Below, piece after piece: positions 1 to 64,000 of a DNA stretch of 64,000 nucleotides. The DNA comes from Candidatus Omnitrophota bacterium (lineage in GTDB: Bacteria > Omnitrophota > Gorgyraeia > Ghiorseimicrobiales > Ghiorseimicrobiaceae), in the NCBI GenBank assembly GCA_030681595.1, contig JAUXSB010000055.1, forward strand, positions 364 through 64,363. The letters run 5' to 3'. The notes below the pieces were generated by a model. It was not told where the DNA came from. It made no database searches and was given only the letters and a program-made list of their open reading frames with translations. Position numbers and translations under genes: made by a program. How positions within the stretch are numbered: position 1 is the first letter of the stretch; every line of letters starts with the position of its first letter.

Positions 1-2
1 CT

Positions 3-983
3 TCGGCTAGGCTTGCCCAGGCAGAAGGCGATAGTGATCTTTTCTCCAGGCAGAGCTCTTCTTTAAATAATGCGATTAATGAAAAAGACAAGCTTATTGC
101 CCAGTTAAATAAAAAGACTGACGAGAATAATTCTAAAATACAAGCAACAGCAAAGCAGAGCTCGGAATTAAAACAGGAAGTTGACAATGTAAGAGGAGAG
201 CTAACTGTTGTAATTGGGCAAAAAGTGGAATTAGGGCAAGAAATCAGCCGCCTGAAGAAACAATTGGAAAAACAACACTCCGATTCGGACGCTGTCTCAA
301 AGCAGTTACGCGAAAAAAATGAAGCTTTAGTTAAGACAATTAATGAGAAACAAGAAGAAAAGAGTGTATTACAAAACGATTTTAATAATCTTGATAAAAC
401 AACGAAACAAAATAAGCAGGAAATAGCCGGTTTAAAAGCCCAGGTATCTGATTTAAGGGCAGATTTATCCGCTAAAGATAAACAGCTAAATAACATTACC
501 GGCGAAGTAAATTCCCTTAAGGAAGCGCAAAATAAAAAAGACATCATCATTAAGGAGAAGGAAAACGAAGCGGCCAAGCTGAACGCAACACTCAAAGACT
601 TAAATACTAAACTCGATAATATAAATGTTATGAAGTCTACTCTGGAAGAAAATATAATAAGCCTGAAAAAAAGCCTTAAAGAAAAAGAAGCCGTATCCAC
701 TAGCCTCATGGCTAAGGATAAGAAAGAAGAGGCGACTAAGGCTGAGATTAGGCAGGGGCTGGTTAAAGAAGAAAATGCCGCTGTTGTTATCTCAACCGAT
801 ACGGTGATGTCTGACGACGAACTTATAAAAATGTATTTATCCAAAGCTGATGATTATAGCAAAAACGGGGATTATCTGGCCGCTAAAAAAGAAGTAGAGG
901 CGGCACTGAAAATAGATTTTGAAAATACCGAAGTTCTGGAGTTGCTTGAAAAGATAACTATGATACTTGATATTATCAAATAA
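3..983 (+). CDS. Coiled-coil protein, 5'-truncated at the window edge, with a TPR-like C-terminus. The reading frame is open from position 3; the ORF track begins at an internal GTG at 225.
   Basis: No stop codon in frame from nt 3. Heptad-like K/E/L-rich sequence throughout. C-terminal 'DYSKNGDYLAAKKEVEAALKIDFENTEV' resembles a TPR motif. Confidence 0.55.
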   Translation, partial: SARLAQAEGDSDLFSRQSSSLNNAINEKDKLIAQLNKKTDENNSKIQATAKQSSELKQEVDNVRGELTVVIGQKVELGQEISRLKKQLEKQHSDSDAVSKQLREKNEALVKTINEKQEEKSVLQNDFNNLDKTTKQNKQEIAGLKAQVSDLRADLSAKDKQLNNITGEVNSLKEAQNKKDIIIKEKENEAAKLNATLKDLNTKLDNINVMKSTLEENIISLKKSLKEKEAVSTSLMAKDKKEEATKAEIRQGLVKEENAAVVISTDTVMSDDELIKMYLSKADDYSKNGDYLAAKKEVEAALKIDFENTEVLELLEKITMILDIIK

Positions 984-1034
984 AAGGCTTAACTTATTCT
1001 ATCTAATAAATAGTTGCCCCTCATTTTCAAACAA

Positions 1035-1062
1035 CTCAAAATTCTCCTAAGAGAATTTTGAG
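1035..1062 (+). terminator. Perfect 12-bp stem hairpin 'ctcaaaattctc-ctaa-gagaattttgag', followed by a second hairpin 'tcccgcc-agag-ggcggga' at ~1084-1100.
   Basis: Inverted repeat read directly, 50 nt downstream of the stop at 983 and upstream of a strong RBS 'aaggaggaagg' before the ATG at 1119. Confidence 0.45.
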
Positions 1063-1118
1063 TTAAACTGCGGGGTAAATTAGTCCCGCCAGAGGCGGGA
1101 TTAATTTAAGGAGGAAGG

Positions 1119-2876
1119 ATGAAAAGAATAAAAAAATGTATCTGTATATTTCTTATTGGGTGGGTTTCTTTAGAATTTCCGGCAATAGGGTTTTCGGAAC
1201 TGGCCAAAGATTATTTTGACCGCGCCGCACAATATTATCTTAAGGGCAATATGGAACAAGCAAAGGCGCAGTTGGAAACGGCACAGCAGATAGACTCTGA
1301 ATATCAACCCGCCAAAAAATTAATGAATTTAGTGAAGGAAAAATTGGGGCTGGGGCTGAAAGGGGATACTTTGCTGTCTTTAGATTTTAAGGAAACCGAT
1401 ATTAATGTCGTGCTTCAGGCGTTATCGCAAGCCTACGGTTTAAATATCGTAGCTGGCGATGATGTAAAGGGTAAGGTTACGGTAAGTTTTAGGGATGTGA
1501 CGCTAGAGCAGGCTTTGGACAGTGTCTTAAAGGTAAACGGTTTTAGTTACGAGCGGGATAATAATATTATTATGGTGCGCCCGGCAAAAGGAAGCAAGAT
1601 TACTTCGGTGTTGCCGTTAAAATATATTTCGGCCGATGCGGCTAAAGGGATGTTGGCTAAAGCGCTTTCTTCTGATGGGGCGATAGAAGTGCATAAGGAA
1701 GCGAATGCGTTAGTTGTAACGGATTTATCTGAGAGCGTCAAGCAATTGAAAGGGTTAATTAAGGATATAGATATGCCGCCTCTGCAGGTAAGCATCGAGG
1801 CAAAATTAATCGATATCCAGTCTAAGGACCTGCGCGCCCTCGGCATAAAATACAGCGTAGATTATAAAGATACCAACATTTTTGGGCATAGAGGCGCTTC
1901 CAATACGACCGCCGAGGAAATTAAAAGCACATTTGACTTAGCCGAGCAGTCAGGTAATGTAACCGGCGGGCAATTTGTTTTAAATACATTCAGCATTAAA
2001 CATTGGGCTGCGGATGCCACGATTGACGCATTGATCTCTAAGCAAAAGGCGCATCTTTTAGCCAATCCTAGTATCACCACGCTAAACAATAATCAAGCTA
2101 AAATAATTATCGGCGAGAAAGTCCCTTTTAGAGAAGAAACCCAGACGCCGGTCGGTACAACCGAGACTACTAATTTTGTGGATGTCGGAATCTCTTTGAG
2201 TGTAACTCCGCGCGTAAATGACGACGGTTATATAACCATGACTATACATCCGGAGGTGAGTTCTGTTTCCGAGATATTAGCCGCCGGCCCGAGGATTACC
2301 ACGCGCGAGGCAGATACGACAGTGCGGGTCAGGGACGGTGAAACCGTGGTAATAGGCGGTTTGATTAAAAATCAGAATGATGGGACGCGTTCCCGTATTC
2401 CTATATTGGGCAGCCTTCCTTTGCTGGGGTTTCTTTTTAGCAACAGGACTGAAGATAAAATTCAGACTGAATTGGCAGTATTTATCACGCCTCATATAAT
2501 CCGGCCTGACCGCAAATCAAATTTAGAGACAAGTTTCGAGCCGGCGAACGCAGAAATTTTATATGATAATGCCGAAGACTTTTTAGGCGGTCTGGGCGTA
2601 GAGACATGGGATAGAAGCAGGAAAGAAATATTGATTCGCGCAGTTTCATTATTAGAGCAATTAGTAATCAGTTATCCTTTATCTGAGAAAGCAGACGACG
2701 CCCTTTACAGGGCAGGTTTAATCTATTATAGCGAAAAACCGGTAAAGGATTTAGCTAAGGCGAAGGCGAAATTTAAGCAGCTGATCGAGAAGTATCCCGG
2801 CTCTCAATATATAGACCGCGCAGCGGCTATCTTAAAGAAAATCGAGCAAAAGATAAAGCCAGCGGTAAAACGTTAA
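1119..2876 (+). CDS. Secretin of a type II secretion / type IV pilus system (GspD/PilQ family), with an extra C-terminal TPR-like (YbgF-like) region.
   Basis: N-terminal secretin-N-like region ('NNIIMVRP'). Secretin signature 'GETVVIGGLIKNQ...IPILGSLPLLGFLFS...AVFITPHII'. Signal-like N-terminus. Strong RBS. Confidence 0.8.
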   Translation: MKRIKKCICIFLIGWVSLEFPAIGFSELAKDYFDRAAQYYLKGNMEQAKAQLETAQQIDSEYQPAKKLMNLVKEKLGLGLKGDTLLSLDFKETDINVVLQALSQAYGLNIVAGDDVKGKVTVSFRDVTLEQALDSVLKVNGFSYERDNNIIMVRPAKGSKITSVLPLKYISADAAKGMLAKALSSDGAIEVHKEANALVVTDLSESVKQLKGLIKDIDMPPLQVSIEAKLIDIQSKDLRALGIKYSVDYKDTNIFGHRGASNTTAEEIKSTFDLAEQSGNVTGGQFVLNTFSIKHWAADATIDALISKQKAHLLANPSITTLNNNQAKIIIGEKVPFREETQTPVGTTETTNFVDVGISLSVTPRVNDDGYITMTIHPEVSSVSEILAAGPRITTREADTTVRVRDGETVVIGGLIKNQNDGTRSRIPILGSLPLLGFLFSNRTEDKIQTELAVFITPHIIRPDRKSNLETSFEPANAEILYDNAEDFLGGLGVETWDRSRKEILIRAVSLLEQLVISYPLSEKADDALYRAGLIYYSEKPVKDLAKAKAKFKQLIEKYPGSQYIDRAAAILKKIEQKIKPAVKR

Positions 2877-2891
2877 AAGAATAAATTTATT

Positions 2892-4109
2892 ATGCCTCTA
2901 TTCCGCTATAAAGTAAGAGACAGGTTCGGCGCAGCAGTAACCGGTCTTATCGAGGGGGATGTCTCGAAAACCGTTGCGGTTAACTTAAGAAAATTAGGTT
3001 ATAGCGTTATTTATATTGAAGAGCAGGCCGCGTTTGAAGTTTTTTTTGATAATCTGCTTAGCAAGATTAAAACGATTAAAACTGAGGAGGTAATTCTTTT
3101 TACAAGGCAGCTTTCCGCGATGATAAAATCCGGGTTGCCTCTTTTGGTAAGTTTAGACGGCACATTACCGGAAATACGCAATAAAAAATTTAAGGATACC
3201 ATAAATCAAGTTAAAAAAGACATAGAAGGCGGGATGAGTTTTCATGAAGCGTTAAGTAAACATCCTTTAGTTTTTTCCAGTCTCTATGTGAATATGGTAA
3301 AGGCTGGAGAATCAGCCGGTATATTAGACGCGATTTTGGAGCGCCTTGCGCAATTAGGCCTACGCGATATAGATTTAAAAAGCAAGATAAAGGCCGCTTT
3401 TGTTTATCCCATTGTCCTCTTGATACTTTCTGTAGCGGTAATAATATTTTTGTTAGTCGCTGTTTTGCCCAAGTTTGTTGCTATATTTGAGGCCTCTGAA
3501 ATGAGCCTCCCCCTGCCTACCATAATTTTAATTACTATGAGTAACCTTCTTAGGCATTTTTTTATCCCGTTCGCAATTATAATTATTTTTGTTGCTAGTT
3601 TATTTTTGAAGTATATCAGGACCGATAGGGGAAGGTATAACCTGCACCATTTTTTTTTGGGTATTCCCGTATTTGGCCTTCTTTGGCTTAAGATGATTGT
3701 TGCGCGCTTTGCTTATACGTTATCTTATTTAACTAAAAGCGGTGTGCCGCTATTGCAGGCTTTGGCAATAGTGGAAGGAACAATCAATAACGCTGTAGTC
3801 GTGCATGCGTTGCAGCATGTGCGTTCAAGCTTGACGGAAGGCCAAAGCCTTGCTGAGCCATTTAAAGCAAGCGGCCTTTTTCCGGCAATGGTCGTGCAGA
3901 TGGTGTCTGCGGGCGAGAAAACCGGAAAACTTGATACCATGCTTGAAGATATCGCCAACTTCTATGAATTAGAGACCGGCTATGCGATAAGAAATATGAC
4001 GGCTTTACTTGAGCCGGTCCTGCTTTTGTTTATGGGCTTGATGGTTGGGTTTATCGCGCTTTCAGTATTGCTTCCGATATTTAATGTTGTAAGGGCAATG
4101 CAGCATTAA
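2892..4109 (+). CDS. Type II secretion system protein F / PilC family inner-membrane platform protein.
   Basis: 405 aa. Duplicated GspF-type domains ('SGLPLLVSL', 'SGVPLLQALAIVEG') with three TM segments, typical of GspF/PilC. Confidence 0.85.
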   Translation: MPLFRYKVRDRFGAAVTGLIEGDVSKTVAVNLRKLGYSVIYIEEQAAFEVFFDNLLSKIKTIKTEEVILFTRQLSAMIKSGLPLLVSLDGTLPEIRNKKFKDTINQVKKDIEGGMSFHEALSKHPLVFSSLYVNMVKAGESAGILDAILERLAQLGLRDIDLKSKIKAAFVYPIVLLILSVAVIIFLLVAVLPKFVAIFEASEMSLPLPTIILITMSNLLRHFFIPFAIIIIFVASLFLKYIRTDRGRYNLHHFFLGIPVFGLLWLKMIVARFAYTLSYLTKSGVPLLQALAIVEGTINNAVVVHALQHVRSSLTEGQSLAEPFKASGLFPAMVVQMVSAGEKTGKLDTMLEDIANFYELETGYAIRNMTALLEPVLLLFMGLMVGFIALSVLLPIFNVVRAMQH

Positions 4110-4137
4110 GGCTTTATTTTGAAGCATTATATTGATA

Positions 4138-4176
4138 TTGACAATTTGTCCCTTGTTTAAATAAGGGATTTATACC
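4138..4176 (+). promoter_or_regulatory. Candidate promoter region. 'ttgaca' at 4138-4143, with the palindrome 'cccttgtttaaataaggg' where a -10 element would sit; the -10 itself is poor.
   Basis: -35 consensus hexamer read directly. No convincing TATAAT at 16-18 nt spacing. Confidence 0.2.
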
Positions 4177-4270
4177 GAAAGTAAAACGCTTAAAAATTTA
4201 TCCCAAATTTTTATCGCTGTTTTCGGTATCAATTCGTCCCGAAGCTTCGGGATTCTTTGAGGAGGTTTTA

Positions 4271-4732
4271 ATGTTTAAATTTCGCACAAGAAATGCAGGT
4301 TTTACTTTAGTTGAGCTTTTTATTGTAATGACGATCATCGGTATACTTGCCATGATACTTGTTCCTAGTTTTACCGGATTTGATGTGGGCGCCAGGGTTG
4401 CGGCAACCCAGAGCAATTTAAATATTCTACGAACGGCGGTTACGGTGTTCAGAAGCAAGGAAGGGGCTTATCCTGTTTCTTTGGTGGATTTGGTAAATAC
4501 CACCTACCTTGACGCAGGAGTCGCGCGCCCTTATTTGAAGAAAATGCCACCGGAATTAATCAGTGATAAGGCCGGTAATAATGAATATGTTGATCAGCTC
4601 TTTTCGGCTCCTTTGTCGGATAAAGGCGGTTGGGTTTATTTTACGGATAAGGCAGAGGTGGCAGTCAATATTAACACGCCGTTAGACAGCAAGTGGAGTG
4701 AATACAAAGGTCAAAGGCCCTCCGAATGGTAA
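4271..4732 (+). CDS. Major pseudopilin/pilin with a prepilin-type N-terminal cleavage/methylation domain (GspG-like).
   Basis: 'GFTLVELFIVMTIIGILA' class-III signal / N-methylation motif right after a short basic leader. 153 aa. RBS 'gaggaggtt' upstream. Confidence 0.8.
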   Translation: MFKFRTRNAGFTLVELFIVMTIIGILAMILVPSFTGFDVGARVAATQSNLNILRTAVTVFRSKEGAYPVSLVDLVNTTYLDAGVARPYLKKMPPELISDKAGNNEYVDQLFSAPLSDKGGWVYFTDKAEVAVNINTPLDSKWSEYKGQRPSEW

Positions 4733-4733
4733 G

Positions 4734-4853
4734 CCTCGTTAGAGATTGCAAGTATTTCACATTTGGTAAAATTGCACCTTGAGGAAGCATTAGCTAATAT
4801 AAAATTTAGCCCCCTATAGACGCCCCGAAGTTTCGGGGCTATCTCTAATGGGG
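4734..4853. mobile_element. MITE-like element, copy 1 (~120 bp). TIRs 'cctcgttagagat' and 'atctctaatgggg'. Subterminal hairpin 'tagacgccccgaagtttcggggct'.
   Basis: Terminal inverted repeats and subterminal hairpin shared with the copies at 14949, 16093 and 16764. Begins 2 nt after the pseudopilin stop. Confidence 0.6.
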
Positions 4854-4866
4854 TAAATTTCCCAAA

Positions 4867-5223
4867 ATGTCTATTAATCTTCGTCGCGGCGCTGTTTTAC
4901 TATTAACAATAATAATTATTTCTTCGCTTACCTTATTTGGGATGAGTTTGGTTAATTTAACGCTGTCCCGCATCAGTAGCGTAGATTTGGAAATCGAGAA
5001 AGTAAAAGCTTTGTATCTAGCTGAAGCAGGTATAGCAGAATCGCTCTATGAGTTAAAAAAAGGGATTGACCCCGGTCAAGACGGCATCGGCGTTATAAAA
5101 TCTGCTAAATTCGGCGATGGAACGTTTGAAGTTACTTATAATCCCGCAATGTTTACCTTTACGGCTGTCGGCCGCGTAAATAAAACTGAAAGAGCGGTGC
5201 AGCTAAAATGTGTCGGCGGATGA
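4867..5223 (+). CDS. Minor pseudopilin, PilX/GspK-like N-terminal domain protein.
   Basis: N-terminal 'RRGAVLLLTIIIISSLTLFG' hydrophobic segment typical of the PilX_N domain. Sits inside the pilus/T2SS cluster. Confidence 0.4.
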   Translation: MSINLRRGAVLLLTIIIISSLTLFGMSLVNLTLSRISSVDLEIEKVKALYLAEAGIAESLYELKKGIDPGQDGIGVIKSAKFGDGTFEVTYNPAMFTFTAVGRVNKTERAVQLKCVGG

Positions 5224-5660
5224 TGAAAAACGCACAGCGCAAAACGCACAGCGCAAAACGCAAAAAAGCATTCACTTATATCGAAATGGTAATTACCGTA
5301 GTGGTAATCGCCATCTGTTTTGTGCCTTTGATACAGATGTTTTCCAGTTCGATTGGCGAGGTGATCTATGCGGGGGATAAGCTTACCGCGCTTAACCTCG
5401 CCCGCGAAGAAATGGAAAAGTTTAGGAATTTAAACTTTACCGAAGTACAGCTTTTGTCTTTGGGTAACATGATTACGCCCGCGAAAAGCGAGCCGCCTTT
5501 AAAAAGAAATAGGGCGAATTGGCGTATTGAGCGTGTATTAAAGGAAAATTCCGATCCTTTAGAGGTAAATATTATTGTTTGGCGCCAAGCCAAAACGCCG
5601 CAAAAGATACTGGAATTGGCTACCTTAGTTGAGGATTTAGAGTGGACAGAAGAGGATTAA
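5208..5660 (+). CDS. Minor pseudopilin with a prepilin-type N-terminal methylation domain. The true start is probably an internal ATG near 5220.
   Basis: 'AFTYIEMVITVVVIAI' prepilin motif after a basic leader. The leader contains a tandem 13-nt duplication ('acgcacagcgcaaa' x2). Confidence 0.6.
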   Translation: MCRRMMKNAQRKTHSAKRKKAFTYIEMVITVVVIAICFVPLIQMFSSSIGEVIYAGDKLTALNLAREEMEKFRNLNFTEVQLLSLGNMITPAKSEPPLKRNRANWRIERVLKENSDPLEVNIIVWRQAKTPQKILELATLVEDLEWTEED

Positions 5661-6877
5661 CCCTTATTGAGTTATTGTTAGTAGTTATTCTGGCGGCTAC
5701 GGTAATAGGCGTAGTAAGTTTAGTCTTTAGAAATAGCTTAGATGCTTGGAGGGTGGGTGAGTCAGAGGTTTCTTTGCAGCGCGAGGCACAGAAAATAATG
5801 GAAGAAATGATAGAGGGCGGGGATAGAATCCCGGCTATCCGTGAGGCCTTGGAGGTAGTTGAAGCGACAGAAACTTCTTTTGGTTTTGTGCCATTTTGGA
5901 TAGATTATTCTAATGACTATAGAAAAGAATCAAACGAATTTATTTTAAGCAAGAAAGTCAAAGCCGGCAGTTCTGTTCCGATAGGGCAAATCAAAGCTCC
6001 GGGCGCCAAGCAGTTTTCTTCAGTGCCGACCATTTTTATATATAACAAAGAAAAAGGGCCTAACTCTCACGAAGATAAAGTTAGATTTATTAATCCTATA
6101 CCCGTAGGTTCTGACGTAAGAATCCTGTTTCATCCGGATTCTTCGTTAGAAGATAATGTAATTATGAGGTATTTTTGGGATGATAAGTCCAAACGGATAT
6201 TCCGTACATATAAAGGCGAGACTAATGATGTAATGAAATATGCGAAGAAGATAAAGGTCGTGGGTTTAAAATTACTTTATTACGACAATCTTAATCATCG
6301 CCTTGAAGCATTTTATTCGGCCCAGCCGGGTGATTCAGTCTCTTCAGCTCGAGCTTCGGCAATCCCTCTTTCTGCGATTGGAATAGAAGTTACATTAGAA
6401 GACGGCTCAATAAAACGGGAGTTATCTTCTTTTGTTAGTATCAGGACATTAGGGGGGAATTTAGGGAGCGGAATTATATTGGGCGAGGGATCGGAGGTTA
6501 GTATTCCGGACAGCCGCCATATTAGGACTCTAGTTTTGGATAATCTTGGCGGAATAGGGGATAATGATACAATGGAGTTGGAGATCAGTTCCGTTTTAAG
6601 CTCGACTTGGAAAATTAGTGTTAATTTCGGCATCGTTAACAACGAACCGTATATACTTGGTTTTGAAGTTGAATACCCTAAAGGCACCGTTGTGTATTCA
6701 AACGACCATAAAAGGCCTGCTAATAGCGGATTAAATCTCCTTAGGCTGGGCAACGATTATTATGATTACGACGATGATATTCATGCAGAAGATGTTGTTA
6801 GGATAGAGGGCAATGTTGTAAAGCTGAAGGTAGAAAAAATGAATATAGGGGCGGCGGCGCTGTTCGTGCGCCCGTAA
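5642..6877 (+). CDS. Large minor pseudopilin (GspJ/PilW-like) with a prepilin-type N-terminal domain.
   Basis: 'GLTLIELLLVVILAATVIGVV' class-III signal motif. 411 aa. Overlaps the upstream gene (translational coupling). Confidence 0.7.
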   Translation: MDRRGLTLIELLLVVILAATVIGVVSLVFRNSLDAWRVGESEVSLQREAQKIMEEMIEGGDRIPAIREALEVVEATETSFGFVPFWIDYSNDYRKESNEFILSKKVKAGSSVPIGQIKAPGAKQFSSVPTIFIYNKEKGPNSHEDKVRFINPIPVGSDVRILFHPDSSLEDNVIMRYFWDDKSKRIFRTYKGETNDVMKYAKKIKVVGLKLLYYDNLNHRLEAFYSAQPGDSVSSARASAIPLSAIGIEVTLEDGSIKRELSSFVSIRTLGGNLGSGIILGEGSEVSIPDSRHIRTLVLDNLGGIGDNDTMELEISSVLSSTWKISVNFGIVNNEPYILGFEVEYPKGTVVYSNDHKRPANSGLNLLRLGNDYYDYDDDIHAEDVVRIEGNVVKLKVEKMNIGAAALFVRP

Positions 6878-6888
6878 AATTCGGAGAC

Positions 6889-8610
6889 TTGATAATGGAA
6901 AAGGCGGATAAAAGAAGGGTATTAATAGGTGAGATTCTGTTAAAGCAGGGAAAAATTAATTCTAAGCAATTAGATGAAGTGTTGCAGGAGCAGCGTGCTA
7001 CAGGAAAGCCTTTGGGCGATATATTAGTTCAGAGCAAAATTGTCAGCGAAGAAGAGGTGGTTTTGCTCTTAAGCGAGCAGCTGAAGATTCCTTATGTAGA
7101 CTTAAATTCGTATTCGATAGACGCAGGGGTATTGTCTTTTATGCCGGAGGCGGCGGCTCGAAAATTTGAGGCAATGCCTCTTTTTAAAATAGGAGACACT
7201 ATTACAGTAGCAATGGTTGACCCCCTGGATATAAGCATTGCGGATCAGATTACCCAGGTTATTAAATGTACGGTAGAACCTGTTTTTGCGACTCCGTCAA
7301 GCATTAAAGCGGCTATAGATAAATATTACGGCGTGACCGGGATAAAATCATTTGATTATGCAGCGCAGCAGATAGCTACCGCAGAATTGCTTCCGCAGGC
7401 TGTGCAGTCAGAAAAAGAGAAAAAAGCCCAGATTTATCAGATGGCTCAGGCGGCTCAGGAGACACCTGTTGTTAAGCTTGTAAATTCGTTTATCGAAGAT
7501 GCGGTTGTTAATGGTGTCAGCGATATTCATCTTGAGCCGGCGGATAACGTATTGTTTGCGCGTTATAGGATAGATGGTGTGCTCTACGATGTAACGGCGC
7601 CGCCTAAAAAATTTCAGGACGCGATTATTTCCCGTGTGAAAATTATGGCAAATATGGATATTGCCGAAAAAAGGCTTCCTCAGGAAGGCCGCATACAAAT
7701 GCGGGTAAAAAATAAAGATATAGATTTAAGGGTTTCAACATTCCCGACTATTTACGGAGAAAATTTAGTCATTCGTATATTAGACCGCAGTAACATTTTA
7801 TTAGGTTTAAAAGATCTGGGTTTGGATTCTGATACGCTTACGCGATTTGAGTCTTTAATCCGTAGGCCTTACGGCATAATTTTAGTTACCGGCCCGACGG
7901 GATCAGGGAAAACTACCACACTTTATTCCGCCCTAAATACAATTAATTCAACCGATAAAAACATAATTACACTGGAAGACCCCGTGGAATATAAAATAGA
8001 GCGTATCCGCCAGTCCCAGATTGATGTAAAAACAGGGCTTACTTTTTCCCGGGGGCTTCGTTCAATTTTAAGGCAAGATCCCGATGTGATTATGGTGGGT
8101 GAAATCCGTGATTTGGAAACCGCAGAAATTGCAATACACGCCGCGCTTACCGGGCACCTCGTTTTTTCTACGCTACATACTAATGATGCTGCGGGAGCCG
8201 TCGGGCGCCTTATTGATATGAATATTGAGTCGTTTCTAATTTCTTCATCTTTGGCGGGCATTGTTGCTCAGCGGCTCGTGCGTTGTATCTGTAATGATTG
8301 TAAAGAATCTTACAGGCCACAGGAAAGGATAGTCAAAGAACTAGGCCTTGAGAGAGAATCATTATTATATAGAGGCAAGGGCTGTTCTAAATGTAGAAAT
8401 ACAGGTTACAAAGGCAGGACGGGCATTTTTGAGTTGCTTCTTCTGGATAATTCCGTTAAGGAATTAATTATTGCCAAGGCATCCTCGGATAAAATAAGAA
8501 AAGCCGCATTTAGCGCTAAGTCGGCCACACTTTACGAGCAGGGTATCGTAAAAGTTAAAGCAGGTGTTACTACAATAGAAGAGGTGATGCGCCTGACAAT
8601 AGAGGAATAA
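6889..8610 (+). CDS. Type II secretion / type IV pilus assembly ATPase (GspE/PilB family).
   Basis: N-terminal T2SSE_N-like domain. Walker A 'GPTGSGKTTT'. Asp and His boxes. C-terminal tetra-Cys 'CNDC...CSKC'. Confidence 0.9.
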   Translation: MIMEKADKRRVLIGEILLKQGKINSKQLDEVLQEQRATGKPLGDILVQSKIVSEEEVVLLLSEQLKIPYVDLNSYSIDAGVLSFMPEAAARKFEAMPLFKIGDTITVAMVDPLDISIADQITQVIKCTVEPVFATPSSIKAAIDKYYGVTGIKSFDYAAQQIATAELLPQAVQSEKEKKAQIYQMAQAAQETPVVKLVNSFIEDAVVNGVSDIHLEPADNVLFARYRIDGVLYDVTAPPKKFQDAIISRVKIMANMDIAEKRLPQEGRIQMRVKNKDIDLRVSTFPTIYGENLVIRILDRSNILLGLKDLGLDSDTLTRFESLIRRPYGIILVTGPTGSGKTTTLYSALNTINSTDKNIITLEDPVEYKIERIRQSQIDVKTGLTFSRGLRSILRQDPDVIMVGEIRDLETAEIAIHAALTGHLVFSTLHTNDAAGAVGRLIDMNIESFLISSSLAGIVAQRLVRCICNDCKESYRPQERIVKELGLERESLLYRGKGCSKCRNTGYKGRTGIFELLLLDNSVKELIIAKASSDKIRKAAFSAKSATLYEQGIVKVKAGVTTIEEVMRLTIEE

Positions 8611-8611
8611 A

Positions 8612-8700
8612 TTCCGCCTGACTCCCGCCCGAGCCAATGCCGTTCGGGCGCGGTCATTCAGATAGGTCCGCCTGGCTTCATTCGGGCAGGCCCGCATAAC
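8612..8700. repeat. Hairpin-rich intergenic repeat, 'cgcccgagccaatgccgttcgggcgcggtc ... ggcttcattcgggcagg', related to the element at 52255-52300.
   Basis: Shared core 'cgcccgaNcNaatNNNNNttcgggcgcggtc' plus 'ggcttcat' at both loci. May also act as a terminator for gspE. Confidence 0.45.
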
Positions 8701-8923
8701 GACTTTAAGGGAGCCGCAAATTGTTAACCTATTTTTTACATTTACCTTATTTGCCGCGTTACTAATTCTATCTTTTTTTTCTCCTGCTACAAATACCGCT
8801 ATTTTTTGGGTTAGGTTTTTCTGGTCGTTAATTGTTTCTTATTTCGGTTTTCTTATCTATAGAAGCCGGAAGATTTATCCTTACCGCGCCATCCTTTTTA
8901 TTCTAACCGCGTTTTTTTTCTTT

Positions 8924-9799
8924 GTGGAGTTTAAATTTTTCCGCTTTTTAAAATTTCCCGTAATAGAAGCCCCTTACTGTCATATCGCGCTTGCCCCAAC
9001 GATATTTAATTTTTTCCACGCTCAATTTTTGGCTCTAACCAGCGGAAATTGGCATATCTGGGGTTTTCTCACCTTAGGTTTTTTATGGTTATTTTTGATT
9101 TTTACCATTGGGCAGGGGATTTGCTCATGGGTTTGCTTTTACGGCGGTATAGACGAGGCATTCTCTAAAATATTGCCAAAACCGTTAATAAAATTAAAAA
9201 TCAGCAAAAAGTGGCGCGATTTTCCTCTGGCTTTTTTGGTATTTCTTTTAGTGATTTCTATTTTTCATGGCGCGGCTATATTCTGCAGCTGGTTTTGCCC
9301 GTTAAAAATGACGCCGTCGTTCGGCGACAACCTGATTTTACCTCGCGCTATGCAGATATTCTTTTTCGTTTTTATCTTCGGTTTATTTTTGATTTTACTG
9401 CCTATCCTTACTAAAAAGCGCACGTTTTGCGGCTTTATCTGCCCTTTTGGGGCATTGGTATGTATCTGCGGGAATGTCAGCCCTTACCGCGTAACTATTG
9501 ATAAAGAAAAATGTACCCTTTGCAAGAAATGTGCTGAAATATGCCCGGTTTTGGCGATTGACGGCGAAGAATTAGTCGAAAAATATAAAATTTCCTCATA
9601 TTGCAACAAGTGCGGGAAGTGTATCGATGCTTGTCCTGCGCAGGCAATAGGCGTATCTATTTTAGGTAAAAAAGAAAAAGGCCTCTTAGCGAGGAACATT
9701 TTTATATTCATTGCTTTATTATTAACCGGTGTGATCTCGGGTAACTTTGTTCCGCAGGCAATATTAGGCTTAATTGAGGGGTTTAGATGGTTCAGGTGA
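8924..9799 (+). CDS. NapH/MauN-like membrane-bound polyferredoxin (2x[4Fe-4S]) with N-terminal CxxxCP motifs. Start is uncertain (alternative start in an AT-rich region).
   Basis: 'CSWVCFYGG', 'CSWFCPLK' and 'CGFICPFGALVC' membrane motifs. Two ferredoxin motifs 'CTLCKKCAEICP' and 'CNKCGKCIDACP'. Confidence 0.6.
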   Translation: MEFKFFRFLKFPVIEAPYCHIALAPTIFNFFHAQFLALTSGNWHIWGFLTLGFLWLFLIFTIGQGICSWVCFYGGIDEAFSKILPKPLIKLKISKKWRDFPLAFLVFLLVISIFHGAAIFCSWFCPLKMTPSFGDNLILPRAMQIFFFVFIFGLFLILLPILTKKRTFCGFICPFGALVCICGNVSPYRVTIDKEKCTLCKKCAEICPVLAIDGEELVEKYKISSYCNKCGKCIDACPAQAIGVSILGKKEKGLLARNIFIFIALLLTGVISGNFVPQAILGLIEGFRWFR

Positions 9800-10404
9800 T
9801 TATCGAGGGCCTATTGTTGGGGTTATCCAGCGGTGCTTATTGCCTTGGTAGCTGCCTTGCTTTTTTTATGCCTTATCTCTTAAGCGAGGCAGAGACAAAA
9901 ATAAGAGAAAATATTAAAAATATATTGTTTTTTGTCTTGGGGAGGTTCGTTTCTTACATTATTTTTGCTTTGATAATAGGTTTTCTTGGCCAAAGATTCC
10001 GCAATATTTTTAGCGTTAAATTTTCTCATGCCAGCTTAATCATTGTTTCGCTTTTAATGTTAGCGTATTCTTTCGGAAAAAATTTTAATGAATCAAAATT
10101 CTGCCGGTTTATTTTGCCGCGTTTTGTTTCTCCGCGCATGCCGTTTATCTTAGGCTTATTTTTAGGGCTTAACCCTTGTGTTCCGTTTTTTACTGCCGCG
10201 CTGCGTATCTGGACAATCGGCGATATTTTTTCCGGGGTAGTTTTATTTACGGCCTTTTTTGTAGGGACGTCCATTTATTTAATTCCCATAACAATGATTT
10301 CTTATTTAAACCGCATTGAACGCATAAAGCAAATCGGTGTGATACTTACGATGCTAAGCGGCCTATGGTTTTTATTTGTGGGAATTTCAGGGCTAATCGG
10401 CTAA
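9787..10404 (+). CDS. Integral membrane protein (about 6 TM) with conserved intramembrane Cys motifs ('AYCLGSC', 'NPCVP'). Function unknown, possibly a thiol/metal-handling partner of the upstream ferredoxin.
   Basis: Hydrophobicity pattern. Overlaps the upstream gene by 13 nt. Confidence 0.4.
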   Translation: MVQVIIEGLLLGLSSGAYCLGSCLAFFMPYLLSEAETKIRENIKNILFFVLGRFVSYIIFALIIGFLGQRFRNIFSVKFSHASLIIVSLLMLAYSFGKNFNESKFCRFILPRFVSPRMPFILGLFLGLNPCVPFFTAALRIWTIGDIFSGVVLFTAFFVGTSIYLIPITMISYLNRIERIKQIGVILTMLSGLWFLFVGISGLIG

Positions 10405-10407
10405 CCT

Positions 10408-12594
10408 ATGCTTAATTTCACATTTTTATATTACGGAATATTTACCATAATCGCGCAACTGTTGGTTCTTAGGGAGGTGGCGTTTCTTTTCTTTTCTAAT
10501 GAGTTATTTCTCGGCACATATTTGGCAGCATGGCTTTTTTGGGTGGGAATGGGGAACCTTTTTATAAAACGTTTGTTAAAGGATAAGGATGCAAAGGCTT
10601 TATTTTGCTATTCGTTTTTGGCTCTTTCCGTTTTTCTTCCTATACAAATCTTAGCCATACGTTCTCTAAAAGGTATCTTTTCTTTTGGAATGGTAGCCGG
10701 GCCGCTGGCGATGGTCGCGTTCGTTATGGTAGTAATGGGGCCTTTTTGTTTTATTGTCGGCAGCCAGTTTAGCCTGGCCTGCGCTGTCGCCAAAGGGGAA
10801 AACGCGCTTAGCAGGGTTTACCGCTATGAGACACTGGGTTCGGTCGCTGGAGGCATTGTATTTACGTATCTTTTGATCGGGATAGTGCCGATATTTATTG
10901 TTTCACTGTTTTTATCATTCGGCTGCATTATTTGCGCATTCATGCTTTGCGAAAGGCCGCGCCCTAAAGATCTAGTCTTAATTTTATCCGTTTTTTTTAT
11001 ATTGTTTGCCGCTTTTAAAACGGAAGGCATAGCTAATAAAATTCAGTGGCAGGGATATAAGCTTATATCCAATAAGGAAACGCGTAATGGCAATTTAGCC
11101 GTCACACAGATGGGAAGCGTAAAGAGCCTTTTTGTAGACGGGCTGATTTCGGCGAATTTTTCAAGCCCCGAAGCCGATGAGCCTCCGGCACACTGGCCCA
11201 TGCTTTCAGTAGATAAATTAGAGAATGTTTTAGTAATCGGTGAGCCGGGTTTATGGATGCTTAAAGAGATTTTAAAGCATAATCCCCGCCGCCTAGACTA
11301 TGTCGTTTTAGATAAAGTTTTTATTGATTTTGTCAGGCCACATTTAGAAAAAGAAGATATTCTGGCTTTAGAAGATGTGCGCGTGGCCATCCATTATAAG
11401 GATGCGAGGTTATTTATCAGGGATAAGATAAATATCGCCAGGTATAAACTGCAATCCAATTTTTTCTATGATGCCATAATTTTAAATATTCCTGAGATAG
11501 CCAGCCTTAAGCTGAATAGGTTTCATACGCAGGAATTTTATAAAGAGGCCAAATCAATGCTTAACACTAAAGGTATGTTTAGTGTTAATATTGCTTCCTC
11601 TGAAAATTACATATCTCGCGTAACTAGAAGATTTAACGCCTCGATTTTTGCGACACTTTCATCTATGTTTAATAATGTGGAAATTATTCCCGGTGATAAC
11701 CTTATTTTTCTGTCCAGTCAGTCAAAAATAAATTTGGACAACGAGGCAATCGTAGAACGTGTCTTTAGGCGAAAAATAATTACCAGGTATCTCAATAAAG
11801 CATATTTTGCCTATAAACTTGAGCCGTTAAGGCGTGAGGCGTTAAAAAAACTTTTGGTTAATGAAAAGGATGCAGAAATAAACAGAGATTTTAAGCCTAT
11901 CGCCGCTTATTATTTTTCCCGGTTTTGGCAGAGCAGGTTTTCTTCTGCGCCAAGCTATCTTATCGCATGCTTGGCATTTATTGCGTTATGCGCAGCCGTC
12001 TTTAAAAAGAGGAAAGTTTTTTTGGGGGTTATGGAGAGAAGGTGGTCTGTCCTGATATTTTTCTTGGGTTTTGCCTCTATTTTACTTGAGCTGGTTCTTA
12101 TCTTAAGCTTTCAGATTACATCCGGTATAGTTTACTGGCAGATGGGCGTACTTTTTGCGTCTTTTATGCTTGGCCTCTTTCTAGGAAGCAGTTTTGCTTC
12201 ATTATTAAATAATAAGAAGGCGCAAAATTATTTCCGTTATTTAGCATTGTTATCAATCGTATTTGCGGTTGTTAGCGCGGGGCTACGTTTTCTTTTTGCG
12301 TATCTTATTTATTTTCCAGTGCTAGTTAATACTCTGGTTTTTTCTTTACTGTTGATTTTTAACGGTATTATTGTCGGATGCGCGTTTGTTTTTGCCGGAT
12401 TTTTGTCACCACAGGGTACGCTAGAAAAGGCAGGGCATCTTTATTCAGCCGACCTTTGGGGCGCGGCCTTAGGAGCAATGCTAGCAGGTAACTTTATTAT
12501 TCCTTATTTGGGTTTGTTCGGGGCTTTAAATGTTTGTGTAGTTATAGTGCTTACGGGGCTGTCAATTTTTATCATCGGCAATGAAAAACATTAA
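10408..12594 (+). CDS. Polytopic membrane protein with an embedded spermidine-synthase-like (aminopropyltransferase-fold) domain.
   Basis: 728 aa. Central 'VLVIGEPGLWMLKEIL...VLDKVFIDF...IILNIPE...FHTQEFYKEAKSMLNTKGMFSVN' resembles SpeE-fold methyl/aminopropyl-transferases. Many TM helices on both sides. Confidence 0.6.
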   Translation: MLNFTFLYYGIFTIIAQLLVLREVAFLFFSNELFLGTYLAAWLFWVGMGNLFIKRLLKDKDAKALFCYSFLALSVFLPIQILAIRSLKGIFSFGMVAGPLAMVAFVMVVMGPFCFIVGSQFSLACAVAKGENALSRVYRYETLGSVAGGIVFTYLLIGIVPIFIVSLFLSFGCIICAFMLCERPRPKDLVLILSVFFILFAAFKTEGIANKIQWQGYKLISNKETRNGNLAVTQMGSVKSLFVDGLISANFSSPEADEPPAHWPMLSVDKLENVLVIGEPGLWMLKEILKHNPRRLDYVVLDKVFIDFVRPHLEKEDILALEDVRVAIHYKDARLFIRDKINIARYKLQSNFFYDAIILNIPEIASLKLNRFHTQEFYKEAKSMLNTKGMFSVNIASSENYISRVTRRFNASIFATLSSMFNNVEIIPGDNLIFLSSQSKINLDNEAIVERVFRRKIITRYLNKAYFAYKLEPLRREALKKLLVNEKDAEINRDFKPIAAYYFSRFWQSRFSSAPSYLIACLAFIALCAAVFKKRKVFLGVMERRWSVLIFFLGFASILLELVLILSFQITSGIVYWQMGVLFASFMLGLFLGSSFASLLNNKKAQNYFRYLALLSIVFAVVSAGLRFLFAYLIYFPVLVNTLVFSLLLIFNGIIVGCAFVFAGFLSPQGTLEKAGHLYSADLWGAALGAMLAGNFIIPYLGLFGALNVCVVIVLTGLSIFIIGNEKH

Positions 12595-13717
12595 ACTATA
12601 CCTTATTTTAGGAAGTAATATCTGTATTAGTTTAGCGGTTGCTTTTATAATTGCGGTTAGTCCGCCGCCTAATACCGTGCATAACCTTATTTCTCTTGAT
12701 AAAGAAATAATTAAGCCGGCAATGTGGGAAAAGTTTGAATGTCTTGGAGTGCAGTGTGAATTGTGCCCATTTCGCTGTTATCTCCCTGAAGGCGCCCGCG
12801 GGATATGCCGGGTGAGGATGAATGTGTCGGGCAAGTTAAAAACCCTTGTTTATAATCAACCGGTAAGCGTGCATATTGACCCTATTGAAAAAAAACCGGT
12901 ATATCATATGTTGCCGGGAAGCCGCATATTTTCTATTGCCACCGTCGGCTGTAATTTAAGGTGCGCCTTTTGCCAAAATTGGGAAATTTCGCAATGTTAT
13001 CCTGAACAGGCTACGGGTAGGATAATGACACCGCAGGAAGTAGTGGATGAGGCAGTAAAGTCGGGGTGTGATTCTATCGCTTATACTTATTCCGAACCGA
13101 TAGTTTTTTATGAATACGTTTTGGATACGGCAAAGCTTGCAAAAGAAAAGGGTTTAAAAAATGTTTTAGTCAGCGCCGGCTACATCAATAGCGAACCTTT
13201 AAGAAAACTTGCCCCTTATTTTGACGTGATTAAAATTGACTTAAAGGGATTTAGCGAAAAATTTTATCGGGAGGTGGTAGGCGGAGAGCTGAAGTTTGTA
13301 TTAGAAACGCTAAAAGAATTAAATAGGATGGGTGTCCTTGTTGAGGTGGTTAATCTTGTTGTGCCCACTTTAAATGACAATATGGATGAGATTAAAAAAA
13401 TGTGCCAATGGATTTATCAAAATTTAGGCCGGGATACGCCGTTGTTCTTCTCGCGGTTTGGCCCGCAATACCGCCTTACAAATCTGCCGCCTACGCCCAT
13501 AGAAACCCTGGAGAAAGCCCGCGACGTTGCCTTAAAAACAGGGCTTAGGTATGTATATATCGGAAATGTTACAGGGCATCCGTCAGAAAATACTTATTGC
13601 CCTGTCTGCGGAAAAATCCTTGTGCGCCGCTACGGTTACGCCATATTGGAAAATAATATTGCTAAAGACGGTAAATGTCCGTTTTGCGGCGAAAAAATTC
13701 CCGGAGTATGGGAGTAG
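12581..13717 (+). CDS. AmmeMemoRadiSam-system-type radical SAM enzyme (PFL-activase-like), with an N-terminal hydrophobic anchor.
   Basis: N-terminal Cys cluster 'CELCPFRCYLPEGARGICRVR'. Radical SAM 'CNLRCAFCQNW'. C-terminal 'CPVCG...CPFCG'. Overlaps the upstream gene by 14 nt. Confidence 0.7.
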   Translation: MKNIKLYLILGSNICISLAVAFIIAVSPPPNTVHNLISLDKEIIKPAMWEKFECLGVQCELCPFRCYLPEGARGICRVRMNVSGKLKTLVYNQPVSVHIDPIEKKPVYHMLPGSRIFSIATVGCNLRCAFCQNWEISQCYPEQATGRIMTPQEVVDEAVKSGCDSIAYTYSEPIVFYEYVLDTAKLAKEKGLKNVLVSAGYINSEPLRKLAPYFDVIKIDLKGFSEKFYREVVGGELKFVLETLKELNRMGVLVEVVNLVVPTLNDNMDEIKKMCQWIYQNLGRDTPLFFSRFGPQYRLTNLPPTPIETLEKARDVALKTGLRYVYIGNVTGHPSENTYCPVCGKILVRRYGYAILENNIAKDGKCPFCGEKIPGVWE

Positions 13718-13727
13718 GCCGTGGTTC

Positions 13728-13756
13728 TTGACAAATTCGTTTGATTAAGGTATACT
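13728..13756 (+). promoter_or_regulatory. Sigma-70-like promoter: TTGACA, 17-nt spacer, TATACT.
   Basis: 'ttgaca aattcgtttgattaagg tatact' read directly, about 100 nt upstream of the sirC-like ATG at 13858. Confidence 0.5.
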
Positions 13757-13857
13757 TTTGTTTTGCATAGCATTTATCCGCATAAGTATTTGCGAGGCAA
13801 GTAGTTAAAATTTTAAAAATATTTTTTTCTGCGAGTTTGTGAAAAAAATAACAATCT

Positions 13858-14496
13858 ATGCCTAAATATTATCCTATAAATCTAAATTTAGAAGGTAAAA
13901 AGTGCGTTGTGGTTGGCGCGGGTAGTGTTGCCGAACGTAAAGTAAGGCGCTTGCTTGAATGCGGCGCAAGAGTAGAAGTGGTCGCTCCCGTTGCCACAAG
14001 ACGATTAGAGAAATTGGCGCGCGCCGGAAAAATAACTTTAAAGAAAAAACATATAAGTTTAAGGGATATTGATAATTCTTTTTTGGTAATTTCTGCTACC
14101 GGCGATAGAAGAATTAATAATTTGGTATCGCGTTATTGTCAGGAAAACCGTATTTTGGTTAATGTGGCGGATTCTCCGTATGAATGTAATTTTACTTTGC
14201 CTTCGATAATCAAGCGAGGAGATTTGCTTATCGGTATATCTACTTCGGGCGCAAGCCCCGCGCTTGCCAAAAAAATCCGCAAGGACTTAGAGAAAATTTT
14301 TGGTAAAGAATATGCGGCATTCTTAAGCCTGATGAAGCGTCTTCGTCCGAAGGTAATCGCAAAAATTGAGAACTTGAATACCAGGAAAAAATTCTTTGAA
14401 AAGGCGGTTAGTCGCGGCATAATTCAATTATTAAAGAGAGGCAAAGAAAAACAGGTAAAAGGAAAATTGGAGCAGATGTTAAAAAATGTGCGTTAA
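13858..14496 (+). CDS. sirC: Precorrin-2 dehydrogenase / sirohydrochlorin ferrochelatase (SirC/Met8-like; CysG N-terminal domain).
   Basis: 'KKCVVVGAGSVAERKVRRLLECGARVEVVAP' Rossmann motif and overall CysG-N architecture. 212 aa. Confidence 0.75.
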   Translation: MPKYYPINLNLEGKKCVVVGAGSVAERKVRRLLECGARVEVVAPVATRRLEKLARAGKITLKKKHISLRDIDNSFLVISATGDRRINNLVSRYCQENRILVNVADSPYECNFTLPSIIKRGDLLIGISTSGASPALAKKIRKDLEKIFGKEYAAFLSLMKRLRPKVIAKIENLNTRKKFFEKAVSRGIIQLLKRGKEKQVKGKLEQMLKNVR

Positions 14497-14956
14497 TCCG
14501 TCAATAGATTTTATATTAGGCTGTAAAAGCACATACTTTCTCTTGCATATTATCGCAATCCATATAAGCTATTTGGCGTTTTTTTCTGCTTTTCTTTCCG
14601 CGCTGCTCTATCTAATTCAGGACAATAATTTAAAAAATAAAAAATTAAATTCCATGTTTAGCCGCCTGCCGGATTTATCTGTATTAGACAGATGGAATTA
14701 TATATCTATTGGCCTGGGTTTTCCCGTGCTGACGCTTTCGATTGTAGGCGGTTTACTTTGGCTTAAGGGTATTGCGGGAATTTATTGGGTGTGGAATACG
14801 CGCGTGATTTATTCGTTGGTTTTATGGCTTCTCTATGCCATTATCCTGCATGTAAGGTTATCTGCCAAAATGCGGGGAAGGAAAGTCGCGTATCTTTCTA
14901 TACTTGCCTTTTTTATCATCGTATTTAGTTTTTTCAGCGCTTGTTCATCCCGTTAG
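14486..14956 (+). CDS. HemX-like CcsA-family membrane protein (truncated cytochrome-c-assembly-like protein, as found upstream of hemA in hemAXCDBL operons).
   Basis: C-terminal similarity to the CcsA paralog at 29324 ('YAIILHVRLSAKMRGRKVAYLSILAF' versus '[26 protein letters not shown]'). The stop codon lies inside the TIR of the adjacent MITE. Confidence 0.6.
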   Translation: MCVNPSIDFILGCKSTYFLLHIIAIHISYLAFFSAFLSALLYLIQDNNLKNKKLNSMFSRLPDLSVLDRWNYISIGLGFPVLTLSIVGGLLWLKGIAGIYWVWNTRVIYSLVLWLLYAIILHVRLSAKMRGRKVAYLSILAFFIIVFSFFSACSSR

Positions 14957-15068
14957 AGATTACGGATAGAACTATATACGGACAATTAAGATATATAGAA
15001 CATGAGGTTATTGCGGTGGTTATAGTAAATAGACGCCCCGACAGATATCGGGGCTATCTCTAACGGGG
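14949..15068. mobile_element. MITE-like element, copy 2 (120 bp). TIRs 'cccgttagagat' and 'atctctaacgggg'. Subterminal hairpin 'tagacgccccgacagatatcggggct'.
   Basis: Same TIRs and hairpin as the other copies. The left TIR supplies the last codons and the stop (…cgt tag) of the hemX-like gene. Ends 5 nt before the hemA ATG. Confidence 0.6.
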
Positions 15069-15073
15069 CAAGA

Positions 15074-16138
15074 ATGAAGTTAATTGTTTTAGGAATAAAT
15101 CACAAAACAGCTCCGGTAGAAATCAGAGAAAAGCTGTCTTTTAGCGCTAACGAAGTTATCCGCGCTAATCGGTCGTTAAGAGACACGCTTTCTTTATCGG
15201 AATGCCTGATTTTGTCTACCTGCAACCGCGTTGAAATTTATGTTGTTGCGCGCGATGATTGCGCAGGTGGCATAAAGCGGTTTTTAAGTAAGTTGCGCAA
15301 TATAGAAATAAGCGAATTTGAAAAGCGGCTTTATATCTATGAAGATAGTGATGCGGTAAAGCACTTATTCCGCGTAGCCGCCGGGCTTGATTCTATGGTG
15401 ATAGGTGAGATGGAAATATTAGGCCAGGTTAAAATCGCCTATCAGGATGCATCCGAAAGTAAAACCTTAGGTAAATTATTAAACCGTTTGTTTCAAAAGA
15501 CATTTAATGCTGCCAAAAAAATCCGCACCGAAACTTTAATTACGCGCGGCTCGGTATCGGTTAGTTCGGTAACGGTGCGCCTGTCAGAGAAGATTCTCGG
15601 GCACTTAGCAGATAAAAAAGTTTTGGTTATCGGAGCAGGAACGATAGGGGAGCAGTTGCTGCGATACCTAAAAAAGAACGGCGTAAAGATTATTGTAGTC
15701 GCTAATCGTACATATGAAAAGGCATTGGTTTTAGCGGATAGATTCGGCGCAACTGCCATAAAATTTGATGATTTCCCGCAGGATTTAATCGACGCTGATA
15801 TCGTGATTAGCTCAACCGGTGCTCCGCATACGATAATCCATAAAGATGATGTTTTGCGCCTTATGCCTAAGCGCCATCAGCGGCCGCTTTTTTTTATTGA
15901 CTTGGCAGTCCCCCGTGACATAGAGGCAGAAGTAAATAAGATTGACAACGTATATCTTTATAATATAGATGATTTGCAGAAGATCGTAGACGAAAACCTG
16001 AGCTTACGTAAAAATGAATTGGATAGCTGTAATGAGATTATCGAGAGCGCAGCCCTGCATTTTAAAAACTGGTTGGTTAAAGAGAGCTTTACCCCGTTAG
16101 AGATGAGGTTGAGTCCGACGGAAGGCGAAATTCGTTGA
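15074..16138 (+). CDS. hemA: Glutamyl-tRNA reductase.
   Basis: 'MKLIVLGINHKTAPVEIREKLSF', 'CNRVEIY' and an NADPH-binding 'VLVIGAGTIGE'. The final ~15 codons ('FTPLEMRLSPTEGEIR') are encoded by MITE copy 3. Confidence 0.9.
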   Translation: MKLIVLGINHKTAPVEIREKLSFSANEVIRANRSLRDTLSLSECLILSTCNRVEIYVVARDDCAGGIKRFLSKLRNIEISEFEKRLYIYEDSDAVKHLFRVAAGLDSMVIGEMEILGQVKIAYQDASESKTLGKLLNRLFQKTFNAAKKIRTETLITRGSVSVSSVTVRLSEKILGHLADKKVLVIGAGTIGEQLLRYLKKNGVKIIVVANRTYEKALVLADRFGATAIKFDDFPQDLIDADIVISSTGAPHTIIHKDDVLRLMPKRHQRPLFFIDLAVPRDIEAEVNKIDNVYLYNIDDLQKIVDENLSLRKNELDSCNEIIESAALHFKNWLVKESFTPLEMRLSPTEGEIR

Positions 16139-16213
16139 TTATGGAAGCGCAATTTTTGTTAGCAAATTTATTTTGAATAGACGGCCATCTAAGGACGGCT
16201 ATCTCTAACGGGG
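16093..16213. mobile_element. MITE-like element, copy 3 (121 bp). TIRs 'ccccgttagagat' and 'atctctaacgggg'. Subterminal hairpin 'tagacggccatctaaggacggct'.
   Basis: Overlaps the 3' end of hemA (stop at 16138 is inside the element). Ends 11 nt before the hemC ATG. Confidence 0.6.
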
Positions 16214-16224
16214 CGAGAAGCATC

Positions 16225-17277
16225 ATGAAGAATAATTGTATAATTATCGGCTCACGCGGCAGTAAATTAGCGCTTGCGCAGGCAGAGTTAGTTAAAAATA
16301 ATCTTAAAAATAATTATTCGTTTTTAACAATAGAGGTTAAAGTAATTAAGACTACCGGCGATAAGATTTTAGATGTGCCGCTTGCTAAAATTGGGGATAA
16401 GGGGTTATTTACAAAAGAGCTGGAAGAGGCATTATTAAGAAGCGAAATTGATTTAGCGGTGCACAGTATGAAGGATTTGCCAACGGATATACCTAAGGCT
16501 CTAGAAATCGGCGCGATAACGGCGCGCGAAGAAGCATGCGATGTTTTGGTTTCTCGCGAAAGTTTTACTATTAAAGCTTTGCCGAATAATGTAAAAGTCG
16601 GAACCAGCAGCCTGCGCCGCAGAGCACAGCTTTTATCTTTAAGGCCGGATATCCAAGCATTGGATTTACGCGGAAATTTAGATACGCGCTTGGCGAAATT
16701 AGACAGCGGTTTATATGGCGCGATCATTCTTGCTTATGCCGGGATAAAGCGATTGGGGCTTAACCCCGTTAGAGATAATTTATCGACCTTATATATAGAT
16801 ACAAAACTTATTTTAGGAAGCGATAGCGTATCCGAAGGTCTTAGCGTTATAGACGGCCGCCTGCGGCGGCCTATCTCTAACGGGGTAAATTTATCTATGA
16901 CAAGGATATCTTTTGACGAGATGCTTCCGCAGGCAGGCCAGGGTGCCTTGGGGATTGAAACCCGTAAAGGTGATTTCGATGTGCTGAATTTAATTAAAAC
17001 CCTGGATGATAGCGATTCGCGTTTATGTATCGAGGCAGAGCGGGCTTTGCTTTCTGGGTTAGGCGGCGGATGCCAAGTGCCTATCGGCGTATATGCCAAG
17101 ATAGAAGGCGGCGATGTTAATATAAAAGCAGGCGTATTTTCTTTAGACGGCAAAACCGTAATTAAAGACGAAATCCGTGGTAAGAAGAATGAAGCTGTAG
17201 TACTAGGTAAGCAGCTGGCTGATTTGTTACTTAAAAAAGGCGCAAAAAATATTTTAGAAGAGGTTTATCATGCTTAA
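16225..17277 (+). CDS. hemC: Porphobilinogen deaminase (hydroxymethylbilane synthase), carrying an in-frame ~45-aa insertion encoded by a MITE-like element.
   Basis: 'LALAQAELV', 'GDKILDVPLAKIGDKGLFTKELE', 'VGTSSLRR' and 'GGCQVPIG' HemC motifs. 350 aa compared with ~310 aa typical. Confidence 0.85.
   Translation: MKNNCIIIGSRGSKLALAQAELVKNNLKNNYSFLTIEVKVIKTTGDKILDVPLAKIGDKGLFTKELEEALLRSEIDLAVHSMKDLPTDIPKALEIGAITAREEACDVLVSRESFTIKALPNNVKVGTSSLRRRAQLLSLRPDIQALDLRGNLDTRLAKLDSGLYGAIILAYAGIKRLGLNPVRDNLSTLYIDTKLILGSDSVSEGLSVIDGRLRRPISNGVNLSMTRISFDEMLPQAGQGALGIETRKGDFDVLNLIKTLDDSDSRLCIEAERALLSGLGGGCQVPIGVYAKIEGGDVNIKAGVFSLDGKTVIKDEIRGKKNEAVVLGKQLADLLLKKGAKNILEEVYHA
16764..16885. mobile_element. MITE-like element, copy 4 (~122 bp). 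Perfect 14-bp TIRs 'ccccgttagagata' and 'tatctctaacgggg'. Subterminal hairpin 'tagacggccgcctgcggcggcct'. Inserted in-frame inside hemC.
   Basis: TIRs read directly. The hemC ORF continues through the element without a stop, encoding 'NPVRDNLSTLYIDTKLILGSDSVSEGLSVIDGRLRRPISNGVNLSM'. Confidence 0.65.
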
Positions 17278-18775
17278 AGGGAAAGTTTATTTAGTCGGGG
17301 CAGGGCCAGGGGATTATAAGTTAGCGACGCTTAGGGCGCTTGAGCTGATTAAGCGTGCTGATTGTATTGTTTATGATTATCTGGCAAATACAGCCTTACT
17401 TAAATCCGCGGATAAGGGTTGTAAGATTATTTATGTCGGTAAAAAGGGTGGCGCGCATACTTTGCCCCAAGGTAAGATAAATAGGCTTCTGATAGCTTCT
17501 GCCAAAAAATATAAAACTGTTGTGCGGCTTAAAGGCGGAGACCCGTTTATCTTTGGCAGGGGTGGAGAAGAAGCACTTTTTTTAAGAAAACACAAAATTA
17601 ATTTTGAGATTGTCCCGGGAGTTACGAGTGCAATCGCGGTAGCAAGCTATGCCGGAATTCCTTTAACCGAGCGCGCGTATAATTCCAGCGTTGGTTTCAT
17701 TACCGGCCACGAAGACCCGACAAAAAAAGAATCAAATATTGATTGGCAGGCATTGGCGCGCGGCTTAGGCACTTTGGTATTTTTAATGGGGGTGGGAAAT
17801 TTAGCATCAATTTCCAAGAAATTGCTTGCGGCGGGAAAACCTAAAAATACGCCTGTTGCGGTGATTCGCTGGGGTACAACCGCAAGGCAAAAAACAGTAA
17901 TTGGAAATTTAGGCAATATCGCGGAGGTTGCCCGTAAAAATAAAATAACCCCTCCTTCAATAATCGTAGTAGGTGAAGTCGTGGATTTACGCAAACAATT
18001 AAATTGGTTTGAAACAAAGCCGCTTTTTGGGCGAAGGATAATTGTAACCCGTACAAGGGAACAGGCAAGTAAATTATCGGAAAAGTTAGAAGATCTAGGT
18101 GGCAGCGTAATTGAGGCGCCGGCAATTAAGATTGTATCTATAGGCGCGGATAAAGAGGTAAGAGAATCCTTGGAAGAAAAGCCGGACTGGATATTTTTTA
18201 CCAGCCAGAACGGCGTAGCTGAATTTGCGCAAATTTTACAAAGGAATAAAAAAGATGCGCGTATATTAAATACGGCTAAGGTTTGCGCTATTGGCTCTGA
18301 AACTGCCAAGAGTTTAAGAGGGATCGGTATAAATGCCGATTACGTCCCGTCACAATATTATGCCGAGGCAATAATTAAGCATTTTGACAGCCTTGAATTT
18401 AAGAATAACTCCGCTCTTATATTGCGGGCAAAGAAGGCGCGCAATGTCCTAGCGCAAGGTTTACGCGATATAGGTATGCCGGTTAAAGTAATTGATCTTT
18501 ATGATACTCTTATTGACGATCAGACAAAGTTATTAGTAAAAGAGGCATTTAAGGAAAAAATAGATTGGGTTACTTTTACCAGTTCATCCACGGTTGAGAA
18601 TTTTATTAAATTATTGGGGAAGGGTTATCAAAAGAGTCTTTCCGGCATAAAACTTGCCTCAATCGGGCCGATTACTTCACAAACACTGCGAAAATTCGGC
18701 TTAAAACCTCATGTCGAGGCAAAGGTTTATACGATTGAAGGATTGGTTGATGCGATTATACGGAATAAACTTTAG
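17270..18775 (+). CDS. Bifunctional uroporphyrinogen-III C-methyltransferase / uroporphyrinogen-III synthase (CobA-HemD fusion).
   Basis: N-terminal SUMT motifs 'VYLVGAGPGD' and 'VVRLKGGDPFIFGRGGEE'. The C-terminal ~240 aa have a HemD-like duplicated fold. 501 aa. Confidence 0.8.
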   Translation: MLKGKVYLVGAGPGDYKLATLRALELIKRADCIVYDYLANTALLKSADKGCKIIYVGKKGGAHTLPQGKINRLLIASAKKYKTVVRLKGGDPFIFGRGGEEALFLRKHKINFEIVPGVTSAIAVASYAGIPLTERAYNSSVGFITGHEDPTKKESNIDWQALARGLGTLVFLMGVGNLASISKKLLAAGKPKNTPVAVIRWGTTARQKTVIGNLGNIAEVARKNKITPPSIIVVGEVVDLRKQLNWFETKPLFGRRIIVTRTREQASKLSEKLEDLGGSVIEAPAIKIVSIGADKEVRESLEEKPDWIFFTSQNGVAEFAQILQRNKKDARILNTAKVCAIGSETAKSLRGIGINADYVPSQYYAEAIIKHFDSLEFKNNSALILRAKKARNVLAQGLRDIGMPVKVIDLYDTLIDDQTKLLVKEAFKEKIDWVTFTSSSTVENFIKLLGKGYQKSLSGIKLASIGPITSQTLRKFGLKPHVEAKVYTIEGLVDAIIRNKL

Positions 18776-18971
18776 GATATTGTTCTCGGCGCTGAAAACT
18801 TTCGCCGAACGCTACGGTTTACGGCTTGTTCATTTGACGAAATTCCCTTCGGTCAGTTTCGTCATTCGGGGCACCCATCTGAAATGATGGGTCGCGTAAC
18901 TCCTTGTGTACATTTGCCGAAAGTTTTCTAATGCGCTTCGAACGAATCCTAAAATTTATTCATAAAAAACT
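18776..18971. repeat. ~195-bp structured intergenic element, paralogous to 20136-20408 (shared blocks 'gctgaaaactttcgccgaacgctacggtttacggct', 'gaattcccttcggtcagtt', 'catttgccgaaagttttctaatgcgctt').
   Basis: Direct comparison of the two spacers flanking the rSAM gene. Contains 'gccgaaag' hairpin arms related to the 42700/44255/45594 family. Confidence 0.5.
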
Positions 18972-20135
18972 ATGATAAACTGCACTCGTTTACTTTGTGG
19001 AAAATTAGGCCTTCAGGATGAAATCCGTTATAAAAAGGGTAAGCCCGCGGATACCAATAGGCCGATTGTGGTCTGGAATTCTACGCGCCGCTGTAACCTA
19101 AAATGTATTCATTGCTATATTGACGCAAAAAGAACGCAGGATGTGGGTGAGCTTACTAAAGAAGAAGCTAAAGCATTAATTGATGATTTAGCGCAATTTG
19201 GCGCGCCGGTATTTTTATTTTCCGGAGGTGAGCCGTTTATCCGCGAGGATTTGTTTGAATTAGGTAAGCATGCCAAGGATAAAGGCTTGCGCACGGTAAT
19301 TTCGACTAACGGCACATTAATTACCGACGATATGGCAAAAAAAGTAAAAGATGCCGGTTTTTCTTATGTGGGTATTAGTTTAGACGGTTTAGAAGCGACC
19401 AATGATAAATTTCGTGAACAAAAAGGAGCTTTTAAAAAAACTTTGGAAGGTATCAGGAACTGCTTGAAAAACAACGTGCGCGTGGGCCTGCGTTTTACAA
19501 TCAATAAACATAATTTTAAGGATGTTGCCGGCATATTTGATTTAATAGATGGAGAAGGCATTCCGCGCGCCTGTTTTTACCACTTGGTTTATTCGGGGCG
19601 CGGAAGCGAAATGATAAAAGATGACCTGGATCATAAAGAAGCACGTGACGCCATAGATTTAATTTTTGAGCGTTCCCGAAAACTCTGCGCTAAAGATAAA
19701 GACGTGGAAATTTTAACCGTAGATAATCATACGGACGGAGTTTATCTGTATCTAAAATTGAGAAAAGAAGACCCGAAGCGGGCAGAGGAAGTTTTAGAAT
19801 TGCTTAAAATTAACGGCGGCAATAAATCCGGTATTGGGATTGCTGATATAGATAATTTAGGGAATGTTCATCCTGACCAATTTTGGAGAGGTTATACCTT
19901 CGGCAATGTGAAAGAACGTAAGTTTAGCGAGATTTGGATGGATGAGGGCAATGAATTATTGCGTAATTTACGTAACCGCCTGCCGCTTTTAAAGGGAAAA
20001 TGCGGCATCTGCCACTTCCAGGACATCTGCGCCGGAAATTTCCGCGCCCGTGCCGAGGCATTCTACGGTGATACTTGGCAGGAAGACCCGGCGTGTTATT
20101 TGACGAAGGATGAGGTGCTAACTGTTCGGCAATGA
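18972..20135 (+). CDS. Radical SAM / SPASM-domain heme-biosynthesis enzyme of the NirJ family (AhbC/AhbD-type).
   Basis: 'RRCNLKCIHCY' CxxxCxxC. C-terminal Cys cluster 'CGICHFQDICAG'. Located inside the heme cluster. Confidence 0.7.
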   Translation: MINCTRLLCGKLGLQDEIRYKKGKPADTNRPIVVWNSTRRCNLKCIHCYIDAKRTQDVGELTKEEAKALIDDLAQFGAPVFLFSGGEPFIREDLFELGKHAKDKGLRTVISTNGTLITDDMAKKVKDAGFSYVGISLDGLEATNDKFREQKGAFKKTLEGIRNCLKNNVRVGLRFTINKHNFKDVAGIFDLIDGEGIPRACFYHLVYSGRGSEMIKDDLDHKEARDAIDLIFERSRKLCAKDKDVEILTVDNHTDGVYLYLKLRKEDPKRAEEVLELLKINGGNKSGIGIADIDNLGNVHPDQFWRGYTFGNVKERKFSEIWMDEGNELLRNLRNRLPLLKGKCGICHFQDICAGNFRARAEAFYGDTWQEDPACYLTKDEVLTVRQ

Positions 20136-20408
20136 AAGTCTTACGCTCCGCACTGAAATCTTTTGCCGACCGCTACAGTTTATGGCTCGTTCGCTTGCCA
20201 GCCCGATAATGTCGTTCTGGCGGGACGGAATTCCCTTCGGTCAGTTCCGTCGCTCACTCGCTATAAAACTTTGCAGTCATTTGCCAAAAGATTTCTAATG
20301 TGCTTACGCGTAAAACTTTCATTACCTTGCAAAGCATGTTTAGCTAAATCGTAAATTCGCTTCGAAAATACCAGCTTCGTTAAAAGTATTTGGAGAATTT
20401 GATTAAAT
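20136..20408. repeat. ~270-bp structured intergenic element, paralog of 18776-18971.
   Basis: See 18776-18971. Shared sequence blocks in the same order. Confidence 0.5.
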
Positions 20409-21416
20409 ATGTCGTATCCAAAAATAAGAATGAGAGATAGGCGAAAGGATGAGGCGACGCGCAAGCGGTTTCGCGAGACCGCACAAGTGTCGGCAAGTGA
20501 CCTGATCATGCCGGTTTTTGTTAAAGAGGGTATAGTAAAGAGAAAAGAAATCAAGTCAATGCCGGGGATATATCAGTTTCCGTTAAGAGAAGTAGCGGTT
20601 GAGGCAAGGAAGATTTACGATTTAGGTATTCCGGCGGTGATTTTATTCGGTATTCCTAAGTATAAAGATGAAATCGGCTCATCCGCTTATGATGATAACG
20701 GCATAACACAGGAGGCAATCCGCATAATTAAAAAGAAGGTTCCCATGTTAACCGTGATTGCCGATGTTTGTATGTGTGAATATGTCTCCCACGGTCACTG
20801 TGGTGTTATTAAAAAGAAACCAGAAACCAGTAACCAGAAACCAGAATTTGATGTGGACAATGACGAAACGATAAAGATATTAGCAAAAATCGCGGTTTCG
20901 TATGCTAAGGCCGGCGTAGATGTGGTGGCGCCAAGTGCTATGATGGATGGGCAGGTGAAAGCGATAAAAGGGGCATTAGTAAAAAATAATTTTCCAAAAA
21001 TAAAAATTATGTCGTATTCCTCAAAATACGCCTCAAGTTTTTATGGGCCGTTTAGGGATGCGGCAGAATCGCCTCCGCAGTTTGGCGACCGCAAGACTTA
21101 TCAGATGGATTATTATAATAGTGATGAGGCAGTATTAGAGGCAAAATTAGATATTGGCGAAGGTGCTGATATGGTGATGGTAAAGCCCGCTTTGGGGTAC
21201 CAGGATATAATTTACCGCTTAAAGAAAGAGCTTAAATTCCCGCTTGCCTGTTACAGCGTCAGCGGCGAGTACAGCATGATTAAGGCGGCGGCTTGTGCCG
21301 GGTGGCTGGATGAGAAAAAGGTTGTTTTAGAAATGTTAACCGGCTTTAAGCGCGCGGGTGCTGATAAAATAATTACCTATTACGCGAAAGCCGCAGCAAA
21401 ATGGTTTAAAACCTAA
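20409..21416 (+). CDS. hemB: Porphobilinogen synthase (delta-aminolevulinate dehydratase), with a short in-frame insertion made of AACCAGA heptamer repeats.
   Basis: 'CMCEYVSHGHCGV' Zn-site motif and active-site lysine context. Insertion 'KKKPETSNQKPEF' encoded by 'aaaccagaaaccagtaaccagaaaccagaa'. Confidence 0.9.
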   Translation: MSYPKIRMRDRRKDEATRKRFRETAQVSASDLIMPVFVKEGIVKRKEIKSMPGIYQFPLREVAVEARKIYDLGIPAVILFGIPKYKDEIGSSAYDDNGITQEAIRIIKKKVPMLTVIADVCMCEYVSHGHCGVIKKKPETSNQKPEFDVDNDETIKILAKIAVSYAKAGVDVVAPSAMMDGQVKAIKGALVKNNFPKIKIMSYSSKYASSFYGPFRDAAESPPQFGDRKTYQMDYYNSDEAVLEAKLDIGEGADMVMVKPALGYQDIIYRLKKELKFPLACYSVSGEYSMIKAAACAGWLDEKKVVLEMLTGFKRAGADKIITYYAKAAAKWFKT

Positions 21417-21456
21417 TTCCCACCTCCGAGGTGGGAAACGGTTAGAGTATAAATAT

Positions 21457-22500
21457 ATGGATAAGAAAAATGCTGACTTAAGGATGGTGGCGTGGGAGGT
21501 GACGCGCAGTTGCAATTTAGCCTGCGCGCATTGCCGTGCTTCCAGCAAAAAGGGGCCATATCCGAATGAGCTTTCCAAAGAAGAATGTTTCAAGGTTTTA
21601 GATGAAATTTCCGCGTTCGCCAAACCGGTGATAATCTTGACTGGCGGTGAGCCGCTATTAAGAAACGATATTTTTGAGATTGCTGAATATGGAAAAAAGT
21701 GCGGCCTTACAATGGTTATGGCGCCGAATGGGCTATTGCTTACGGATGAAAATATTAAAAAAATCATGGGCTCAGGTATTAAGCGCATATCGGTAAGTTT
21801 AGACGGCCCAGATGCAAAGACGCATGATGATTTAAGGCAGGTTTCGGGCGCATTTGTTGGAGCGGTTGAGGGGATAAAACGCGCAAAAAAAGCAGGATTG
21901 GAATTTCAGATAAATTCTACGATTACTAAACGCAATATCAAATACTTGCCTGACCTGATGAAATTGGCCAAGGATTTAGGGGCGGTGGCGCATCATATAT
22001 TTTTATTAGTGCCCACAGGACGCGGCAAGGAAATGGAGAAAGAGGAATTATCGCCACAGGAATATGAAGAAACGCTTAAATTTTTAGAAAAAGAAAAGAA
22101 AAATTTTCCTCTTCAGATAAAAGTTACCTGTGCTCCGCATTATAACCGGATACTGGCGCAGAATAACCCAGAAATTGGGGTTTCTTTGCGCGGCAGAGGT
22201 TGCATGGGAGGGGTAAGTTTTTGTTTTATTTCGCACGTGGGGGAGCTTTCGCCATGTGGTTATTTGGAGCTTAAATGCGGAAATGTGCGCAAAGAGGGTT
22301 TTAGAAAGGCATGGTTTGAGAGTGAGGTATTTAATAATTTAAGGGATTTTTCCAAGTTTAAAGGAAAATGTGGTATTTGTGAATTCAGGTTTGTTTGTGG
22401 AGGATGCCGTGCCCGCGCCTATGCCAAATACGGGGATTATCTTAGAGATGAACCGTATTGTGTGTATGAACCGAAAACCGCGGAACAACGCGGAAAGTAA
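21457..22500 (+). CDS. Radical SAM / SPASM heme-biosynthesis enzyme of the NirJ family (AhbC/AhbD-type), second copy.
   Basis: 'RSCNLACAHCR' CxxxCxxC. C-terminal 'CGICEFRFVCGGC'. Paralogous to 18972. Confidence 0.7.
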   Translation: MDKKNADLRMVAWEVTRSCNLACAHCRASSKKGPYPNELSKEECFKVLDEISAFAKPVIILTGGEPLLRNDIFEIAEYGKKCGLTMVMAPNGLLLTDENIKKIMGSGIKRISVSLDGPDAKTHDDLRQVSGAFVGAVEGIKRAKKAGLEFQINSTITKRNIKYLPDLMKLAKDLGAVAHHIFLLVPTGRGKEMEKEELSPQEYEETLKFLEKEKKNFPLQIKVTCAPHYNRILAQNNPEIGVSLRGRGCMGGVSFCFISHVGELSPCGYLELKCGNVRKEGFRKAWFESEVFNNLRDFSKFKGKCGICEFRFVCGGCRARAYAKYGDYLRDEPYCVYEPKTAEQRGK

Positions 22501-22523
22501 CGCGGAACAATGCGGAAAAGTAT

Positions 22524-22985
22524 ATGGTCAAAGAAAAACTAACGTTACTGGATAGGCAGATATTGAATAGGTTGCAGGAAGATATTCCGCTTGAGGCATG
22601 GCCGTGGCAAAAGATTGCTAGAGAGCTAAATATTAAAGAGGCAGCGTTTTTAAAACGCGTTGATTTTTTAAAGAAAAAGGGCATAATCCGGAGAATAGCC
22701 GCGACTTTTAATCCTAAAAAGGCTGGTTCTGTTTCAACGTTGGTAGCGGTAAACGCAAGCCCTTTAAAGGCGGATATTATTGCCAAAAGGATAAACGCCT
22801 TTAGCGAAGTAACGCATAATTACCTGCGCGATAACGAATATAATATTTGGTTTACAATTGTTGCACAAAGTAAAGAAAGAATTGCGCAGATCATAAAGAA
22901 GTTGAAACAGGATAAAGATATTGAGAAGATAATTGAACTTCCGGCAAAGCGATTGTTTAAGATAAGTGTAAGTTTTAAAATATAG
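22524..22985 (+). CDS. Siroheme decarboxylase subunit (AhbA/AhbB; Lrp/AsnC-like NirD/NirL family).
   Basis: 153 aa. N-terminal HTH-like 'DRQILNRLQEDIPLEAWPWQKIAREL' plus C-terminal AsnC-type domain. Tandem with a paralog. Confidence 0.65.
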   Translation: MVKEKLTLLDRQILNRLQEDIPLEAWPWQKIARELNIKEAAFLKRVDFLKKKGIIRRIAATFNPKKAGSVSTLVAVNASPLKADIIAKRINAFSEVTHNYLRDNEYNIWFTIVAQSKERIAQIIKKLKQDKDIEKIIELPAKRLFKISVSFKI

Positions 22986-22986
22986 A

Positions 22987-23448
22987 ATGTTATCAGCATT
23001 GGATAAAAAAGTAATCAGCTTAATCTCTCAAGATATCTCTTTAACAGGCAGGCCGTTTAGAGAGATGGCGGATAGGTTAAATATCAGCGAAGCCCAGCTC
23101 TTAGGCCGCATAAATGGCTATAAGAGAAGCGGGCTTTTACGAAAATTTTCCGCGGTGCTTAATCATCGCAAGGCAGGGTTTATTGCCAACGCGATGTGTG
23201 TTTGGAACGTGCCGGAAAAGTCAGTTGCAAGAGCAGGCAGGATAATTACCGGATTTTCCGAGGTCAGTCATTGTTACGAGCGTAAGCGTGCTTTAGGATG
23301 GAATTATAATCTATACGCTATGGTGCACGGGAAAACCAAAGCTGAATGCCTTGGAGCAGCCAAAAAGATATCGCAAAAAATCGGATTTTCTGATTGTAAA
23401 ATTTTATTTTCCTCAAAAGAGTATAAAAAAACAGGGGTAAAGTATTAA
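22987..23448 (+). CDS. Siroheme decarboxylase subunit (AhbA/AhbB), second paralog.
   Basis: 153 aa. 'KKVISLISQDISLTGRPFREMADRL' is the same architecture as 22524. Confidence 0.65.
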   Translation: MLSALDKKVISLISQDISLTGRPFREMADRLNISEAQLLGRINGYKRSGLLRKFSAVLNHRKAGFIANAMCVWNVPEKSVARAGRIITGFSEVSHCYERKRALGWNYNLYAMVHGKTKAECLGAAKKISQKIGFSDCKILFSSKEYKKTGVKY

Positions 23449-23484
23449 TAAAATACCAGGTAGCGGGTAGAGAGAAATATCACG

Positions 23485-24771
23485 ATGAAAAATCGCATAA
23501 AATCAAAACAATATTTTAGCCAAGCGCAAAAGGTTATTCCCGGCGGGGTGAATAGCCCGGTGCGGGCGTTTGGGGCTGTGGGCGGAGAGCCGGTATTTAT
23601 TGCTAGGGGTAAAGGGGCTTATATTTATGATGTGGACGGGAATAAATATATTGATTATGTTTTGTCTTGGGGGCCGATGATTTTGGGGCATGTTGATAGC
23701 AGGGTTATAAAAGAAGTTGCTAAAACTCTGAAAAATGGCACCAGTTTTGGCGCGCCGACTAAAAAGGAAATTGAATTAGCGGAGTTAATTACCGAGATTT
23801 ATCCTTCTATTGAAAAAGTGCGGTTGGTTTCATCTGGCACAGAGGCGGCAATGAGCGCAATCAGGCTTGCCCGGGGGTTTACGGGAAAAGATAAGATAAT
23901 TAAGTTTGAAGGCTGTTATCACGGTCATTTTGACAGCTTATTAGTTAAGGCCGGTTCCGGCCTTGCCACTTTTGGCGTGCCTTCATCAAAGGGCGTAACC
24001 AAAGGTATCGCGCAGGACACTATTGCTTTGCCGTTTAATGATATTGCTAAAGTAAAAGAGGTTATAGAAAAAGAAAAGGATAATCTTGCCTGCGTAATCG
24101 TTGAGCCGATTCCGGCAAATATGGGGGTTATTTTGCCAAAGGGCAATTTTCTGACAACGTTAAGGGAGATTACTAAAAAGTATAATATTGTGTTGATTTT
24201 TGATGAGGTAATTAGCGGTTTTCGTGTTGCTTTGGGCGGGGCGCAGGAAATTTTCGGGATAAAACCGGATTTAACGGTTTTGGGAAAAATTATCGGCGGT
24301 GGGTTTCCGATTGGTGCATTTGGCGGTAGGGCCGACATAATGAATTATCTTTCACCCGAAGGCCCGGTGTATCAGGCAGGTACTTTATCAGGGAATCCTG
24401 TGGCGGTCAGCGCGGGCCTTGCTACCATAAAAGCGCTTACGAAAGAAGGCACCCATGAAAAATTGGATAATATTACGCAAGCGTTAATAGGCGGGCTTAG
24501 TAAAATCATCGTAAAAACTAATCACAAAGCCGTAATCAATCGTATCGGCTCTTTATTTACGATATTTTTTAGTGACAAAAATATAATTTGTGATTATAAT
24601 GATGCTTCATCTTGCGATTTAAAAAAGTTTGCTAAGTTTTTCCAAGGGATGCTTGCGCAGGGGATATATCTAGCGCCGTCGCAATTTGAGGCGAATTTCA
24701 TTTCAGTAAAACACAGCCTGCAGGATATCGTAAAAACTATCAGGTCTGCCGAGCGCGTTTTGACTAAGTAG
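23485..24771 (+). CDS. hemL: Glutamate-1-semialdehyde 2,1-aminomutase.
   Basis: 'IPGGVNSPVRAF' and 'YIDYVLSWGPMILGH'. PLP-lysine region 'VLGKIIGGGFP'. Confidence 0.9.
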   Translation: MKNRIKSKQYFSQAQKVIPGGVNSPVRAFGAVGGEPVFIARGKGAYIYDVDGNKYIDYVLSWGPMILGHVDSRVIKEVAKTLKNGTSFGAPTKKEIELAELITEIYPSIEKVRLVSSGTEAAMSAIRLARGFTGKDKIIKFEGCYHGHFDSLLVKAGSGLATFGVPSSKGVTKGIAQDTIALPFNDIAKVKEVIEKEKDNLACVIVEPIPANMGVILPKGNFLTTLREITKKYNIVLIFDEVISGFRVALGGAQEIFGIKPDLTVLGKIIGGGFPIGAFGGRADIMNYLSPEGPVYQAGTLSGNPVAVSAGLATIKALTKEGTHEKLDNITQALIGGLSKIIVKTNHKAVINRIGSLFTIFFSDKNIICDYNDASSCDLKKFAKFFQGMLAQGIYLAPSQFEANFISVKHSLQDIVKTIRSAERVLTK

Positions 24772-24800
24772 CATGATTAGGGGAGGCGAGAAAAGAAGGA

Positions 24801-25640
24801 ATGAGTAATCTTGTAATCAGCAAGAAAAAGTTCTTTATAGCGATTGGCGTTTTATTTGTGCTCTCGGTAATCATTTTATTTGCGGGTATCAGCGTTTCCG
24901 AAAATCCTAAATTTTGCAATACCTGCCATATAATGAAACCTTATTACAAAGCATGGAAAGATTCAGCTCATAAAAATGTCCATTGCCTGGATTGTCACTA
25001 TGAACCAAATTGGAGATCACATCTAAAAGGTAAGATAAACGGCCTTGTTCAGGTTATTGATTATGTGACCGGGCGCTATTCCGAGCGGGCAGTTGCTAAA
25101 ATAGGCGATGCCTCCTGTTTAAGGGACGGTTGCCATACTAAGGAAAAAATCATAAATACCAAGATTATGTTTAAAGATAAGGTTTCGTTTAACCATGCTA
25201 CGCATTGGCGCGATTTTGATGAAATGGGCAAAGGGGTACACCTAAGATGCACAACTTGTCATTCGTGGTTGACTTATGATAAGCACATATCGGTAGATGA
25301 AAACACCTGTTTCATTTGTCATTTTAAGAATGTGCCTGTGGAAAAGATAACCGAGCAGTGCCAAAGTTGCCATACCGAGGTTGAGAGAATAGCCGGCCAC
25401 AAAGAATATTTAGCGGAGGGGATGCATTGCGCCGAGTGCCATGCTACCATAAAAACTACCAATGCCCCGGTATTACAACAGATGTGTTATTTCTGCCATG
25501 CGGATAGCGAAAAAATACACAAGGCCGATGAAGCAAATAAGGTAAAGAATAGGGAATTCTTGCATCAGAGGCATATTACTCAAAATAATGCCGATTGTAT
25601 TAATTGTCATGAGTTGATAAAACACGGAAAAGAAAATTAA
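24801..25640 (+). CDS. Membrane-anchored multiheme cytochrome c of the NapC/NirT/NrfH family (8-9 heme-binding motifs).
   Basis: N-terminal TM 'FFIAIGVLFVLSVIILFAGI', then CNTCH, CLDCH, an atypical C-x4-CH ('CLRDGCH'), CTTCH, CFICH, CQSCH, CAECH, CYFCH, CINCH. Confidence 0.75.
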   Translation: MSNLVISKKKFFIAIGVLFVLSVIILFAGISVSENPKFCNTCHIMKPYYKAWKDSAHKNVHCLDCHYEPNWRSHLKGKINGLVQVIDYVTGRYSERAVAKIGDASCLRDGCHTKEKIINTKIMFKDKVSFNHATHWRDFDEMGKGVHLRCTTCHSWLTYDKHISVDENTCFICHFKNVPVEKITEQCQSCHTEVERIAGHKEYLAEGMHCAECHATIKTTNAPVLQQMCYFCHADSEKIHKADEANKVKNREFLHQRHITQNNADCINCHELIKHGKEN

Positions 25641-25674
25641 AGCGCATAGAAATTTTACAAGTTTTATCTTTTTT

Positions 25675-27516
25675 TTGCTTCTTTTGGGTTTTTCGCAGGA
25701 TAAATCTTTTTGCCAAGAGGATATCCAAGATAAAGATTGCCTGGCCTGTCATGATGGCTTTAAGGTCGAGGAGTATAATACTTCTGCTCATGCTGCTAAG
25801 CTTTTTTGCGTATCTTGCCATGCCGATATCCGCCAAATTCCTCACCCTGAAAAATTAGCCAAAGTAAACTGCGCAAATTGTCATAGTATTGAATCTGAAG
25901 CCTACAATATTTCTGATCATGGCAAAGCTGTTAAAGCCGGCATTCCCGCGGCCGGCTGTCTTGATTGCCATGGAGCGCCTCATGCGATTTTGGAGCGAGG
26001 CAATCCTCATTCTTTGGTATATCATCTTAATATACCCCAGACGTGCGCAAAGTGCCACGAAGATGAAGAAAAAATAGAAAAGTATAATTTACTGGAAAAA
26101 AAACCGGTTACGTCATACTTAGAAACCGTCCATGGCAGAGCGATTACAGAACAAGGCATGATTTCAGCCGCGGTGTGTACTGATTGCCATGGCTCGCATG
26201 ATTCATTTTCTCAAACAAATCCAAAATCAAAGATCTATCGGCTAAACGTGCCTAATACCTGCGGTAAGTGCCACAGCGACATACTTGACGTTTATTCGCG
26301 CAGTATCCACGGTAAATCTGTAGCGGCCGGTAAGACAGATGCGCCGGTATGCACTGATTGCCATGGCGAACACACGATAAAATCGCATAAAGATCCCGCG
26401 TCATCAGTATATTCAACCGTGATAACGGAAAAGACATGCGGCCAATGCCATGCCTCTGAGCGAATCGCAAGTAAATATAAATTGCCTCCGGACCGCCTGG
26501 AAACCTATTTTGAGAGTTATCATGGGCTGGCTAGCAGGTTAGGCGTGACAACAGTGGCTAATTGCGCCAGCTGTCACGGGGTCCATGATATTCTGCCTTC
26601 CAGTGATCCAAGTTCCACGATTCATAAAAATAATATCCCGCATACCTGCGGTAAGTGCCATGAGAAAGCAGGAGTAAATTTAGCCAAAGGTTCAGTACAT
26701 ATTGCTCCGTCCCCAGAGCGAGATAAGGCGGTTTATTACGTAAGCCTGTTATATATTTTATTAATCAGCTTGACTATCAGCGGGATGTTGGTGCATAATA
26801 TTGTCTATCTTTTACCTAAGATAAGAGAGCATTACCGCAGGCATAAAGAAGAGGCCAAATATACCCGTTTTACAATAAACGAACGCCTGCAGCATCTTAT
26901 TTTGGTGGCTTCATTTATTTTATTAGCATACACGGGATTCGCTTTGCGGCATCCTAATGCTTGGTGGGCGGCTCCGTTTACAATTTGGAGCCCCGGCTTT
27001 GATTGGCGGGGGATAGCCCACAGAATACTGGCGATATTGTTTGGCGTTTTAGTGGCTTACCATACGTATTATTTGTATTGTACAAGGCGCGGGAGAGAAC
27101 AATGCAGGGCTTTATTACCCAAGAAGGAAGATGTATTTTATTTTATCAATCTAGCGCAATATAACTTAGGCATCAAACAGCAAAAACCGGCTCACGCCGC
27201 GAAGTATGACTATATTGAAAAAGTAGAGTATTGGGCGCTTGTCTGGGGATCGCTTATTATGATTGTTACGGGTTCAATGCTTGCTTTCGAAAACCTTTTC
27301 TTGCAGTATTTTCCTAAATGGGTATTGGATGTCGCCAGGTCAATACATTACTACGAAGCTGTCTTGGCTGTTTTGGCGATTATCGTCTGGCATATGTTTT
27401 TTGTTTTCTTTGATCCGGACCATTATCCGGTTAACCTGTCAATGTTAATAGGGAAATCAACCAAGAAATGTGATGAAGCGGACGGTGATATTAAGGAACA
27501 GCCGCCTAAAGCCTGA
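25675..27516 (+). CDS. Multiheme cytochrome c (11 CxxCH) fused to a C-terminal cytochrome-b (HydC/FdnI, Ni/Fe-hydrogenase b-type) membrane domain; CbcL-like. The N-terminus is probably longer than the track shows (see findings).
   Basis: 11 CxxCH. Repeating 'IHGK...CTDCHG(E/S)H...CGKCH' units. C-terminal 4-TM domain with conserved His ('HLILVASFILLAYTGFALRH', 'HRILAILFGVLVAYH', 'IHYYEA'). Confidence 0.75.
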   Translation: MLLLGFSQDKSFCQEDIQDKDCLACHDGFKVEEYNTSAHAAKLFCVSCHADIRQIPHPEKLAKVNCANCHSIESEAYNISDHGKAVKAGIPAAGCLDCHGAPHAILERGNPHSLVYHLNIPQTCAKCHEDEEKIEKYNLLEKKPVTSYLETVHGRAITEQGMISAAVCTDCHGSHDSFSQTNPKSKIYRLNVPNTCGKCHSDILDVYSRSIHGKSVAAGKTDAPVCTDCHGEHTIKSHKDPASSVYSTVITEKTCGQCHASERIASKYKLPPDRLETYFESYHGLASRLGVTTVANCASCHGVHDILPSSDPSSTIHKNNIPHTCGKCHEKAGVNLAKGSVHIAPSPERDKAVYYVSLLYILLISLTISGMLVHNIVYLLPKIREHYRRHKEEAKYTRFTINERLQHLILVASFILLAYTGFALRHPNAWWAAPFTIWSPGFDWRGIAHRILAILFGVLVAYHTYYLYCTRRGREQCRALLPKKEDVFYFINLAQYNLGIKQQKPAHAAKYDYIEKVEYWALVWGSLIMIVTGSMLAFENLFLQYFPKWVLDVARSIHYYEAVLAVLAIIVWHMFFVFFDPDHYPVNLSMLIGKSTKKCDEADGDIKEQPPKA

Positions 27517-27588
27517 TGGCGATGGCGGCTAAATTAAACCCGGAATTTATATCAGGGTATAATCCGGGTTGAAGAGGAGGGTGTTTAG

Positions 27589-28125
27589 ATGCGCAGGGTA
27601 GTTTTAAGCGGGGCAGCAGTATTGTCGTTGTGTCTAGGTAGCTTGGTCTTTGCACAAGGGAATCATAAGTATATCGGGGTAAAGAAGTGTTCTATGTGCC
27701 ATAAGTCTGATGAAAAGGGAAATCAATATAATCAGTGGCTTTCTACTAAGCATGCTAAAGCATATGAAACGTTAGCCACCGATGCAGGTAAAGAAACAGC
27801 GCAAAAAGCGGGAGTTACCGGGAATCCTCAAGAAGAACCTAAGTGTTTGAAGTGCCATGTGACAGCATATGGAGTGGATAGCGGTTTATTAGAGGAAGGT
27901 TTGAAGAAAGAAGACGGCGTGCAGTGCGAAGCTTGTCATGGCGCCGGAAGTGATTATATGTCGATGAGTGTTATGAAGGATAAACAAAAAGCAATTGAAG
28001 CGGGCCTTGTTATGCCGACACAAGAAGTTTGCCTAAAGTGCCATAATGAGGAAAGCCCGAATTATAAAGAGTTTAAGTTTGATGAGTTTTATCCAAAAGT
28101 TACGCATCCTAATCCAAAAAAATGA
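27589..28125 (+). CDS. Periplasmic tetraheme cytochrome c.
   Basis: Signal peptide 'MRRVVLSGAAVLSLCLGSLVFA'. CSMCH, CLKCH, CEACH, CLKCH. RBS 'gaggagggtg'. Confidence 0.8.
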   Translation: MRRVVLSGAAVLSLCLGSLVFAQGNHKYIGVKKCSMCHKSDEKGNQYNQWLSTKHAKAYETLATDAGKETAQKAGVTGNPQEEPKCLKCHVTAYGVDSGLLEEGLKKEDGVQCEACHGAGSDYMSMSVMKDKQKAIEAGLVMPTQEVCLKCHNEESPNYKEFKFDEFYPKVTHPNPKK

Positions 28126-28259
28126 AGCTATAAGTTATGGCGGCGTCAGCCAACATAACTTATTCGGTTGAATTTACCCAGCACTTATTTTATTAGCATT
28201 AAATAAGTGCTGGGTTCAATGCGCACCTATAAGTTACGTCGTTTGACACTCCGTAACTT
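28126..28259 (+). promoter_or_regulatory. Three consecutive hairpins: 'ataagttatg..cataacttat', a ~20-bp stem 'ttgaatttacccagcacttattt / aaataagtgctgggttcaa', and 'ataagttacg..cgtaacttat'.
   Basis: Inverted repeats read directly, between the cytochrome stop and the ccsB start. The outer hairpins belong to the 'ATAACTTA/TAAGTTAT' leader family. Confidence 0.4.
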
Positions 28260-29327
28260 ATGTGCTTACTGAAAATGATTAAGCAGACAAAAATCTGGAA
28301 GTTTTTTTCATCAATAAAGCTGGCGATATGGCTGCTTGCTATTATCGCTATATTTTCTTTGATTGGAACGTTTATTCCGCAAGGACAAGAGCCCGCGGAG
28401 TATACTAGCCATTACGGGAGTTCCGCATATAATCTCTTAAATATAACAGGCCTGACTCATGTTTATTCAAGCTGGTGGTTTATTTTATCGTTGGCTTTGC
28501 TTACCTTAAACCTTTCCGTTTGCCTTATCAATAGGTTTTCATTAAAGCCTATTTTATTGGGTACGATGATTTCGCATTTTAGCGTCTTGCTGATATTTGC
28601 CGGGGCATTGGTCGGCATGTTTTTCGGTGAAAAAGGCTATGTGCAGATTAAGGAAGGGGAAAGCATTAGTTCTTTTATTTCTGAAAATAAAAAAGTGGAT
28701 TTAGGTTTTACGCTTAGGTTAGATGATTTTATTTATGAGGAAGAAATAAGCCCTAAGGAAAAATTATTGATTTACTCTCATGAAGATAACAAACTTTTGA
28801 AAGAAGTTGCTGTGAGTTTAGGCAAAGAAATTAGTTTCGGCGAAGGCTATAAAGTTAAAATTATGCGTTTTATCCCTGATTTCAGCATGGATCTTACTAC
28901 AAAAGAGGTAGTAAGCCGTTCGTCTGAGCCGAGGAATCCCGCTATAGAGATAGAGCTGAAAGATAGAGAGGGCAATGCAAAAACATTTTGGGTGTTTGCG
29001 AATTTTCCAGATATGCATTCAGTGCAAACAGATTTTAGATTCGTCTATCAGTGGGGGATGCGGCGGCCAAAGGATTTTATCAGCAAGGTTACAGTATTAA
29101 AAGGCGCAGAAGAAGTAGCGAAGAAGGACATTAAGGTAAATTTTCCCCTGAAGTTTAACGGTTATTCCTTTTTTCAGTCAAGTTATGACAGGGAAAATTT
29201 AAGCTGGTCGGGGTTGCAAATAAATAAAGACCCGGGAGTGTCGGTAGTGTATACGGGGTTTCTTTTGCTGCTTTTAGGGTTAAGCATTATTTTTTATGTA
29301 AACCCTTTGGTTAGGAGGAAGAAATGA
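28260..29327 (+). CDS. ccsB: Cytochrome c biogenesis protein, system II (ResB/CcsB).
   Basis: N-terminal 'KIWKFFSSIKLAIWLLAIIAIFSLIGTFIPQ', a large periplasmic domain and a C-terminal TM, as in ResB. Immediately upstream of ccsA. Confidence 0.8.
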   Translation: MCLLKMIKQTKIWKFFSSIKLAIWLLAIIAIFSLIGTFIPQGQEPAEYTSHYGSSAYNLLNITGLTHVYSSWWFILSLALLTLNLSVCLINRFSLKPILLGTMISHFSVLLIFAGALVGMFFGEKGYVQIKEGESISSFISENKKVDLGFTLRLDDFIYEEEISPKEKLLIYSHEDNKLLKEVAVSLGKEISFGEGYKVKIMRFIPDFSMDLTTKEVVSRSSEPRNPAIEIELKDREGNAKTFWVFANFPDMHSVQTDFRFVYQWGMRRPKDFISKVTVLKGAEEVAKKDIKVNFPLKFNGYSFFQSSYDRENLSWSGLQINKDPGVSVVYTGFLLLLLGLSIIFYVNPLVRRKK

Positions 29328-30103
29328 ACATGCTTTCCCTGTATTTAAACATTGCTTTTGCCGCTTATTTTGCGGCGATGATTTTTTATTTTGCCAACTT
29401 ATTTTTTAAAAATAAAGCCATATCATATCTTGCGCGTTTATCTATTATTCTAGGCGTTTTAACGCTAACGATATATATAGCTCTGCGCGGGCTCGCTGCC
29501 GGGCGGCCGCCATTAAGTAATATGTTTGAATCGTTGGTTGTTTTTGCCTTGGCCATCGGCTTAACCGGAATATTTATTGACTTAAAATATAACCTCAAAA
29601 ATATTAATGCTTTGGTTTCTTTGATGGGGTTATTGAGTTTAGGGGCTGCTTCTTTGTTAGATAAGGAGATTGTTCCGTTAATGCCGGCCTTAAAGAGTAA
29701 TTGGTTGACTATCCATGTATTGACCTGTTTTGTCGGTTATGCCTCGCTCACCGTAGGTTTTGTTACAAGTTTAGTATTGGTATTTAGCAAAAGAAGCAGC
29801 GAGCAACTGGATACAATCAGCTATAAAATGATTGCTTTTGGCTTTCTTTTTTTAACACTTGGGATTATTACAGGGGCTGTTTGGGCGAATTCGGCTTGGG
29901 GCACATACTGGAGCTGGGATCCTAAAGAAACATGGTCATTAATCACATGGATTGTCTATGCCATATACTTGCATATGCGCCTGCGTGCCGGATGGCGCGG
30001 GAAAAAAGCGGCTTGGCTTTCGGTTATAGGGTTTTTAGCGATGCTTTTTACATATTTTGGGGTAAATTATTTACTTTCAGGGTTGCATAGTTATGCGTCA
30101 TAA
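29324..30103 (+). CDS. ccsA: Cytochrome c-type biogenesis protein CcsA/ResC (system II heme lyase subunit).
   Basis: WWD domain 'WGTYWSWDPKETWSLITW'. Conserved His residues. 259 aa. Overlaps ccsB by 4 nt. Confidence 0.85.
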   Translation: MNMLSLYLNIAFAAYFAAMIFYFANLFFKNKAISYLARLSIILGVLTLTIYIALRGLAAGRPPLSNMFESLVVFALAIGLTGIFIDLKYNLKNINALVSLMGLLSLGAASLLDKEIVPLMPALKSNWLTIHVLTCFVGYASLTVGFVTSLVLVFSKRSSEQLDTISYKMIAFGFLFLTLGIITGAVWANSAWGTYWSWDPKETWSLITWIVYAIYLHMRLRAGWRGKKAAWLSVIGFLAMLFTYFGVNYLLSGLHSYAS

Positions 30104-32864
30104 GAGGAGAGCACTATTATATTTTATAATTATTTTCTTGTGCGCACCTGCCGTTTACGCTTTCGAAAATGCCGATTGCCTTGCTTGCCACCAGGAAAAA
30201 AATTTTACTACAGAGCGTCAAAATAAGACAGTTTCGCTTTATGTAAACAAGCAGGAATTTAAGCAATCCGTTCACGGCGGCCTCGTATGCATTACCTGCC
30301 ACGCCGACCTTACTAATAGCGATTTTCCCCATAAAACACCTCTGCCGCCTGTAAATTGCATAATTTGCCATAAGGATATGCAGAAAGGGTTTTCAGGCAG
30401 CGTTCATGGGAAAGCTTTGGATAGAGGCGATAATCTTGCTCCCCGGTGCCAGAGTTGCCATGGCGCACATAACATCCGTTCTGTAAAGGATAAGGATTCT
30501 AATCTGTCCGCGTTGCGCGTTCCCTTTGTCTGCGGTTCATGCCACAGCGAAGGAAGCCCAGTGCAACTTCAACGTGAGATACACCAGAGTCACATTTTAG
30601 AGAATTATTCGGAAAGTATCCACGGAGAGGGCCTTTTTAAAAAAGGCCTAATCGTAAGTGCTACCTGTGTTTCCTGCCATGGCGCGCACGAGATATACCC
30701 TCATACAGACCCGCGGTCGTCAATCGCGCATGAAAATGTCGTAGATACCTGCCTAAAATGCCATGCTCAGATTGAAGAGGTTCATAGAAAAGTAATTAAC
30801 GGCGAATTATGGGAGGATAGGCCGCAAGCTATTCCTGTTTGTGTTGATTGCCACGAGCCGCATAAGGTGAGAAAAGTTTTTTATGAGCAGGGTGTGGCAG
30901 ATAAGGATTGCCTTTTGTGTCACGCGAAAGAGGAAATTAAATCATCGTCTGACGGCCGCTCTCTCTTTGTAAATTATGATGAGCTCAAGGGTTCTATGCA
31001 TTCTAAAACCTCCTGCGCTAAATGCCATAGTGAAGTTTTGCCTTCAAAAGAGCGCGCATGCGAAACAATAAAGTCAAAAGTTAATTGTGCGGTTTGTCAT
31101 AGCGATCAGGTGGGGCAGTATCAGCAAAGCACTCACGGCAAGCTTTATAATCAAAAAGATCCCAATGCGCCGTCATGTATAGAATGCCATGGAGCGCATT
31201 CTGTATTAAGCAAGAATAATGTTACATCGCAGACGTATCCAACAAATGTGCCGGTGTTGTGCGCTAGATGCCATAGAGAAGAAGAAAAGGCCGCGATTCG
31301 TTATCAGGGCAAAGAACATGAAATACCTGAGCATTATACGGAAAGTATCCACGGTAAGGGCTTATTGAAGAGTGGGCTTGTGGTAACAGCTATGTGCACT
31401 AGCTGTCATACGGCGCATATGGAATTGCCGTCACAGGATCCGCGCTCAAGCGTTAACCGTAGTAATATCGCCTCTACTTGTGCTAAGTGCCATAAAGGAG
31501 TTTATGAAAAATATATGGGCAGTATTCACGCCCCAGGGAAGAGCAAAACCCCTGATAAGCTTCCAGTATGCAGTGATTGTCATAGCGCGCATTCAATTAA
31601 GCGCACAGATATGGATACATTTAAATTTGATATTATGAATATCTGTGGCAAATGCCATTTAGATATCTCCAAAACATATTTTGAGACTTTTCATGGCAAA
31701 GCCACCAAGCTTGGTTATGCTAAGACTGCCAAATGTCATGACTGTCATGGGGCGCATGAGATCTTGCCTCCTGAAGATGCTCACTCCAGCTTAAGCCGTG
31801 AAAATATTATTTCTACATGTCAAAAATGCCATCCGGGCGCAACCAAGAGATTTGCAGGATATTTAACGCATGCCACTCATCACGATCCAAAGAAATACCC
31901 TTGGATTTTCTTGACTTTCTGGGCGATGACCGCGCTTCTTGTCGGCACATTTGTAGCCAGCGGGATTCATGTACTTTTATGGCTTCCAAAATCTTTGCAA
32001 ATGAGGCGGCTCTATCCGTCAAAAGCTTACGACCCTAATGAAAAGCAGTACATAAGGTTTTCTTTATTAAACAGGATACTTCATGCGGTAATGATTGTAA
32101 GTTTCTTGACCCTTTCTATTACCGGGATGACGCTAAAATTTTCTTATACGAAATGGGCAATTTTTATCTCGCGTCTTTTAGGAGGGTTTGAGGTTTCCGG
32201 GTTTCTGCACCGCTCGGCCGCGGTTTGCTTATTTGGGCTTTTTGCTGTCCATATTTGGGATCTCCTGCGTCGTAAGCGTTGTGAATTTAGAACTTGGAAA
32301 AACATGCTTTTGGGCCCAAACACGATACTTTTTACATTAAAAGACGTGCGTGAATTTATCGCGACAATTAAATGGTATATGGGCAAAGGTGAACGGCCGC
32401 AATACGGGTGCTGGACTTATTGGGAAAAGTTTGATTATTTCGCGGTATTTTGGGGTATTGCGGTTATCGGTTTTTCAGGGCTTATGCTTTGGTTTCCTGA
32501 AATCTTTACCAGAATTTTACCGGGTTGGGTCATTAATGTCGCGACCATTGTCCATAGCGACGAGGCCCTGTTGGCTGTCGGTTTTATTTTTACAATACAT
32601 TTTTTCAATACGCATTTTCGGCCGGAGAAGTTTCCTATGGATACGGTTATTTTTACAGGACGCCTGCCTTTAGAAGATTTAAAGCATGAAAGGCCGGCTG
32701 AATATGAAGAGCTTCTGGCGCGTAAGGAGTTTGAAAAACGCCTTGTCCTTCCCATGCCTCCAAAAGCAATGAAAACAATTAGGATTTTTGCCTGGACTGC
32801 GCTCATAATAGGTTTAAGCCTTGTTGTCTGTATTATTTATACGATGATATTTGCATATAAATGA
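30093..32864 (+). CDS. Giant multiheme cytochrome c (~19 CxxCH) fused to a C-terminal cytochrome-b (HydC/FdnI-like) membrane domain; second CbcL-like protein.
   Basis: 19 CxxCH motifs counted. Signal peptide 'LLYFIIIFLCAPAVYA'. C-terminal TM domain 'ILHAVMIVSFLTLSITGMTLKF...HRSAAVCLFGLFAVH...'. 923 aa. Confidence 0.8.
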   Translation: MRHKRRALLYFIIIFLCAPAVYAFENADCLACHQEKNFTTERQNKTVSLYVNKQEFKQSVHGGLVCITCHADLTNSDFPHKTPLPPVNCIICHKDMQKGFSGSVHGKALDRGDNLAPRCQSCHGAHNIRSVKDKDSNLSALRVPFVCGSCHSEGSPVQLQREIHQSHILENYSESIHGEGLFKKGLIVSATCVSCHGAHEIYPHTDPRSSIAHENVVDTCLKCHAQIEEVHRKVINGELWEDRPQAIPVCVDCHEPHKVRKVFYEQGVADKDCLLCHAKEEIKSSSDGRSLFVNYDELKGSMHSKTSCAKCHSEVLPSKERACETIKSKVNCAVCHSDQVGQYQQSTHGKLYNQKDPNAPSCIECHGAHSVLSKNNVTSQTYPTNVPVLCARCHREEEKAAIRYQGKEHEIPEHYTESIHGKGLLKSGLVVTAMCTSCHTAHMELPSQDPRSSVNRSNIASTCAKCHKGVYEKYMGSIHAPGKSKTPDKLPVCSDCHSAHSIKRTDMDTFKFDIMNICGKCHLDISKTYFETFHGKATKLGYAKTAKCHDCHGAHEILPPEDAHSSLSRENIISTCQKCHPGATKRFAGYLTHATHHDPKKYPWIFLTFWAMTALLVGTFVASGIHVLLWLPKSLQMRRLYPSKAYDPNEKQYIRFSLLNRILHAVMIVSFLTLSITGMTLKFSYTKWAIFISRLLGGFEVSGFLHRSAAVCLFGLFAVHIWDLLRRKRCEFRTWKNMLLGPNTILFTLKDVREFIATIKWYMGKGERPQYGCWTYWEKFDYFAVFWGIAVIGFSGLMLWFPEIFTRILPGWVINVATIVHSDEALLAVGFIFTIHFFNTHFRPEKFPMDTVIFTGRLPLEDLKHERPAEYEELLARKEFEKRLVLPMPPKAMKTIRIFAWTALIIGLSLVVCIIYTMIFAYK

Positions 32865-32924
32865 GCTTAAGGGGCATAGTATTTTTTGAATAGGAGTTGT
32901 TAATTTATTCGGGGGTGGGTAGCC

Positions 32925-33902
32925 ATGCATAACAAAACCAGAAACCAGAAACCAGAAGCCAGAAGCCAGAAAATTATTTCTTTTTACCGGTTTGTATGTT
33001 TGATTATATTTTTGTCTTCTTCCCATGTTTCTTTTGTAATTGCGCAGGAGAAGGAGTTCAAAAAGGGATGCCGCGCCTGCCATAGCGAACAAATAGATAA
33101 ATGGGATGCGTCAGAGGTCAGGCATTTTCCTTACGCTCGGGAAAAATGTGAGTCTTGCCATGCGGCGGAGCATAAAAAATTTACCCCGTTAGAGAAAAAC
33201 AGCGATAAGGTTAACAGTGAAAACATGGTTAGTAATGGTGAATTAACTCAGGCATCAGCAGGTACTGTTGGAGAAAGTTCTCTAACGGGGTTTACCGCAG
33301 AACAGGAGAAGCCTTGCTTAATCTGCCATGATTTAAATTCGGAAAAAATCAAAAAAGCGCATTTTTCCGGCGATTTAACCGGCGTAAATTGTTTTAACTG
33401 TCATTATACGCATGCCGCGGATAAAAAAGGCCTGCTTAAGGAATCTGTACATGAGCCGTTTGTTTCAGGTATGTGCGATGCCTGCCATAATATCAGCGCT
33501 GAAGGTAAAATAGAAGTGAAGGGACAAACCAAGAAAATCTGCCTTGCCTGTCATTCCAGTTTACTAACAAAGGACGATACAGTAAAACATTCCGGTTATG
33601 ATATGCTGGAATGTGTTGATTGTCACAATCCCCACACTAGTAGTGAAAAATGGCTTTTAAAGAAGAAAATAACACAAATTTGCTTTGATTGTCATGGTAA
33701 AGAGGAGGCGGCAAAGCACCCGTATGATGTAGTGCCTTCACAAAAAATAAATCTTGACAAAGGCAATGAAATATGGTTAACTAATGATAGGCAAATGAGT
33801 TGCGTAAGCTGCCATAATCCTCATTCAGCAAAAATTCCCTTTCTGCTGAGAGAGTCCCTCGAGGATGGGAAGCTCTGTAATATTTGTCATCCAAAACAAT
33901 AA
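32925..33902 (+). CDS. Decaheme c-type cytochrome with an N-terminal signal anchor. Contains a heptamer-repeat-encoded N-terminal stretch and an internal MITE-TIR-bounded insertion.
   Basis: 10 CxxCH (CRACH, CESCH, CLICH, CFNCH, CDACH, CLACH, CVDCH, CFDCH, CVSCH, CNICH). 'TRNQKPEARSQK' is encoded by (aaccaga)n. Confidence 0.8.
   Translation: MHNKTRNQKPEARSQKIISFYRFVCLIIFLSSSHVSFVIAQEKEFKKGCRACHSEQIDKWDASEVRHFPYAREKCESCHAAEHKKFTPLEKNSDKVNSENMVSNGELTQASAGTVGESSLTGFTAEQEKPCLICHDLNSEKIKKAHFSGDLTGVNCFNCHYTHAADKKGLLKESVHEPFVSGMCDACHNISAEGKIEVKGQTKKICLACHSSLLTKDDTVKHSGYDMLECVDCHNPHTSSEKWLLKKKITQICFDCHGKEEAAKHPYDVVPSQKINLDKGNEIWLTNDRQMSCVSCHNPHSAKIPFLLRESLEDGKLCNICHPKQ
33184..33292. mobile_element. 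MITE-related insertion, copy 5 (~109 bp) inside the decaheme cytochrome ORF. Bounded by 'ccccgttagaga' and 'tctctaacgggg', with an internal sequence unlike copies 1-4.
   Basis: Both 12-nt termini match the TIRs of the family in inverted orientation at the expected spacing. Encodes the in-frame linker 'FTPLEKNSDKVNSENMVSNGELTQASAGTVGESSLTGF' between heme motifs. Confidence 0.45.
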
Positions 33903-33915
33903 AAGGAGTAAAAGC

Positions 33916-34893
33916 ATGAAAAGGAAAAATCTTTTTATAAGTTTATTAGTGAAATTATTCACGGTGATATTTTTCACTATAATTTTTTGCGGTTATTCGG
34001 GCTTAAGATTTTGTTTTGGGGAAGCAGCCAGCCGATATAAATTTCTTTATGATTTAAGTTCTAATACTTCCGGAATAGGTTCTCTTAATCAGCCAGCGGG
34101 TATAGCTGTTGATATTGCGGGGAATATTTACGTGGCAGATACCGTGAACAGCCGAGTGGTGGTCTTTGATGAGTTGGGAAAAATAAAACTCAGTTTTGGA
34201 AAATTAGGAGATAAAGCAGGGGAATTAAATGCTCCAATGGCGCTAATTGTCGATTCAAAGGGAGAGAAAGTATATGTAGCGGATTCATCCAATAACCGGG
34301 TACAGGTGTTTAAAATTAATGGCGAATTTATTTCAACGATAGATTTAAGCAAGGCTCTTAGCGATAAAGACAGGCTAGTACGGCCGATTGGGATCGCTAT
34401 TTCAAGCCAAGGCAATATTTACATTTCAGATGCGGATAATAATTATATCCGAGTTTATGATAGCGCAGGGAATTTTTTGTTTAAATTCGGGGGTTTCGGT
34501 GCCGAAGAAGGCAAACTCTGCCTGCCGGTGGGGTTATCTATTGATAAAAAAGATAATGTTTATGTGGTGGATATGAATAACGCAAGGCTGCAGATTTTTG
34601 ATAAAGAAGGAAAATTTTTATCGAAAATTGGCTCTCCCGGGGATACAAAAGGCAGCTTCGGTAAACCGAAGAGTGTTTATGTGGATAATAAAGGGGTGAT
34701 TTATGTTTCCGATGGAGCGAATCTAGTTATCCAAGCATTTGATAAACAGGGAAACTTTATAGATTTAATTGGGGCGGAGAAAGAAAAAGAACTACAGTTT
34801 GCTTCTCCGTTTGGATTGAGCGGGTATAATAACCGCCTTTATATAACTGATAGATGGAGAAATAGCGTAAGAGTTTATGAGGTTAAAAATTAA
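33916..34893 (+). CDS. NHL-repeat six-bladed beta-propeller protein with an N-terminal signal/TM. Start moved to the ATG at 33916, behind the RBS 'aaaggag'.
   Basis: Six repeats of the type 'P.GIAVD..GNIYVADT.NSRVVVFD..GKF' (NHL). The upstream part of the track ORF overlaps the cytochrome gene by 38 nt. Confidence 0.75.
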   Translation: MKRKNLFISLLVKLFTVIFFTIIFCGYSGLRFCFGEAASRYKFLYDLSSNTSGIGSLNQPAGIAVDIAGNIYVADTVNSRVVVFDELGKIKLSFGKLGDKAGELNAPMALIVDSKGEKVYVADSSNNRVQVFKINGEFISTIDLSKALSDKDRLVRPIGIAISSQGNIYISDADNNYIRVYDSAGNFLFKFGGFGAEEGKLCLPVGLSIDKKDNVYVVDMNNARLQIFDKEGKFLSKIGSPGDTKGSFGKPKSVYVDNKGVIYVSDGANLVIQAFDKQGNFIDLIGAEKEKELQFASPFGLSGYNNRLYITDRWRNSVRVYEVKN

Positions 34894-34914
34894 AATAAGA
34901 AGGGGGGTGAATTA

Positions 34915-36000
34915 ATGAAAAAGAATTTGGTTTTACTGTTAGTATTAGGATTATTGGTGGGTGTATATAGTTTTTCTTTTGCCAGCGTGGTAAATACTAA
35001 ACACGATATGTTTTTTATGAGCAAAGGAATTGACCCTAATGTGTGCGGTTATTGTCACGTTCCGCACAATGCGGCTGGTGATAAAATCTGGTCAACATGG
35101 GCAAATGAAGCGCAGCTAACTAGTGGGCCTTCAAGTACCATCGGTAATATGTGTTATACCTGTCACGATGGAACGGCAACGTCTTTAGGCCAGACTACCG
35201 CGTTTAATGCGGCTTTACAGCAGCATAAAACAGATACTGGGACAGATTGTAATATTTGCCATACAGTACATGATAATGCCAATGGGAAGTTTCTTGGTAT
35301 CGCTAAGACTCAGAGCGCAAATACAGAGTCGGCTACATACTGCGAAACCTGTCATGACGCGACAATGTATCCGGGGGCTGATCCGCACGGTGACCATTTA
35401 GCGGGAACCGAGCATCCGTATAAGGATACAGGCGCGGTATTAGATGAAAGCTGTAATGCCTGCCATCAGATGCATGGCGCGGTAAATTATACTACTACTT
35501 CTTTGACTAACCCGATACTTAAGGTAGCTAATGCCGATTCAGCCTATTGTGCGACGTGCCATGTTGGATATGTGCAGGCGGCTATCGGCGGTAATAAACA
35601 TCCGGCTAACTTGTCATCCGGTGGTTCTTGGGGTAAGGTTGACTGTGCAACTTGCCATGATCCGCATCAGCCGGCTGATTCTGGAAGGCCGTCTATACTT
35701 AAGGATGCCAATACTGATTCCGCATATTGCGCAACTTGCCATCAGGCAACGGGAACAGTTAAAGGACCCACAGTAGGAACATTTAGCCATCCTACAAGCG
35801 TTGGCTTTACAACAGTCGGTTTAACACCCGCGGGTAATAACATTGACGACGATAATGACGGCGCAGATTATCCGGGTAATTCCGCGTCTTTAGTCTGCGA
35901 AAGCTGCCATTCGGTACATAAGAAAGGTGTGAGTGGTAAACTTCTGCGTATTACGGCAACAGCTGGCGCGTTATGCGTTAACTGTCATAGCGGTAAATAA
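34915..36000 (+). CDS. Secreted multiheme c-type cytochrome (~9-10 CxxCH), paralog A of a tandem triplet.
   Basis: Signal peptide. Conserved N-terminal block 'KHDMFFMSKGIDPNVCGYCHVPHNAAGDKIWSTWANEAQL'. CxxCH spaced with distal His ('CHDPHQ', 'CHSVHK'). S/T/G/N-rich linkers. Confidence 0.8.
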   Translation: MKKNLVLLLVLGLLVGVYSFSFASVVNTKHDMFFMSKGIDPNVCGYCHVPHNAAGDKIWSTWANEAQLTSGPSSTIGNMCYTCHDGTATSLGQTTAFNAALQQHKTDTGTDCNICHTVHDNANGKFLGIAKTQSANTESATYCETCHDATMYPGADPHGDHLAGTEHPYKDTGAVLDESCNACHQMHGAVNYTTTSLTNPILKVANADSAYCATCHVGYVQAAIGGNKHPANLSSGGSWGKVDCATCHDPHQPADSGRPSILKDANTDSAYCATCHQATGTVKGPTVGTFSHPTSVGFTTVGLTPAGNNIDDDNDGADYPGNSASLVCESCHSVHKKGVSGKLLRITATAGALCVNCHSGK

Positions 36001-36036
36001 GCTTAGAGTAAGAGCGGAGAGCTTAGAGTAAAAAGT

Positions 36037-36078
36037 AGAGGGTAGCCTGTTAACTTACCGGCTACTCTCTACTTCTAA
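36037..36078 (+). terminator. Hairpin 'aagtagagggtagcc-tgttaacttacc-ggctactctctactt' (14-bp stem, one mismatch), followed by 'tctaaag'.
   Basis: Inverted repeat read directly between the cytochrome paralogs. Preceded by the direct repeat 'agcttagagtaa' x2. Confidence 0.4.
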
Positions 36079-36080
36079 AG

Positions 36081-37238
36081 ATGACTTATTTAAAATTTTT
36101 TATATCTATAGTTTTTATATTTTTTGCTTGGGCGAATAGTTTTGCCGGCGTCGCCGGCTCAAAGCACGATATGTTTTTTTTAGGCAAAGGCACAGACCCC
36201 AACGTCTGCGGCTACTGCCACATCCCGCATAACGCCGCAGGCGTAAAAATCTGGTCTAAGTGGGGTAATGAGGCGCGGCTTTCCGGCTCTTATACAGAAA
36301 TAGGCAATATGTGTTATACCTGCCATGACGGGACCGCTACCAATATCGGACAGTCAACAGCTTTTAATACCAGCCTGCAACAACATAAAATAACTTCCGG
36401 GCAAGATTGTAATATGTGCCATTCGGTACACGATAATATTAACGGTATGTTTATGAATGTACCAGTAACACAAAATTTTTATTGCGTCAGCTGTCATAAT
36501 GCAACGCAAAACGCAGGCGGGTTAGGCGATTATACCTATGCTGCTACATCTAAGGGGCATCACCCAAGTTATTTTAGCTCAACCACGAGAAGATTCCGCC
36601 ATAGTACAGGTTCTCCGCCTACGGGCGCCTCATGTTCTGCTTGTCATCATGAACGTACACAGAGGGCTTCCAGCTATAATAGTTGCGGGCTTTGTCACGA
36701 AGTCCACGCGGGAGTGAATTATTCCACTGCCAGTGTATCTAATCCTATATTAAGGATTGATAATACTGATAGCGTCTTTTGCGCCAGTTGTCATCCGATA
36801 ATCGTGCAAAGTACAAGCAGCGGCAATAAGCACCCGGCGAATTTAAGTTCCGGCGGCAGCTGGGGCAAGGTTGATTGCATGGCTTGCCATGATTCTCATC
36901 AGTCAAATCAGGATACGGTTTTTATCTTGCGCGATAAAAACGTTGATTCGGCATATTGTCTTACTTGCCATGATACAACAAGCACCGCCAACGGCCCAAA
37001 AATCGGAAACGGCCATCCGGTAAATGTAGCGTTTGAGACGACACCGGTAGATCCTTCGAAAGCTCCGGCAGGAAATGCTATTAATGACGATGGTTTTTAC
37101 GGTGTAGATTACCCGGCAAATTCGGCTAATGTAATTTGTGAAACTTGTCATTCCATACATAGAAAAGGTGTGGCTAGTCCATTATTACGCATAGATAATA
37201 GCGGGAGCGCCCTTTGCCTTAATTGCCACCAGATGTAA
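36081..37238 (+). CDS. Secreted multiheme c-type cytochrome, paralog B of the tandem triplet.
   Basis: 'SKHDMFFLGKGTDPNVCGYCHIPHNAAGVKIWSKWGNEARL' N-terminal block shared with 34915 and 37245. About 10 CxxCH. Confidence 0.8.
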   Translation: MTYLKFFISIVFIFFAWANSFAGVAGSKHDMFFLGKGTDPNVCGYCHIPHNAAGVKIWSKWGNEARLSGSYTEIGNMCYTCHDGTATNIGQSTAFNTSLQQHKITSGQDCNMCHSVHDNINGMFMNVPVTQNFYCVSCHNATQNAGGLGDYTYAATSKGHHPSYFSSTTRRFRHSTGSPPTGASCSACHHERTQRASSYNSCGLCHEVHAGVNYSTASVSNPILRIDNTDSVFCASCHPIIVQSTSSGNKHPANLSSGGSWGKVDCMACHDSHQSNQDTVFILRDKNVDSAYCLTCHDTTSTANGPKIGNGHPVNVAFETTPVDPSKAPAGNAINDDGFYGVDYPANSANVICETCHSIHRKGVASPLLRIDNSGSALCLNCHQM

Positions 37239-37244
37239 TAATAA

Positions 37245-38417
37245 ATGAAAAATAAAAAATTAAAAAGTAAAAACAAAAAACTTGTACTGTCTGGATTTTT
37301 TTTCTTTTTTACCACCTTCTTTTTATTTTATGGCGTTTTTGCCTTTGCCGGAGTCGCGGGTTCAAAACACGACATGTATTTTTTAGCTAAAGGCACAGAT
37401 CTCAATGTCTGTAGTTATTGCCATATCCCGCATAATGCGGCAGGTGAAAAGATCTGGTCTACTTGGGCGAATGAAGCGCGGCTTTCAGGCTCATATACAG
37501 AAATAGGCAATATGTGTTATACCTGTCATGATGGGACTGCCACAAATCTCGGACAGACATCAGCGTTTAATGCGTCTCTGCAACAGCACAAAATGTCTTC
37601 GAGCCAGGACTGTGATATGTGCCATAGCGTGCACGATAATACCAATGGAAAGTTTATGAATGTTGTAAAATTAGATTCATATTGTTCCTCTTGCCATAAT
37701 GCGGTTACTAATGCCGGGGGATTGGGCGATCATGTCAACGGGGTAAATCACCCGGATTGCGGCGCCTGCCATGGCGCGACAGAACTCGATCTTTTAGGTT
37801 CCGATGGAGATAATGCAAGTTGTCATCTTTGTCATGCCAAGGCACACGGGGCGGCTAATTATTCAACACCTAGCGTTGCAAATCCCATTTTAAAATGGGG
37901 TAATCCTGACAGCCAAATGTGTGGCGTCTGCCATGCGGATAAAGTTCAGGCAAGCAGTGGGGGCGCTAAGCACCCTGCTAACATGAGCAGCTCCGGCTCT
38001 TATGGAAAATTAATTTGCCAAACATGCCATGATGTGCATCAGCCGGGAGTAACGAACCATCTGTATTTATTGAGTGAGCCGAATATCGATTCTCAGATGT
38101 GTATCAATTGCCATAATGGCACAAGCGGCCCGGACATTGGCCACTCGCATCCTTACCAAATAGGTTTTGGGGCTATTATTCCTGTAGATGCATCGGCAAC
38201 TACTGGCACGCCAGCAGGCAATGTGATTAACGATAATGATTATGTTACTGATCATATATGGCCGGATGAATATCCGGATTATCCGACAAACTCCGCGAAT
38301 TTAATCTGCGAAACCTGCCATGGTATTCATAATAAATCAGATAATCCGGGTACCAAATTATTACGGATAACTAACACTAATTCCGCGTTGTGTTTAAATT
38401 GTCATACGGATAAATAA
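37245..38417 (+). CDS. Secreted multiheme c-type cytochrome, paralog C of the tandem triplet.
   Basis: 'SKHDMYFLAKGTDLNVCSYCHIPHNAAGEKIWSTWANEARL'. About 10 CxxCH. Insertion 'NDNDYVTDHIWPDEYPDYPTNSA' at the position where the paralogs carry 'DDDNDGADYPGNSA' and 'NDDGFYGVDYPANSA'. Confidence 0.8.
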   Translation: MKNKKLKSKNKKLVLSGFFFFFTTFFLFYGVFAFAGVAGSKHDMYFLAKGTDLNVCSYCHIPHNAAGEKIWSTWANEARLSGSYTEIGNMCYTCHDGTATNLGQTSAFNASLQQHKMSSSQDCDMCHSVHDNTNGKFMNVVKLDSYCSSCHNAVTNAGGLGDHVNGVNHPDCGACHGATELDLLGSDGDNASCHLCHAKAHGAANYSTPSVANPILKWGNPDSQMCGVCHADKVQASSGGAKHPANMSSSGSYGKLICQTCHDVHQPGVTNHLYLLSEPNIDSQMCINCHNGTSGPDIGHSHPYQIGFGAIIPVDASATTGTPAGNVINDNDYVTDHIWPDEYPDYPTNSANLICETCHGIHNKSDNPGTKLLRITNTNSALCLNCHTDK

Positions 38418-38481
38418 GTAGAGAGTATAGTGTATTGAGTATAGAGCAAAAGAATTAAAAATGAAGAATGAAGAATTATAA

Positions 38482-39927
38482 ATGAAAAATAATAAAACAC
38501 CAGTTTTTCTTTTAGCTACTTTAGGGATTTTTCTGTTTATTGTGCCTATTTATGCCGAGCATTATGAAGGCCGGGATTGCAGCGAGTGCCATCAGGAGCA
38601 TAATAATGACGAATATAAAATTTTAACCGATACAGCAGTCAATGGCGGTGACGTTCCTTGTTTTAGCTGTCATTCGCAAGAGAGGCCGAGTAGTCCCGCG
38701 CCCGATACAAAGAAGGAATTTGATATGGCTAGTTCCCGCCATCCCTTAGGAAGCGACAAGGAATGCCTTATCTGCCATGAATTAAACAATAAGCATAATG
38801 ATGGGCATATAGATTCTTGGCCGGATGTGGGGTTGCGTGATCCCGACTCGCAAGATTCTCACGTTTATAGCGGCGATAAAATCAATAATTTTTGTTTGAG
38901 TTGTCATGATAATTCGCCGGTTAGCCTTGGGGATCCGCCGCGGACGCCTATTGATTTATCTAGCGCGTATGAATTTAGCGGACACGGCCGCATAGATATA
39001 AACGAGCCATGCACAAGCTGCCATAAACCCCATGCCTCCATAAATAAGCCTTATATGATTCAAGACGTGATTAATGAAACTGTGATTACAGGAAATGACA
39101 ATAGCGTCTGTTTTGCCTGCCATAGTTATTCAGAAGGTATTTATCCCGGGAAGAACACTTATTTAACCAGCGAGCACGGGATAGAGAATAAACTCTGTAT
39201 TGATTGCCATAATCCCCATGGGGACAATAAGGACCTTTGTTATCTCTGCCATAACGACAAATATTCCGCGCATTATAGCGCAAAGCGCGATAAGCTTTGC
39301 ATTGACTGCCATAATCCCCATGAAAAAGGCGGACTAAAAATGACCAAAGAAGATGAGGAAAAATTGTGTTTTGCCTGCCATAAAGAATTGGAGAGGGAGT
39401 TCGGAAACTTGCGCGACGGCGTATCGGGAAGCTTTTCGCACCATAAAGTTGACGATGAAGAATACGGAGGAGGAAAAGTAGAATGTTTCGACTGCCATAA
39501 TCCGCATATAGTGAATAAAATGAATATCGTAAGCGATCCGGATTCATCGAGTATGAATATGCCGCCAAGGGCGTTCCCGAAAGACAGCTATAGTTATAAA
39601 ACAGATATTTACGATGAATTTTGCCTTGCCTGCCATGACGGCTCGCGCATTTCGGCAAAAAATATAAAATCAGAATTAGACAGTGTTTCGAATTTAGAAA
39701 CCGAATTTACGCAAGGCCAGGCTAACAACCTGCATAAAACCCATAAAGAAAGAGGCTATGGCTGTCAGAATTGCCATAACGCGCATTCAAGCAATGGGAC
39801 AAGCGGCATTAGAAAGGGCGCCTTATTAGATGAGCGGCTCGCTATTACTCATTGGAACCAAACGGATAAATACTCAGATGGAAAGAATTCCTGCAGCGGT
39901 TCCGGGTTAGCGTTAGGATGCCATTAA
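38482..39927 (+). CDS. Multiheme c-type cytochrome (~13 CxxCH) with a signal peptide; candidate periplasmic or outer component of a porin-cytochrome conduit.
   Basis: Signal 'PVFLLATLGIFLFIVPIYA'. 13 CxxCH including repeated 'C(I/F)DCHNPH' units. 481 aa. Confidence 0.8.
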   Translation: MKNNKTPVFLLATLGIFLFIVPIYAEHYEGRDCSECHQEHNNDEYKILTDTAVNGGDVPCFSCHSQERPSSPAPDTKKEFDMASSRHPLGSDKECLICHELNNKHNDGHIDSWPDVGLRDPDSQDSHVYSGDKINNFCLSCHDNSPVSLGDPPRTPIDLSSAYEFSGHGRIDINEPCTSCHKPHASINKPYMIQDVINETVITGNDNSVCFACHSYSEGIYPGKNTYLTSEHGIENKLCIDCHNPHGDNKDLCYLCHNDKYSAHYSAKRDKLCIDCHNPHEKGGLKMTKEDEEKLCFACHKELEREFGNLRDGVSGSFSHHKVDDEEYGGGKVECFDCHNPHIVNKMNIVSDPDSSSMNMPPRAFPKDSYSYKTDIYDEFCLACHDGSRISAKNIKSELDSVSNLETEFTQGQANNLHKTHKERGYGCQNCHNAHSSNGTSGIRKGALLDERLAITHWNQTDKYSDGKNSCSGSGLALGCH

Positions 39928-39936
39928 AAAGTTAAA

Positions 39937-41736
39937 ATGCAAAATGTAAAACGCAAAATGAATATAGTAAGAAAGCCATTTTTATTTATCATTATATTTT
40001 TTTGCGCTTCTTTATTAGTTTTTAAAAGTTCTTATGCTAATCCTACCGAGAGGTTGAATATAGACGCGGAAGTTGAATATAAGGTAAGCGATTTTGAGCG
40101 CGATCCTGAGCCGGCGCTGTCTTCAACGGGCAGCAATTTAGCTCAGGATTATCGTTTTTATTTAGAAGGCAGTATATTAAAAGAAGGCCTGCTTGATTCA
40201 TTATTTGGTGTTTCATTAGGCGACAAGTATAGAAAAGACGACACGGATTTTGAAAATAAATTGCGTTTTGATTATGGCCGCTGGCTGACTATCGATACCT
40301 TGAGCCATCACGAAACAGACGAAGAAATATTCTTTTCCGGAACCACTGAGCCGCAATCGCCCATTCACACTATTATTAAAAAATATGAGACTCGGCTTGC
40401 GTTAGATCCCGCTACATCTCTTTACTATAGCTTTGAAGATAATGAGCGCAAAGATGTCCTTTTGGGCACAACCACAGGAGAGAAAACAAGGTCTGAAACT
40501 GTAAGGCTTAAGCGGGAAAATGGCCCTTTGAATTTTAACAGCGAATACAGGGAAGTTAATTTTGACGACCTTTTGGGCACAAGGAGTGATGTCAGGAGCC
40601 GTGATTTAAACCTGGATATGTCTTACCGTCCGATGGATTCTTTTAGTATTTCGGGATTTTTAGAAAATAAAAAAGATATAGATATTATTAATAATACGGC
40701 CTTGGATTCAGATGAGTACCGTTTGGAGTTTGCCTTAAAGCCGCTTAAAGAGCTAAAACTGCGTAACCGTTTAAAATTAAGCCAGGATAACGACACTAAG
40801 ACAGGCGAAGATTTATCAAATAAGTCTGATGAAATCATTATTAATCTGGACCCAGTTAAGCAGTTGGGTGTTGAGTTCGCTTATAAAAGAGAGGATGAAG
40901 ATAAGGAAAGGGTATCTTCGGAAATAGATTCTGCAATTAATGAAGAGAGGCTTAGGCTTAGAATTACGCCTTTTTCTTGCGTAAATATCCAGTCTGGATA
41001 CGAGGTTTCGGATAAAACAAGCACTTCTTCTACTGAAAATATAAAGAATACCAAGCTTTATTCGGATATTTCCCTAACCCCTATAAATAACTTACGGTTA
41101 GGGGTTAATTTTTCCAATGCCAAGCAAAAAAATACCTTTACTTCTACGGTAGAATCTGATACAAATTTAATATCGGCCTCTACGCAGTATAGAGTAAACG
41201 AGAAAGCGTCTTTATTTGTGCAGATAGATACTTCCAAGACAGATAATCCTTCAACCGGCGCGTTCACTAAGACGGATACTTTAAGTTCGCGTATCAGCGT
41301 TGACCCTTTTTCTTTTTTGAATATGTCTTTGCGGAATAGCGCTCAGGAGACTAGCGGAACATCTACTTCGGCATTATCCGAGAGGCTATTGAATGCGTTG
41401 GAACTGGATATAAAACTTCTGGATAACCTCAAAGTTTCCACAGAGTATGAATTAGTTATGTCCAGCGGCACTACTTCTTCCGATGAGAACCTGTTTGATA
41501 TCGCGACATTTTATAATATAGGCAAGTTTGATTTCTCTTTGCGTTTTCAGGACAGAGGTGTTACCGGAGACAATCCAACGGATAAAACCGCGGTGTTAAG
41601 CAATATTAAATACCGGCTTTCGCCTAATGCCGTATTCAGCTTTAGGTTTTCTCTTATTAACTACACAGATAAATTAACCGCGGCCAACAGCTACGATTCA
41701 ACCACAATCGAGAGTTTGTTATCGATGAGGTTTTAA
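39937..41736 (+). CDS. Outer-membrane beta-barrel protein (porin-like; candidate cytochrome-sheathing porin of an MtrB/OmbB-like conduit).
   Basis: Signal peptide 'KPFLFIIIFFCASLLVFKSSYA'. 599 aa rich in S/T/N/D/Y with alternating hydrophobic beta-strand dyads throughout. C-terminal '...LLSMRF' ending in Phe (OMP signature). Directly between two multiheme cytochrome genes with 9-nt and 2-nt spacers. Confidence 0.65.
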   Translation: MQNVKRKMNIVRKPFLFIIIFFCASLLVFKSSYANPTERLNIDAEVEYKVSDFERDPEPALSSTGSNLAQDYRFYLEGSILKEGLLDSLFGVSLGDKYRKDDTDFENKLRFDYGRWLTIDTLSHHETDEEIFFSGTTEPQSPIHTIIKKYETRLALDPATSLYYSFEDNERKDVLLGTTTGEKTRSETVRLKRENGPLNFNSEYREVNFDDLLGTRSDVRSRDLNLDMSYRPMDSFSISGFLENKKDIDIINNTALDSDEYRLEFALKPLKELKLRNRLKLSQDNDTKTGEDLSNKSDEIIINLDPVKQLGVEFAYKREDEDKERVSSEIDSAINEERLRLRITPFSCVNIQSGYEVSDKTSTSSTENIKNTKLYSDISLTPINNLRLGVNFSNAKQKNTFTSTVESDTNLISASTQYRVNEKASLFVQIDTSKTDNPSTGAFTKTDTLSSRISVDPFSFLNMSLRNSAQETSGTSTSALSERLLNALELDIKLLDNLKVSTEYELVMSSGTTSSDENLFDIATFYNIGKFDFSLRFQDRGVTGDNPTDKTAVLSNIKYRLSPNAVFSFRFSLINYTDKLTAANSYDSTTIESLLSMRF

Positions 41737-41738
41737 TA

Positions 41739-42656
41739 ATGTGGTATCAAGTATCCCCGCCTGTGGCGGGACAGGCAGGTATCAAGTATCAAGTAATAAT
41801 TGCTGTTGCGGTTTCGCTATTGTACTTTTGTTTTCTGCCGGCTTATGGCTCGTCTGAGTGCAGCCAGTGCCATCAAATAGAGGCAGAAAGTTTTGCTTTG
41901 ACTAAACACGCGATAGATAAAAACTGCGATATTTGCCACGGGAGCAGCGAGAAACACTTAACTGCAGAGGTTAAAAAGGATAATATTATTAATCCCAACG
42001 GGTTAAATCTTAAAAAGGGGAATGGTATATGCCTTAGCTGTCATACGGAAAAAGCGAAAGACGTAAGTGAGAGGTTTGTTGCTGTAGCGAGCCTGCATGA
42101 TGATTTACGTTGTTATGAATGCCATACGGTACATTTAAAAAGCTCTGACGAAGAGGCCGATGTAGATTTATTTAAAGACGACCTATATGTTGATTGTTCC
42201 CTTTGTCATAGTAATCAGGCGGAAAATTTTTCTGATTCCGGGCATGGTTTGTCAGGAATAAAATGTTTAGACTGCCATAAGCCGCATGAAGCAAAAACAA
42301 TAAGTCAGGATATAGAAGGAGAAATTGATAAATGCTTGTCTTGCCATCCGGCTCAGGAGTTGGAATTTAAATCTTTTTACGCGCATCCGCTTCGCCAGAG
42401 GCAGATTAGGTGCAGTGATTGCCATAACCCACATAGTAACAATTATGATAAAATGCTCAAAAAAGACGCGGATGATTTATGCGGGGATTGCCACGCCGGT
42501 ATTATGATTGAAGGGGGTAAGCATCCGCTAAGCAAGAATACGAACCATCCGTTTAAAACGGTGGAATGCCTGGATTGTCACCGGCCTCACGGTTCAAATT
42601 TTGATAAGCTGTTAAAACACAATATAGACAATATCTGCAAAACATGCCATAATTAA
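41739..42656 (+). CDS. Multiheme c-type cytochrome (11 CxxCH) with a signal peptide; second cytochrome partner of the beta-barrel.
   Basis: CSQCH, CDICH, CLSCH, CYECH, CSLCH, CLDCH, CLSCH, CSDCH, CGDCH, CLDCH, CKTCH. N-terminal hydrophobic 'VIIAVAVSLLYFCFLPAYG'. Confidence 0.8.
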   Translation: MWYQVSPPVAGQAGIKYQVIIAVAVSLLYFCFLPAYGSSECSQCHQIEAESFALTKHAIDKNCDICHGSSEKHLTAEVKKDNIINPNGLNLKKGNGICLSCHTEKAKDVSERFVAVASLHDDLRCYECHTVHLKSSDEEADVDLFKDDLYVDCSLCHSNQAENFSDSGHGLSGIKCLDCHKPHEAKTISQDIEGEIDKCLSCHPAQELEFKSFYAHPLRQRQIRCSDCHNPHSNNYDKMLKKDADDLCGDCHAGIMIEGGKHPLSKNTNHPFKTVECLDCHRPHGSNFDKLLKHNIDNICKTCHN

Positions 42657-42699
42657 AAATACGGATTAACACGGATAAAATATACGGATTCATACGGAT

Positions 42700-42870
42700 T
42701 TAAGGAGTTGCGCCGAAAGCAGAGCACTTGAAAATTTGTAACAAATTTTCTCATAGCTTTCGGCATCTCCGCCACAAAGCGTTGGCGGATCCGCCTCTGG
42801 CGGAAATTCTGTCATGCGCAAATAACTTACATCTGCTACGCATTCGTAAGTTATGCGCTCATTGAGGAGG
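42700..42870 (+). promoter_or_regulatory. Composite 5'-leader repeat. Nested hairpin 'gcgccgaaagc..gaaaatttgtaacaaattttc..gctttcggc', then palindrome 'ataacttac..gtaagttat', then 'gcgctcattgaggagg' (SD) directly before the ATG at 42876.
   Basis: Same modules in the same order at 44255-44375 and 45594-45820; the last module is also at 52245-52325. Read directly. Confidence 0.5.
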
Positions 42871-42875
42871 ATTGA

Positions 42876-43769
42876 ATGTGTAATAGCAATACGAAGAAAT
42901 TATTTTCATTTTTCACTTTTAATTTTTCACTTTTAATTTTTTTAGCCGGTTGCGCATCCGGCCCGTCCAGCTATTTTAGGTTAAAGCCGGTATCTAAGGA
43001 TACACATGTAAAAACGGCTATTATTCCTTTTACTAATCTTACATCTGAAAAAGACGCGGAGAAAAAAATCGCCTACGCATTAATAACACACCTTCTAAAT
43101 ACGACTTATTTTGATATTGTTGAAACAGGAGAGGTACAGAAAGCGATGCGCGATGGTAAGGTGCGCAAAGACGAGGACTTATCTTTAGAGAATATAAAAA
43201 GTATCGGCCAGCTTACCGGCGCAGACGTCCTTTTAATGGGCGTGGTTGAAGAATACAAGATTGATTCCAGTACTCTGTTAGGCGAAAAAGTATTCGTTCC
43301 GGAAGCCTCTGTCAGCCTGCGGCTTGTCAGCGTCAAAGACGGCTCAATCGTCTGGTCGGTAAACCACCACCGCAGAGGCGATGACCGCGTGACTATCTTT
43401 GGTATGGGCAGGGTAGATTCCATAAGTACTCTTACGGATATAATCATAAAGAATAGCGTTGATTCTTTAATGCGGGTGATGAGAAAAAGGCGTAATGCCT
43501 TAGCGATGTTAAAGAACAACCCGCCTGCCGAAGAAGCCGTTGGTAAGGATGCTGTTATAAAAAAAACAGATAAACAGGGCAGAAAAGATGCGGGCCGGCA
43601 AAAGGCGATAGAGGATGCCATAAAAGGATCCGGGAGCAAAAAAGAAATAAAAAAAGAAAAGGCTGTTTCTTTGCCGCCTGTTAAAGATGTTACTAAGCCT
43701 AAAGACGCACGCCAGGAAATAAAAGACCAGTATAACCAGGAATACGAAAAAATCAAAAAACAATACTAA
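42876..43769 (+). CDS. Outer-membrane lipoprotein of the CsgG/FlgO-like family (curli-secretion-channel-like fold), with a K/E-rich low-complexity C-terminus.
   Basis: Lipobox 'LIFLAGC'. 'TAIIPFTNLT...KIAYALITHLLNTTYFDIVETGEVQKAM...IGQLTGADVLLMGVVEEY' matches the CsgG-family N-terminal consensus (AVxPFxN...L...FxVVER...GAD.ll.G.V). Confidence 0.45.
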   Translation: MCNSNTKKLFSFFTFNFSLLIFLAGCASGPSSYFRLKPVSKDTHVKTAIIPFTNLTSEKDAEKKIAYALITHLLNTTYFDIVETGEVQKAMRDGKVRKDEDLSLENIKSIGQLTGADVLLMGVVEEYKIDSSTLLGEKVFVPEASVSLRLVSVKDGSIVWSVNHHRRGDDRVTIFGMGRVDSISTLTDIIIKNSVDSLMRVMRKRRNALAMLKNNPPAEEAVGKDAVIKKTDKQGRKDAGRQKAIEDAIKGSGSKKEIKKEKAVSLPPVKDVTKPKDARQEIKDQYNQEYEKIKKQY

Positions 43770-43789
43770 TTTTTTATTAAGGGAAATTT

Positions 43790-44224
43790 ATGGCAAGATT
43801 CAGAATGTTGGGGGCGGCCATATTTATTTTTTTATTTTTTCTGTTTGCCATCAGTTATTGTATTTCTCAAGTAGCCAATGATGGTGATTACTGCTTATCC
43901 TGCCACAATAAGGACGTAAATTTAAGCAAGAAATTCCTGCATCCATTAGTTAAGGAAAAGAAATGCCGGGCTTGTCATATATCTTATGATAACAGCCGTC
44001 ATAAAGAAGGCGATGAACCTGTATTTAGTGCGTGTATAAGTTGCCATAGTGAAGAAAAATTAGGGCGTTCGCATCCGGTAGGAGATGGCGTCATTGATCC
44101 TAATACCAAAGATACGATGACTTGCGTATCCAGCTGCCACATACCGCATGGATCAGACTATAAGTATCAGCTGGCATTTAAGAACAATATGGAGTTATGT
44201 CTTAGTTGTCATAAGGATTTTTGA
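43790..44224 (+). CDS. Small c-type cytochrome (4-5 heme motifs) with a signal peptide.
   Basis: 'AAIFIFLFFLFAISYC' signal. CLSCH, CRACH, CISCH, CVSSCH (C-x3-CH), CLSCH. Confidence 0.7.
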   Translation: MARFRMLGAAIFIFLFFLFAISYCISQVANDGDYCLSCHNKDVNLSKKFLHPLVKEKKCRACHISYDNSRHKEGDEPVFSACISCHSEEKLGRSHPVGDGVIDPNTKDTMTCVSSCHIPHGSDYKYQLAFKNNMELCLSCHKDF

Positions 44225-44254
44225 TAGGGAGATTTTAAATTTCGTTATGCGGTT

Positions 44255-44375
44255 TAAGGAGTTGCGCCGAAAGCTAAACACTCGAAAATTTGTTACAAAT
44301 TTTCTTATAGCTTTCGGTATCAATTCGCGCAAATAACTTACATCTGCTGCGCATTCGTAAGTTATGCGCTCATTG
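44255..44375 (+). promoter_or_regulatory. Second copy of the composite leader repeat ('gcgccgaaagc' nested hairpin, then 'ataacttac..gtaagttat', then 'gcgctcattgaaagg'), directly before the ATG at 44389.
   Basis: Near-identical to 42700-42870 (for example 'ttgcgccgaaagctaaacactcgaaaatttgttacaaattttcttatagctttcggtatc'). Confidence 0.5.
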
Positions 44376-44388
44376 AAAGGATAAAATT

Positions 44389-44967
44389 ATGGAAGGCAAG
44401 AATTTCAAGCGAAAAAAATATTTTTTAAAAAATTCCTCGCAGCCGGTTTTAATTTTAAAAGTTTATCTTTTGCTTATTGTAGTGATGTTTTTGTCTGGCG
44501 CGGTATTTTATTTTATCGGAAACAAAAATTTAACTCATGAGTTATTCCAGGCGCACTCGGTAATAAAAACTACAATGCAGCTTTTATTTCCGGCTTTACT
44601 TTTGGTAAATATTATCGGCCTTTTGGGCGCAGCCTCTTTAGTAATATTTTTTACGCATTCTATCGCCGGGCCGATTCACCGCCTTAAGACTTTATCGGAA
44701 AAGATTGCCAGCGGAGATTTAACACTAGAAGTAAAATTCCGCAAGAGAGATGAAATTCAGGAATTAGCCGCGGTGATAAACAATATTATTAAAGGGTTGA
44801 ATTTCCGATTAAGAAATTTTGAAAATTCTTTATATAAGCTGCGCGGATTATCCGTAAAAATAAACGATATCGATAAACTTTCGCATGGGGAACTTAACAA
44901 CCTTAAAAATTCTCTTATGGCGGTAAGCGAAGAACTGGAAGAAAAGATAAAAAAGTTTAATTTATAG
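44389..44967 (+). CDS. Membrane protein with a HAMP-like linker domain (signal-transduction-type); function unknown.
   Basis: Two TM segments flanking a periplasmic loop. 'IAGPIHRLKTLSEKIASGDLTLEVKFRKRDEIQELAAVINNIIKGL' resembles a HAMP domain. Confidence 0.45.
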   Translation: MEGKNFKRKKYFLKNSSQPVLILKVYLLLIVVMFLSGAVFYFIGNKNLTHELFQAHSVIKTTMQLLFPALLLVNIIGLLGAASLVIFFTHSIAGPIHRLKTLSEKIASGDLTLEVKFRKRDEIQELAAVINNIIKGLNFRLRNFENSLYKLRGLSVKINDIDKLSHGELNNLKNSLMAVSEELEEKIKKFNL

Positions 44968-45089
44968 CATCTACCCCGTATATTAAGAAGCTAGCGTTTT
45001 TCAAACCCGCGTTTTTTACTTCTCTAATGTCTTATTCAATGCTATAATTGCCCATAGTTATTATTTAAACAGCAAAAAAGGAGGCCTTT

Positions 45090-45593
45090 ATGGAGAATCC
45101 GTTGCGAAAGAATCTTATTTTTGCGCTCATTACGATCTCTATTGGAGGATTGCTGTTGCATTTAAGGATTCATCCTCTTATTGTAGATGGAATTTTAGAA
45201 TTCGAGCATCTTATTCCTGCTGTTTTTGGCGCTTTAAGCGTTATTGTAGTACCTTGTCTTTTTTTAAAACAAAATACTGCGGATTTGGCGTATCTTTTAA
45301 CCGGATTAAGCGTTATTTTTGGCGCGATCATAATGAGCCATTTATCTATCGCGACATGGGAAGGGGGAGTCTCCTTGCTGAAAATTATGCTTAAGACGAC
45401 ATTAGCTGATTCCTTGATACTCTTAGCGAAGTTTTTTATAGGAAAAGCCTTATTTGAGAGCTATTTTCCTGAGCGCCTAAAATTAAATTGTCAATTTCCT
45501 CAAAGTTTTCGGTTTTTGTTTGACGGTTGGTGGCTTCTGCATTTTATAGGCATTACGGTGGTTTATACGTTGGGAGCGGTTTTATTTAAGTAA
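45090..45593 (+). CDS. Hypothetical integral membrane protein (about 5 TM).
   Basis: Hydrophobicity only. RBS 'aaaaggagg' upstream. Confidence 0.4.
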   Translation: MENPLRKNLIFALITISIGGLLLHLRIHPLIVDGILEFEHLIPAVFGALSVIVVPCLFLKQNTADLAYLLTGLSVIFGAIIMSHLSIATWEGGVSLLKIMLKTTLADSLILLAKFFIGKALFESYFPERLKLNCQFPQSFRFLFDGWWLLHFIGITVVYTLGAVLFK

Positions 45594-45820
45594 GGATGCG
45601 CCGAAAGCAAAACGCGCGAAAATTTCAAAAAATTTTCTTGCTGCTTTCGGCATCAATTCGCGCAAATAACTTATTCACGCTACACATTCGTAAGTTATGC
45701 ATTGCGCCGAAAGCAAAGCACTCGAAAATTTCAAAAAATTTTCTTGCTGCTTTCGGCATCAATTCCGACAGATAGTTTACGTAAATTTCATTTACGTAAA
45801 CTATGCCGTCATTGAGGAGG
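45594..45820 (+). promoter_or_regulatory. Two tandem copies of the 'gcgccgaaagc..ttttcttgctgctttcggcatcaattc' hairpin module, each followed by a palindrome ('ataacttattcacgctacacattcgtaagttat', then the variant 'tagtttacgtaaatttcatttacgtaaacta'), ending in 'gccgtcattgaggagg'.
   Basis: Read directly. Same family as 42700 and 44255. Confidence 0.5.
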
Positions 45821-45826
45821 GAACTC

Positions 45827-45931
45827 ATGAAAATAATAAAATATTTCACGATTGGCAAGCCCGGTTTTTGGATACTACATATAGCAGCTGTCGCAGGGAT
45901 TTTATTTTTAGGGGCAAAGATTAGATTCTAA
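45827..45931 (+). CDS. Small hydrophobic peptide (34 aa, MKIIKYFTIGKPGFWILHIAAVAGILFLGAKIRF); hypothetical.
   Basis: ATG 7 nt after the strong SD 'gaggaggg' that closes the conserved leader element. Single predicted TM helix. Not in the ORF track because it is shorter than the track cut-off. Confidence 0.35.
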   Translation: MKIIKYFTIGKPGFWILHIAAVAGILFLGAKIRF

Positions 45932-45945
45932 CAAATATAACGCAA

Positions 45946-47766
45946 ATGGATTTTTTTAGAAATTATAATTTTAAAAGCGCGATTAATAGGCCCTGGGTAA
46001 TCAGCGTTGTATTAATCGCGTTGATAGCGATAGTCGGATTTTATATTTACGCTAATTGTTTAGACGGAAAATTTATCTGGGATGATGTCTGGTATGTAAA
46101 AAATAATTTCCATATAAAGCACTGGTCGCATATCCGTAAGATTTTTACAAGTGATATATACCTCAGGACAGATTTTGGCACGGGTAACGCATTCTACCGG
46201 CCGCTTCAGATGTTTAGCTATATGATTGATTATTCTGTCTGGAAGCTTAATGTAAAAGGATACCATCTTAGCAATATTGCCTTACATATCCTCACCGCGT
46301 TAAGCATATACTGGTTAATTAATATCCTCTGGCGCGATCAATACCTTTCATTGTTTACCGCCTTATTATTTATCACCCATCCCATACATACTGAAGCGGT
46401 TGACTATATAGCTGGACGGGCGGATTCTTTAGCCGCTTTGTTTGTAATCATTTCTTTCGTATTATATATAAAGCAGATTGATGGCAGGCGTATGGGTATA
46501 AGCTTCTTGATGCTGGCAAGCTATATTTTAGCGCTTCTTTCTAAGGAATACAGCTTGATCTTATTGGGGGTATTGCTGCTCTATAGTTATACTTTTAAAC
46601 GCAGCTTAAAGAACAGGGGTTTTTATCTGATTTTAATCGCCAGCTTTAGCTATATCTTATTGAGGCTGACTATCCTAAAGAAATTACTGATTGTGCAGTT
46701 AAGCTTCGATAATGGCTTTTTAGAAAGAATCCCGGGATTCTTTGTCGCGATAACCAATTATATAAGGCTTCTAGTGTTTCCGTTTAATCTGCATATGGAA
46801 TACGGCATTGATTTATTTGATATTAGGGACCCCAAGGCGATAGCAGGTGCTTTATCGGCTATTCTTTTGCTTTTTTTTGCGTTTAAAAAACGAAAGACAG
46901 ATAAATTAGCCTTTTTTTCTGTTTCCTGGTTTTTTATAACATTGCTGCCGGTTTCAAATCTTTATCCTATCAATGCTTATATGGCCGAACACTGGTTATA
47001 TTTGCCTTCCTTAGGATTTTTTTTAATCGTCGCGAGATTCCTATGGTCGCTATTTAGGACGGCGCGTTTTAGAAGCATTGCGTTGTTTTGCGTGCTAGCC
47101 CTGGCGTCGTTTTACTCGTATTTGACTATAAAACAAAACGAATATTGGAGGGATCCGATAGTTTTTTTTCAGAGGACGCTCGAGTATTCTCCTTATAGTG
47201 CGCGATTATACCTTAATCTCGCCAATGCTTATAGCGATTCCGGCAGATATGACGAAGCCATTGGTTCATACAAGAAAGCAATAGAACTACTCCCGGATTG
47301 CGCTGATGCATACACCAATTTTGGCGTAGTCTATAGCAGGCTGGGTAGGCACGAGGAGGCGATTGCCTTATACAAGAAGGCGATAGAAATAGCTCCGGAT
47401 AACGCGCAGGCATACACAAACCTCGGTAATGCTTATATGGATATTGGAAGGCATAATGAGGCGATTGTCTTATACAGGAAGGCGATAGAAATAAATAAGG
47501 GCCATGCGGAAGCATATTATAATTTAGGAGTGGCATATGATAGGCTCGAGAATCCTAAAGAGGCGATCATTGCTTACAGAAAGGCGATCGAGATTAACCC
47601 GGCGCATACGGATGCTTATTATAATCTTGGGATTTTGTATGTTGGCTTAGGCGATAAGTTAAAAGCAATAGAATTTTTCAAAAAATCCATAGAAGCCGAT
47701 CCTGATAATATTGATGCCGCCTATAACCTTGAGGTTATGCGTATTTCACAGGGCAGTAAAAATTAG
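45946..47766 (+). CDS. Polytopic membrane protein (GT-C / protein-O-mannosyltransferase-like N-terminal domain) fused to C-terminal TPR repeats.
   Basis: About 11 TM helices in the N-terminal 400 aa. Then 7 or more canonical 34-aa TPR units ('AYTNLGNAYMDIGRHNEAIVLYRKAIEI...'). Confidence 0.65.
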   Translation: MDFFRNYNFKSAINRPWVISVVLIALIAIVGFYIYANCLDGKFIWDDVWYVKNNFHIKHWSHIRKIFTSDIYLRTDFGTGNAFYRPLQMFSYMIDYSVWKLNVKGYHLSNIALHILTALSIYWLINILWRDQYLSLFTALLFITHPIHTEAVDYIAGRADSLAALFVIISFVLYIKQIDGRRMGISFLMLASYILALLSKEYSLILLGVLLLYSYTFKRSLKNRGFYLILIASFSYILLRLTILKKLLIVQLSFDNGFLERIPGFFVAITNYIRLLVFPFNLHMEYGIDLFDIRDPKAIAGALSAILLLFFAFKKRKTDKLAFFSVSWFFITLLPVSNLYPINAYMAEHWLYLPSLGFFLIVARFLWSLFRTARFRSIALFCVLALASFYSYLTIKQNEYWRDPIVFFQRTLEYSPYSARLYLNLANAYSDSGRYDEAIGSYKKAIELLPDCADAYTNFGVVYSRLGRHEEAIALYKKAIEIAPDNAQAYTNLGNAYMDIGRHNEAIVLYRKAIEINKGHAEAYYNLGVAYDRLENPKEAIIAYRKAIEINPAHTDAYYNLGILYVGLGDKLKAIEFFKKSIEADPDNIDAAYNLEVMRISQGSKN

Positions 47767-47812
47767 CCGATAATTTTAAGTATTTAAATAGCGCCAGAGG
47801 AGGAAGGAAGAT

Positions 47813-48526
47813 ATGTCGAACGATGCGATTATTTTAATAGGAGCCGCGTTGAGCATCGGTTTTTTTCATACTGTATTTGGGCCGGACCATTACTTGCCTT
47901 TTGTTGCGATGTCTAAGGCGCGAAAGTGGAATATGGCTAAAACCGGAGTAGTCACATTATTATGCGGCTTGGGGCATGTGTTAAGTTCCGTTGTGCTTGG
48001 GTTTATAGGCATAGCTTTGGGTGTTGCCGTTTTTAAATTAGAGTCTATTGAGTCTTTTCGCGGCGATATCGCCGCCTGGTTTATGCTTATTTTTGGTTTT
48101 ACCTATTTTGTCTGGGGCTTGCGCATGGCAATCCGTAACAAGCCCCACAACCATTCTCATGAACACGCCAGGCATGGGTTGCATGAACATCCGCATAAGC
48201 ATAGCGATGAACACCTGCATATTCACGCGGCCAATGAAAAAGCCAATATAACTCCGTGGGTTCTTTTTACCATTTTTGTATTCGGGCCATGCGAGCCGCT
48301 CATCCCTATTTTAATGTACCCGGCAGCCAAGGGTAATATAACATCGGTAGCGATAGTGGCAGCGGTTTTTGGCATCGCTACTATTTCTACGATGCTGGCA
48401 TTAGTATTTATTTTTTCTTACGGTTTATCTAAGATTCCGCTTGCAAGATTAGAAAGGTATTCGCATGCCCTTGCCGGCCTGATAATTTTTTTCTGCGGGG
48501 GGGCAATTAAGTTTTTGGGGTTATAG
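47813..48526 (+). CDS. RcnA/HupE-UreJ-like nickel/cobalt transporter with a His-rich cytoplasmic loop.
   Basis: 'FGPDHYLP' and 'FGPCEPLIP' TM motifs. Loop 'NHSHEHARHGLHEHPHKHSDEHLHIHAANE'. Confidence 0.6.
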   Translation: MSNDAIILIGAALSIGFFHTVFGPDHYLPFVAMSKARKWNMAKTGVVTLLCGLGHVLSSVVLGFIGIALGVAVFKLESIESFRGDIAAWFMLIFGFTYFVWGLRMAIRNKPHNHSHEHARHGLHEHPHKHSDEHLHIHAANEKANITPWVLFTIFVFGPCEPLIPILMYPAAKGNITSVAIVAAVFGIATISTMLALVFIFSYGLSKIPLARLERYSHALAGLIIFFCGGAIKFLGL

Positions 48527-48530
48527 ATAC

Positions 48531-50213
48531 TTATTCTGCGGGATTATTTAATCCGAGCGGCTCTTTAAATTTATCCGCAACTTCATAGCCAAACCAGATA
48601 GCCTTTTTAAAATATTTCCTTGCCATATCATAATCCTTGCAATAATAGTAAACAGTAGCTAATTCACGGTAAGCCTTCGCAAAGCTGGGATCAATCTCTA
48701 TTGCTTTGCTTAGTGCTTTGATTGCCTCATCCGGTTTATTTATTTCATTATATACAACACCGAGATTACGATATGCAGATGGATAATTCGGCTGGATTTT
48801 CAGGGCTTTTTCAAATGCCTTAATCGCTTCAGCATATTCACGGATTATGAAATAACAACAACCTATATTATTATATACCTCTGCCGAATCAGGATAAATC
48901 TTAACAATCTTGAATAGTATCGCTAGTGCTTTTTTCGCCTCTCCTGTCTTAGAATATTCATCTCCGAGATTAATAAGCATATCCGGGTTATCAGGATTAT
49001 AGCGCAGCGATTGCTCGTAAAGCGATACAGGGTTATTCCAAAAGTAATTTTGCTTTATTGTCAAAAAGGAAAACATTAAAACCGCGCAAACCGTAGCTGA
49101 TATTGCGTACGGTTTTATTTGTTTTAAGCCGCAGAAATATAGAAGCACCCGTGCTAGAATAAGAAAAAAGCCAAAAGAAGGAAGATAAAGGAAGTGTTCG
49201 GCCATAAAGAATGCCAGCGGATATATATTTGAAACGGGTAGCAGCGTAATTAAAAACCAGATAAGCGCAAAAGACAACAGAGGATTTTGTTTTCTTTGTT
49301 TTACAGCGATAATGCATATTACGATTACAGCGCATATACCGGTGATTACTATCGCGTCGCTAAGAAGGAATATTTTTTTCCCGTAGTTTATATGGAGATG
49401 AATCGGGAACGTCAAGAGCCGGACATAGCTCAATATTGCGGCAAAAAACCCCGGGATCCTTTCTGGGATTGTCGAGATAGATGATGGCCTGAATGGAGCT
49501 GATTGGAGAATAAATAGCCGTAAGATAACGTATGTGCAAGTAAATATTGCCGTGGTAATAAAGGCCGCAATAGGTATTCGTTTGCGAAAGATGTAATGAT
49601 AAGAAAGTAAAAGCGCCGGAAATATCAAGGCATCCTCTTTCGATAGTAGCGCAAGGGTATAAGAAAGCGCCATAGCGGCATAATAGGCGATTTTGTTTTT
49701 TCTGTTGGTATCGATATTTTTTATATAGCAGATAAATCCAGTCAGGATAAATAACGCAGATAAAATTCCGCCTCGCCCGGAAATATAACTAACCGATTCA
49801 GCGTGAACAGGATGTGTAATAAATAATACCGATGTCAAAAAAGAAAGATAGCTATTTCCGGATAATAGGTAGGTTAGCCAATAGATACACAGTGCTACAA
49901 AAATATGCAGGATTGTATTTGTAATATGGTATCCGGTAACTGACAGATTCGAAAAATAATAATCTGCCATATAAGTGATTATTTGCAGGGGGCGGTAAAA
50001 AGCACTTCTTGTCTCTACTTGACCGCTACCTTTAAAACTGGTTGTTAAAACTGTTGGTGTATTGCGGAAACTTCTTATATGAACATTATCCGTAATCAGG
50101 CCAGAATCATCCCAGATAAACGGCGCATCAAAGGATGTGCTGTATGTGCGCCAGCCCAGAAGGATTATTAATATTGTTGTTAATAAATGAAATATTTTGT
50201 GATTGTTCTGCAT
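48531..50213 (-). CDS. Paralog of 45946-47766: polytopic GT-C/PMT-like membrane domain fused to TPR repeats. This is the only minus-strand gene.
   Basis: Same architecture, with shared blocks such as 'YHLSNIALHILTALSIYWLI' versus 'YHITNTILHIFVALCIYWLT' and 'FITLLPVSNLYPINAYMAEHWLYLPSLGFFLI' versus 'FLITLLPVSNIYPLAFFMAEHFLYLPSFGFFLI'. Confidence 0.65.
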   Translation of the reverse strand: MQNNHKIFHLLTTILIILLGWRTYSTSFDAPFIWDDSGLITDNVHIRSFRNTPTVLTTSFKGSGQVETRSAFYRPLQIITYMADYYFSNLSVTGYHITNTILHIFVALCIYWLTYLLSGNSYLSFLTSVLFITHPVHAESVSYISGRGGILSALFILTGFICYIKNIDTNRKNKIAYYAAMALSYTLALLSKEDALIFPALLLSYHYIFRKRIPIAAFITTAIFTCTYVILRLFILQSAPFRPSSISTIPERIPGFFAAILSYVRLLTFPIHLHINYGKKIFLLSDAIVITGICAVIVICIIAVKQRKQNPLLSFALIWFLITLLPVSNIYPLAFFMAEHFLYLPSFGFFLILARVLLYFCGLKQIKPYAISATVCAVLMFSFLTIKQNYFWNNPVSLYEQSLRYNPDNPDMLINLGDEYSKTGEAKKALAILFKIVKIYPDSAEVYNNIGCCYFIIREYAEAIKAFEKALKIQPNYPSAYRNLGVVYNEINKPDEAIKALSKAIEIDPSFAKAYRELATVYYYCKDYDMARKYFKKAIWFGYEVADKFKEPLGLNNPAE

Positions 50214-50417
50214 TTTTTGTCAAAACTAAGGATGAGTATTAAATTATTGGCTTTGAATCTATTTTAATATTTTTGCTTGAGGTAATCAAGTTAATTTTAA
50301 AGTTTATAATCGTCATCGTGATCCGGATTAGGGATAGTTCTGAAAAAAGTTGCGACAGGATTATAATTATTGTATACTAATACAGTAACTTATAACAGTA
50401 TAGGTGGTTAGAACAAA

Positions 50418-51125
50418 ATGAAACTGTCTATTATCATCCCCACATATAATGAATCAAATACCATCGATGGCCTTATTAAATACGTGCAGTCTGTAAGCTT
50501 TCCCATTGATTATGAGATTATTATTATCGACGATGCTTCGGTTGATAGAACGCTTGAGAAAGAATTTTTGATCAAACAAAAGAATAAATTCGAAAAGAAT
50601 AATATCAGAATATTCCGGAATCGTCTTAACCGCGGAAAAGGATTTTCGATACGTAAGGGGATCCGGCGAGCAAAAGGGGATATTTTGATTATACAGGATG
50701 CCGATATGGAGTATGACCCCAGCGATATCCCTAAATTAATCGATCCGCTTATTAAAGGGGAAGCAGAGGTAGTATACGGAAGCCGGTTTTTAAATAGCGC
50801 GCGTCCTGAAGGGATGGCGTTTCCAAATTGGATAGCAAATAAGGTCCTTACAAAAATCACAAATATGCTTTTTGGGCTTAGGCTTACCGATATGGAGACA
50901 TGTTATAAGGTCTTTAGGGCAAGTATTATTAAAGGCATTAAGCTACGAACGAACAGGTTCACTTTTGAACCGGAAATCAGCGCTTTATTAGCTAAAAGGA
51001 AAATAAAAATTAAGGAATTACCGATAAAATATCACGGACGGACATCAAGAGAAGGAAAGAAGATAAAAGCGATTGATTTTGTGTTTGCTGTTTTGGTGTT
51101 GTTCTGGCAACGCCTTACACCATAA
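50418..51125 (+). CDS. Family-2 glycosyltransferase (polyprenol/dolichol-phosphate mannosyltransferase-like).
   Basis: 'LSIIIPTYNE', 'DDASVDRT' and 'IQDADMEYDP' GT2 motifs. 235 aa. Confidence 0.75.
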   Translation: MKLSIIIPTYNESNTIDGLIKYVQSVSFPIDYEIIIIDDASVDRTLEKEFLIKQKNKFEKNNIRIFRNRLNRGKGFSIRKGIRRAKGDILIIQDADMEYDPSDIPKLIDPLIKGEAEVVYGSRFLNSARPEGMAFPNWIANKVLTKITNMLFGLRLTDMETCYKVFRASIIKGIKLRTNRFTFEPEISALLAKRKIKIKELPIKYHGRTSREGKKIKAIDFVFAVLVLFWQRLTP

Positions 51126-51384
51126 ATAACTTCTGTTATGCCGTTTAGGCAGCGGTATTCGAAAGCTTGGAGCATCGGTTATGCTGGATGTAACAAAGAA
51201 AAGATACAGGTTATGAATTATTATCTGTGCCTAAATAATTAAAATACTTTTCAATTCTAATCAATTATAATATAATAAATGTATGTGTTGTTTACGCGCC
51301 AAAGGATAAATTCAGTCCTATGGCTTGCGCAGAGGCATATACTGTTCGTAGGTTATATCTTCATGCGAAAAAAGGAGTTTTTTA

Positions 51385-51681
51385 ATGTTTGATAAGATGA
51401 AACAATTATTTGAACTGCAAGGTAAAATGCAGGCTGTAAAGAAGGAATTGGAAAATTCTTCGGTGGAATCACAGTCAAGAGGCGGCGACATCAAGATTGT
51501 GATTAGGGGGGATCAAAAAGTAAGTTCTATCAATATAGCCGATTCTTTGTTGAGCCCGGAAAACAAGGCTTTATTTGAGAGAGATTTAGTTAATTGTTTT
51601 AATGAGGCCATAAAGAAATCTCAAGGCTTAGCCGCTGAAAAAATGAAACAGGTAACCGGGATAAATTTACCGGGGTTTTAA
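51385..51681 (+). CDS. ybaB: YbaB/EbfC family nucleoid-associated DNA-binding protein.
   Basis: 98 aa. 'MKQLFELQGKMQAVKKELE...GGDIKIVIRGDQKVSSINI' is the typical YbaB pattern. Confidence 0.8.
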   Translation: MFDKMKQLFELQGKMQAVKKELENSSVESQSRGGDIKIVIRGDQKVSSINIADSLLSPENKALFERDLVNCFNEAIKKSQGLAAEKMKQVTGINLPGF

Positions 51682-51744
51682 AGAAGAAAGCAAGGGCAAG
51701 CGAATCTTAAGGAAAGGTATTAACTAACCTTGGCCTTATAATCG

Positions 51745-52134
51745 TTGAATCGAGTGAAAGCTATAAAAAATATTATTTGCCTATTTTTCGGCTTGTGTTT
51801 GTTATCCGGATGTTTCAGCCGTGAGAAGATGCAGGCTATTAATACTCTGCGCGATATAGCCAAAGAACGCGCGGAACAAGAAAAAATAGTTGAGCAGGAA
51901 AAGAAGAAGTTTCAACTGTTGCTTAAAGATATAGAAAACGGTACGCTGAAAAAGGGTTTAAGAGAGGGCGAAGTTTATAGGTCGTATGGCGCCCCATTAA
52001 GTACTAAATATTCAGAGGGGGAAGAAAAAAATAAAATATTGGTATTTGCCGAGCCGCTAAATTATTTTGGCGCCGGTAAGGTCTATTTGTATTTTGATGA
52101 ATATAACAAATTGGGTTCGTGGGAGGTTAAGTGA
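51745..52134 (+). CDS. Hypothetical lipoprotein.
   Basis: Lipobox 'LLSGCFS'. 129 aa. No recognisable domain. Confidence 0.4.
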   Translation: MNRVKAIKNIICLFFGLCLLSGCFSREKMQAINTLRDIAKERAEQEKIVEQEKKKFQLLLKDIENGTLKKGLREGEVYRSYGAPLSTKYSEGEEKNKILVFAEPLNYFGAGKVYLYFDEYNKLGSWEVK

Positions 52135-52325
52135 AGCCTCCGCCGAAGGCTGATCCGCCTGCGGCGGGGTCATTGTCCCGATAGCAAAGCGCTGCGTAGA
52201 TTTTTTCAAAATCTACTTGCAGCTATCGGGATTAATTCCGGCTGATAACTTATGCCCGCCCGACCAAATAGTCATTCGGGCGCGGTCGCCCCCAGGCTTC
52301 ATAAGTTATGCCGTCATTGAGGAGG
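52135..52325 (+). promoter_or_regulatory. Leader repeat: 'gataacttatg' - 'cgcccgaccaaatagtcattcgggcgcggtc' hairpin - 'cataagttatgccgtcattgaggagg' (SD).
   Basis: Combines the 8612-type hairpin with the 'ATAACTTA/TAAGTTAT'+SD module seen at 42820, 44320 and 45770. Confidence 0.45.
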
Positions 52326-52331
52326 AAGAAT

Positions 52332-52565
52332 ATGCCGTATGATAAGAATTTGGATGCTGAAATTTTTTCCGAAATCGTCGACTTCGGAGATACAAAAATA
52401 ACCGTAAGCGTGTTTTCTTATAACAAGGCTGAACCTAAATTGCAGGTTTCCCGACAGGTGAAAAGGGCGCAGGACGAATGGATTTTTGCTAAGCTGGGCA
52501 GGTTAAATAAACCTGAGGCGGAAGCAGTCGTACCATTGATGCAGAAAGCCATGGGGAAGATGTAA
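52332..52565 (+). CDS. Small hypothetical protein (77 aa), possibly a PC4/YdbC-like ssDNA-binding fold. Start moved to the ATG after the SD.
   Basis: ATG 7 nt after 'gaggagg'. 'ITVSVFSYNKAEPKLQVSRQ...KRAQDEWIFAKLGRL' resembles bacterial PC4-like proteins (weak). Confidence 0.4.
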   Translation: MPYDKNLDAEIFSEIVDFGDTKITVSVFSYNKAEPKLQVSRQVKRAQDEWIFAKLGRLNKPEAEAVVPLMQKAMGKM

Positions 52566-52602
52566 TTTCCGCGCTTGAGGTAGATTAAATTACGAGAAGG
52601 AT

Positions 52603-54003
52603 ATGAAAAACGGCTTACGCAAAAGAATAGAGGTTTTTGCATTATTTCTGCCTGAGATAAAAGAATTAATCTCTGCAAAAGATTTTAATGGGCTTAAGGC
52701 ATTGCTTAAAACTATACCTTCTATGGACCTCGCCGAGGGCTGGAAGTTATTGGAGCCAAAAGAAAAAATACTCATTTTTAAATTGCTAGGGACAAAAAAG
52801 GCGGTAGAGGTTTTTGAGAATTTGAAGTTTTCCGAGCAGAGCTTTATTCTAAACAATTTAGATAATGCCGAGGTGTCCCAGATTATCAATGAAATGGCTT
52901 CCGATGTAAGGGCCGACCTTTTCAAGGAGTTCCCCCAGAAAGTATTTAAGAAATTCTTTAGCCTTGTAAATAAAGAAAAGGCGCGGGATCTCACCCAATT
53001 GCTTGATTACAAGGAAGGGACCGCCGGCAGTTTAATGACCACTGAGTTGGTGGAATTAAAAAAGGATATGACGGCGAGGGCGGCCATCCTTTCTATTCAG
53101 GAAAATTTAAGGGCAGAGCACCGTGAAAATATCTATTCGGTTTTTGTCACTGATGAAGGACATCATTTGATTGGAAGCATTTCTTTACAGGATTTATTAA
53201 AGGCGCCGCCCGATATTATTATTAAGGATGTTATGGAGGGCGCGGAGTTTATAAAAATTGACGTTAATTCAAGCGTAGAAGAAGTGGGCGGCCAATTTAA
53301 GCGGTATGACTTATTGGATGCGCCTATTGTAGATAAGGAAAATACGCTTTTAGGGATAATTACTGTCGACGACATAGTTGCGACAATAGAAAAGCAGGCT
53401 ACCAAAGATATTTACGAAATAGGTAAAATGGACGCCAAGGGCGGTGAGATAATCAGCTATGCCCGGATAACGGTCCGGGGATTAATTAAAAGGCGCGCCG
53501 GATGGCTTATACTTTTGTTAATCTTTGATTTTTTAACCGGAACGGTTTTAAAAAATTTTGAACATACTTTAAGTTCGGTGGTTGCTTTAGCATTTTTTAT
53601 CCCGATGCTCTTAGATACTGGAGGTAATGCCGGGGCTCAAACCTCCATTACTATTATAAGGGGTTTGGCTACCGGGGATGTTAACCTAAAAAATGTTTTT
53701 AAAATTATTAAATTAGAACTTAGTACCGCGGCATTAATGGGTTTAATCGTCGGAGGCGTAGCTTTCGGGAGGGCATTTCTTTTGCAGAAAGATTTATTCC
53801 TTGCTTCAACAGTAGGTTTAAGCATGCTGTTTATCGCGATAATCGCGATTGCCACGGGTATATTTTTGCCTCTTTTCTCTAAGAAAGTCGGGCTTGACCC
53901 CGCAGTTTTAGCCGGCCCTATAACCACCAGCGTAGTTGATGTCTTCGGACTGATTATTTATTTTAAGGTTGCCCAGTTTTTCATTCCGGCATTGAGGATA
54001 TAA
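52603..54003 (+). CDS. mgtE: Magnesium transporter MgtE.
   Basis: MgtE N-domain, tandem CBS ('HHLIGSISLQDLL', 'LLGIITVDDIV') and C-terminal 5-TM MgtE domain with 'DTGGNAGAQ'. Confidence 0.9.
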   Translation: MKNGLRKRIEVFALFLPEIKELISAKDFNGLKALLKTIPSMDLAEGWKLLEPKEKILIFKLLGTKKAVEVFENLKFSEQSFILNNLDNAEVSQIINEMASDVRADLFKEFPQKVFKKFFSLVNKEKARDLTQLLDYKEGTAGSLMTTELVELKKDMTARAAILSIQENLRAEHRENIYSVFVTDEGHHLIGSISLQDLLKAPPDIIIKDVMEGAEFIKIDVNSSVEEVGGQFKRYDLLDAPIVDKENTLLGIITVDDIVATIEKQATKDIYEIGKMDAKGGEIISYARITVRGLIKRRAGWLILLLIFDFLTGTVLKNFEHTLSSVVALAFFIPMLLDTGGNAGAQTSITIIRGLATGDVNLKNVFKIIKLELSTAALMGLIVGGVAFGRAFLLQKDLFLASTVGLSMLFIAIIAIATGIFLPLFSKKVGLDPAVLAGPITTSVVDVFGLIIYFKVAQFFIPALRI

Positions 54004-54004
54004 G

Positions 54005-55396
54005 ATGCGTAGTAAAGTTAGGCAGCAGCCGGCTAAAGAGCGTATAAAGAATTTCTTTGAAGTTGCTTTAGGATTTTCTAAAGAACAGGCAGAAAAAGAA
54101 GCGGCTCGTTGCCTGCAGTGTAAGAATCCCCCGTGTGTCCGCGGTTGCCCCGTTGAGATAGACATCCCGGCGTTTATCGCTTTAATCAAAGAGGGTAGGG
54201 TTGGCGAATCGCTGGCTAAAATAAAAGAAAAAAATAGCTTGCCGGCAGTGTGCGGACGGGTATGTCCGCAGGAGAATCAGTGCGAGGCGGCCTGTATTTT
54301 AAGCAAGAAAGGCGAACCGATTGACATCGGAGCGCTGGAGAGATTTGCGGCGGATTACGGCGAGTCACCAGTCACCAGTCATACCCTAACGGGCACAGGC
54401 CAGTCACCAGTTAAAAATAAATTAACTAAGGTGGCGGTGGTGGGCTCTGGCCCAGCAGGCTTGACCGCGGCAGGTGAACTTGCTAAAATGGGTTATTCCG
54501 TTACGCTCTTTGAGTCTTTGCACTCAGCCGGAGGAGTTTTAGTTTATGGTATTCCGGAATTTCGCCTGCCTAAAAAAATAGTGCAAAATGAAGTTGACTA
54601 CATTCAAAGTTTAGGCGTAGAATTACGAACCGATTTTTTAGTCGGTAAGACGATAACTGTTTCCGATTTACTTAAAGAGGGTTACAGCGCTATTTTTATC
54701 GCAACCGGCGCCGGGCTTCCGCAGTTTTTAGGTATTCCCGGAGAAAATGCTTTAGGGGTTTATTCGGCGAATGAGTTTTTAACGCGGATAAACCTGATGA
54801 AGGCTTATAAATTTCCCGAGTACGCTACACCGGTAAATATCGGCAAAAAAGTAGCGGTTATCGGCGGCGGTAATGTTGCGCTTGATTGCGCAAGGAGCGC
54901 ACTTAGGCTTGGCAAGGAAGTAATATTAGTTTATCGTAGAGGCGAGAAAGAAATGCCCGGCCGCCTTGAGGAAATAGAAAACGCTAGAGAAGAAGAGGTT
55001 ATTTTTAACTTTTTAACCCAGCCGGTAAAAATTATCAGCGATAAAAACGGGGTCGTAAAGGGCCTTGAATGCGTTAAGATGGAATTGGGCGAGCCGGACG
55101 AGTCAGGGCGCAGAAGGCCTCATCCGGTAAAAGATTCAAGTTTTATTCTTGATTTAGATACGATAATTCTGGCTATCGGCCAAGAGCCCAACCCGCTTTT
55201 GATTCGGGCAACACCCGAGCTAAAAACAAATCCCGACGGGACAATTGCCGTCGATGAACATTTTCAAACTTCGATGAGCGGAGTTTTTGCCGGGGGCGAT
55301 ATTACTACCGGAGCCGATACGGTTATTTCGGCAATGGGGGCGGGTAAAAAAGCGGCAAGGGGGATTGATGGGTACATTCGAAATAAACCAAAATAG
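54005..55396 (+). CDS. NADPH-dependent FAD/iron-sulfur oxidoreductase of the GltD/SudA family (glutamate synthase small-chain-like).
   Basis: N-terminal Cys clusters 'CLQCKNPPCVRGCP' and 'CGRVCPQENQCEAAC'. Two dinucleotide folds 'VAVVGSGPAGLTAA' and 'VAVIGGGNVALDCA'. Carries the in-frame repeat 'caccagtcaccagtcataccctaacgggcacaggccagtcaccagtt'. Confidence 0.75.
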   Translation: MRSKVRQQPAKERIKNFFEVALGFSKEQAEKEAARCLQCKNPPCVRGCPVEIDIPAFIALIKEGRVGESLAKIKEKNSLPAVCGRVCPQENQCEAACILSKKGEPIDIGALERFAADYGESPVTSHTLTGTGQSPVKNKLTKVAVVGSGPAGLTAAGELAKMGYSVTLFESLHSAGGVLVYGIPEFRLPKKIVQNEVDYIQSLGVELRTDFLVGKTITVSDLLKEGYSAIFIATGAGLPQFLGIPGENALGVYSANEFLTRINLMKAYKFPEYATPVNIGKKVAVIGGGNVALDCARSALRLGKEVILVYRRGEKEMPGRLEEIENAREEEVIFNFLTQPVKIISDKNGVVKGLECVKMELGEPDESGRRRPHPVKDSSFILDLDTIILAIGQEPNPLLIRATPELKTNPDGTIAVDEHFQTSMSGVFAGGDITTGADTVISAMGAGKKAARGIDGYIRNKPK

Positions 55397-55529
55397 AATC
55401 CCAATGTCCAATTACCAATGTCAAATAAATTCCCAGTGACCAATGCCCAATTACGATTGGAGATTGGAAAATTGGAAATTTATTGGGATTCGGTAATTAA
55501 TAATGGGTCATTGTTAAGAAGGGGTCGGC
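55397..55529. repeat. Low-complexity intergenic spacer built as an imperfect long palindrome: (CCAAT)n-rich left half, (ATTGG)n-rich right half.
   Basis: 'cccaatgtccaattaccaatg...ccaatgcccaatt' then 'gattggagattggaaaattggaaatttattggg'. A similar spacer lies at 58299-58435. Confidence 0.45.
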
Positions 55530-56387
55530 ATGGATACTCAAAAAGTTACAGTTTCGGATATACGAGAAGCTAAGGGTAAGCGCAAGCTAACAATGTTGAC
55601 CGCCTATGATTATCCTTTGGCTTCACTGATCGATAAAGCAGGCATCGATATGATTCTAGTCGGTGATTCGCTAGCTAACGTAGTTTTGGGATTACAATCA
55701 ACCACGCAAGTGGGAATGACGGAGATGTTGCATCATGCAAGAGCTGTAACCCGGGCGGTAAAACATGCCTTGGTCATTGGCGATATGCCTTATGGTTCTT
55801 ATCAGGCATTACCCGACGGTAGACAGGTAATGCCCGCCGAATCAGTAAAAAACGCGAAAAGATTTATTGATGAGGCAAATTGTGATGTAGTGAAGCTAGA
55901 GTGGTTTGATAAATGTTTAGATGTAACAAAAGAAATTATTAATTCGGGAATTCCCGTAATGGGGCATATCGGGCTCACCCCGCAGACCGCGGATAAGCTA
56001 GGCGGTTTTAAGGTCCAAGGCAAAGACGCCCAGGCAGCACAAAGGCTGATTAAGCAGGCAGAAGATTTAGAGAAGTTGGGATGTTTTGCGATAGTGCTTG
56101 AATGTGTGCCGGATAAAATTGCTGAAATAATCACGCAAAAATTAAGTATTCCTACTATAGGCATTGGCGCGGGTGTTGCTTGTGACGGCCAGGTTTTGGT
56201 CAGCTACGATATGTTGGGTCTATTTGAGCGTTTTACCCCAAAGTTTGTGAAAAAATATATTAATTTATCCGAACAGATTTTTAGCGCCGTTAAGGCATAC
56301 AAAAGCGAAGTTGAAAAGGGAGAATTTCCCGCGAAAGAGCATACGTTTAGCATAAAGCAGGAAGAGGTCGATAAGGTAAAAAAATGA
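55530..56387 (+). CDS. panB: 3-methyl-2-oxobutanoate hydroxymethyltransferase.
   Basis: 'LTMLTAYDYPLASLIDKAGIDMILVGDSLANVVLG' and 'VVKLEW'. 285 aa. Confidence 0.9.
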   Translation: MDTQKVTVSDIREAKGKRKLTMLTAYDYPLASLIDKAGIDMILVGDSLANVVLGLQSTTQVGMTEMLHHARAVTRAVKHALVIGDMPYGSYQALPDGRQVMPAESVKNAKRFIDEANCDVVKLEWFDKCLDVTKEIINSGIPVMGHIGLTPQTADKLGGFKVQGKDAQAAQRLIKQAEDLEKLGCFAIVLECVPDKIAEIITQKLSIPTIGIGAGVACDGQVLVSYDMLGLFERFTPKFVKKYINLSEQIFSAVKAYKSEVEKGEFPAKEHTFSIKQEEVDKVKK

Positions 56388-56396
56388 AATAGGGGG

Positions 56397-56801
56397 GTGT
56401 CTATGGCGAACGCGCATTTAATAAAAGAAATCCGCATTGAAACAGAGGACAGGCCGGGGATGCTTGAGGAGATTTCCAGCGCTCTTTCGGATAGTAAGAT
56501 AAATATCAAGCATATTGCCGCTTACGCGCAGGAAGGTAAGGCGCATTTTATGATAGTCAGCGAGGATAACGAAAAGGCATATCAGGCGTTGAGAAGCAAG
56601 GGATACGTGGCCATAGAAAAAGAGGTTGTCCTTTTAGGGTTGGCAGATACGGTGGGGATGCTTAAGCAGGTAGCCGAAAAAATAAAGGCGGCCGGAATAA
56701 GCCTTAATTATCTCTATGGTACAACTTGTGCTGATGGTTGCGAGTCTCAATTAATTATGTCTTCAAATGATAACAAGAAATTACTCTCAGTATTGGCTTA
56801 G
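56397..56801 (+). CDS. ACT-domain-containing protein.
   Basis: 'IRIETEDRPGMLEEISSALSDSKINIKHIAAY' is an ACT fold signature. 134 aa. Confidence 0.6.
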   Translation: MSMANAHLIKEIRIETEDRPGMLEEISSALSDSKINIKHIAAYAQEGKAHFMIVSEDNEKAYQALRSKGYVAIEKEVVLLGLADTVGMLKQVAEKIKAAGISLNYLYGTTCADGCESQLIMSSNDNKKLLSVLA

Positions 56802-56809
56802 GAGAGGGG

Positions 56810-56838
56810 TTGACAAAATAAAAATTAGGTATATCATA
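56810..56838 (+). promoter_or_regulatory. Sigma-70-like promoter: TTGACA, 16-nt spacer, TATCAT.
   Basis: 'ttgaca aaataaaaattaggta tatcat' read directly upstream of glyQS. Followed by a 'cataagttatg' motif and the hairpin 'tggctttggc...gccaaacca'. Confidence 0.45.
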
Positions 56839-56918
56839 TATTGTTTGCTTTGCATAAGTTATGTGGCTTTGGCTATCGGAGGCCAAACCACTGCCTTCTG
56901 GCTATGAAGGTTTTGAAT

Positions 56919-58298
56919 ATGGAAGTTAAATCAATGGATAAAGTTGTCTCGCTTTGCAAAAGGCGGGGTTTTATTTTTCAGTCATCCGAGATTTACGGCG
57001 GATTGAGCAATACCTGGGATTACGGGCCGTACGGGGTGGAACTAAAAAACAACCTCAAGCGCGCTTGGTGGAAGGCAAATGTTTATGAGCGCGATGATAT
57101 CTACGGGATGGATGCGGCGATTTTAATGCATCCGAAAGTATGGGAGGCAAGTGGGCACATAGACAATTTTTTTGATGTTATGTTGGATTGTAATAAATGC
57201 AAAAAAAGATTTCGGATTGATCAGGTTCAGCAGAAATATCCCGATAAGGTAGTTATGGAGACGGTAACAATTGAAGGGAAAACGTGCGTTCAAAGCCAGG
57301 TAATTGGTACGTTAAAATGTTTTGAATGTGATGGTGAGTTGGGTATGGCACGGAAATTTAACTTGATGTTTAAAACATTTCAAGGCCCAGTTGAGGATAG
57401 GGCTAATTTATTGTTTATGAGGCCGGAGACCGCGCAGGGTATGTTTGTGAATTTCTCAAATGTCCTTGATTCTCGCCATCCGAAATTGCCTTTTGGGTTA
57501 GCTCAAATAGGCAAGGCCTTTCGTAACGAAATCACGCCGGGGAATTTTACCTTTCGCACGCGCGAGTTTGAACAGATGGAAATTGAGTATTTTGTCCGGC
57601 CCGAAGATGCGGATAAAAAATTAGAAGAATGGGTTGAGGCGCGTTTTGGCTGGTACCTAAATTTAGGGATGACAAAAGAAAATCTCCGTAAACGCCCGCA
57701 CGCAAAAGATGAATTGGCGCATTATGCTAAGGCTTGTACGGATATAGAATATAACTTTTCTTTTGGCTGGAGCGAGCTCGAAGGTATAGCTAACCGGACG
57801 GATTTTGACTTAAAACAGCATGCCGCCGGCAGCGGTAAGGATTTGCAATATTTCAACAACGTAACAAACGAGCGGTTTTATCCTTATATTATTGAGCCTT
57901 CAGGTGGAGTAGACAGAAGTGTTTTAGCCTTCATGGTGGATTCTTATAGCGAAGAACAGGTAAAAAATGATATCAGGGTGGTTTTAAAATTACACAAGGA
58001 TCTGGCTCCGGTAAAAATAGCCGTGTTACCGCTTTTAAGGAACAGGCCGGAAATTGTGGAGTTGGCAAAAAAAATAGCCCATGATTTAAAGAAAAGTTTT
58101 GTTACGGTTTATGATGATACCGGCGCAATCGGTAAGCTCTACCGTCGGCAGGATGAAGTAGGGACTTTATATTGTGTAACTGTAGATGTGCAGACATTAG
58201 AAGATAGAGAGGTAACGGTACGGGACAGGGATACAATGTTGCAAGAGAGGATTGGGATAGACAGGCTAAAGGAGTATCTTTCAGAAAAATTAAGTTAA
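56919..58298 (+). CDS. glyQS: Glycyl-tRNA synthetase, dimeric class II (GlyQS type). The start is uncertain (ATG at 56919 or 56934; the track ORF begins at 56841).
   Basis: 'SSEIYGGLSNTWDYGPYGVELKNNLKRAWWK', 'FRNEITPGNFTFRTREFEQMEIEYF' and 'GGGVDRSVLAFMV' class-II motifs. Confidence 0.85.
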   Translation: MEVKSMDKVVSLCKRRGFIFQSSEIYGGLSNTWDYGPYGVELKNNLKRAWWKANVYERDDIYGMDAAILMHPKVWEASGHIDNFFDVMLDCNKCKKRFRIDQVQQKYPDKVVMETVTIEGKTCVQSQVIGTLKCFECDGELGMARKFNLMFKTFQGPVEDRANLLFMRPETAQGMFVNFSNVLDSRHPKLPFGLAQIGKAFRNEITPGNFTFRTREFEQMEIEYFVRPEDADKKLEEWVEARFGWYLNLGMTKENLRKRPHAKDELAHYAKACTDIEYNFSFGWSELEGIANRTDFDLKQHAAGSGKDLQYFNNVTNERFYPYIIEPSGGVDRSVLAFMVDSYSEEQVKNDIRVVLKLHKDLAPVKIAVLPLLRNRPEIVELAKKIAHDLKKSFVTVYDDTGAIGKLYRRQDEVGTLYCVTVDVQTLEDREVTVRDRDTMLQERIGIDRLKEYLSEKLS

Positions 58299-58435
58299 TG
58301 ACCAAATCCTAATTCTCAACGTCTAATCAATCCCCAATGACTAATAGTAAATTGAAAATTGTAAAATTGGGAATTAATTGAGATTTGGAAATTGGTTAAT
58401 TGGAAATTTAACAGAGAGGGAGGGTTTTAAAAGCA
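58299..58435. repeat. Second CCAAT/ATTGG-type low-complexity palindromic spacer.
   Basis: 'accaaatcctaattctcaacgtctaatcaatccccaatgactaat' then 'attgaaaattgtaaaattgggaattaattgagatttggaaattggttaattgg'. Confidence 0.45.
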
Positions 58436-61225
58436 ATGGGTAGTAAAAAATATGTTTACAGCTTTGGCGGAGGGAAAGCAGACGGTAATGAGAGTATGAA
58501 GAATCTATTGGGTGGAAAGGGCGCTAATTTAGCCGAGATGGCCGGCCATAAGGAGCTCAGGCTTCCCGTCCCTCCGGGGTTTACTCTTAGTACCGAAGTC
58601 TGCACCTATTATTATAAGAATAGAAGGACATATCCTAAAACATTAAAGGCCGAAGTAAACAGTGCCTTAGAAAAAGTTGAGAAATTAATGGGCAGAAAAT
58701 TCGGCGATCCCGTTAATCCTCTTTTGGTTTCAGTGAGGAGCGGGGCGCGTAAGTCAATGCCCGGGATGATGGAGACGGTTTTAAACGTAGGCTTAACCGA
58801 AAAAACTATCCCCGGTTTAGTCAAGCAGGCCCGCCAGACCCGCCTGACTTCATTCGGGCAGGCCGAAGTCGGGCTGGCCGGCGGAAACGAACGTTTTGTT
58901 TATGACGCCTATCGCCGCCTGATTATGATGTATTCCGATGTGGTTATGGAAAAGGCCGCCGGCATTGAGCCTAAGGATGAAGAAGGAATACGTAAACAGC
59001 TTGAGCATCTTATGGCTGTTATGAAAAAGGAAAGAGGTGTTAAGTCCGATACGGATTTAACTGCCGAGGATTTGAAAAAACTCTGTGGGCTTTTTAAGCA
59101 AAAAATCAAGGAAGTATTAAAGAAGGAGTTTCCTGATAATCCGATTGAGCAGTTATGGGGCGGTATAGGCGCGGTATTTTCTTCCTGGAATGGCAAACGC
59201 GCGATCAGCTACCGCCGGATAGAAAATATTCCCGATGAATGGGGCACCGCGGTAAATGTCCAGACCATGGTATTTGGTAATATGGGCAGTGATTCAGCGA
59301 CCGGTGTCGCTTTTTCGCGTAACCCCGGAAACGGCGAAAATGAGTTTTACGGCGAGTATTTGATTAACGCCCAAGGCGAGGATGTGGTTGCCGGGATTCG
59401 CACCCCAGCACCTATTAACAGCTATTCCCAGTCAGAGCATAACAAGGAACTATTAACCCTGGAAAAAGTAATGCCTTCGCTTTATGAAGAGTTGGTAGGC
59501 TACCGCAATCGCTTAGAAAAGCATTACCGCGATATGCAGGATATAGAGTTTACTATTGAAAAAGACCGCCTTTTTATGTTGCAGTGCCGTGTGGGTAAAC
59601 GCAATGGGCCTGCGGCAGTACGTATGGCTATGGATATGTTGAAAGAAAAATTAATTAAGAAGGAAGAAGCGGTGATGCGGGTAACACCTGCTCAGCTTGA
59701 TGAATTACTACATCCGGTTATTGACCCTAAGCAGGAAATGAAACATAAGTCTTTAGCCAAAGGCCTTCCGGCAGGCCCGGGTGGCGCTACGGGCCAGATT
59801 GTTTTTTCGGCTAATGACGCTGTAGAGTGGGCAAAAACGGGCAAAAAAGTAATTCTTGTGCGCGAAGAAACTAATCCTGAAGACGTTGAAGGCATGCGCG
59901 CGGCAGAGGCGATTTTGACCGCTCGCGGCGGCATGACTTCACACGCAGCACTCGTTGCCCGCGGATGGGGTAAATGCTGTGTCGTGGGATGTTCAGCGCT
60001 GCATATTGATTATAAAGCAAGAGAGATTCATGCTGATGGAAAAGTCCTTAAAGAAGGTGACTGGGTTACTTTAAACGGCACTAAAGGCAATGTTTACGAA
60101 GGCAAGCTTTCTATGATGGATGCTACCGCAGAAAATAAGCTACTTGATGATTTCTTAAAAATTTGCGGCTCCATTAAAAAATTAGGCATTCGTACCAATG
60201 CCGATACACCGGAAGACGCGGCAAAGGCGCGGCAGTTTGGCGCAGAAGGTATAGGTCTATTCCGTACCGAACATATGTTTTACGGTAAAGGTTCGGATGA
60301 GCCGCTTTTTATCCTGCGTAAGATGATTGTTTCAAAAACGCTTGCTGAAAGAAAGAAAGCCTTGGACGAATTATTCCCTTATGTAAAAAAAGATATAAAG
60401 GGAACGCTTGCGGCAATGGACGGCTATCCTGTGGTAATCCGTCTGCTTGATCCGCCGTTACATGAGTTTGTGCCGCGTCAGGCGGAAAAATTAGGCGAAC
60501 TCGCCCGCGAGTTAAATATTAGTTTGGAGGAATTGGCAAAACGCGCAGAATTCCTACATGAGTCAAATCCGATGATGGGTCATCGCGGCGTGCGCTTAGG
60601 GGTTACCTATCCGGAAGTAAGTTCTATGCAAATCCGCGCGGTTTTTGAGTCGGCAGCGGAGTTGATTAAGGAAGGCAAAAAACCCTATCCTGAAATAATG
60701 GTACCGGTAGTCTGCGATGTCAAAGAATTAAATGACCAAAAAGCTATTTTTAAGCAGGTTTATCAGGAGGTACTTGTAAAATATAACCTTAAAAAGATTA
60801 AGCATATGTTTGGCACCATGATTGAGATACCGCGTGCGGCTTTAGTCGCAGGAAAACTTGCCGAGGTAGCGGAATTCTTTTCATACGGTACCAATGATTT
60901 AACCCAGATGGGCTTTGGTTTTTCACGCGATGATATCGGCGGATTCCTGCCGGATTACCTTAAAAAGGGAATTTTGCCGGAAGATCCGTTCCAATCAATA
61001 GACCAGGAAGGAATCGGCGAGTTGATTAAGATCGGTATTGAGCGTGGGAGAAAAACCCGTAAAGGCTTAGAGGTGGGTATCTGTGGAGAGCACGGAGGCG
61101 AGCCGAAGTCTGTTGAGTTTTGCTATCGCGTTGGGATGGACTATGTTAGTTGTTCACCGTTTCGGGTACCGATCGCAAAACTTGCTGCGGCACAGGCAGT
61201 GTTAAAAGAAAAGATAAAAAAGTAA
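58436..61225 (+). CDS. ppdK: Pyruvate, phosphate dikinase.
   Basis: 929 aa. 'GGKGANLAEM'. Phosphohistidine region 'GGMTSHAALVARGWGKCCVVG'. PEP-utilising 'IGTNDLTQ'. C-terminal 'CGEHGG'. Confidence 0.95.
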   Translation: MGSKKYVYSFGGGKADGNESMKNLLGGKGANLAEMAGHKELRLPVPPGFTLSTEVCTYYYKNRRTYPKTLKAEVNSALEKVEKLMGRKFGDPVNPLLVSVRSGARKSMPGMMETVLNVGLTEKTIPGLVKQARQTRLTSFGQAEVGLAGGNERFVYDAYRRLIMMYSDVVMEKAAGIEPKDEEGIRKQLEHLMAVMKKERGVKSDTDLTAEDLKKLCGLFKQKIKEVLKKEFPDNPIEQLWGGIGAVFSSWNGKRAISYRRIENIPDEWGTAVNVQTMVFGNMGSDSATGVAFSRNPGNGENEFYGEYLINAQGEDVVAGIRTPAPINSYSQSEHNKELLTLEKVMPSLYEELVGYRNRLEKHYRDMQDIEFTIEKDRLFMLQCRVGKRNGPAAVRMAMDMLKEKLIKKEEAVMRVTPAQLDELLHPVIDPKQEMKHKSLAKGLPAGPGGATGQIVFSANDAVEWAKTGKKVILVREETNPEDVEGMRAAEAILTARGGMTSHAALVARGWGKCCVVGCSALHIDYKAREIHADGKVLKEGDWVTLNGTKGNVYEGKLSMMDATAENKLLDDFLKICGSIKKLGIRTNADTPEDAAKARQFGAEGIGLFRTEHMFYGKGSDEPLFILRKMIVSKTLAERKKALDELFPYVKKDIKGTLAAMDGYPVVIRLLDPPLHEFVPRQAEKLGELARELNISLEELAKRAEFLHESNPMMGHRGVRLGVTYPEVSSMQIRAVFESAAELIKEGKKPYPEIMVPVVCDVKELNDQKAIFKQVYQEVLVKYNLKKIKHMFGTMIEIPRAALVAGKLAEVAEFFSYGTNDLTQMGFGFSRDDIGGFLPDYLKKGILPEDPFQSIDQEGIGELIKIGIERGRKTRKGLEVGICGEHGGEPKSVEFCYRVGMDYVSCSPFRVPIAKLAAAQAVLKEKIKK

Positions 61226-61317
61226 CCAGAACCCAGCTGTACCCTGTCGGGCACAGGCCAGAAACCAGAAAATAATAAAATTCTGGTTGCTGATTACTGG
61301 TATCTGGTTTCTACCGA
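61226..61317. repeat. Spacer containing (AACCAGA)n heptamers, the 'gtaccctgtcgggcacaggccag' core, and an inverted (TCTGGTT)-rich arm forming a hairpin ('ccagaaaccagaaaataataaaattctggtt').
   Basis: Same heptamer and core as inside hemB (20820), the cytochrome at 32935 and the gltD-like gene (54362). Confidence 0.5.
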
Positions 61318-61332
61318 GTGAAGCGAGGGCTT

Positions 61333-62148
61333 ATGGAAGGAATACGCGCATATTTTAAGCAGTTAAGGGTAATTCCTCTTTTGACAGCAAAAGAGGAAGT
61401 GGAACTTAGTCGGCGTGTAAGAAAGGGCGACGAAGAGGCGCGTAAGAAGATGATTCAGGCAAATTTGCGCCTGGTTGTGAGCATTGCTAAACGTTATGCA
61501 TATTTAGGCGTGCCTTTGATGGATCTAATTGAAGAAGGCAATGTCGGTTTAATGCGCGCGGTTGAGAAATTCAGCCCTCGGCGCGGGTTTCGTTTTTCTA
61601 CTTATGCTGCCTGGTGGATAAAACAAGGGATATCGCGCTCTATTTTTGACCAGTCAAAGATTATTCGTATTCCGGTTTATATGAATGAAAAAATGAACAA
61701 ATGGAAAAAAGTAAACGAAGAGCTATCTCAGAAGCTAAAGCGCATACCTACATCAAAAGAGATAGCTAGGGCAATGAAAATTTCCATAAAAAAGGTGGAA
61801 GATATAAATAAATGGATGACTAAGGTTTCTTCGCTGGAAGCGCCGGTGGGCGAAGAAGGCGAAGGCGAAATGATTGATTTGATAGAAGATGAAAAATCCG
61901 TAAGCCCGGATAGTGAACTCAACCGTTTTATTGATAAAGAAAGGGTAAACGGGCTTTTAGAGGTTATGGATCAGCGCGAGAAGGAAATTCTTGATTTACG
62001 TTTCGGTTTAGCAGACGGAGCCAGCCATACATTAGCTGAAGTAGCAGAACGGCTTAGCCTTTCAAGGGAGCGTATCCGGCAAATAGAGGAAAGAGCTTTA
62101 AAGAAGCTGCGTAAATTTATTATCGAGCGGGAGGGGGAATCGGGGTAA
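61333..62148 (+). CDS. Sigma-70 family RNA polymerase sigma factor (group 1/2-like, RpoD/RpoS-type regions 2-4). Start moved to the ATG at 61333 behind 'gaggg'.
   Basis: Region 2 '[31 protein letters not shown]'. Region 4 '[28 protein letters not shown]'. Confidence 0.8.
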
Positions 62149-63008
62149 TGCTTAAACAGGTATGCAATCGCAAAGTATTTGCTTTGGTTGTGCGGCGTTT
62201 TGAAGACATTTTTCATTCGTTTTATGTAACGGAAGTAATAAGAGGCGCTTCGTATTCAGCAAGCAGGCTCAAGGTAGATTTACTCATTCATATTACCGAA
62301 AAGACCGTCCATGCGGATTGGTTGACCGCGCCGAGTTTAAACCTTGATTGTATTGATGGAATTTTATTTGCCGATATTGACTCAGATGTTAAAACCCTGA
62401 AAAAAGTAGTAGAGAAAAAAATCCCCTGTTTGGTAATGAATAATTACCTTAAGGAGCCGATTAATTGTATTGCTATAGATAATAAGGGTGCTGCCGTAGA
62501 AGTAGTAAATTACTTAGCCGGTTTGGGGCATAAAAAAATTGCTACTATTACCGGTGATTTAAGTACGCAGGCAGGGATTGACAGGCTGGAGGGCTATAAA
62601 GTAGCCTTAACTCAACATAAGATTGCCGTGAACGCAAACTATATACGCACGGGAAATTTCTTGCGTACGCCGGCGCATCAGGCAGCCCAGACTTTGCTTA
62701 CTTTAAGAGAGCGGCCAAGCGCGATTTTCGCAGCATCCGATATCATGGCGTTAGAGGTAATCAGTGTTGCCAAAGAAAAAAAGATTAAGGTTCCGCAGGA
62801 TTTGTCCGTGGTCGGTTTTGACGATAATCCTTTAGCTGAATACAGTTCAGTGGGGCTGACCACGGTAAGGCAACCCATTACTGAAATGGGCAGGCTGGCA
62901 GTGGAAAATCTTTATAACATTGTTACGGGAAAGACAAGAGACCTCCCGGTTAAGATTCTTCTTCCGACAGAATTAATTCAGAGAAAAAGTTGCGAAAGGA
63001 GAGATTAG
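62148..63008 (+). CDS. LacI/PurR-type periplasmic-binding-fold (ligand-binding) domain protein lacking the N-terminal HTH.
   Basis: 'IAIDNKGAAVEVVNYLAGLGHKKIATITGDL...GYKVAL', 'AIFAASDIMALEVISVAKEKKIKVPQDLSVVGFDD'. No HTH_LacI motif at the N-terminus. Start overlaps the sigma factor stop (taATG). Confidence 0.6.
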   Translation: MLKQVCNRKVFALVVRRFEDIFHSFYVTEVIRGASYSASRLKVDLLIHITEKTVHADWLTAPSLNLDCIDGILFADIDSDVKTLKKVVEKKIPCLVMNNYLKEPINCIAIDNKGAAVEVVNYLAGLGHKKIATITGDLSTQAGIDRLEGYKVALTQHKIAVNANYIRTGNFLRTPAHQAAQTLLTLRERPSAIFAASDIMALEVISVAKEKKIKVPQDLSVVGFDDNPLAEYSSVGLTTVRQPITEMGRLAVENLYNIVTGKTRDLPVKILLPTELIQRKSCERRD

Positions 63009-63529
63009 TGACTGTAAAGCAATTAGAAAAAGCTATCCGCGCAATTCCTGATTTTCCCAAAAAAGGCATATTATTCCGCGATATCACCACGCTTTTAAAA
63101 GATAAAAAAGCTTTTCGTACTTCCATAGACCTTATTTCCAGGCCGTATCAGAATAAAAAAATAGACGCCGTTGTTGCGGTAGAATCGCGGGGTTTTATTT
63201 TCGGCTCAGCCATTGCTTATAAACTAAAATGCGGATTTATCCCGGTAAGAAAAAAAGGCAAGCTCCCCTATAAGACCCGTAGTGTTACATATGAATTAGA
63301 GTACGGTACTGATACTTTAGAAATCCATCAGGATGCCATAGCTCGCGGCGCGCGGATTTTAATTGTCGATGATCTTTTGGCTACAGGCGGAACAGTTAGG
63401 GCAGTGACAGAGTTAGTTAAGCAATTAGAGGGTAGAATTGTCGGCATTGCTTTTCTCATTGAGCTTTCCGCTTTATCCGGCCGTAATAAACTTAAAGGCC
63501 TGCCGATCCATTCGTTGATTAAATATTAA
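63008..63529 (+). CDS. apt: Adenine phosphoribosyltransferase. GTG start at 63008 behind the RBS 'aaaggagag'.
   Basis: 'DFPKKGILFRDITTLL', PRPP motif 'ILIVDDLLATGGT'. About 174 aa from the GTG. Confidence 0.85.
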   Translation: MTVKQLEKAIRAIPDFPKKGILFRDITTLLKDKKAFRTSIDLISRPYQNKKIDAVVAVESRGFIFGSAIAYKLKCGFIPVRKKGKLPYKTRSVTYELEYGTDTLEIHQDAIARGARILIVDDLLATGGTVRAVTELVKQLEGRIVGIAFLIELSALSGRNKLKGLPIHSLIKY

Positions 63530-63542
63530 ATTTTTTTATCTT

Positions 63543-63616
63543 GCGCCTGTAGCTCAGTTGGATAGAGCGTCCGCCTCCTAAGTGGAAGGTCCCCGGTTCA
63601 ACTCCGGGCAGGCGCG
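63543..63616 (+). tRNA. tRNA-Arg (anticodon CCU).
   Basis: Folded by eye. Acceptor gcgcctg/caggcgc. D-arm gctc-agttggat-agagc. Anticodon stem tccgc/gtgga with loop 'ctCCTaa'. T-arm cccgg-ttcaact-ccggg. Discriminator g. No encoded CCA. Confidence 0.85.
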
Positions 63617-63693
63617 TATTAGAAATTAAAAATGAAAAGTGAAAAATTAAAAATTAAATATAGATACATCGCGAGTCAAGAGGAGAACCGAAG

Positions 63694-64000
63694 ATGAAGG
63701 TAAAAGTTTTTTTTGTATTTCTATCTACCTTATTTTTTCTTAACAATGGAGCGAATGCAATGGCTGAAAAAATCGTAGTTTTAGAAACCAATCAAGGAAA
63801 TATTGAAGTAAGGCTTATGCTGGATGCAGCTCCCAAGGCCTGTGAGAATTTTATCGGCTTGGTGGAGAAGGGGTATTATAATGGTATAATCTTTCACCGC
63901 GTAATAAAGAAATTTATGATTCAGGGAGGAGATCCTACCGGAACCGGCAGAGGTGGAGAATCTCTCTGGGGTAAGCCTTTTGAAGATGAGCTGAAGGAAA
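63694..64000 (+). CDS. Peptidyl-prolyl cis-trans isomerase (cyclophilin type) with a signal peptide; 3'-truncated at the window end.
   Basis: RBS 'aggaga'. '[22 protein letters not shown]' signal. '[29 protein letters not shown]' cyclophilin signature. Confidence 0.8.

Follow-up and report, generated by a model that had tools for sequence, protein, structure and literature searches.

Tandem OmcE-like deca- and undecaheme cytochromes in a Candidatus Omnitrophota genome: candidate subunits of an electron-conducting filament or surface wire

The OmcE family has a tetraheme architecture in about 210–260 aa, and OmcE itself carries 4 hemes in about 230 aa. OmcE polymerizes head-to-tail, each subunit lending a His to heme 2 of its neighbor, and the hemes of OmcS superimpose on those of OmcE (PMC12203936, PMC9473688). 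The Geobacter omcE locus is ordered ResB-CcsB-MHC-MHC-NHL-OmcE-barrel-glycosylation genes (MHC, multiheme cytochrome), and its content agrees with that of the minimal OmcE cluster in the literature. Two preprints describe, from uncultured phyla, relatives of OmcE that carry additional hemes and lie beside porins and scaffold/propeller genes: five-heme OmcE-like proteins that exceed OmcE by one heme at a similar length (bioRxiv 10.1101/2025.10.22.684050), and "OmcE-like" MHCs with 8–13 hemes from peat Acidobacteriota and Verrucomicrobiota (10.64898/2026.05.27.727921).

The window analyzed here, 64,000 nucleotides of a Candidatus Omnitrophota MAG, contains three adjacent paralogs on the + strand, of 361, 385 and 390 aa as given in a preliminary description of this DNA. 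Paralog A (34915–36000; 361 aa, A-type) is a predicted secreted decaheme with 10 CxxCH motifs in five di-heme repeats. Paralogs B (36081–37238; 385 aa) and C (37245–38417; 390 aa) are undecahemes of the B/C-type, with 11 CxxCH each and not the roughly 10 first attributed to all three; the shared CxxCH order holds apart from one motif added between hemes 4 and 5 (C185 in B, C172 in C). Pairwise identity is 56–59%. The N-terminal block K29–L68, which had been called near-identical, is indeed the best-conserved part, but 29 of its 40 positions are identical across the three; in 15 Omnitrophota copies, conservation was 0.76–0.86 at residues 21–120 vs 0.46–0.72 elsewhere. Inspection of the sequences bore out the description of S/T/G/N-rich proteins with signal peptides and no membrane anchor: the N-termini are signal-peptide-like and end in ...SFA followed by (G/S)V, the S+T+G+N fraction is 0.34–0.35, and neither a lipobox Cys nor a hydrophobic stretch past the signal region was found. 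The acidic segments reported as lineage-specific insertions are mostly a loop conserved across the family (consensus IDDDGxxGxDY..ATAN; across 114 sequences, conservation of I310 and D318 is 90% or more) that aligns with "AADGNLGALD" of OmcE; a true insertion, of ~9 aa, occurs in C only. The doubled-CXXCH profile suggested earlier, PF09699 (Paired_CXXCH_1), matched 3–5 stretches in each protein (A, 82.2 bits; B, 71.6 bits; C, 58.9 bits; gathering cut-off 20.6), and TIGR01905 scored 49, 48 and 35 bits (cut-off 25.2).

A search of the PDB with A alone retrieved OmcE of Geobacter sulfurreducens (7tfs_A, E 6e-8) and of Desulfuromonas soudanensis (9yuq_N, E 2.6e-6), with the N-terminal block and the C-terminus aligned. 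With the family profile (hmmsearch), these entries scored E 1.4e-15 and 1.1e-14, and the next unrelated match came at 1e-7. Alignment of the A/B/C family with a 33-sequence OmcE alignment (hhalign) gave probabilities of 99.5–99.6% and E 1e-23 to 2e-23. Both ends of the proteins are OmcE-like. The head of OmcE (7TFS, 9YUQ), x-x-x-S/T-K-H-D-L/M ... C..CH.PHNA ... W ... C..CHDG, recurs at the mature N-terminus of A, B and C as G/S-V-x-x-S/T-x-H-D-M ... C..CH.PHNA. The C-terminal unit, C..CH.VH ... LR ... LC..CH in OmcE, recurs as C..CH.(V/I)H ... LLRI ... LC.NCH, and in both cases the chain stops 2–3 residues past the last heme motif. These alignments show homology to OmcE and identify A, B and C as predicted Sec-exported deca-/undecaheme c-type cytochromes of the OmcE superfamily. 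Because 10–11 CxxCH in 361–390 aa depart from the tetraheme architecture, we filed them as an expanded superfamily relative and not as an OmcE ortholog.

Of the likeness first drawn to OmcS, OmcE and OmcZ together, the part concerning OmcE is thus the specific one. OmcS (6EF8) shares with A, B and C a CH-xx-H after heme 1 near the mature N-terminus, but it has six hemes and a different fold, and A, B and C are not members of its family; in the profile search of the PDB it was a marginal match (E 3.6e-3, one short stretch), and OmcZ was not among the matches. Two further assignments were rejected. For the MtrA/DmsE decaheme family, TIGR03508 scored 55–59 bits against a cut-off of 192 and MtrA gave no match to the family profile at E<1; for the MtrC/OmcA lipoproteins, the lipobox Cys is missing and MtrC matched the family profile at E 0.14–0.23. 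PF22113, used as a test for the MtrC-type domain II/IV architecture, gave partial matches for A (40 bits) and B (28 bits, under the cut-off of 30) and none for C. No known periplasmic reductase family scored above its cut-off.

The whole length of OmcE (1–232) maps onto residues 1–149 of A, which in this alignment form a compact, complete OmcE-like tetraheme unit. The segment holds the four OmcE-type CxxCH in order (C44, C80, C112, C143) and four distal His: H30 (KHD), H51 (CHVPH), H104 (QQHK) and H119 (CHTVHD). H104 corresponds to OmcE H149 by its place in the repeat, although the alignment column differs. OmcE also aligned in other registers, at hemes 7–10 (98.6%), 5–8 (97.3%) and 3–6 (95.1%), and hemes 7–10 form a second OmcE-like unit. 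All 10 pairs among the five repeat segments align with each other (92–98.8% probability). The repeat, of the form [x-H-x ... CxxCH-xx-H ... CxxCH], has regular heme/His bookkeeping; the di-heme repeat and the bis-His bookkeeping are common to OmcE, and the 10 CxxCH and 10 distal His are conserved in the family. All hemes therefore appear to be bis-His ligated. Each protein is thus built of five tandem di-heme repeats against two in OmcE, and one subunit equals ~2.5 OmcE subunits covalently joined. The loops are much shorter than those of OmcE, and the heme density is 33 aa per heme vs 52 in OmcE. In B and C, the additional heme is reminiscent of the fifth heme in the first preprint, whose five-heme proteins, unlike A, B and C, have no 2.5-fold repeat expansion; the 8–13-heme proteins of the second may belong to the family of A, B and C. 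In the accessible text of the two preprints we found no description of a five-repeat architecture or of tandem paralog arrays. We incline to the view that A, B and C are candidates for a long-subunit electron-conducting filament or surface wire of the OmcE kind, assembling head-to-tail.

The AF2 monomer model without hemes (pLDDT 85) had no PDB matches besides MtrA and, as a tentative fold match, OmcE, which are both elongated heme wires, and A, B and C are accordingly modeled as elongated; the compact globular periplasmic cytochromes raised earlier as a counter-case were not among the matches. The sole low-confidence segment of the model is P50-H51-N52, which is suggestive only with regard to head-to-tail ligation of heme 2. 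In fold, the model came closest to the monomeric decaheme MtrA (Shewanella baltica, 6R2Q chain A), which lacks the OmcE head. This match agrees with a reading that we consider possible though doubtful, in which the proteins are monomeric extracellular wires, that is, single decaheme rods of roughly MtrA length at the cell surface. They would dock on the conduit of MtrA homolog, barrel and 13-heme cytochrome described below, or on the NHL propeller as a scaffold, and could be alternative terminal reductases or oxidases that differ in potential or substrate, like the Shewanella paralogs MtrC, MtrF and OmcA; the conserved head would then be a docking element and not a polymerization interface. 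Ten hemes and ten distal His permit complete intrachain ligation and fit a closed monomer equally well, which counts against a filament, as does the small amount of protein left for insulation at 33 aa per heme. For a monomer at the surface, a lipobox or other anchor is missing, and the N- and C-terminal units are both specifically OmcE-like, down to the end of the chain just past the last heme. A long intramolecular wire from one polypeptide of tandem small heme modules is also seen in GSU1996-type proteins; GSU1996 itself is periplasmic. Their repeats are c7-type triheme domains, unlike those of A, B and C (TIGR04257 21 bits vs a cut-off of 40), and they lack both the OmcE head and neighboring NHL or barrel genes.

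The filament or surface-wire reading draws on the gene neighborhood, which mirrors the Geobacter omcE cluster and shows conserved synteny. The order in the window is ResB-CcsB-(MHC-cyt b)-MHC-NHL-A/B/C-MHC-barrel-MtrA homolog, all on the + strand. ResB (28260–29327) and CcsB (29324–30103), of system II cytochrome c maturation, stand immediately upstream of the cluster. They are followed by a 923-aa protein (30093–32864) that joins a 19-heme cytochrome to a membrane domain of the cytochrome b type (Ni_hydr_CYTB). This protein, a candidate quinol oxidase of the inner membrane, is missing from L006, L007 and L009 among the four other Omnitrophota loci. The next gene encodes a 10-heme cytochrome of 325 aa (32925–33902), which is 32% identical (E 5e-21) to the 330-aa MHC at the equivalent position of the Geobacter omcE locus. 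The NHL-repeat beta-propeller directly upstream of A (33865–34893; 342-aa ORF, with a likelier start at the MKRKN Met, about 33916) is 33% identical (E 9e-30) to the NHL protein whose gene immediately precedes omcE in Geobacter. In place of a canonical lipobox, the propeller of the window carries an atypical FTIIFC motif, and the missing canonical lipobox in the Omnitrophota NHL is a point against a filament. Farther upstream, an NapC/NirT-like 8-heme protein (24801–25640, +), an 11-heme + cytochrome b561 fusion (25675–27516, +) and a c554-like tetraheme (27589–28125, +) probably feed the pathway in the inner membrane and periplasm.

The OmcS region, too, has NHL propeller genes associated with it. 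Among the fetched loci, which are non-independent samples, 63 of 90 head-bearing MHCs had an NHL gene directly upstream, with 9 more in tandem arrays, compared with 11% of all ORFs. The NHL-paired head-bearing MHCs span 4 to 14 hemes, and one NHL gene serves 2–4 head-sharing paralogs. Both observations are compatible with the docking role of the monomer reading, and the range of heme numbers is easier to reconcile with a head used for docking or handling than with one that polymerizes in every case; the same reading gains from the peat preprint, whose accessible text describes a "porin-scaffold-cytochrome" EET cluster with the 8–13-heme "OmcE-like" MHCs in MAGs and contains neither the word Omnitrophota nor the word NHL. 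An RNA stem-loop with a 15-bp stem and no U-tract (36033–36074, +) lies directly after gene A, and the 86-nt A-B spacer, which holds it and a second, smaller one, folds with -33.5 kcal/mol (z -3.9). A strong hairpin stands 3' of the A-type gene in four of the five Omnitrophota loci (this one, L006, L007 and L009), and in Zixibacteria-type loci one stands 3' of the family gene; in Geobacter, a canonical terminator comes after omcE. Judged by its hairpin, A would be expressed very strongly, like a structural subunit, which speaks for a filament and against single rods. Zixibacteria-type clusters carry the A/B/C family alongside canonical tetraheme OmcE-like proteins, and these could be the real filament subunits there.

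Downstream of the array lies a 13-heme cytochrome of 481 aa (38482–39927, +) with a signal peptide and no lipobox, which directly follows the paralogs in all five Omnitrophota loci. The gene after it, two genes downstream of the array, encodes a probable outer-membrane beta-barrel of 599 aa (39937–41736, +), which has a signal peptide, ends in ...SMRF and weakly matches Porin_4, and adjoining it is an 11-heme MtrA homolog of 305 aa (41739–42656, +; 6r2q_A E 2.8e-21; TIGR03508 138.6 bits, under the cut-off of 192), likely the cytochrome inserted in the barrel. The conduit that had been proposed close to the paralogs is therefore real. The signature described for OmcE clusters, a beta-propeller, a large barrel and MHCs near the subunit gene, is present here, but the barrel has no detectable homology to Geobacter or Zixibacteria-type barrels. 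Since an MtrA partner accompanies it, the barrel may belong to an ordinary porin-cytochrome conduit and not be a nanowire anchor, which weighs against a filament. That A, B and C are themselves alternative MtrA-type inserts of this barrel is highly improbable: a true MtrA homolog already sits beside the barrel, the TIGR03508 scores and the missing MtrA match given above separate the paralogs from that family, and three to four inserts per barrel would be unprecedented.

The cluster continues with an LpoB/CsgG-like lipoprotein (42876–43769, +) with a canonical lipobox LAGC, conserved in five of five Omnitrophota clusters, and ends with a conserved small tetraheme cytochrome of 144 aa (43790–44224, +). 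Beyond it lie a TPR protein (45946–47766, +), a CcdA/DsbD_2 gene (47813–48526), a second TPR protein (48531–50213, -) with a hydrophobic, probably polytopic N-terminal part, and a GT2 gene (50418–51125), which possibly form a glycosylation and maturation module. The second TPR protein matches L004:14191-15690 of the Geobacter omcE locus (E 2e-27), from about residue 74 and across the hydrophobic part.

The cluster containing the paralogs is conserved in four other Omnitrophota species-level genomes. These carry 2–4 copies per genome, among which the A-type occurs once and always first in the array; the nearest relatives of B and C are the fourth and second copies in L006, respectively. The dN/dS comparison suggested earlier gave 0.19 for B-C, and for A-B and A-C dS was saturated (pS 0.78–0.81) with dN of 0.37–0.40. 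The paralogs are old and under purifying selection, and the split of A from B/C is older than speciation. Paralogs kept for so long fit the functional specialization expected of monomeric wires, but their age and constraint, with the head as the best-conserved part, also count for the filament.

For export past the periplasm, the Sec-type signal peptide is the one pointer in A, B and C, a point against a filament; we know of no secretion signal for OmcE either. The signal peptide without a lipobox also accords with an unlikely alternative, in which A, B and C are periplasmic wires connecting the MHC-cytochrome b quinol oxidases of the inner membrane with the MtrA homolog; as a set of three they would tune the redox window, and the 13-heme protein at 38482 would act as the extracellular partner. 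That protein is already a candidate outer cytochrome, the heme density is very high, as in MtrA, and the DmsE and GSU2203 decaheme families gave weak matches, under their cut-offs, that point the same way. Against it, the nearest characterized relatives, OmcE of two species, are extracellular, the omcE locus offers parallels to the NHL pairing, to the hairpin and to the genes for membrane-TPR and GT2 proteins, and a rod of about MtrA length would be unusual for a diffusible carrier. The copy number also varies, which we judge to be more typical of environment-facing proteins.

For the filament or surface wire of the OmcE kind, we propose the following model. A, B and C would be linear heme wires, produced in an extracellular electron transfer island of a phylum other than those of the OmcE hosts, the Omnitrophota being known from MAGs only. 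Electrons would pass from cytochrome-b-fused MHCs to periplasmic MHCs and on to the conduit of MtrA homolog and barrel, and A, B and C would form the outermost, extracellular arm of the pathway. We infer that the cognate NHL beta-propeller, whose gene lies just before theirs, may handle them and that they may assemble head-to-tail as OmcE does. Because A is the first gene and is followed by the strong 3' hairpin, it would be the abundant major subunit, and B and C, with one extra heme each and the shared conserved head, would be minor or alternative subunits.

The preliminary description had placed three adjacent multiheme cytochrome (MHC) genes in the window, and the open reading frames proved to lie exactly there, all on the + strand: A (34915–36000, 361 aa, 10 CxxCH), B (36081–37238, 385 aa, 11 CxxCH), and C (37245–38417, 390 aa, 11 CxxCH). 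The proteins are 56–59% identical in pairwise comparison, and 29 of the 40 positions in the K29–L68 block (numbering of protein A throughout) are identical in all three. Among 15 Omnitrophota copies, residues 21–120 form the best conserved stretch (0.76–0.86 vs 0.46–0.72 elsewhere). The N-termini are signal-peptide-like and end in SFA↓(G/S)V, none of the three proteins has a lipobox Cys or a further hydrophobic stretch, and S+T+G+N residues make up a fraction of ∼0.35. The acidic insertions thought to distinguish the paralogs turned out to be mostly a conserved loop of the family (consensus IDDDGxxGxDY); only in C is there a true insertion, of ∼9 residues. A dN/dS comparison among the copies gave 0.19 for B–C, with synonymous sites saturated for A–B and A–C. 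The paralogs are old, under purifying selection, and have a conserved head in common. No hematite-binding-type motif was found in A, B, or C, and a DxDxDG calcium-type motif was set aside, as A alone carries it (DDDNDG at 311), without conservation in B or C. The extra CxxCH of B and C sits where conservation is lowest, between hemes 4 and 5, and is comparable to that of the five-heme OmcE-like proteins described in a 2025 preprint, which proposes that their extra heme is solvent-exposed (bioRxiv 10.1101/2025.10.22.684050).

Searched by sequence against all PDB chains, protein A had two significant matches: the tetraheme nanowire subunit OmcE of Geobacter sulfurreducens (7TFS) and its homolog from Desulfuromonas soudanensis (9YUQ), which according to the same preprint forms bundled nanowires. 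A profile of the family, comprising A, B, C, and their full-length relatives, matched 7TFS (E 1.4e-15) and 9YUQ (E 1.1e-14), with the next unrelated chain at 1e-7; OmcS was matched only at E 3.6e-3, and among the PDB chains MtrA gave no match. Profile-profile comparison with a 33-sequence OmcE alignment yielded 99.6% probability (E 1e-23). With hhalign, the entire OmcE (residues 1–232) aligned to A 1–149, which holds hemes 1–4, and alternative alignments placed OmcE in a second register on hemes 7–10 (98.6%, E 9e-16) and in further registers on hemes 5–8 (97.3%) and 3–6 (95.1%), shifted by two hemes each. When five segments were cut from the family alignment, all ten pairs matched at 92–98.8% probability. 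Together, these registers and segment pairs indicate that the protein is built of five tandem copies of a single di-heme repeat; OmcE contains two such copies. An HMMER alignment that set the OmcE N terminus on hemes 1–2 and its C terminus on hemes 8–10 had suggested OmcE with an insertion; the hhalign registers favor the five-fold repeat.

Each repeat comprises a leading His (H30, H104, H167, H229, H292), then CxxCH-xx-H (H51, H119, H187, H251, H335), then a second CxxCH. The OmcE-specific head (mature x-V-x-x-S/T-x-H-D-M, then C..CH.PHNA, W, and C..CHDG) lies in the first two repeats and is also present in the tetraheme OmcE-like proteins of Zixibacteria clusters (GVAETKHNF...CVFCH..HNA). 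The last two repeats resemble OmcE up to the stop codon, 2–3 residues past the last heme motif in both. Nine CxxCH motifs and eight distal His occur without exception in 114 members, and at least 90% of these retain the tenth motif (C354) and the other distal His, H30, H51, H167, and H335. With ten hemes and ten distal His, all hemes are probably bis-His ligated. On these alignments, we assign A, B, and C to the OmcE superfamily. Scores for the NCBIfam DmsE and GSU2203 decaheme families and for UshA-like, NrfH, and HmcA proteins were all far below the cut-offs. In members outside Omnitrophota the third heme motif is CX5CH (C-S-G-x-G-A-C-H; for example, at 10001–11149 of comparison locus L002 and 10004–11149 of L017), so that a plain CxxCH count gives 9 despite ten conserved heme sites.

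The AF2 monomer reached pLDDT 85.3 and pTM 0.79 with 114 sequences (pLDDT 47 with 50), and its sole segment below pLDDT 50, P50-H51-N52, lies inside the most conserved motif. Foldseek of this model against the PDB returned no matches, a failure likewise reported in the literature for the mostly coil proteins OmcS and OmcE. A compact globular periplasmic cytochrome, which the preliminary description had named as the outcome that would refute a surface role, is not what the comparisons point to: the folds it most resembles, MtrA and possibly OmcE, are both elongated heme wires. Elongated wires that bridge the periplasm are improbable, the two PDB matches of A being nanowire subunits. Two observations count against the OmcE-like reading favored below: MtrA fits the fold better than OmcE, and the family is very heme-dense, with 33 aa per heme vs 52 in OmcE. 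The alternative that A, B, and C are monomeric surface wires docking on the conduit or the propeller, analogous to MtrC, MtrF, and OmcA, seems to us rather unlikely.

The window is a heme/cytochrome island. Heme biosynthesis genes at 15–25 kb (15074–24771), encoding HemA, HemC, a HemD/CobA fusion, a radical SAM protein, HemB, and a class-III aminotransferase that is probably HemL, lie directly upstream of the cytochrome cluster; HemB and Aminotran_3 also stand right before the cluster of the Zixibacteria-type locus L002. The upstream part of the cluster encodes a NapC/NirT-like cytochrome, two fusions of an MHC with cytochrome b (Ni_hydr_CYTB; 25675–27516 and 30093–32864, with 11 and 19 CxxCH), ResB, and CcsB. 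We take the two fusions to resemble CbcL-type inner-membrane quinol oxidases; of the four other Omnitrophota loci, three (L006, L007, L009) lack the 923-aa fusion. The core consists of a 10-heme MHC, an NHL β-propeller gene directly upstream of A, A, B, C, and a 13-heme MHC, and the downstream part encodes a 599-aa barrel-like protein, a 305-aa 11-heme protein, an LpoB-like lipoprotein, and a small tetraheme cytochrome. The barrel-like protein has a signal peptide and ends in SMRF, and the 305-aa protein beside it is a true MtrA homolog (6r2q_A, E 2.8e-21), which bears out the conduit previously suspected near the cytochromes. That A, B, and C are alternative barrel inserts is very improbable, since the barrel already has its insert in the MtrA homolog.

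Four other Omnitrophota species-level genomes carry this cluster gene for gene. At its end, in each of these and in the window, lies the conserved LpoB/CsgG-like lipoprotein (42876–43769 in the window, with a canonical lipobox, LAGC↓ASGPSSYFR), which turns up again in cytochrome loci from a Geobacter MAG and from Zixibacteria (L044, L056, L074). About 26 kb upstream of the paralogs, type II secretion or type IV pilus genes (1119–8610; a secretin, a GspF/PilC-like protein, and a GspE/PilB-like ATPase) are a possible export route for surface cytochromes.

We compared this arrangement with the G. sulfurreducens omcE locus, in which the order is ResB, CcsB, a 370-aa MHC, a 330-aa MHC, a 361-aa NHL protein, OmcE, a 752-aa protein without a Pfam match, and glycosylation genes, in agreement with the minimal OmcE cluster as published, which comprises two MHCs, β-propeller lipoproteins, OmcE, and a large barrel. 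The NHL proteins of the two loci are 33% identical (E 9e-30), and the 10-heme MHC of the window is 32% identical to the Geobacter 330-aa MHC (E 5e-21). In addition, a TPR protein (48531–50213, − strand) matches an unannotated 500-aa protein of the Geobacter glycosylation block (E 2e-27), the alignment spanning the hydrophobic, probably polytopic N-terminal part; A, B, and C might be glycosylated. A TPR paralog (45946–47766, + strand) and a GT2 glycosyltransferase (50418–51125, + strand) lie near this gene, and the same TPR family is multi-copy in Nitrospirae OmcE-like loci (L050, L059, L065, L067, L072, L079).

In Zixibacteria-type clusters (L002, L010, L017, and ∼20 similar), four consecutive NHL–OmcE-like cytochrome gene pairs, whose cytochromes are a 9+1-heme family member, two tetrahemes, and a pentaheme, are arranged around a 700–790-aa barrel; TPR and AhpC/TSA-TPR proteins and 13- and 17-heme cytochromes are encoded upstream. 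Across all fetched loci, an NHL gene was found directly upstream of 63 of the 90 head-bearing cytochromes, and 9 more followed another head-bearing gene in tandem, compared with 11% of all ORFs and 19% of MHCs without the head; as the loci are mutually related, these counts give qualitative support. The pairing covers several phyla and subunits of 4, 5, 9–11, 13, and 14 hemes.

An identical protein, annotated as "cytochrome c3 family protein," is recorded for a Candidatus Omnitrophota MAG. Full-length relatives, sharing 34% identity or more from end to end, were found in MAGs only, at 59–82% identity in Omnitrophota and otherwise in many Zixibacteria and in Krumholzibacteriota, Eisenbacteria, Acidobacteriota, Deferrimicrobium, Ignavibacteria, and Verrucomicrobia. 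When 1.84 billion representatives were searched exhaustively with the profile, the result was ∼25 full-length representatives of 375–420 aa and thousands of partial, repeat-based matches in larger MHCs (6,365 at E ≤ 1e-3, many of 700–4,600 aa). Proteins of ∼1,064 aa with 42 CxxCH in Zixibacteria and Ignavibacteriales MAGs (L056, L066, L074) match the profile through the repeat; each is followed by a 6-heme protein, and the LpoB-like profile also matches small lipoproteins nearby in L056 and L074. Omnitrophota- or Zixibacteria-type family genes also occur on contigs labeled Woesearchaeota (L008, an archaeal MAG; only 2.2 kb, with two family copies) and Kerfeldbacteria (L013, a CPR MAG; much of a Zixibacteria-type cluster, with a family member, tetraheme OmcE-likes, barrel, and NHL), both of which are probably mis-binned.

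Omnitrophota genomes carry two (L005, L009), three (the window, L007), or four (L006) copies. L005 and L006 stem from the DeMMO and CG11 groundwater samples. In all five loci the first copy is of the 10-heme, roughly 361-aa type, and the later copies are nearly all 11-heme. In a neighbor-joining tree the first copies form one clade and the later copies another, and B and C of the window each pair with a different L006 copy, indicating that the duplications are older than the split of these species.

A strong stem-loop (36033–36074) lies 3′ of A, and the 86-nt A–B spacer holding it folds at −33.5 kcal/mol (z −3.9). It was recognized by reading and folding the spacer; a consensus terminator scan between the paralogs found nothing because the hairpin has no U-tract. 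Of the four other Omnitrophota loci, three have a similar hairpin after the first copy, and in Zixibacteria-type loci such hairpins stand after the family gene (z −3.9 to −5.9). A textbook terminator comes after Geobacter omcE, and no comparable hairpin was found 3′ of C. The hairpin and the first gene position suggest that A is the major product. Just before the hairpin, at 36001–36030, the spacer contains two copies of an 11-nt direct repeat, GCTTAGAGTAA, which partly pair as a small stem in the MFE fold.

These results establish a five-repeat linear heme-wire, an OmcE-type gene context with a cognate NHL protein, and an adjacent conduit of MtrA homolog and barrel. We lean slightly toward the reading that A, B, and C are exported extracellular electron transfer proteins of the OmcE superfamily, which would form the outermost element of the pathway and could join head to tail like OmcE. 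Within this reading, an extracellular component working with the NHL propeller is likely, and true polymerization of A, B, and C is plausible at somewhat less than even chances. Counted against it are the generic nature of the di-heme repeat, the coexistence of canonical tetraheme OmcE-likes with the family in other phyla, and the barrels, for which no homology was detected among the Omnitrophota (∼600 aa), Zixibacteria-type (700–790 aa), and Geobacter (752 aa) proteins by BLASTP, jackhmmer, or hhalign.

OmcE relies on a His from the adjacent subunit to complete heme 2 (PMC12203936, PMC9473688). Edge-to-edge heme distances reported for OmcE and OmcS are ∼6 Å or less. A comparable logic of one open heme and one spare His may hold at the two chain ends of the periodic array, in which heme count equals distal His count. 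H30 stands seven residues from the start of the mature chain and the chain ends three residues past H358, so the termini could mimic an inter-repeat linker, judging from these positions. The conserved head points to the same partner for B and C, either a neighboring subunit or the single NHL propeller. It is conceivable, though unlikely as a whole, that A, B, and C join by the OmcE-type head and tail they share to build a heteropolymeric extracellular nanowire of 10–11 hemes per subunit, in which A would provide the bulk and B and C an extra, possibly solvent-exposed branch heme, with the NHL propeller as a factor dedicated to assembly or anchoring.

OmcE and its cluster are already known, and in the literature consulted the solved polymerizing cytochrome filaments number five (OmcS, OmcE, OmcZ, and two archaeal), with a second OmcE from Desulfuromonas; the part of such filaments in long-range electron transfer is still debated. 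A 2026 preprint mentions "OmcE-like" MHCs with 8–13 hemes in peat Acidobacteriota and Verrucomicrobiota (10.64898/2026.05.27.727921). In the literature searched, we found no account of the 10/11-heme family, including in Omnitrophota, of its five-repeat architecture, of Omnitrophota tandem paralog arrays, or of the generality of the NHL–head pairing. The family represents an expansion of the OmcE building block, di-heme repeat plus N-terminal head, to 10–11 hemes per chain, spread across uncultured phyla (Omnitrophota, Zixibacteria, Krumholzibacteriota, Eisenbacteria, Acidobacteriota, and others) and almost always with an NHL partner. It is a candidate for structural work on whether a 2.5-fold longer subunit still polymerizes, and the rule that an NHL propeller precedes a head-bearing cytochrome makes the assembly or secretion route of OmcE-type wires testable.

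The cluster provides evidence that the extracellular electron transfer pathway is complete in some Omnitrophota, with implications for their livelihood. This phylum is rich in ultra-small, possibly host-dependent cells. If the heteropolymer were real, it would be the first long-subunit, mixed-subunit cytochrome filament and the first nanowire in Omnitrophota, and it could link these ultra-small cells to minerals or partner cells.

Follow-up and report, generated by a model that had tools for sequence, protein, structure and literature searches.

A conserved omcE-type cytochrome cluster built around a candidate MtrAB-like conduit in subsurface Candidatus Omnitrophota

Three consecutive genes in the window analysed here, a 64-kb stretch of DNA from Candidatus Omnitrophota, encode a 13-haem cytochrome, a haem-free protein of 599 residues and an 11-haem cytochrome. 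With moderate confidence, we interpret this triplet as an MtrAB-like conduit that forms the outer-membrane core of a conserved omcE-type extracellular electron transfer cluster in a subsurface lineage. Direct support comes from the modelled fold of the 599-aa protein, from homology to MtrA and to OmcE, and from strict synteny over eight contigs.

The three open reading frames are intact and lie on the forward strand at 38482-39927 (cytA, 481 aa), 39937-41736 (the barrel, 599 aa) and 41739-42656 (cytC, 305 aa, with a tentative start codon). They contain 13, 0 and 11 CxxCH motifs, respectively, against an estimated chance expectation of far below one per protein. Spacers of 9 nt (TAA AAAGTTAAA ATG) and 2 nt (TAA TA ATG) separate the genes, and both the tight packing and the gene content described in an earlier, sequence-only reading of this DNA proved accurate. 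Across eight loci (the window, L001, L004, L006 and L010-L013), the barrel stop codon lies between -1 and 27 nt from the start of cytC, and the distance is at most 4 nt in five of them. Because orthologues matching in length and order occur on at least seven other contigs, we regard the three reading frames as real genes. The triplet is kept together in every related genome found, the opposite of what the sequence-only reading would have taken as evidence against a conduit; all of these genomes are Omnitrophota MAGs, with source waters from the iron-rich subsurface (e.g., DeMMO and Crystal Geyser). The whole module around the triplet is syntenic across loci at 50-74% barrel identity, and the flanking genes are unrelated.

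Structure prediction suggests that the 599-aa protein, which carries a signal peptide and a C-terminal Phe β-signal, is a very large outer-membrane β-barrel. The model contains 22 confident strands and about 28-30 in all, a total that is approximate because the N-terminal third is modelled at pLDDT <50. The confident strands alone exceed the roughly 20 anticipated for a conduit by the sequence-only reading, which had taken fewer than 16 as evidence against one. The serine/threonine/asparagine-rich, amphipathic character attributed to the protein is also evident: S, T, N and Q make up 29% of residues, hydrophobicity alternates on most modelled strands, and the C-terminus (...SLLSMRF) ends in a Phe that is invariant among 15 homologues. 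The best global structural match to the model is MtrB. Sequence similarity to MtrB and to Pfam MtrB_PioB is absent, which counts against an MtrAB-like reading, and none was detected to barrels from the clusters used for comparison, those of Geobacter included, or to OscG or any other barrel. A search of 1.84 billion representative proteins returned four matches, all from the barrel's own family, and no relatives were found outside Omnitrophota. At the level of sequence, the barrel is a true orphan.

The earlier claim that these proteins show no obvious similarity to known families thus stands for the barrel, but it does not stand for cytC, whose sequence marks it as a clear MtrA/DmsE relative. 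cytC matches chain A of PDB 6r2q (MtrA) with E 2.8e-21, its haems 3-11 falling in register with MtrA haems 1-9 (nine motifs aligned). It also matches TIGR03508 (DmsE family) with 138.6 bits and E 2.5e-40, a score that lies below the 192.2 cut-off and so counts against the assignment, and its nearest non-orthologous matches are proteins named as DmsE-family decahaems. The haem number, 11 rather than 10 (and 9 in the L006 orthologue), likewise counts against an MtrAB-like reading; relative to MtrA, cytC has two extra N-terminal haems and lacks a counterpart of haem 10.

The other cytochrome of the triplet, cytA, matches Paired_CXXCH_1 with 106 bits and ends in a conserved CX8CH motif that may provide a 14th haem site. 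Its orthologues (54-78% identity) are confined to the same clade, beyond which identity falls to 30% or less. A full-length match with 25% identity (E 3e-22) links cytA to a 13-haem cytochrome of Geobacter sp. AOG2, the gene for which adjoins an OmcE homologue. The AF2 model of cytA is poor (pLDDT 58). In the translations of both cytA and cytC we read a hydrophobic, signal-peptide-like N-terminal segment and no canonical lipobox, in agreement with the sequence-only reading.

The triplet is not free-standing but sits in a larger conserved module, ordered as ResB/CcsA, a decahaem cytochrome, an NHL propeller, one to four OmcE-like cytochromes in tandem, the 13-haem cytochrome, the barrel, the MtrA-like cytochrome, a CsgG/LpoB-like lipoprotein and a small cytochrome. 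In the window, where all genes given below with coordinates are on the forward strand, three OmcE-like paralogues precede cytA, at 34915-36000 (10 haems), 36081-37238 (11 haems) and 37245-38417 (11 haems), and are 50-55% identical to each other. Searched as a single sequence, the OmcE-like protein matches the OmcE filament subunit 7tfs_A with E 6.2e-8, and a family profile built without signal peptides matches 9yuq_N (2.7e-9) and 7tfs_A (6.8e-8), the next match being at 9e-4. Both solved OmcE-type filaments are therefore matched specifically, and over the aligned stretches the four CxxCH motifs of OmcE and four further His residues all have invariant counterparts. Judged by these alignments, the tandem cytochromes are related to, but larger than, OmcE, the nanowire protein of Geobacter.

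Directly upstream of the paralogues lie a secreted NHL-repeat β-propeller (33865-34893; NHL 115 bits), present in all orthologous clusters, and a decahaem cytochrome (32925-33902; 10 CxxCH) that is a weaker MtrA/DmsE relative (6r2q_A, E 2.4e-11), conserved in L001, L004 and L010-L013 and reduced to 4 haems in L006. The propeller is 35% identical (E 5e-27) to an NHL lipoprotein of Geobacter sp. AOG2 that also adjoins the OmcE homologue. Directly 3' of cytC, every orthologous cluster encodes the LpoB/CsgG-like lipoprotein (42876-43769; lipobox LAGC; Pfam LpoB 35.2 bits and CsgG 31 bits, both above cut-off), relatives of which occur in distant cytochrome/NHL/barrel clusters. It is followed by a small cytochrome of 144 aa (43790-44224; four CxxCH and one CX3CH), kept in all orthologous clusters and carrying five CxxCH in L004. 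The module ends with a 192-aa HAMP-domain membrane protein (44389-44967; HAMP E 8.1e-10) that has orthologues in L001, L004, L006 and L010-L013.

The window also holds genes that could supply such a system. System II cytochrome c maturation is encoded by ResB/CcsB (28260-29327) and CcsA (29324-30103), which adjoin the module in L001, L006, L010 and L013 too. Next to them, a 19-haem cytochrome fused to a cytochrome b membrane domain (30093-32864; Ni_hydr_CYTB) is a candidate CbcL-like quinol:cytochrome oxidoreductase; it is absent from L001 and is 32% identical (E 2e-96) to a second CbcL-like multihaem and cytochrome b fusion at 25675-27516. A NapC/NirT-like cytochrome (24801-25640), a c554-like cytochrome (27589-28125), a haem biosynthesis pathway and a type II secretion-like gene set complete the inventory.

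Among known systems, the MtrAB(C), MtoAB and PioAB conduits of Shewanella, Sideroxydans and Rhodopseudomonas (PDB 6R2Q) resemble the triplet in that the gene for a periplasmic MtrA/DmsE-type cytochrome adjoins that for a very large outer-membrane barrel. MtrB has 26 strands, compared with the 28-30 or so predicted here. The gene order here, with a cytochrome, the barrel and then the MtrA-like cytochrome, differs from that of MtrABC; an MtrC/OmcA-type lipoprotein decahaem is absent; and the propeller, the OmcE-like cytochromes and the CsgG/LpoB-like lipoprotein are extra conserved partners. None of the module cytochromes is a lipoprotein, unlike MtrC or OmcB, which counts against a conduit in that a surface cytochrome would need some other means of retention. 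The Geobacter Pcc/Ext systems (OmaB-OmbB-OmcB, ExtABCD, ExtEFG and ExtHIJKL) follow the same logic of a porin with periplasmic multihaem and surface cytochromes, and a periplasmic cytochrome of about 12-13 haems takes part, as do ExtA and ExtG; their surface cytochromes are lipoproteins and their porins have about 20-21 strands. No NCBIfam Ext/Oma model matched at E <0.1 except for a trivial ExtN match to the small cytochrome. The sequence-only reading was right that the triplet departs from Mtr and Pcc in its haem counts and in having no lipoprotein cytochrome, and the very large modelled barrel and the conserved triplet support the porin-cytochrome gene logic it had recognised.

Its suggestion of an undescribed conduit type is not upheld in the sense of a stand-alone system, as the triplet is the outer-membrane core of a cluster matching the published omcE-type nanowire architecture. 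The minimal omcE cluster comprises nearby resB/ccsB, two multihaem cytochromes, β-propeller proteins, OmcE and a large β-barrel (Petersen et al., bioRxiv 10.1101/2025.10.22.684050), the same parts list as the module. Of the components known from the clusters of Desulfuromonadia (OmcE filament PDB 7TFS), the OmcE-like, 13-haem and NHL proteins have recognisable homologues here, and downstream of the module are candidate glycosyltransferase and TPR genes, an arrangement shared with freshwater Geobacter. Whereas OmcE has 4 haems in about 230 aa, the proteins here have 10-11 haems in 361-390 aa, with 6-7 haems added as a block that separates OmcE haem 2 from the third distal His, and each cluster carries from one to four tandem paralogues. 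Next to the barrel, the omcE clusters encode a pentahaem lipoprotein, whereas here the neighbour is the MtrA-like 11-haem cytochrome; the propeller lacks a lipobox, the barrel is unrelated in sequence, and the five phyla for which OmcE homologues have been reported do not include Omnitrophota. By description only, the module also resembles the Uet (undecahaem electron transfer) cluster of Tenderiales, with its undecahaem cytochrome, NHL-repeat proteins, predicted 28-strand barrel, small tetrahaem cytochrome and adjacent CcsAB, but it lacks the c7-type trihaem cytochromes, cupredoxin and peptidyl-prolyl isomerase of Uet (bioRxiv 10.1101/2022.05.06.490989). Synteny and structure prediction have also pointed to lineage-specific clusters of sequence-divergent porins with periplasmic and extracellular cytochromes in uncultured Verrucomicrobiota and Acidobacteriota, and so within the PVC superphylum too (He et al., 2017, PMC5615132; bioRxiv 10.64898/2026.05.27.727921). 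Their architectures differ from that seen here, some having a periplasmic cytochrome with 8 haems, and tandem OmcE-like genes are not described for them.

The omcE literature raises a different role for the barrel. There, the large barrel is proposed as a secretion pore or anchor rather than a conduit sheath, which counts against a conduit here. On this model, which partly overlaps with ours, the barrel would mainly secrete or anchor the OmcE-like cytochromes, like the OscEFG channel-like system or the large barrel of omcE/omcS clusters, and the 13- and 11-haem proteins would be periplasmic chargers rather than a sheathed wire. The shared architecture, the CsgG/LpoB-like lipoprotein and propeller conserved beside the barrel, and a strand number beyond what MtrB needs would all fit, and OscEFG of the osc assembly system (osc for OmcS companion) are described as secretion components in PMC13194489, which refers to Shen et al. 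(2025). Yet the gene translationally coupled to the barrel encodes an MtrA homologue and not an OmcE-like protein, the best global fold match is MtrB, a separate type II secretion-like set is present in the window (and adjoins the cluster in L004), and we found no sequence link to OscG; we consider this model unlikely. A role for the 599-aa protein in general diffusion or substrate transport, by chance among periplasmic respiratory cytochromes and with no trans-outer-membrane conduit, seems highly improbable, given that general porins have 14-18 strands against the 22 confidently modelled here and about 30 in all, that plug and TonB-box receptor domains are absent, and that the family is seen solely inside this module, always between the same two cytochromes.

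A further alternative leaves the structure unchanged and concerns direction alone. Instead of reducing acceptors outside the cell, the system would draw in electrons supplied by Fe(II), by minerals, by a partner cell or by a cathode-like surface, on the pattern of MtoAB, PioAB or Uet, for which uptake is the proposed role (bioRxiv 10.1101/2022.05.06.490989). Conduits of the MtrA type can run in either direction, and MtoA cannot be separated from MtrA as a family (PMC10734462), the CbcL/MtoC/MtrH group is found in reducers and oxidisers alike (PMC6295460), and the iron-rich source waters and the parallels with Uet would suit uptake. Set against this, no cluster-linked cupredoxin, Cyc2 or terminal oxidase is present within the window, and OmcE-type cytochromes have so far been characterised solely in metal and electrode reducers. 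On balance, inward transfer appears rather unlikely.

In the MtrAB-like conduit that we favour, the 599-aa protein would span the outer membrane as a barrel of about 28-30 strands, and we infer that the 11-haem cytochrome enters it from the periplasm to form an insulated trans-membrane haem wire, as MtrA does in MtrB. The 13(+1)-haem cytA would be a second cytochrome partner, acting at the cell surface or as a bridge within the periplasm. Electrons from the quinone pool would be delivered via the CbcL-like and NapC-like cytochromes encoded upstream, and would exit to, or arrive from, the three OmcE-like cytochromes at the cell surface, which may polymerise. Roles in assembly or anchoring are proposed for the NHL propeller and the CsgG/LpoB-like lipoprotein. 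The tie to omcE systems is suggested both by the filament matches and by the homology of cytA and the propeller to neighbours of a Geobacter OmcE homologue. Since a very large barrel and two multihaem cytochromes, one of them an MtrA relative, occur in a conserved cluster with relatives of OmcE, electron transfer across the outer membrane of this organism is probable.

The candidate conduit is encoded by three genes on the forward strand: cytA (38482-39927), for a 481 aa protein with 13 CxxCH motifs; a barrel gene (39937-41736), for a 599 aa protein with 0 CxxCH motifs; and cytC (41739-42656), for a 305 aa protein with 11. The three ORFs, the haem counts of 13, 0 and 11, and the spacers of 9 nt and 2 nt are as described in the sequence-only reading, which had proposed an undescribed type of porin-cytochrome conduit here. 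Their translations also bear out its view of the two cytochromes, since cytA and cytC begin with hydrophobic, signal-peptide-like N-termini without a canonical lipobox. In a protein database search, the barrel protein and cytC had 100% identical entries in a 'Candidatus Omnitrophota bacterium' MAG. For cytA there was no 100% identical database entry and the best match was 78%; the public annotation of that MAG may lack the gene or have it under a different gene call.

The barrel family is small and confined to few genomes. A word-indexed search of 5.8 billion proteins returned 15 clusters, none of them below 49% identity. An exhaustive profile search with HMMER covered 1.84 billion representative proteins and returned one full-length cluster and three fragments, with nothing beyond the barrel's own family at E <=0.001. 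Among 185,579 species genomes scanned, four carried the barrel, all of them Omnitrophota MAGs (Crystal Geyser CG11, DeMMO3_17, Dive96_bin10.280 and DRR093005_bin.42). Conservation of the triplet in related genomes, on which the earlier proposal had been staked, was found in every contig examined: the three genes were intact and lay inside the same module of cytochrome genes, in strict synteny. This module opens with ResB and CcsA (missing from some contigs), a decahaem cytochrome and an NHL beta-propeller. There follow one to four tandem cytochromes of 10-11 haems, the 13-haem cytochrome, the barrel and a 9-11-haem cytochrome, and the module closes with a lipoprotein, a small 4-5-haem cytochrome and a HAMP membrane protein. 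The flanks vary, with type II secretion/pilin genes and recA beside the module in contig L004 and heterodisulfide-reductase-like genes in contig L006. Because the flanking genes differ between contigs, the association of the module genes is selected rather than inherited by chance. The barrel stop and the cytC start overlap by 1 nt or are separated by 1-27 nt in 8/8 contigs (<=4 nt in five of them). A scan of 28-46 kb for promoters and terminators did no better than on shuffled sequence (45 promoter-like sites versus 48.5 when shuffled, and 14 terminator-like sites versus 18.5) and is uninformative on operon structure.

The 599 aa protein had been read as an outer-membrane beta-barrel from its composition, its amphipathic periodicity and its C-terminal Phe. 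All of these features hold: S/T/N/Q residues make up 29% of the protein, most modelled barrel strands coincide with alternating hydrophobicity, and the sequence ends in ...SLLSMRF, with the Phe invariant in 15 homologues. We modelled the protein with AlphaFold2 from a 15-sequence alignment (mean pLDDT 68.9). Residues 200-599 were predicted confidently (block means mostly 80-95) as 22 long antiparallel strands, and residues 21-193, at low confidence, were also modelled as eight or nine strands, which brings the all-beta model to an approximate total of 28-30. The predicted fold is thus a barrel, and its confident strands exceed the 16 that the sequence-only reading had set as a minimum. By sequence, the protein stands alone. 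Its single match in Pfam was a sub-threshold one to Porin_4, with none to the MtrB_PioB family, and its profile matched neither MtrB nor any other solved chain among PDB sequences (6r2q_B included). Likewise, hhalign found no link between the barrel profile (A1) and the haem-free proteins with a C-terminal Phe from L008 and L009, two contigs with non-orthologous comparison clusters, and phmmer/hmmsearch with filters off found no sequence link among the four barrels compared. Since a model of ~28-30 strands goes together with the lack of a sequence match to MtrB or to any solved chain, we describe the protein as a predicted very large barrel with an MtrB-like fold that is an orphan in sequence.

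The sequence-only reading had seen no obvious similarity to known families in this triplet, and for cytC this is incorrect. Against TIGR03508, the DmsE/MtrA family, the scores are 138.6 bits for cytC (E 2.5e-40) and 85.3 bits for cytA; both are significant homologues, below the curated family cut-off of 192.2 bits. The best solved relative of cytC is 6R2Q chain A (E 2.8e-21); we take this entry to be the Shewanella baltica MtrCAB complex, with chain A as MtrA and the depositor's molecule name in error. Haems 3-11 of cytC align in register with haems 1-9 of MtrA, as nine consecutive CxxCH motifs, which shows cytC to be a homologue of MtrA. Relative to MtrA, cytC has two extra N-terminal haems and no counterpart of haem 10, and its orthologues carry 9-11 haems. 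Its nearest relatives outside its own clade are 420-aa, 16-haem cytochromes and many proteins named 'DmsE family decaheme'.

For cytA, orthologues were found in the same clade only, at 54-78% identity, with other relatives at <=30%. No solved structure was matched by sequence, and the AlphaFold2 model was too poor to use (pLDDT 58). Over its full length, cytA is collinear with a Geobacter sp. AOG2 cytochrome that has 13 haems and 465 aa (25% identity, E 3e-22). The C-terminus of cytA (39880-39927) holds a CX8CH motif (SC..8..CH) that every clade member keeps. At this position the wider family, to which the Geobacter protein adjoining OmcE belongs, has CX3CH (GGSCxxGCH), so the CX8CH motif may be a non-canonical site for a 14th haem.

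Upstream of cytA, three tandem genes (34915-38417) encode paralogous cytochromes that are 50-55% identical to one another. One of them matches the OmcE filament subunit 7TFS (E 6.2e-8), and a profile of ten members of the family, with signal peptides removed, placed the two solved filaments of the OmcE type at the top, 9yuq_N (2.7e-9) and 7tfs_A (6.8e-8), the next match being at 9e-4. Rather than being tetrahaem proteins of ~220-270 aa, these OmcE-like proteins have 10, 11 and 11 CxxCH motifs in 361-390 aa. Their invariant H6, C20xxCH24, H27, C56xxCH60, H268, C304xxCH308, H311 and C330xxCH334 align with OmcE motifs, and all four CxxCH motifs and four other conserved histidines of OmcE are retained in the aligned segments. 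The proteins keep the N- and C-terminal halves of OmcE, and an insertion after OmcE haem 2, ahead of the 'HP' histidine, adds a block of 6-7 haems. Each orthologous cluster holds one to four copies.

The neighbours of these genes recall omcE clusters as well. The minimal omcE cluster comprises two multihaem cytochromes, two beta-propeller lipoproteins, OmcE and a large beta-barrel, with resB/ccsB nearby, and OmcE homologues have been reported in five phyla, Omnitrophota not among them (Petersen et al., bioRxiv 10.1101/2025.10.22.684050). The module shares this parts list: a barrel, a propeller, two multihaem cytochromes, OmcE-type proteins and resB/ccsB. In Geobacter sp. AOG2, the 13-haem cytochrome comes first, followed in order by a 269-aa tetrahaem protein, an NHL lipoprotein and a pentahaem lipoprotein; then come a haem-free protein of 673 aa with a terminal Phe and, finally, another NHL protein. 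Of these, the tetrahaem protein is an OmcE homologue (9yuq_N 1e-12, 7tfs_A 2.2e-11), and the NHL lipoprotein is 35% identical (E 5e-27) to the NHL protein of the window, whose propeller has no lipobox. These matches show that the OmcE-like paralogues, cytA and the NHL protein are all homologous to omcE-cluster components, and on this sequence evidence we assign the wider cluster to the omcE type. Just downstream of the module, genes at 45946-47766 (+), 48531-50213 (-) and 50418-51125 (+) encode two paralogues, each a multi-pass membrane protein that carries TPR repeats at its C-terminus (one has a sub-threshold PMT/GT39 match, E 2.4e-4), and a family-2 glycosyltransferase; they recall the GT2/GT39/TPR glycosylation genes that adjoin omcE clusters of freshwater Geobacter.

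Other genes in the window could supply the remainder of such a system. Two paralogous fusions of multihaem cytochrome c and a cytochrome b561/FdnI-like membrane domain, one at 25675-27516 and one at 30093-32864 (the latter with 19 haems and absent from contig L001), are candidate CbcL-like quinol oxidoreductases. Three CbcL/MtoC/MtrH and three ImcH homologues have already been listed in Omnitrophica (Zhong and Shi, PMC6295460). The window also encodes a NapC/NirT-like cytochrome, a c554-like cytochrome and ResB/CcsA. Directly upstream of the cytochromes lies a complete siroheme-dependent (Ahb-type) haem biosynthesis set (13858-24771), comprising a CysG-N-like gene, hemA, hemC, a cobA-hemD fusion, two radical-SAM AhbC/D-like genes, hemB, two NirDL/AhbAB-like genes and hemL. 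Two DsbD_2/CcdA-like thiol-reductant exporters in the flanks (9787-10404 and 47813-48526) are consistent with a heavy demand for cytochrome c maturation. A gene of this kind follows the module in L001 and L006 too. A type II secretion/type IV pilus-like set (1119-8610; secretin, T2SS-F, pseudopilins and an MshEN/T2SS-E ATPase) may serve to export surface cytochromes; in L004 (1-3053), a 50%-identity relative, a partial set of T2SS-E, T2SS-F and pseudopilins lies immediately upstream of the module. The small cytochrome of the module (43790-44224) has four CxxCH motifs and one CX3CH (Cys112). Its L004 orthologue has five canonical CxxCH motifs, so this CX3CH probably functions as a fifth site for haem.

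The sequence-only reading had proposed an undescribed conduit type, which is right as to the combination of parts and goes too far as to kind. Divergent, lineage-specific porin-cytochrome clusters were already known in Verrucomicrobia (PMC5615132), and others include those of peat Acidobacteriota/Verrucomicrobiota (bioRxiv 10.64898/2026.05.27.727921), Uet (bioRxiv 10.1101/2022.05.06.490989) and PCC3 (PMC10734462). Since such clusters are a recognised theme, the module is not a categorically new kind of system. Its combination nevertheless differs from every described one: an orphan barrel of ~28-30 predicted strands, an 11-haem MtrA relative and a 13(+1)-haem partner, together with a CsgG/LpoB-like lipoprotein, tandem 10-11-haem OmcE derivatives and no lipoprotein cytochrome. 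The module holds no lipoprotein decahaem of the MtrC/OmcA type; none of its cytochromes has a lipobox, and matches to the MtrC/MtrF domain were weak or secondary at most. It is also set apart from Uet of Tenderiales by the described gene set of the latter (uetA-J, which codes for c7 trihaem cytochromes, a cupredoxin and a PPIase among others), as neither the module nor the window was found to encode a c7-trihaem-only protein, a cupredoxin or a rotamase. The most novel part is the enlarged OmcE-like genes, which lie just outside the triplet first flagged. In the literature searched, no paper was found on OmcE-type cytochromes from Omnitrophota or on a conduit for electrons across the outer membrane of this phylum; of the surveys that include the phylum, one gives CbcL/ImcH homologues only, and FeGenie-type ones make generic mentions.

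A further cluster type is suggested by L007 (1-10207) and L008 (3177-15256), which hold the 16-haem proteins that are the nearest non-orthologous relatives of cytC; their sources are a Desulfurivibrionaceae MAG and a metagenome contig. Alongside a SurA-like prolyl isomerase and a 26-haem cytochrome, these clusters encode NHL proteins, GNA1162/LpoB-like lipoproteins and a haem-free protein of 750 aa whose last residue is Phe, and they look like another undescribed cytochrome/propeller/barrel type. The Pfam-less 653- and 659-aa proteins that adjoin the cytC relatives, at first taken for barrels, are 26-haem cytochromes.

The best-supported reading of the triplet is an MtrAB-like conduit that forms the outer-membrane core of an omcE-type cluster for extracellular electron transfer (EET). 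The MtrA-like cytC would be inserted in the large barrel, the 13-haem cytA would be a second partner, and the enlarged OmcE-like proteins would lie at the cell surface. The main rival is that the barrel is chiefly a pore through which the OmcE-like proteins are secreted or by which they are anchored, as has been suggested for omcE/omcS clusters; the barrel of the omcE cluster is described as 'putatively functioning as a secretion or anchor' (bioRxiv 10.1101/2025.10.22.684050). The MtrA homology of cytC and its position beside the barrel fit a conduit, and the two roles are compatible rather than exclusive. That the barrel is an ordinary porin is very unlikely; we rejected a general porin or TonB receptor on strand count, the lack of a plug and exclusive co-occurrence with cytochromes. 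As to the direction in which electrons would flow, the sequence cannot decide whether the system would take them up, as in MtoAB or Uet, or would reduce Fe(III), Mn(IV), humics or a partner cell.

A bolder extension of the conduit reading, which we think rather unlikely, is that the OmcE-derived tandem proteins polymerise into a nanowire with deca- or undecahaem repeat units, mounted on and charged via the MtrA-like cytochrome in the orphan barrel. If so, an Mtr-type conduit and an OmcE-type filament would be fused into one machine, the interface halves of OmcE would be kept around an inserted block of 6-7 haems, and the filament would come from a phylum in which EET is not known.

Groundwater and sediments hold Omnitrophota in abundance, but the phylum is uncultured. 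A conserved and self-contained module that links the quinone pool with the cell surface would mark some of its members as candidate respirers of iron, humics or partner cells in the subsurface. As a sequence family, the barrel is new to tools that look for EET genes, FeGenie and MHCscan for example. By joining an MtrA-type trans-membrane wire with OmcE-type extracellular cytochromes, which are usually treated apart, the cluster bears on how cytochrome filaments may be anchored and charged at the outer membrane, and the enlarged OmcE-like proteins, as naturally occurring variants, would make it possible to test whether additional blocks of haems are compatible with the interface through which OmcE polymerises.

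Follow-up and report, generated by a model that had tools for sequence, protein, structure and literature searches.

Why does the same structured sequence stand directly in front of functionally unrelated genes in an uncultivated Omnitrophota bacterium? For the stretch of DNA analysed here (the window, 64,000 nucleotides), a first-pass annotation had described a repeated modular cassette lying in sense orientation directly 5' of unrelated genes and had read it as a switch that sequesters the ribosome-binding site (RBS), or as a promoter/RBS module. The cassette itself holds up in our analysis, but the switch or promoter reading does not.

A repeat family in the window

The window contains nine copies or part-copies, eight of them on the + strand (Table 1), a larger family than had been annotated, and the presence of this family far beyond chance is confirmed. 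An exact match to the 24-mer TAAGTTATGCGCTCATTGAGGAGG lies at 42847-42870 and one with two mismatches at 52302-52325, where 0 matches were expected from 100 shuffles; the 11-mer GCGCCGAAAGC alone stays within chance (14/100 shuffles), but the whole nested hairpin is beyond it. A repeat search of the window connected 42699-42865, 44253-44376, 45597-45815 and 28223-28272 by repeat families of 50-141 nt, and copies A and B are 90-98% identical.

Two covariance models were used, R1, built from six window copies (E-value cut-off 10) and scoring 75-156 bits on these sources, and R2 (E-value cut-off 1). Copies at 4161-4278 (101 bits, before a prepilin-type gene) and, in diverged form, at 1005-1124 (24 bits) had been missed by the first-pass annotation, while its proposed members at 56858 and 51130 matched neither R1 nor R2 at these cut-offs and do not belong to the family. 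Its members at 28131 and 28237 are genuine, but the hairpin at 28131 is a minus-strand P2 (28114-28177, 39 bits). The tandem duplication that it described was recovered at 45598-45815. About 40 additional copies are confined to closely related Omnitrophota genomes and metagenomes. Several other repeat families also occupy spacers in the same genome.

Table 1. Copies and part-copies of the repeat in the window and the positions of their parts.
Copy	Span	Strand	Scores	P1 and 5' parts	Linker	P2	3' parts and downstream gene
G (diverged member)	1005..1118	+	R1 24 bits, E 9e-5	1016-1076	AAAUUAG 1077-1083	short, GC-rich, 1084-1100	UUAAUUUA 1101-1108; SD 1109-1114; ATG 1119 (502-aa protein)
E	4161..4270	+	R1 101.5 bits	4172-4229	CAAUUC 4230-4235	short, GUCCCGAAGCUUCGGGAU 4236-4253	UCUUUGA 4254-4260; SD 4261-4265; ATG 4271 (prepilin-type N-methyl protein; Pfam N_methyl)
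F' (lone inverted P2 module)	28114..28177	-	R2 39.1 bits (minus) vs 21.3 bits (plus strand)				
F	28164..28274	+	R1 45 bits, R2 64.6 bits	diverged palindrome 28176-28215	UCAAUGC 28216-28222	28223-28265	UUACUGA 28266-28272; without SD; ATG 28275 (ResB; Pfam ResB)
A	42699..42875	+	R1 139 bits	42710-42764	holds GC-rich double-hairpin insertion 42768-42804; AAUUC 42805-42809	42816-42858	UCAUUGA 42859-42865; SD 42866-42870; ATG 42876 (LpoB/CsgG-like lipoprotein; Pfam)
B	44253..44388	+	R1 155.7 bits, R2 81.5 bits; fold z-score -5.3	44264-44318	AUCAAUUC 44319-44326	44327-44369	UCAUUGA 44370-44376; weak SD AAGGA 44377-44381; ATG 44389 (HAMP protein)
C1 (internal tandem-array unit)	45594..45703	+	R1 74.6 bits, R2 33.9 bits; repeat search	45598-45651	45652-45659	45660-45701	junction UUG; without SD
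C2	45704..45826	+	R1 139.7 bits, R2 76.7 bits; fold z-score -7.6	45704-45757	45758-45765	45766-45808	UCAUUGA 45809-45815; SD 45816-45820; ATG 45827 (34-aa ORF)
D	52135..52331	+	R1 123.6 bits	GC-rich module 52135-52168 (CCUCC 52137-52141); P1 52175-52231	UUAAUUC 52232-52238	52239-52313; apex holds nested 31-nt GC-hairpin insertion (about 52254-52284)	UCAUUGA 52314-52320; SD 52321-52325; ATG 52332 (77-aa protein, then mgtE)

Fold and covariation

Each unit runs from hairpin P1 through an AU-rich single-stranded linker, AUCAAUUC, to hairpin P2 and the tail UCAUUGA. In P1, an internal loop separates the GC-rich outer stem from an inner stem of A/U pairs (AAAAUUU...AAAUUUU type). The hairpins are maintained by compensatory changes, with strong covariation: P2 is 96.2% paired (slid controls, 28-44%) with double changes at 13 of 22 pairs, and the outer and inner stems of P1 are 97% paired with eight covarying pairs. 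This covariation supports the hairpins of the earlier description. Within the window, the P2 arms of C2 (AUAGUUUACGUAAA/UUUACGUAAACUAU) are fully compensated, and those of F (AUAAGUUACG/CGUAACUUAU) differ from the consensus by compensated changes. Unpaired positions in the linker, the UC/UC loops and the bulge are conserved as well. No clear excess of G-U over A-C was seen in the stems (P2, 4 vs 9; 10 of 19 P1 copies are closed by a G-U pair), so the stems do not distinguish folding in sense RNA from folding in DNA.

In the conserved fold the last five bases of the tail, AUUGA, which directly precede the SD, pair with UCAAU of the linker, and the SD is single-stranded. This helix at the base of P2 occurs as UCAAU/AUUGA, UUAAU/AUUAA, UGAAU/AUUCA, AAAU/AUUU, UUCA/UGAA and, in copy G, as AAAUUA/UAAUUU, a compensated form of the first. 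Since the tail pairs back to the linker, the P2 helix ends at position -1, counted from the nucleotide at which the functional part of the downstream RNA starts.

An RBS-sequestering switch could draw on two facts. The SD does lie inside the repeat, the common sequence of near-identical copies extending through it (A vs B, L017 vs L033), and the accessory GC-rich modules of copies A and D hold CCUC(C) that pairs with the SD in minimum-energy folds; the insertion of copy A contains AUCCGCCUC (42789-42797), complementary to the SD. However, the core is without an anti-SD and its fold leaves the SD unpaired, so RBS occlusion is unsupported, and predicted SD accessibility is not reduced: it is 0.50 for the cassettes (n=13) against 0.41 for other genes (n=67), a difference that is not significant (p=0.14). 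That it is not significantly raised either counts against a leader cassette. The arms taagttat and cattgagg, suggested to pair over the SD, are not complementary; the true partner of taagttat is ataactta. A promoter module fares no better, because sigma-70-like hexamers are absent inside the element, the GG and GC of the linker are wrongly spaced for sigma-54 (by eye), and covarying arms would not be expected of a promoter. Promoter-like sites lie instead upstream of several copies, including L011, L023 and copy A (TAGACA-17-tgCATAAT, 42625-42653), which places those copies within 5' UTRs. We therefore consider a switch or promoter very improbable.

Position relative to the downstream RNA

Among the 35 terminal copies, 29 have an SD 0-3 nt after UCAUUGA, four have an SD-less AUG there (ResB in the window, radA, a sigma factor and a phosphoribosyltransferase) and two have G1 of tmRNA, whereas spacing on the 5' side is variable. 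The annotated position of P2 and SD immediately before the lipoprotein, HAMP, 34-aa and 77-aa reading frames was correct. The label PC4-like for the 77-aa protein was not confirmed: its fold matches are weak (Foldseek E 0.15-0.35; Pur-alpha, T5 PC4 homologue, YdbC), and Pfam and PDB sequence searches gave no match. Full P1-P2 units are all sense to the downstream gene with the sole exception of locus L071, and copy C1 starts 5 nt past the stop codon of the upstream gene. Antisense tandem copies at one locus, and a few inverted P2 copies located at stop codons, count against a leader cassette. The UCAUU end of F' overlaps with the TGA (28123-28125) that terminates the gene upstream, and L093 has similarly arranged inverted P2 modules at 6993-7054(-) and 10227-10289(-).

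The downstream genes have unrelated functions (L27, L32, RNase PH, YajC, RadA, ResB, pilin, ferritin-like protein), so the repeat is not a metabolite riboswitch, and as it also precedes the non-coding tmRNA it is not purely an mRNA/RBS device. Ending where the working part of the next RNA begins, it resembles a portable cassette for 5' leaders. If a trans-acting factor (a global RNA-binding protein, small RNA or ligand) bound this leader through the UC/UC internal loops, the AAA bulge and the P1 loop AAAGCGCU, all genes behind a cassette would form one post-transcriptional regulon; the conserved unpaired positions, the very high sequence conservation of the D locus and the consistent sense orientation next to the RBS would fit such binding. 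We nevertheless regard it as unlikely, given the lack of a common downstream function, the occurrence before tmRNA, the presence or absence of the element at orthologous genes of close relatives and the lack of any Rfam family matching the repeat. Moreover, P1 and P2 can be replaced by hairpins without those loops, such as type II P1 or the short GC-rich P2 of E, G and L096 (the type of copy E recurs in L096 and at L091:15962).

Comparison among relatives

The window and L091 share 97-100% identity in copy D but 72-82% in the coding sequence around it, and no other block within 3.5 kb is as well conserved as this copy; its 31-nt insertion is missing from L091, and related sequence occurs at about 8625-8660. 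Between L040 and L056, P2 is 94% identical with one G-C to A-U compensation, and P1 of L021 and L088 shows a C-G to A-U compensation. These comparisons show purifying selection at orthologous loci. At one orthologous locus (window, L091, L093, L096) P1 and P2 types mix freely, which argues that each hairpin acts alone and not as part of a joint aptamer. The element is missing upstream of tmRNA in three relatives and upstream of the lipoprotein gene in L093. Individual loci can therefore do without it, which again counts against a leader cassette.

The family shows REP/BIME/BOX-type dynamics, with inverted copies, arrays, nesting, presence/absence and module swapping. The earlier statement that it is not a generic REP element is thus right about its strongly non-random position and orientation, but not about these dynamics. 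They raise the possibility of selfish non-autonomous mobile DNA of the REP/BIME, MITE or IS200/IS605-derived PATE type, in which a transposase would recognise the hairpins in their DNA form, with any RNA effect incidental and the place next to the SD due to insertion-site preference or survivorship. Near-identical copies at unrelated loci (A/B, L017/L033), other repeats nested within P1 and P2 and wholesale spacer replacement between 95%-identical genomes also fit this explanation. So do the tandem arrays and P2-P1-P2 arrangements, the BIME-like inverted pairs (window F locus, L093 HAMP locus), the differing presence among relatives, CATTG-like sequence that flanks several copies left and right (GTCATTG in the case of D), the stems without G-U excess and the further repeat families that occupy spacers in this genome.

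The ends of IS200/IS605, PATEs and REP elements with RAYT transposases carry subterminal hairpins recognised by structure and not by sequence, together with a short motif beside the hairpin that can base-pair with its foot, and an orientation bias is possible. The hairpin and complementary flanking 5-mer of the Omnitrophota repeat resemble the guide/cleavage-site logic of IS200/IS605 ends, and orientation bias is a further likeness. However, the 240 kb examined contained no conserved left-hand target and, in a weak test with an approximate query, no associated Y1 transposase gene; the right-hand flank is purine-rich and not a fixed target, and the two hairpins are direct and not inverted. MITE-type terminal inverted repeats were not seen either, and plasmid, phage and viral collections yielded no copies. 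The coding sequence on either side diverges faster than orthologous copies do, and compensation keeps the pairing of these copies, which is unexpected for decaying parasitic copies, and all 35 terminal copies abut an SD, AUG or tmRNA +1. Pneumococcal BOX, RUP and SPRITE repeats occur more often than expected in the spacers of convergent gene pairs (PMC3049150), the opposite of the situation here. Mobile DNA of this kind is therefore a possible but doubtful explanation.

Relation to known systems

Like BOX (boxA-boxB(n)-boxC) and enterobacterial REP/BIME, the family consists of short, species-restricted, highly structured intergenic repeats with interchangeable modules that form arrays and vary among strains; co-transcription with neighbouring genes is a probable further likeness. 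It has no sequence similarity to them, its copies are almost all sense and end at an SD, AUG or RNA 5' end, and its orthologous copies have changed less than the genes around them. Mycobacterial interspersed repetitive units (MIRU) are likewise intercistronic within operons, oriented as the flanking genes and often tandem; they are, however, direct repeats with small ORFs overlapping neighbouring stop and start codons, not hairpin modules. In intercistronic RNase III signals of phage T7 (R1.1 type) and in synthetic 5'-UTR insulators (RiboJ, Csy4 sites), a cut separates the cistrons, the upstream message keeps a protective 3' hairpin and the downstream 5' end is standard. Here too a hairpin stands just upstream of the RBS, a functional analogy without homology; the Omnitrophota family is cellular, multi-modular and genome-dispersed.

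BOX modules raise or lower downstream gene expression depending on their orientation (PMC3049150). Neisseria Correia repeat-enclosed elements (CREE) within mRNAs are cut or protected by RNase III, Yersinia ERIC elements provide an orientation-dependent RNase E site, and this processing alters the stability of adjacent cistrons (PMC2649163; PMC3049150). By analogy, mRNA cleavage may also be the mechanism of the Omnitrophota repeat. Features of CREE that were not seen in it are the 26-bp terminal inverted repeats, TA target duplication, IHF sites and ends that generate promoters.

A proposed leader or intercistronic RNA cassette

Our leading explanation, to which we assign a probability of roughly 40%, is that the repeat is a leader or intercistronic cassette which duplicates, is transcribed with its neighbours and, as RNA, works in mRNA processing, stabilisation or insulation. 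We infer its cleavage, its stabilising and insulating effects and its spread. Transcribed together with the downstream gene, this lineage-specific structured cassette would act post-transcriptionally as a generic module, comparable to T7 RNase III signals or to the Correia and ERIC repeats that RNase III or RNase E cleaves. Endonuclease cleavage would fall within the linker or at the P2 base, after which P1 would close off the upstream message at its 3' end, and P2, or the cut at its base, would set a uniform, protected 5' end at the SD, the SD-less AUG (yielding a leaderless mRNA) or tmRNA position +1, the RBS remaining unpaired throughout. New copies would arise by duplication or by recombination between cassettes, with interchangeable modules. 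In a narrow group of uncultivated Omnitrophota bacteria, an exchangeable two-hairpin repeat occupies many gene-to-gene spacers, where it may serve as such a processing, stabilising and insulating module.

Anatomy and copies of the cassette

The repeat family noticed in the first-pass annotation of this region is real and extends beyond the copies first seen. Its unit, here called the cassette, is built of a 5' hairpin (P1), a linker, a second hairpin (P2) and the 3' tail UCAUUGA. P1 has a GC-rich outer stem of 11 bp (consensus AUACCGAAAGC/GCUUUCGGUAU) and an A/U inner stem of 8 bp (AAAAAUUU/AAAUUUUU), the two being separated by an internal loop that contains a GC/GC step of 2 bp. The linker, of sequence AUCAAUUC, pairs with the tail in the 5-bp base helix of P2 (UCAAU/AUUGA). 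Going up from this helix, P2 has a UC/UC internal loop, a helix of 4 bp, an AA/AU bulge, a longer helix of 10 bp (AUAACUUAYR) and another UC/UC loop, and it closes with an apical helix of 3-4 bp.

Secondary-structure prediction for single copies yielded the P1/P2 fold with z-scores of -2.2 to -7.6, and the helices of both hairpins were supported by covariation. Among 19 P2 modules, aligned without using structure, 96.2% of the cells were paired and changes on both sides occurred in 13 of the 22 pairs; slid controls reached a pairing of 28-44%. The outer and inner stems of P1 (19 modules) were 97% paired, with eight covarying pairs. Counts of G-U and A-C in the stems gave no clear strand signature that would tell folding as RNA from folding as DNA. 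No Rfam riboswitch, leader or ribozyme family matched the cassette. At the gathering threshold tRNA alone was matched in the whole window, a search of 42600-46000 with E up to 10 gave spurious matches only, and 20 related loci matched tmRNA and tRNA only.

In the window, a repeat search joined 42699-42865, 44253-44376, 45597-45815 and 28223-28272. The 24-mer TAAGTTATGCGCTCATTGAGGAGG is exact at 42847 and has two mismatches at 52302, with a chance expectation of none. A covariance model of the full unit (R1), trained on six window copies, scored these at 75-156 bits; the diverged copies, and the inverted P2 found with a model of P2 alone (R2), are listed in the table. Two further sites claimed previously, 56858 and 51130, were recovered by neither model. 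The window holds nine copies in 64 kb, and the family fills seven to eight of the approximately 20 spacers that are 80 nt or longer (roughly 40% of sizeable spacers), each cassette-bearing spacer lying between co-oriented genes of the plus strand (57 genes on the plus strand vs two on the minus strand).

Positions of cassette copies, their surroundings and other repeats (in the window, unless a related contig with an L-number is named)
Feature	Position	Model
Full diverged copy	28164-28290	R1, 45 bits
Diverged copy	1005-1124	R1, 24 bits
Inverted P2	28114-28177	R2
Inverted P2 / inverted-pair sites	28114-28290; L093 6993-7140, 10227-10289	
AUCCGCCUC in accessory GC-rich module, copy A	42789-42797	
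CCUCC in accessory GC-rich module, copy D	52137-52141	
GC-rich hairpin in P2 apex of copy D	52254-52284	
Its solitary relative (spacer 8611-8923)	8625-8660	
~75-nt repeat nested in P1	L058 ~4230-4330; L085 ~1180-1260; L091 15850-15915, 18795-18865	
Promoter-like site upstream of copy A	42625-42653	
ACGGAT direct repeats	42660-42700	
Divergent copy without ORF	L023 1571-1716	
MITE-like second family	4733-4866, 14957-15073, 16139-16224, 16740-16890	
CCAATG/CATTGG spacers	55397-55529, 58299-58435; L086 1670-1910	
AT-rich motif	37237-37275, 38453-38491, 63624-63662	
Tandem multihaem cytochrome genes	34915-38417	
77-aa protein gene	52332-52565	

The junction with the downstream RNA

The 3' end of the cassette is fixed relative to what follows. 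In the 35 terminal P2 modules listed, the gap between the tail and the next functional element is 0-3 nt. This element is an SD-like purine run in 29 of the 35, with the start codon 5-10 nt beyond, an AUG lacking an SD in four (resB in the window, radA in L020, a sigma factor gene in L091 and a phosphoribosyltransferase gene in L093) and nucleotide 1 of tmRNA in two (L021 by Rfam, L088 by sequence). The 5' side is unanchored: the distance from the upstream stop codon to P1 ranges from 3 to more than 100 nt. The genes served share no common function (L27, L32, RNase PH, YajC, RadA, ResB, pilin, lipoprotein, ferritin-like protein and tmRNA), and a metabolite riboswitch was rejected since they fall into no single pathway. 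Sense, 5'-proximal placement was seen for approximately 85% of the P2 modules and for nearly all P1-P2 units, a test limited by the co-orientation of the genes (57/59 in the window).

The first-pass annotation had suggested that the cassette could be a modular leader that either sequesters the ribosome binding site or supplies a promoter; the modular architecture and the hairpins stand, but neither proposed function is supported. In the core fold the SD is unpaired, and its predicted accessibility in cassette genes is not lower than in other genes (0.50 vs 0.41, p=0.14, not significant); occlusion of the ribosome binding site therefore fails for the core. The same comparison, taken as a test of insulation, gave no significant gain over other genes. 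The suggested pairing of taagttat with cattgagg is non-complementary and appears in no predicted fold. A switch helix P0, formed by a 5' AUU with the linker AAU as a rival of the P2 base helix, was rejected at 70% pairing and zero covariation. An aptamer with an expression platform was likewise discarded, given that P1 and P2 are swapped for unrelated hairpins at one orthologous locus, P0 is unsupported and the SD is not sequestered. A sigma-70 scan found no site within any copy, the best one lying upstream of copy A, and a sigma-54 promoter was rejected by eye; the base-pair covariation at conserved positions speaks against a promoter module of either type. We consider the riboswitch, promoter and SD-switch readings unlikely. 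Promoter-like sites do lie upstream of several copies, which places those copies inside 5' UTRs.

Some copies show additional features. Accessory GC-rich modules (CCGCC...GGCGG) on copies A and D carry AUCCGCCUC and CCUCC, and only in these two was the SD paired with CCUC(C) in minimum-energy folds; the module of copy D is identical in L091 (34/34). The stretch from the promoter-like site to copy A contains four direct ACGGAT repeats at intervals of approximately 10-13 nt, which could be a regulator binding array. A copy in L023 is oriented divergently to an acyl-CoA dehydrogenase leader; its end, UCAUUUAAUCUCCGUCCCC..., is followed by neither SD nor ORF up to the contig end, and the copy may precede another non-coding RNA.

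Distribution, spread and selection

Searches of genomes and metagenomes revealed further copies, all in Omnitrophota relatives or metagenomes. In a pattern scan across 185,579 species genomes, only two matched beyond chance, both Omnitrophota (GWA2_41_15 with nine contigs, CG11_42_13 with one). Ten of the 20 matches lay outside Omnitrophota, roughly as many as chance would give; the two run through the covariance model (L005, L009) did not match, and the other eight were taken as chance from this expectation. The metagenome scan yielded 64 pattern matches, of which R1 confirmed about 12, most of them from Hainich groundwater; the approximately 50 matches without confirmation by the covariance model were taken as chance. 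The window's own sequence was matched by a Logan contig and by a protein of an NCBI Omnitrophota MAG. Contigs reached via homologues of SmpB or of the 77-aa protein encoded downstream of copy D held more copies in relatives down to approximately 70% protein identity, and zero copies in relatives at 57-65%. Plasmid, phage and viral collections gave none, or chance matches without hairpins, and no account of Omnitrophota repeats or leaders was found in the literature. Several contigs start or stop within a copy; the cassette repeats break metagenome assemblies.

Near-identical copies stand before unrelated genes, as do copies A and B (90-98% identity) in front of the lipoprotein and HAMP protein genes and the pair L017/L033, and the stretch they have in common begins a few nt ahead of P1 and ends right after the SD. 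Arrays occur (C1-C2 in the window, three units before tmRNA in L021, P2-P1-P2 in L058), and at least two P1 and at least three P2 types are freely combined. Upstream of the orthologous 77-aa protein gene, the window and L091 carry P1-I with a long P2, L093 carries P1-II with a different long P2, and L096 carries P1-II with a short GC-rich P2. The tmRNA leader has a cassette in L021 and L088, which is missing in three relatives with other repeats there, and in two genomes with approximately 95% identical flanking genes the entire spacer from stop to ATG is swapped for another family variant. Inverted P2 copies lie on or beside the stop codon of the upstream gene, at times paired inversely around a central palindrome, and L071 has two copies in antisense tandem, flanked by a terminator and rimP.

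Small repeats of other kinds are nested within P1 or P2. In copy D, the P2 apex holds a GC-rich hairpin module (CCCGCCCGA...TCGGGCGCGG) that is missing from the L091 orthologue, and a relative of the module stands alone in another spacer. A structured repeat of approximately 75 nt (CCCCTAGAAATTGC...GGGACTAAGTCC...GCAGAGGG) is nested at one fixed position inside type II/type I P1.

A purely selfish element of the REP/BIME/PATE kind explains these family dynamics well. Orthologous copies, however, diverge slowly and with compensation. Copy D and its GC module are 97-100% identical between the window and L091, in comparison to 72-82% for the flanking coding sequence, and form the best-conserved 60-nt block across 3.5 kb of synteny. 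P2 with the SD is 94% identical between L040 and L056 vs approximately 82% in the flanks, with a compensatory change from G-C to A-U, and P1-II changed from C-G to A-U between L021 and L088. Decaying parasitic copies would not show this pattern. We hold a purely selfish nature to be a serious rival, though less likely than the RNA-level role proposed below.

Comparison with known element classes

The cassette is a further variant within the known class of structured interspersed repeats. REP/BIME elements lie in either orientation, frequently as inverted pairs and typically 3' of genes, and their genomes have an associated RAYT (Y1) transposase. The cassette family shares with them the many short imperfect palindromes, the intergenic location and the restriction to one lineage. 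Inverted P2 modules and inverted pairs exist (in the window, at two sites in L093 and in L071), but most modules are sense and 5'-proximal, and the nearly uniform gene orientation limits this comparison. A tblastn search of 240 kb of these genomes for a Y1 transposase gave no match, a weak test with an approximate IS200 TnpA query. MITEs are marked by terminal inverted repeats and target-site duplication. The ends of the unit (P1 5' arm and UCAUUGA tail) are not inverted repeats, and CATTG-like sequence, considered as a target-site duplication, flanks only about half of the copies on both sides, on which grounds a MITE was rejected. Integron attC sites are imperfect palindromes with RYYYAAC/GTTRRRY boxes in arrays of accessory gene cassettes. 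By eye, the P2 arms ATAACTTA/TAAGTTAT agree only loosely with the box consensus, and attC was rejected on account of the flanking genes, which have core housekeeping functions and conserved synteny. None of the known ribozyme models matched, and the free exchange of P1 and P2 types argues against a joint catalytic core. The mechanism proposed here would most resemble that of T7 RNase III signals and of Correia and ERIC repeats, the latter two being targets of RNase III or RNase E cleavage (PMC2649163; PMC3049150).

Neighbouring repeats and genes

A second, MITE-like family in the window has terminal inverted repeats (CC(C/T)CGTTAGAGAT ... ATCTCTAA(C/T)GGGG; CCCCGTTAGAGAT) around a GC-rich hairpin, and its ...AACGGGG end, a few nt upstream of start codons, could act as an SD. 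Short repeats of the CCAATG/CATTGG type form long imperfect palindromes in AT-rich spacers, and similar material takes the place of the cassette upstream of tmRNA in one relative. The AT-rich motif AATTAAAAATGAAGAATGAAGAATTA... closely precedes the starts of two cytochrome genes and, at a third site, closely follows tRNA-Arg(CCT). A long cytochrome/ResB/CcsA cluster, with synteny in L091 and L093, contains three paralogous genes for multihaem cytochromes in tandem (period approximately 1.2 kb, 71-81% identity). The 77-aa protein is conserved in Omnitrophota and is predicted by AlphaFold (pLDDT 91) to form four strands followed by a helix. Its designation as PC4-like was not confirmed: Foldseek gave only weak hits (E 0.15-0.35), to Pur-alpha, YdbC and the PC4 homologue of T5, and no sequence match came from Pfam or PDB.

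Possible role of the cassette

Several features together point to a putative generic role at the RNA level: the junction fixed at the SD, AUG or tmRNA +1, the bias towards sense copies, the location inside transcripts, hairpins that can be exchanged, and local purifying selection. We tentatively propose a processing, stabilising and insulating element, with a probability of about 0.4. The main hint of cleavage comes from the four SD-less AUGs, which directly follow a stable helix and would be hard to translate uncut; we infer from them that the transcript may be cut at the tail boundary, which would make these genes leaderless. A dedicated system defining 5' ends, either a lineage-specific endonuclease or self-cleavage, that cuts exactly after UCAUUGA seems quite improbable to us. 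Such a cut would let dozens of unrelated transcripts start uniformly at the SD, a leaderless AUG or tmRNA +1. Csy4 and RiboJ are 5'-UTR insulator parts of synthetic biology, and a cassette cut in this way would be their natural, exchangeable and genome-wide counterpart. The RNA-level role and the selfish view are compatible if a mobile repeat was domesticated.

Even as a selfish element, the cassette would be unusual for its fixed junction with the ribosome binding site and its conservation above neighbouring genes. If it acts at the RNA level, it would represent a new family of structured RNA, clearly covarying and lacking in Rfam, and a natural case of modular control over mRNA ends, stability and translation context. 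A large share of the genes of this uncultivated phylum would then stand under one standard, interchangeable leader.
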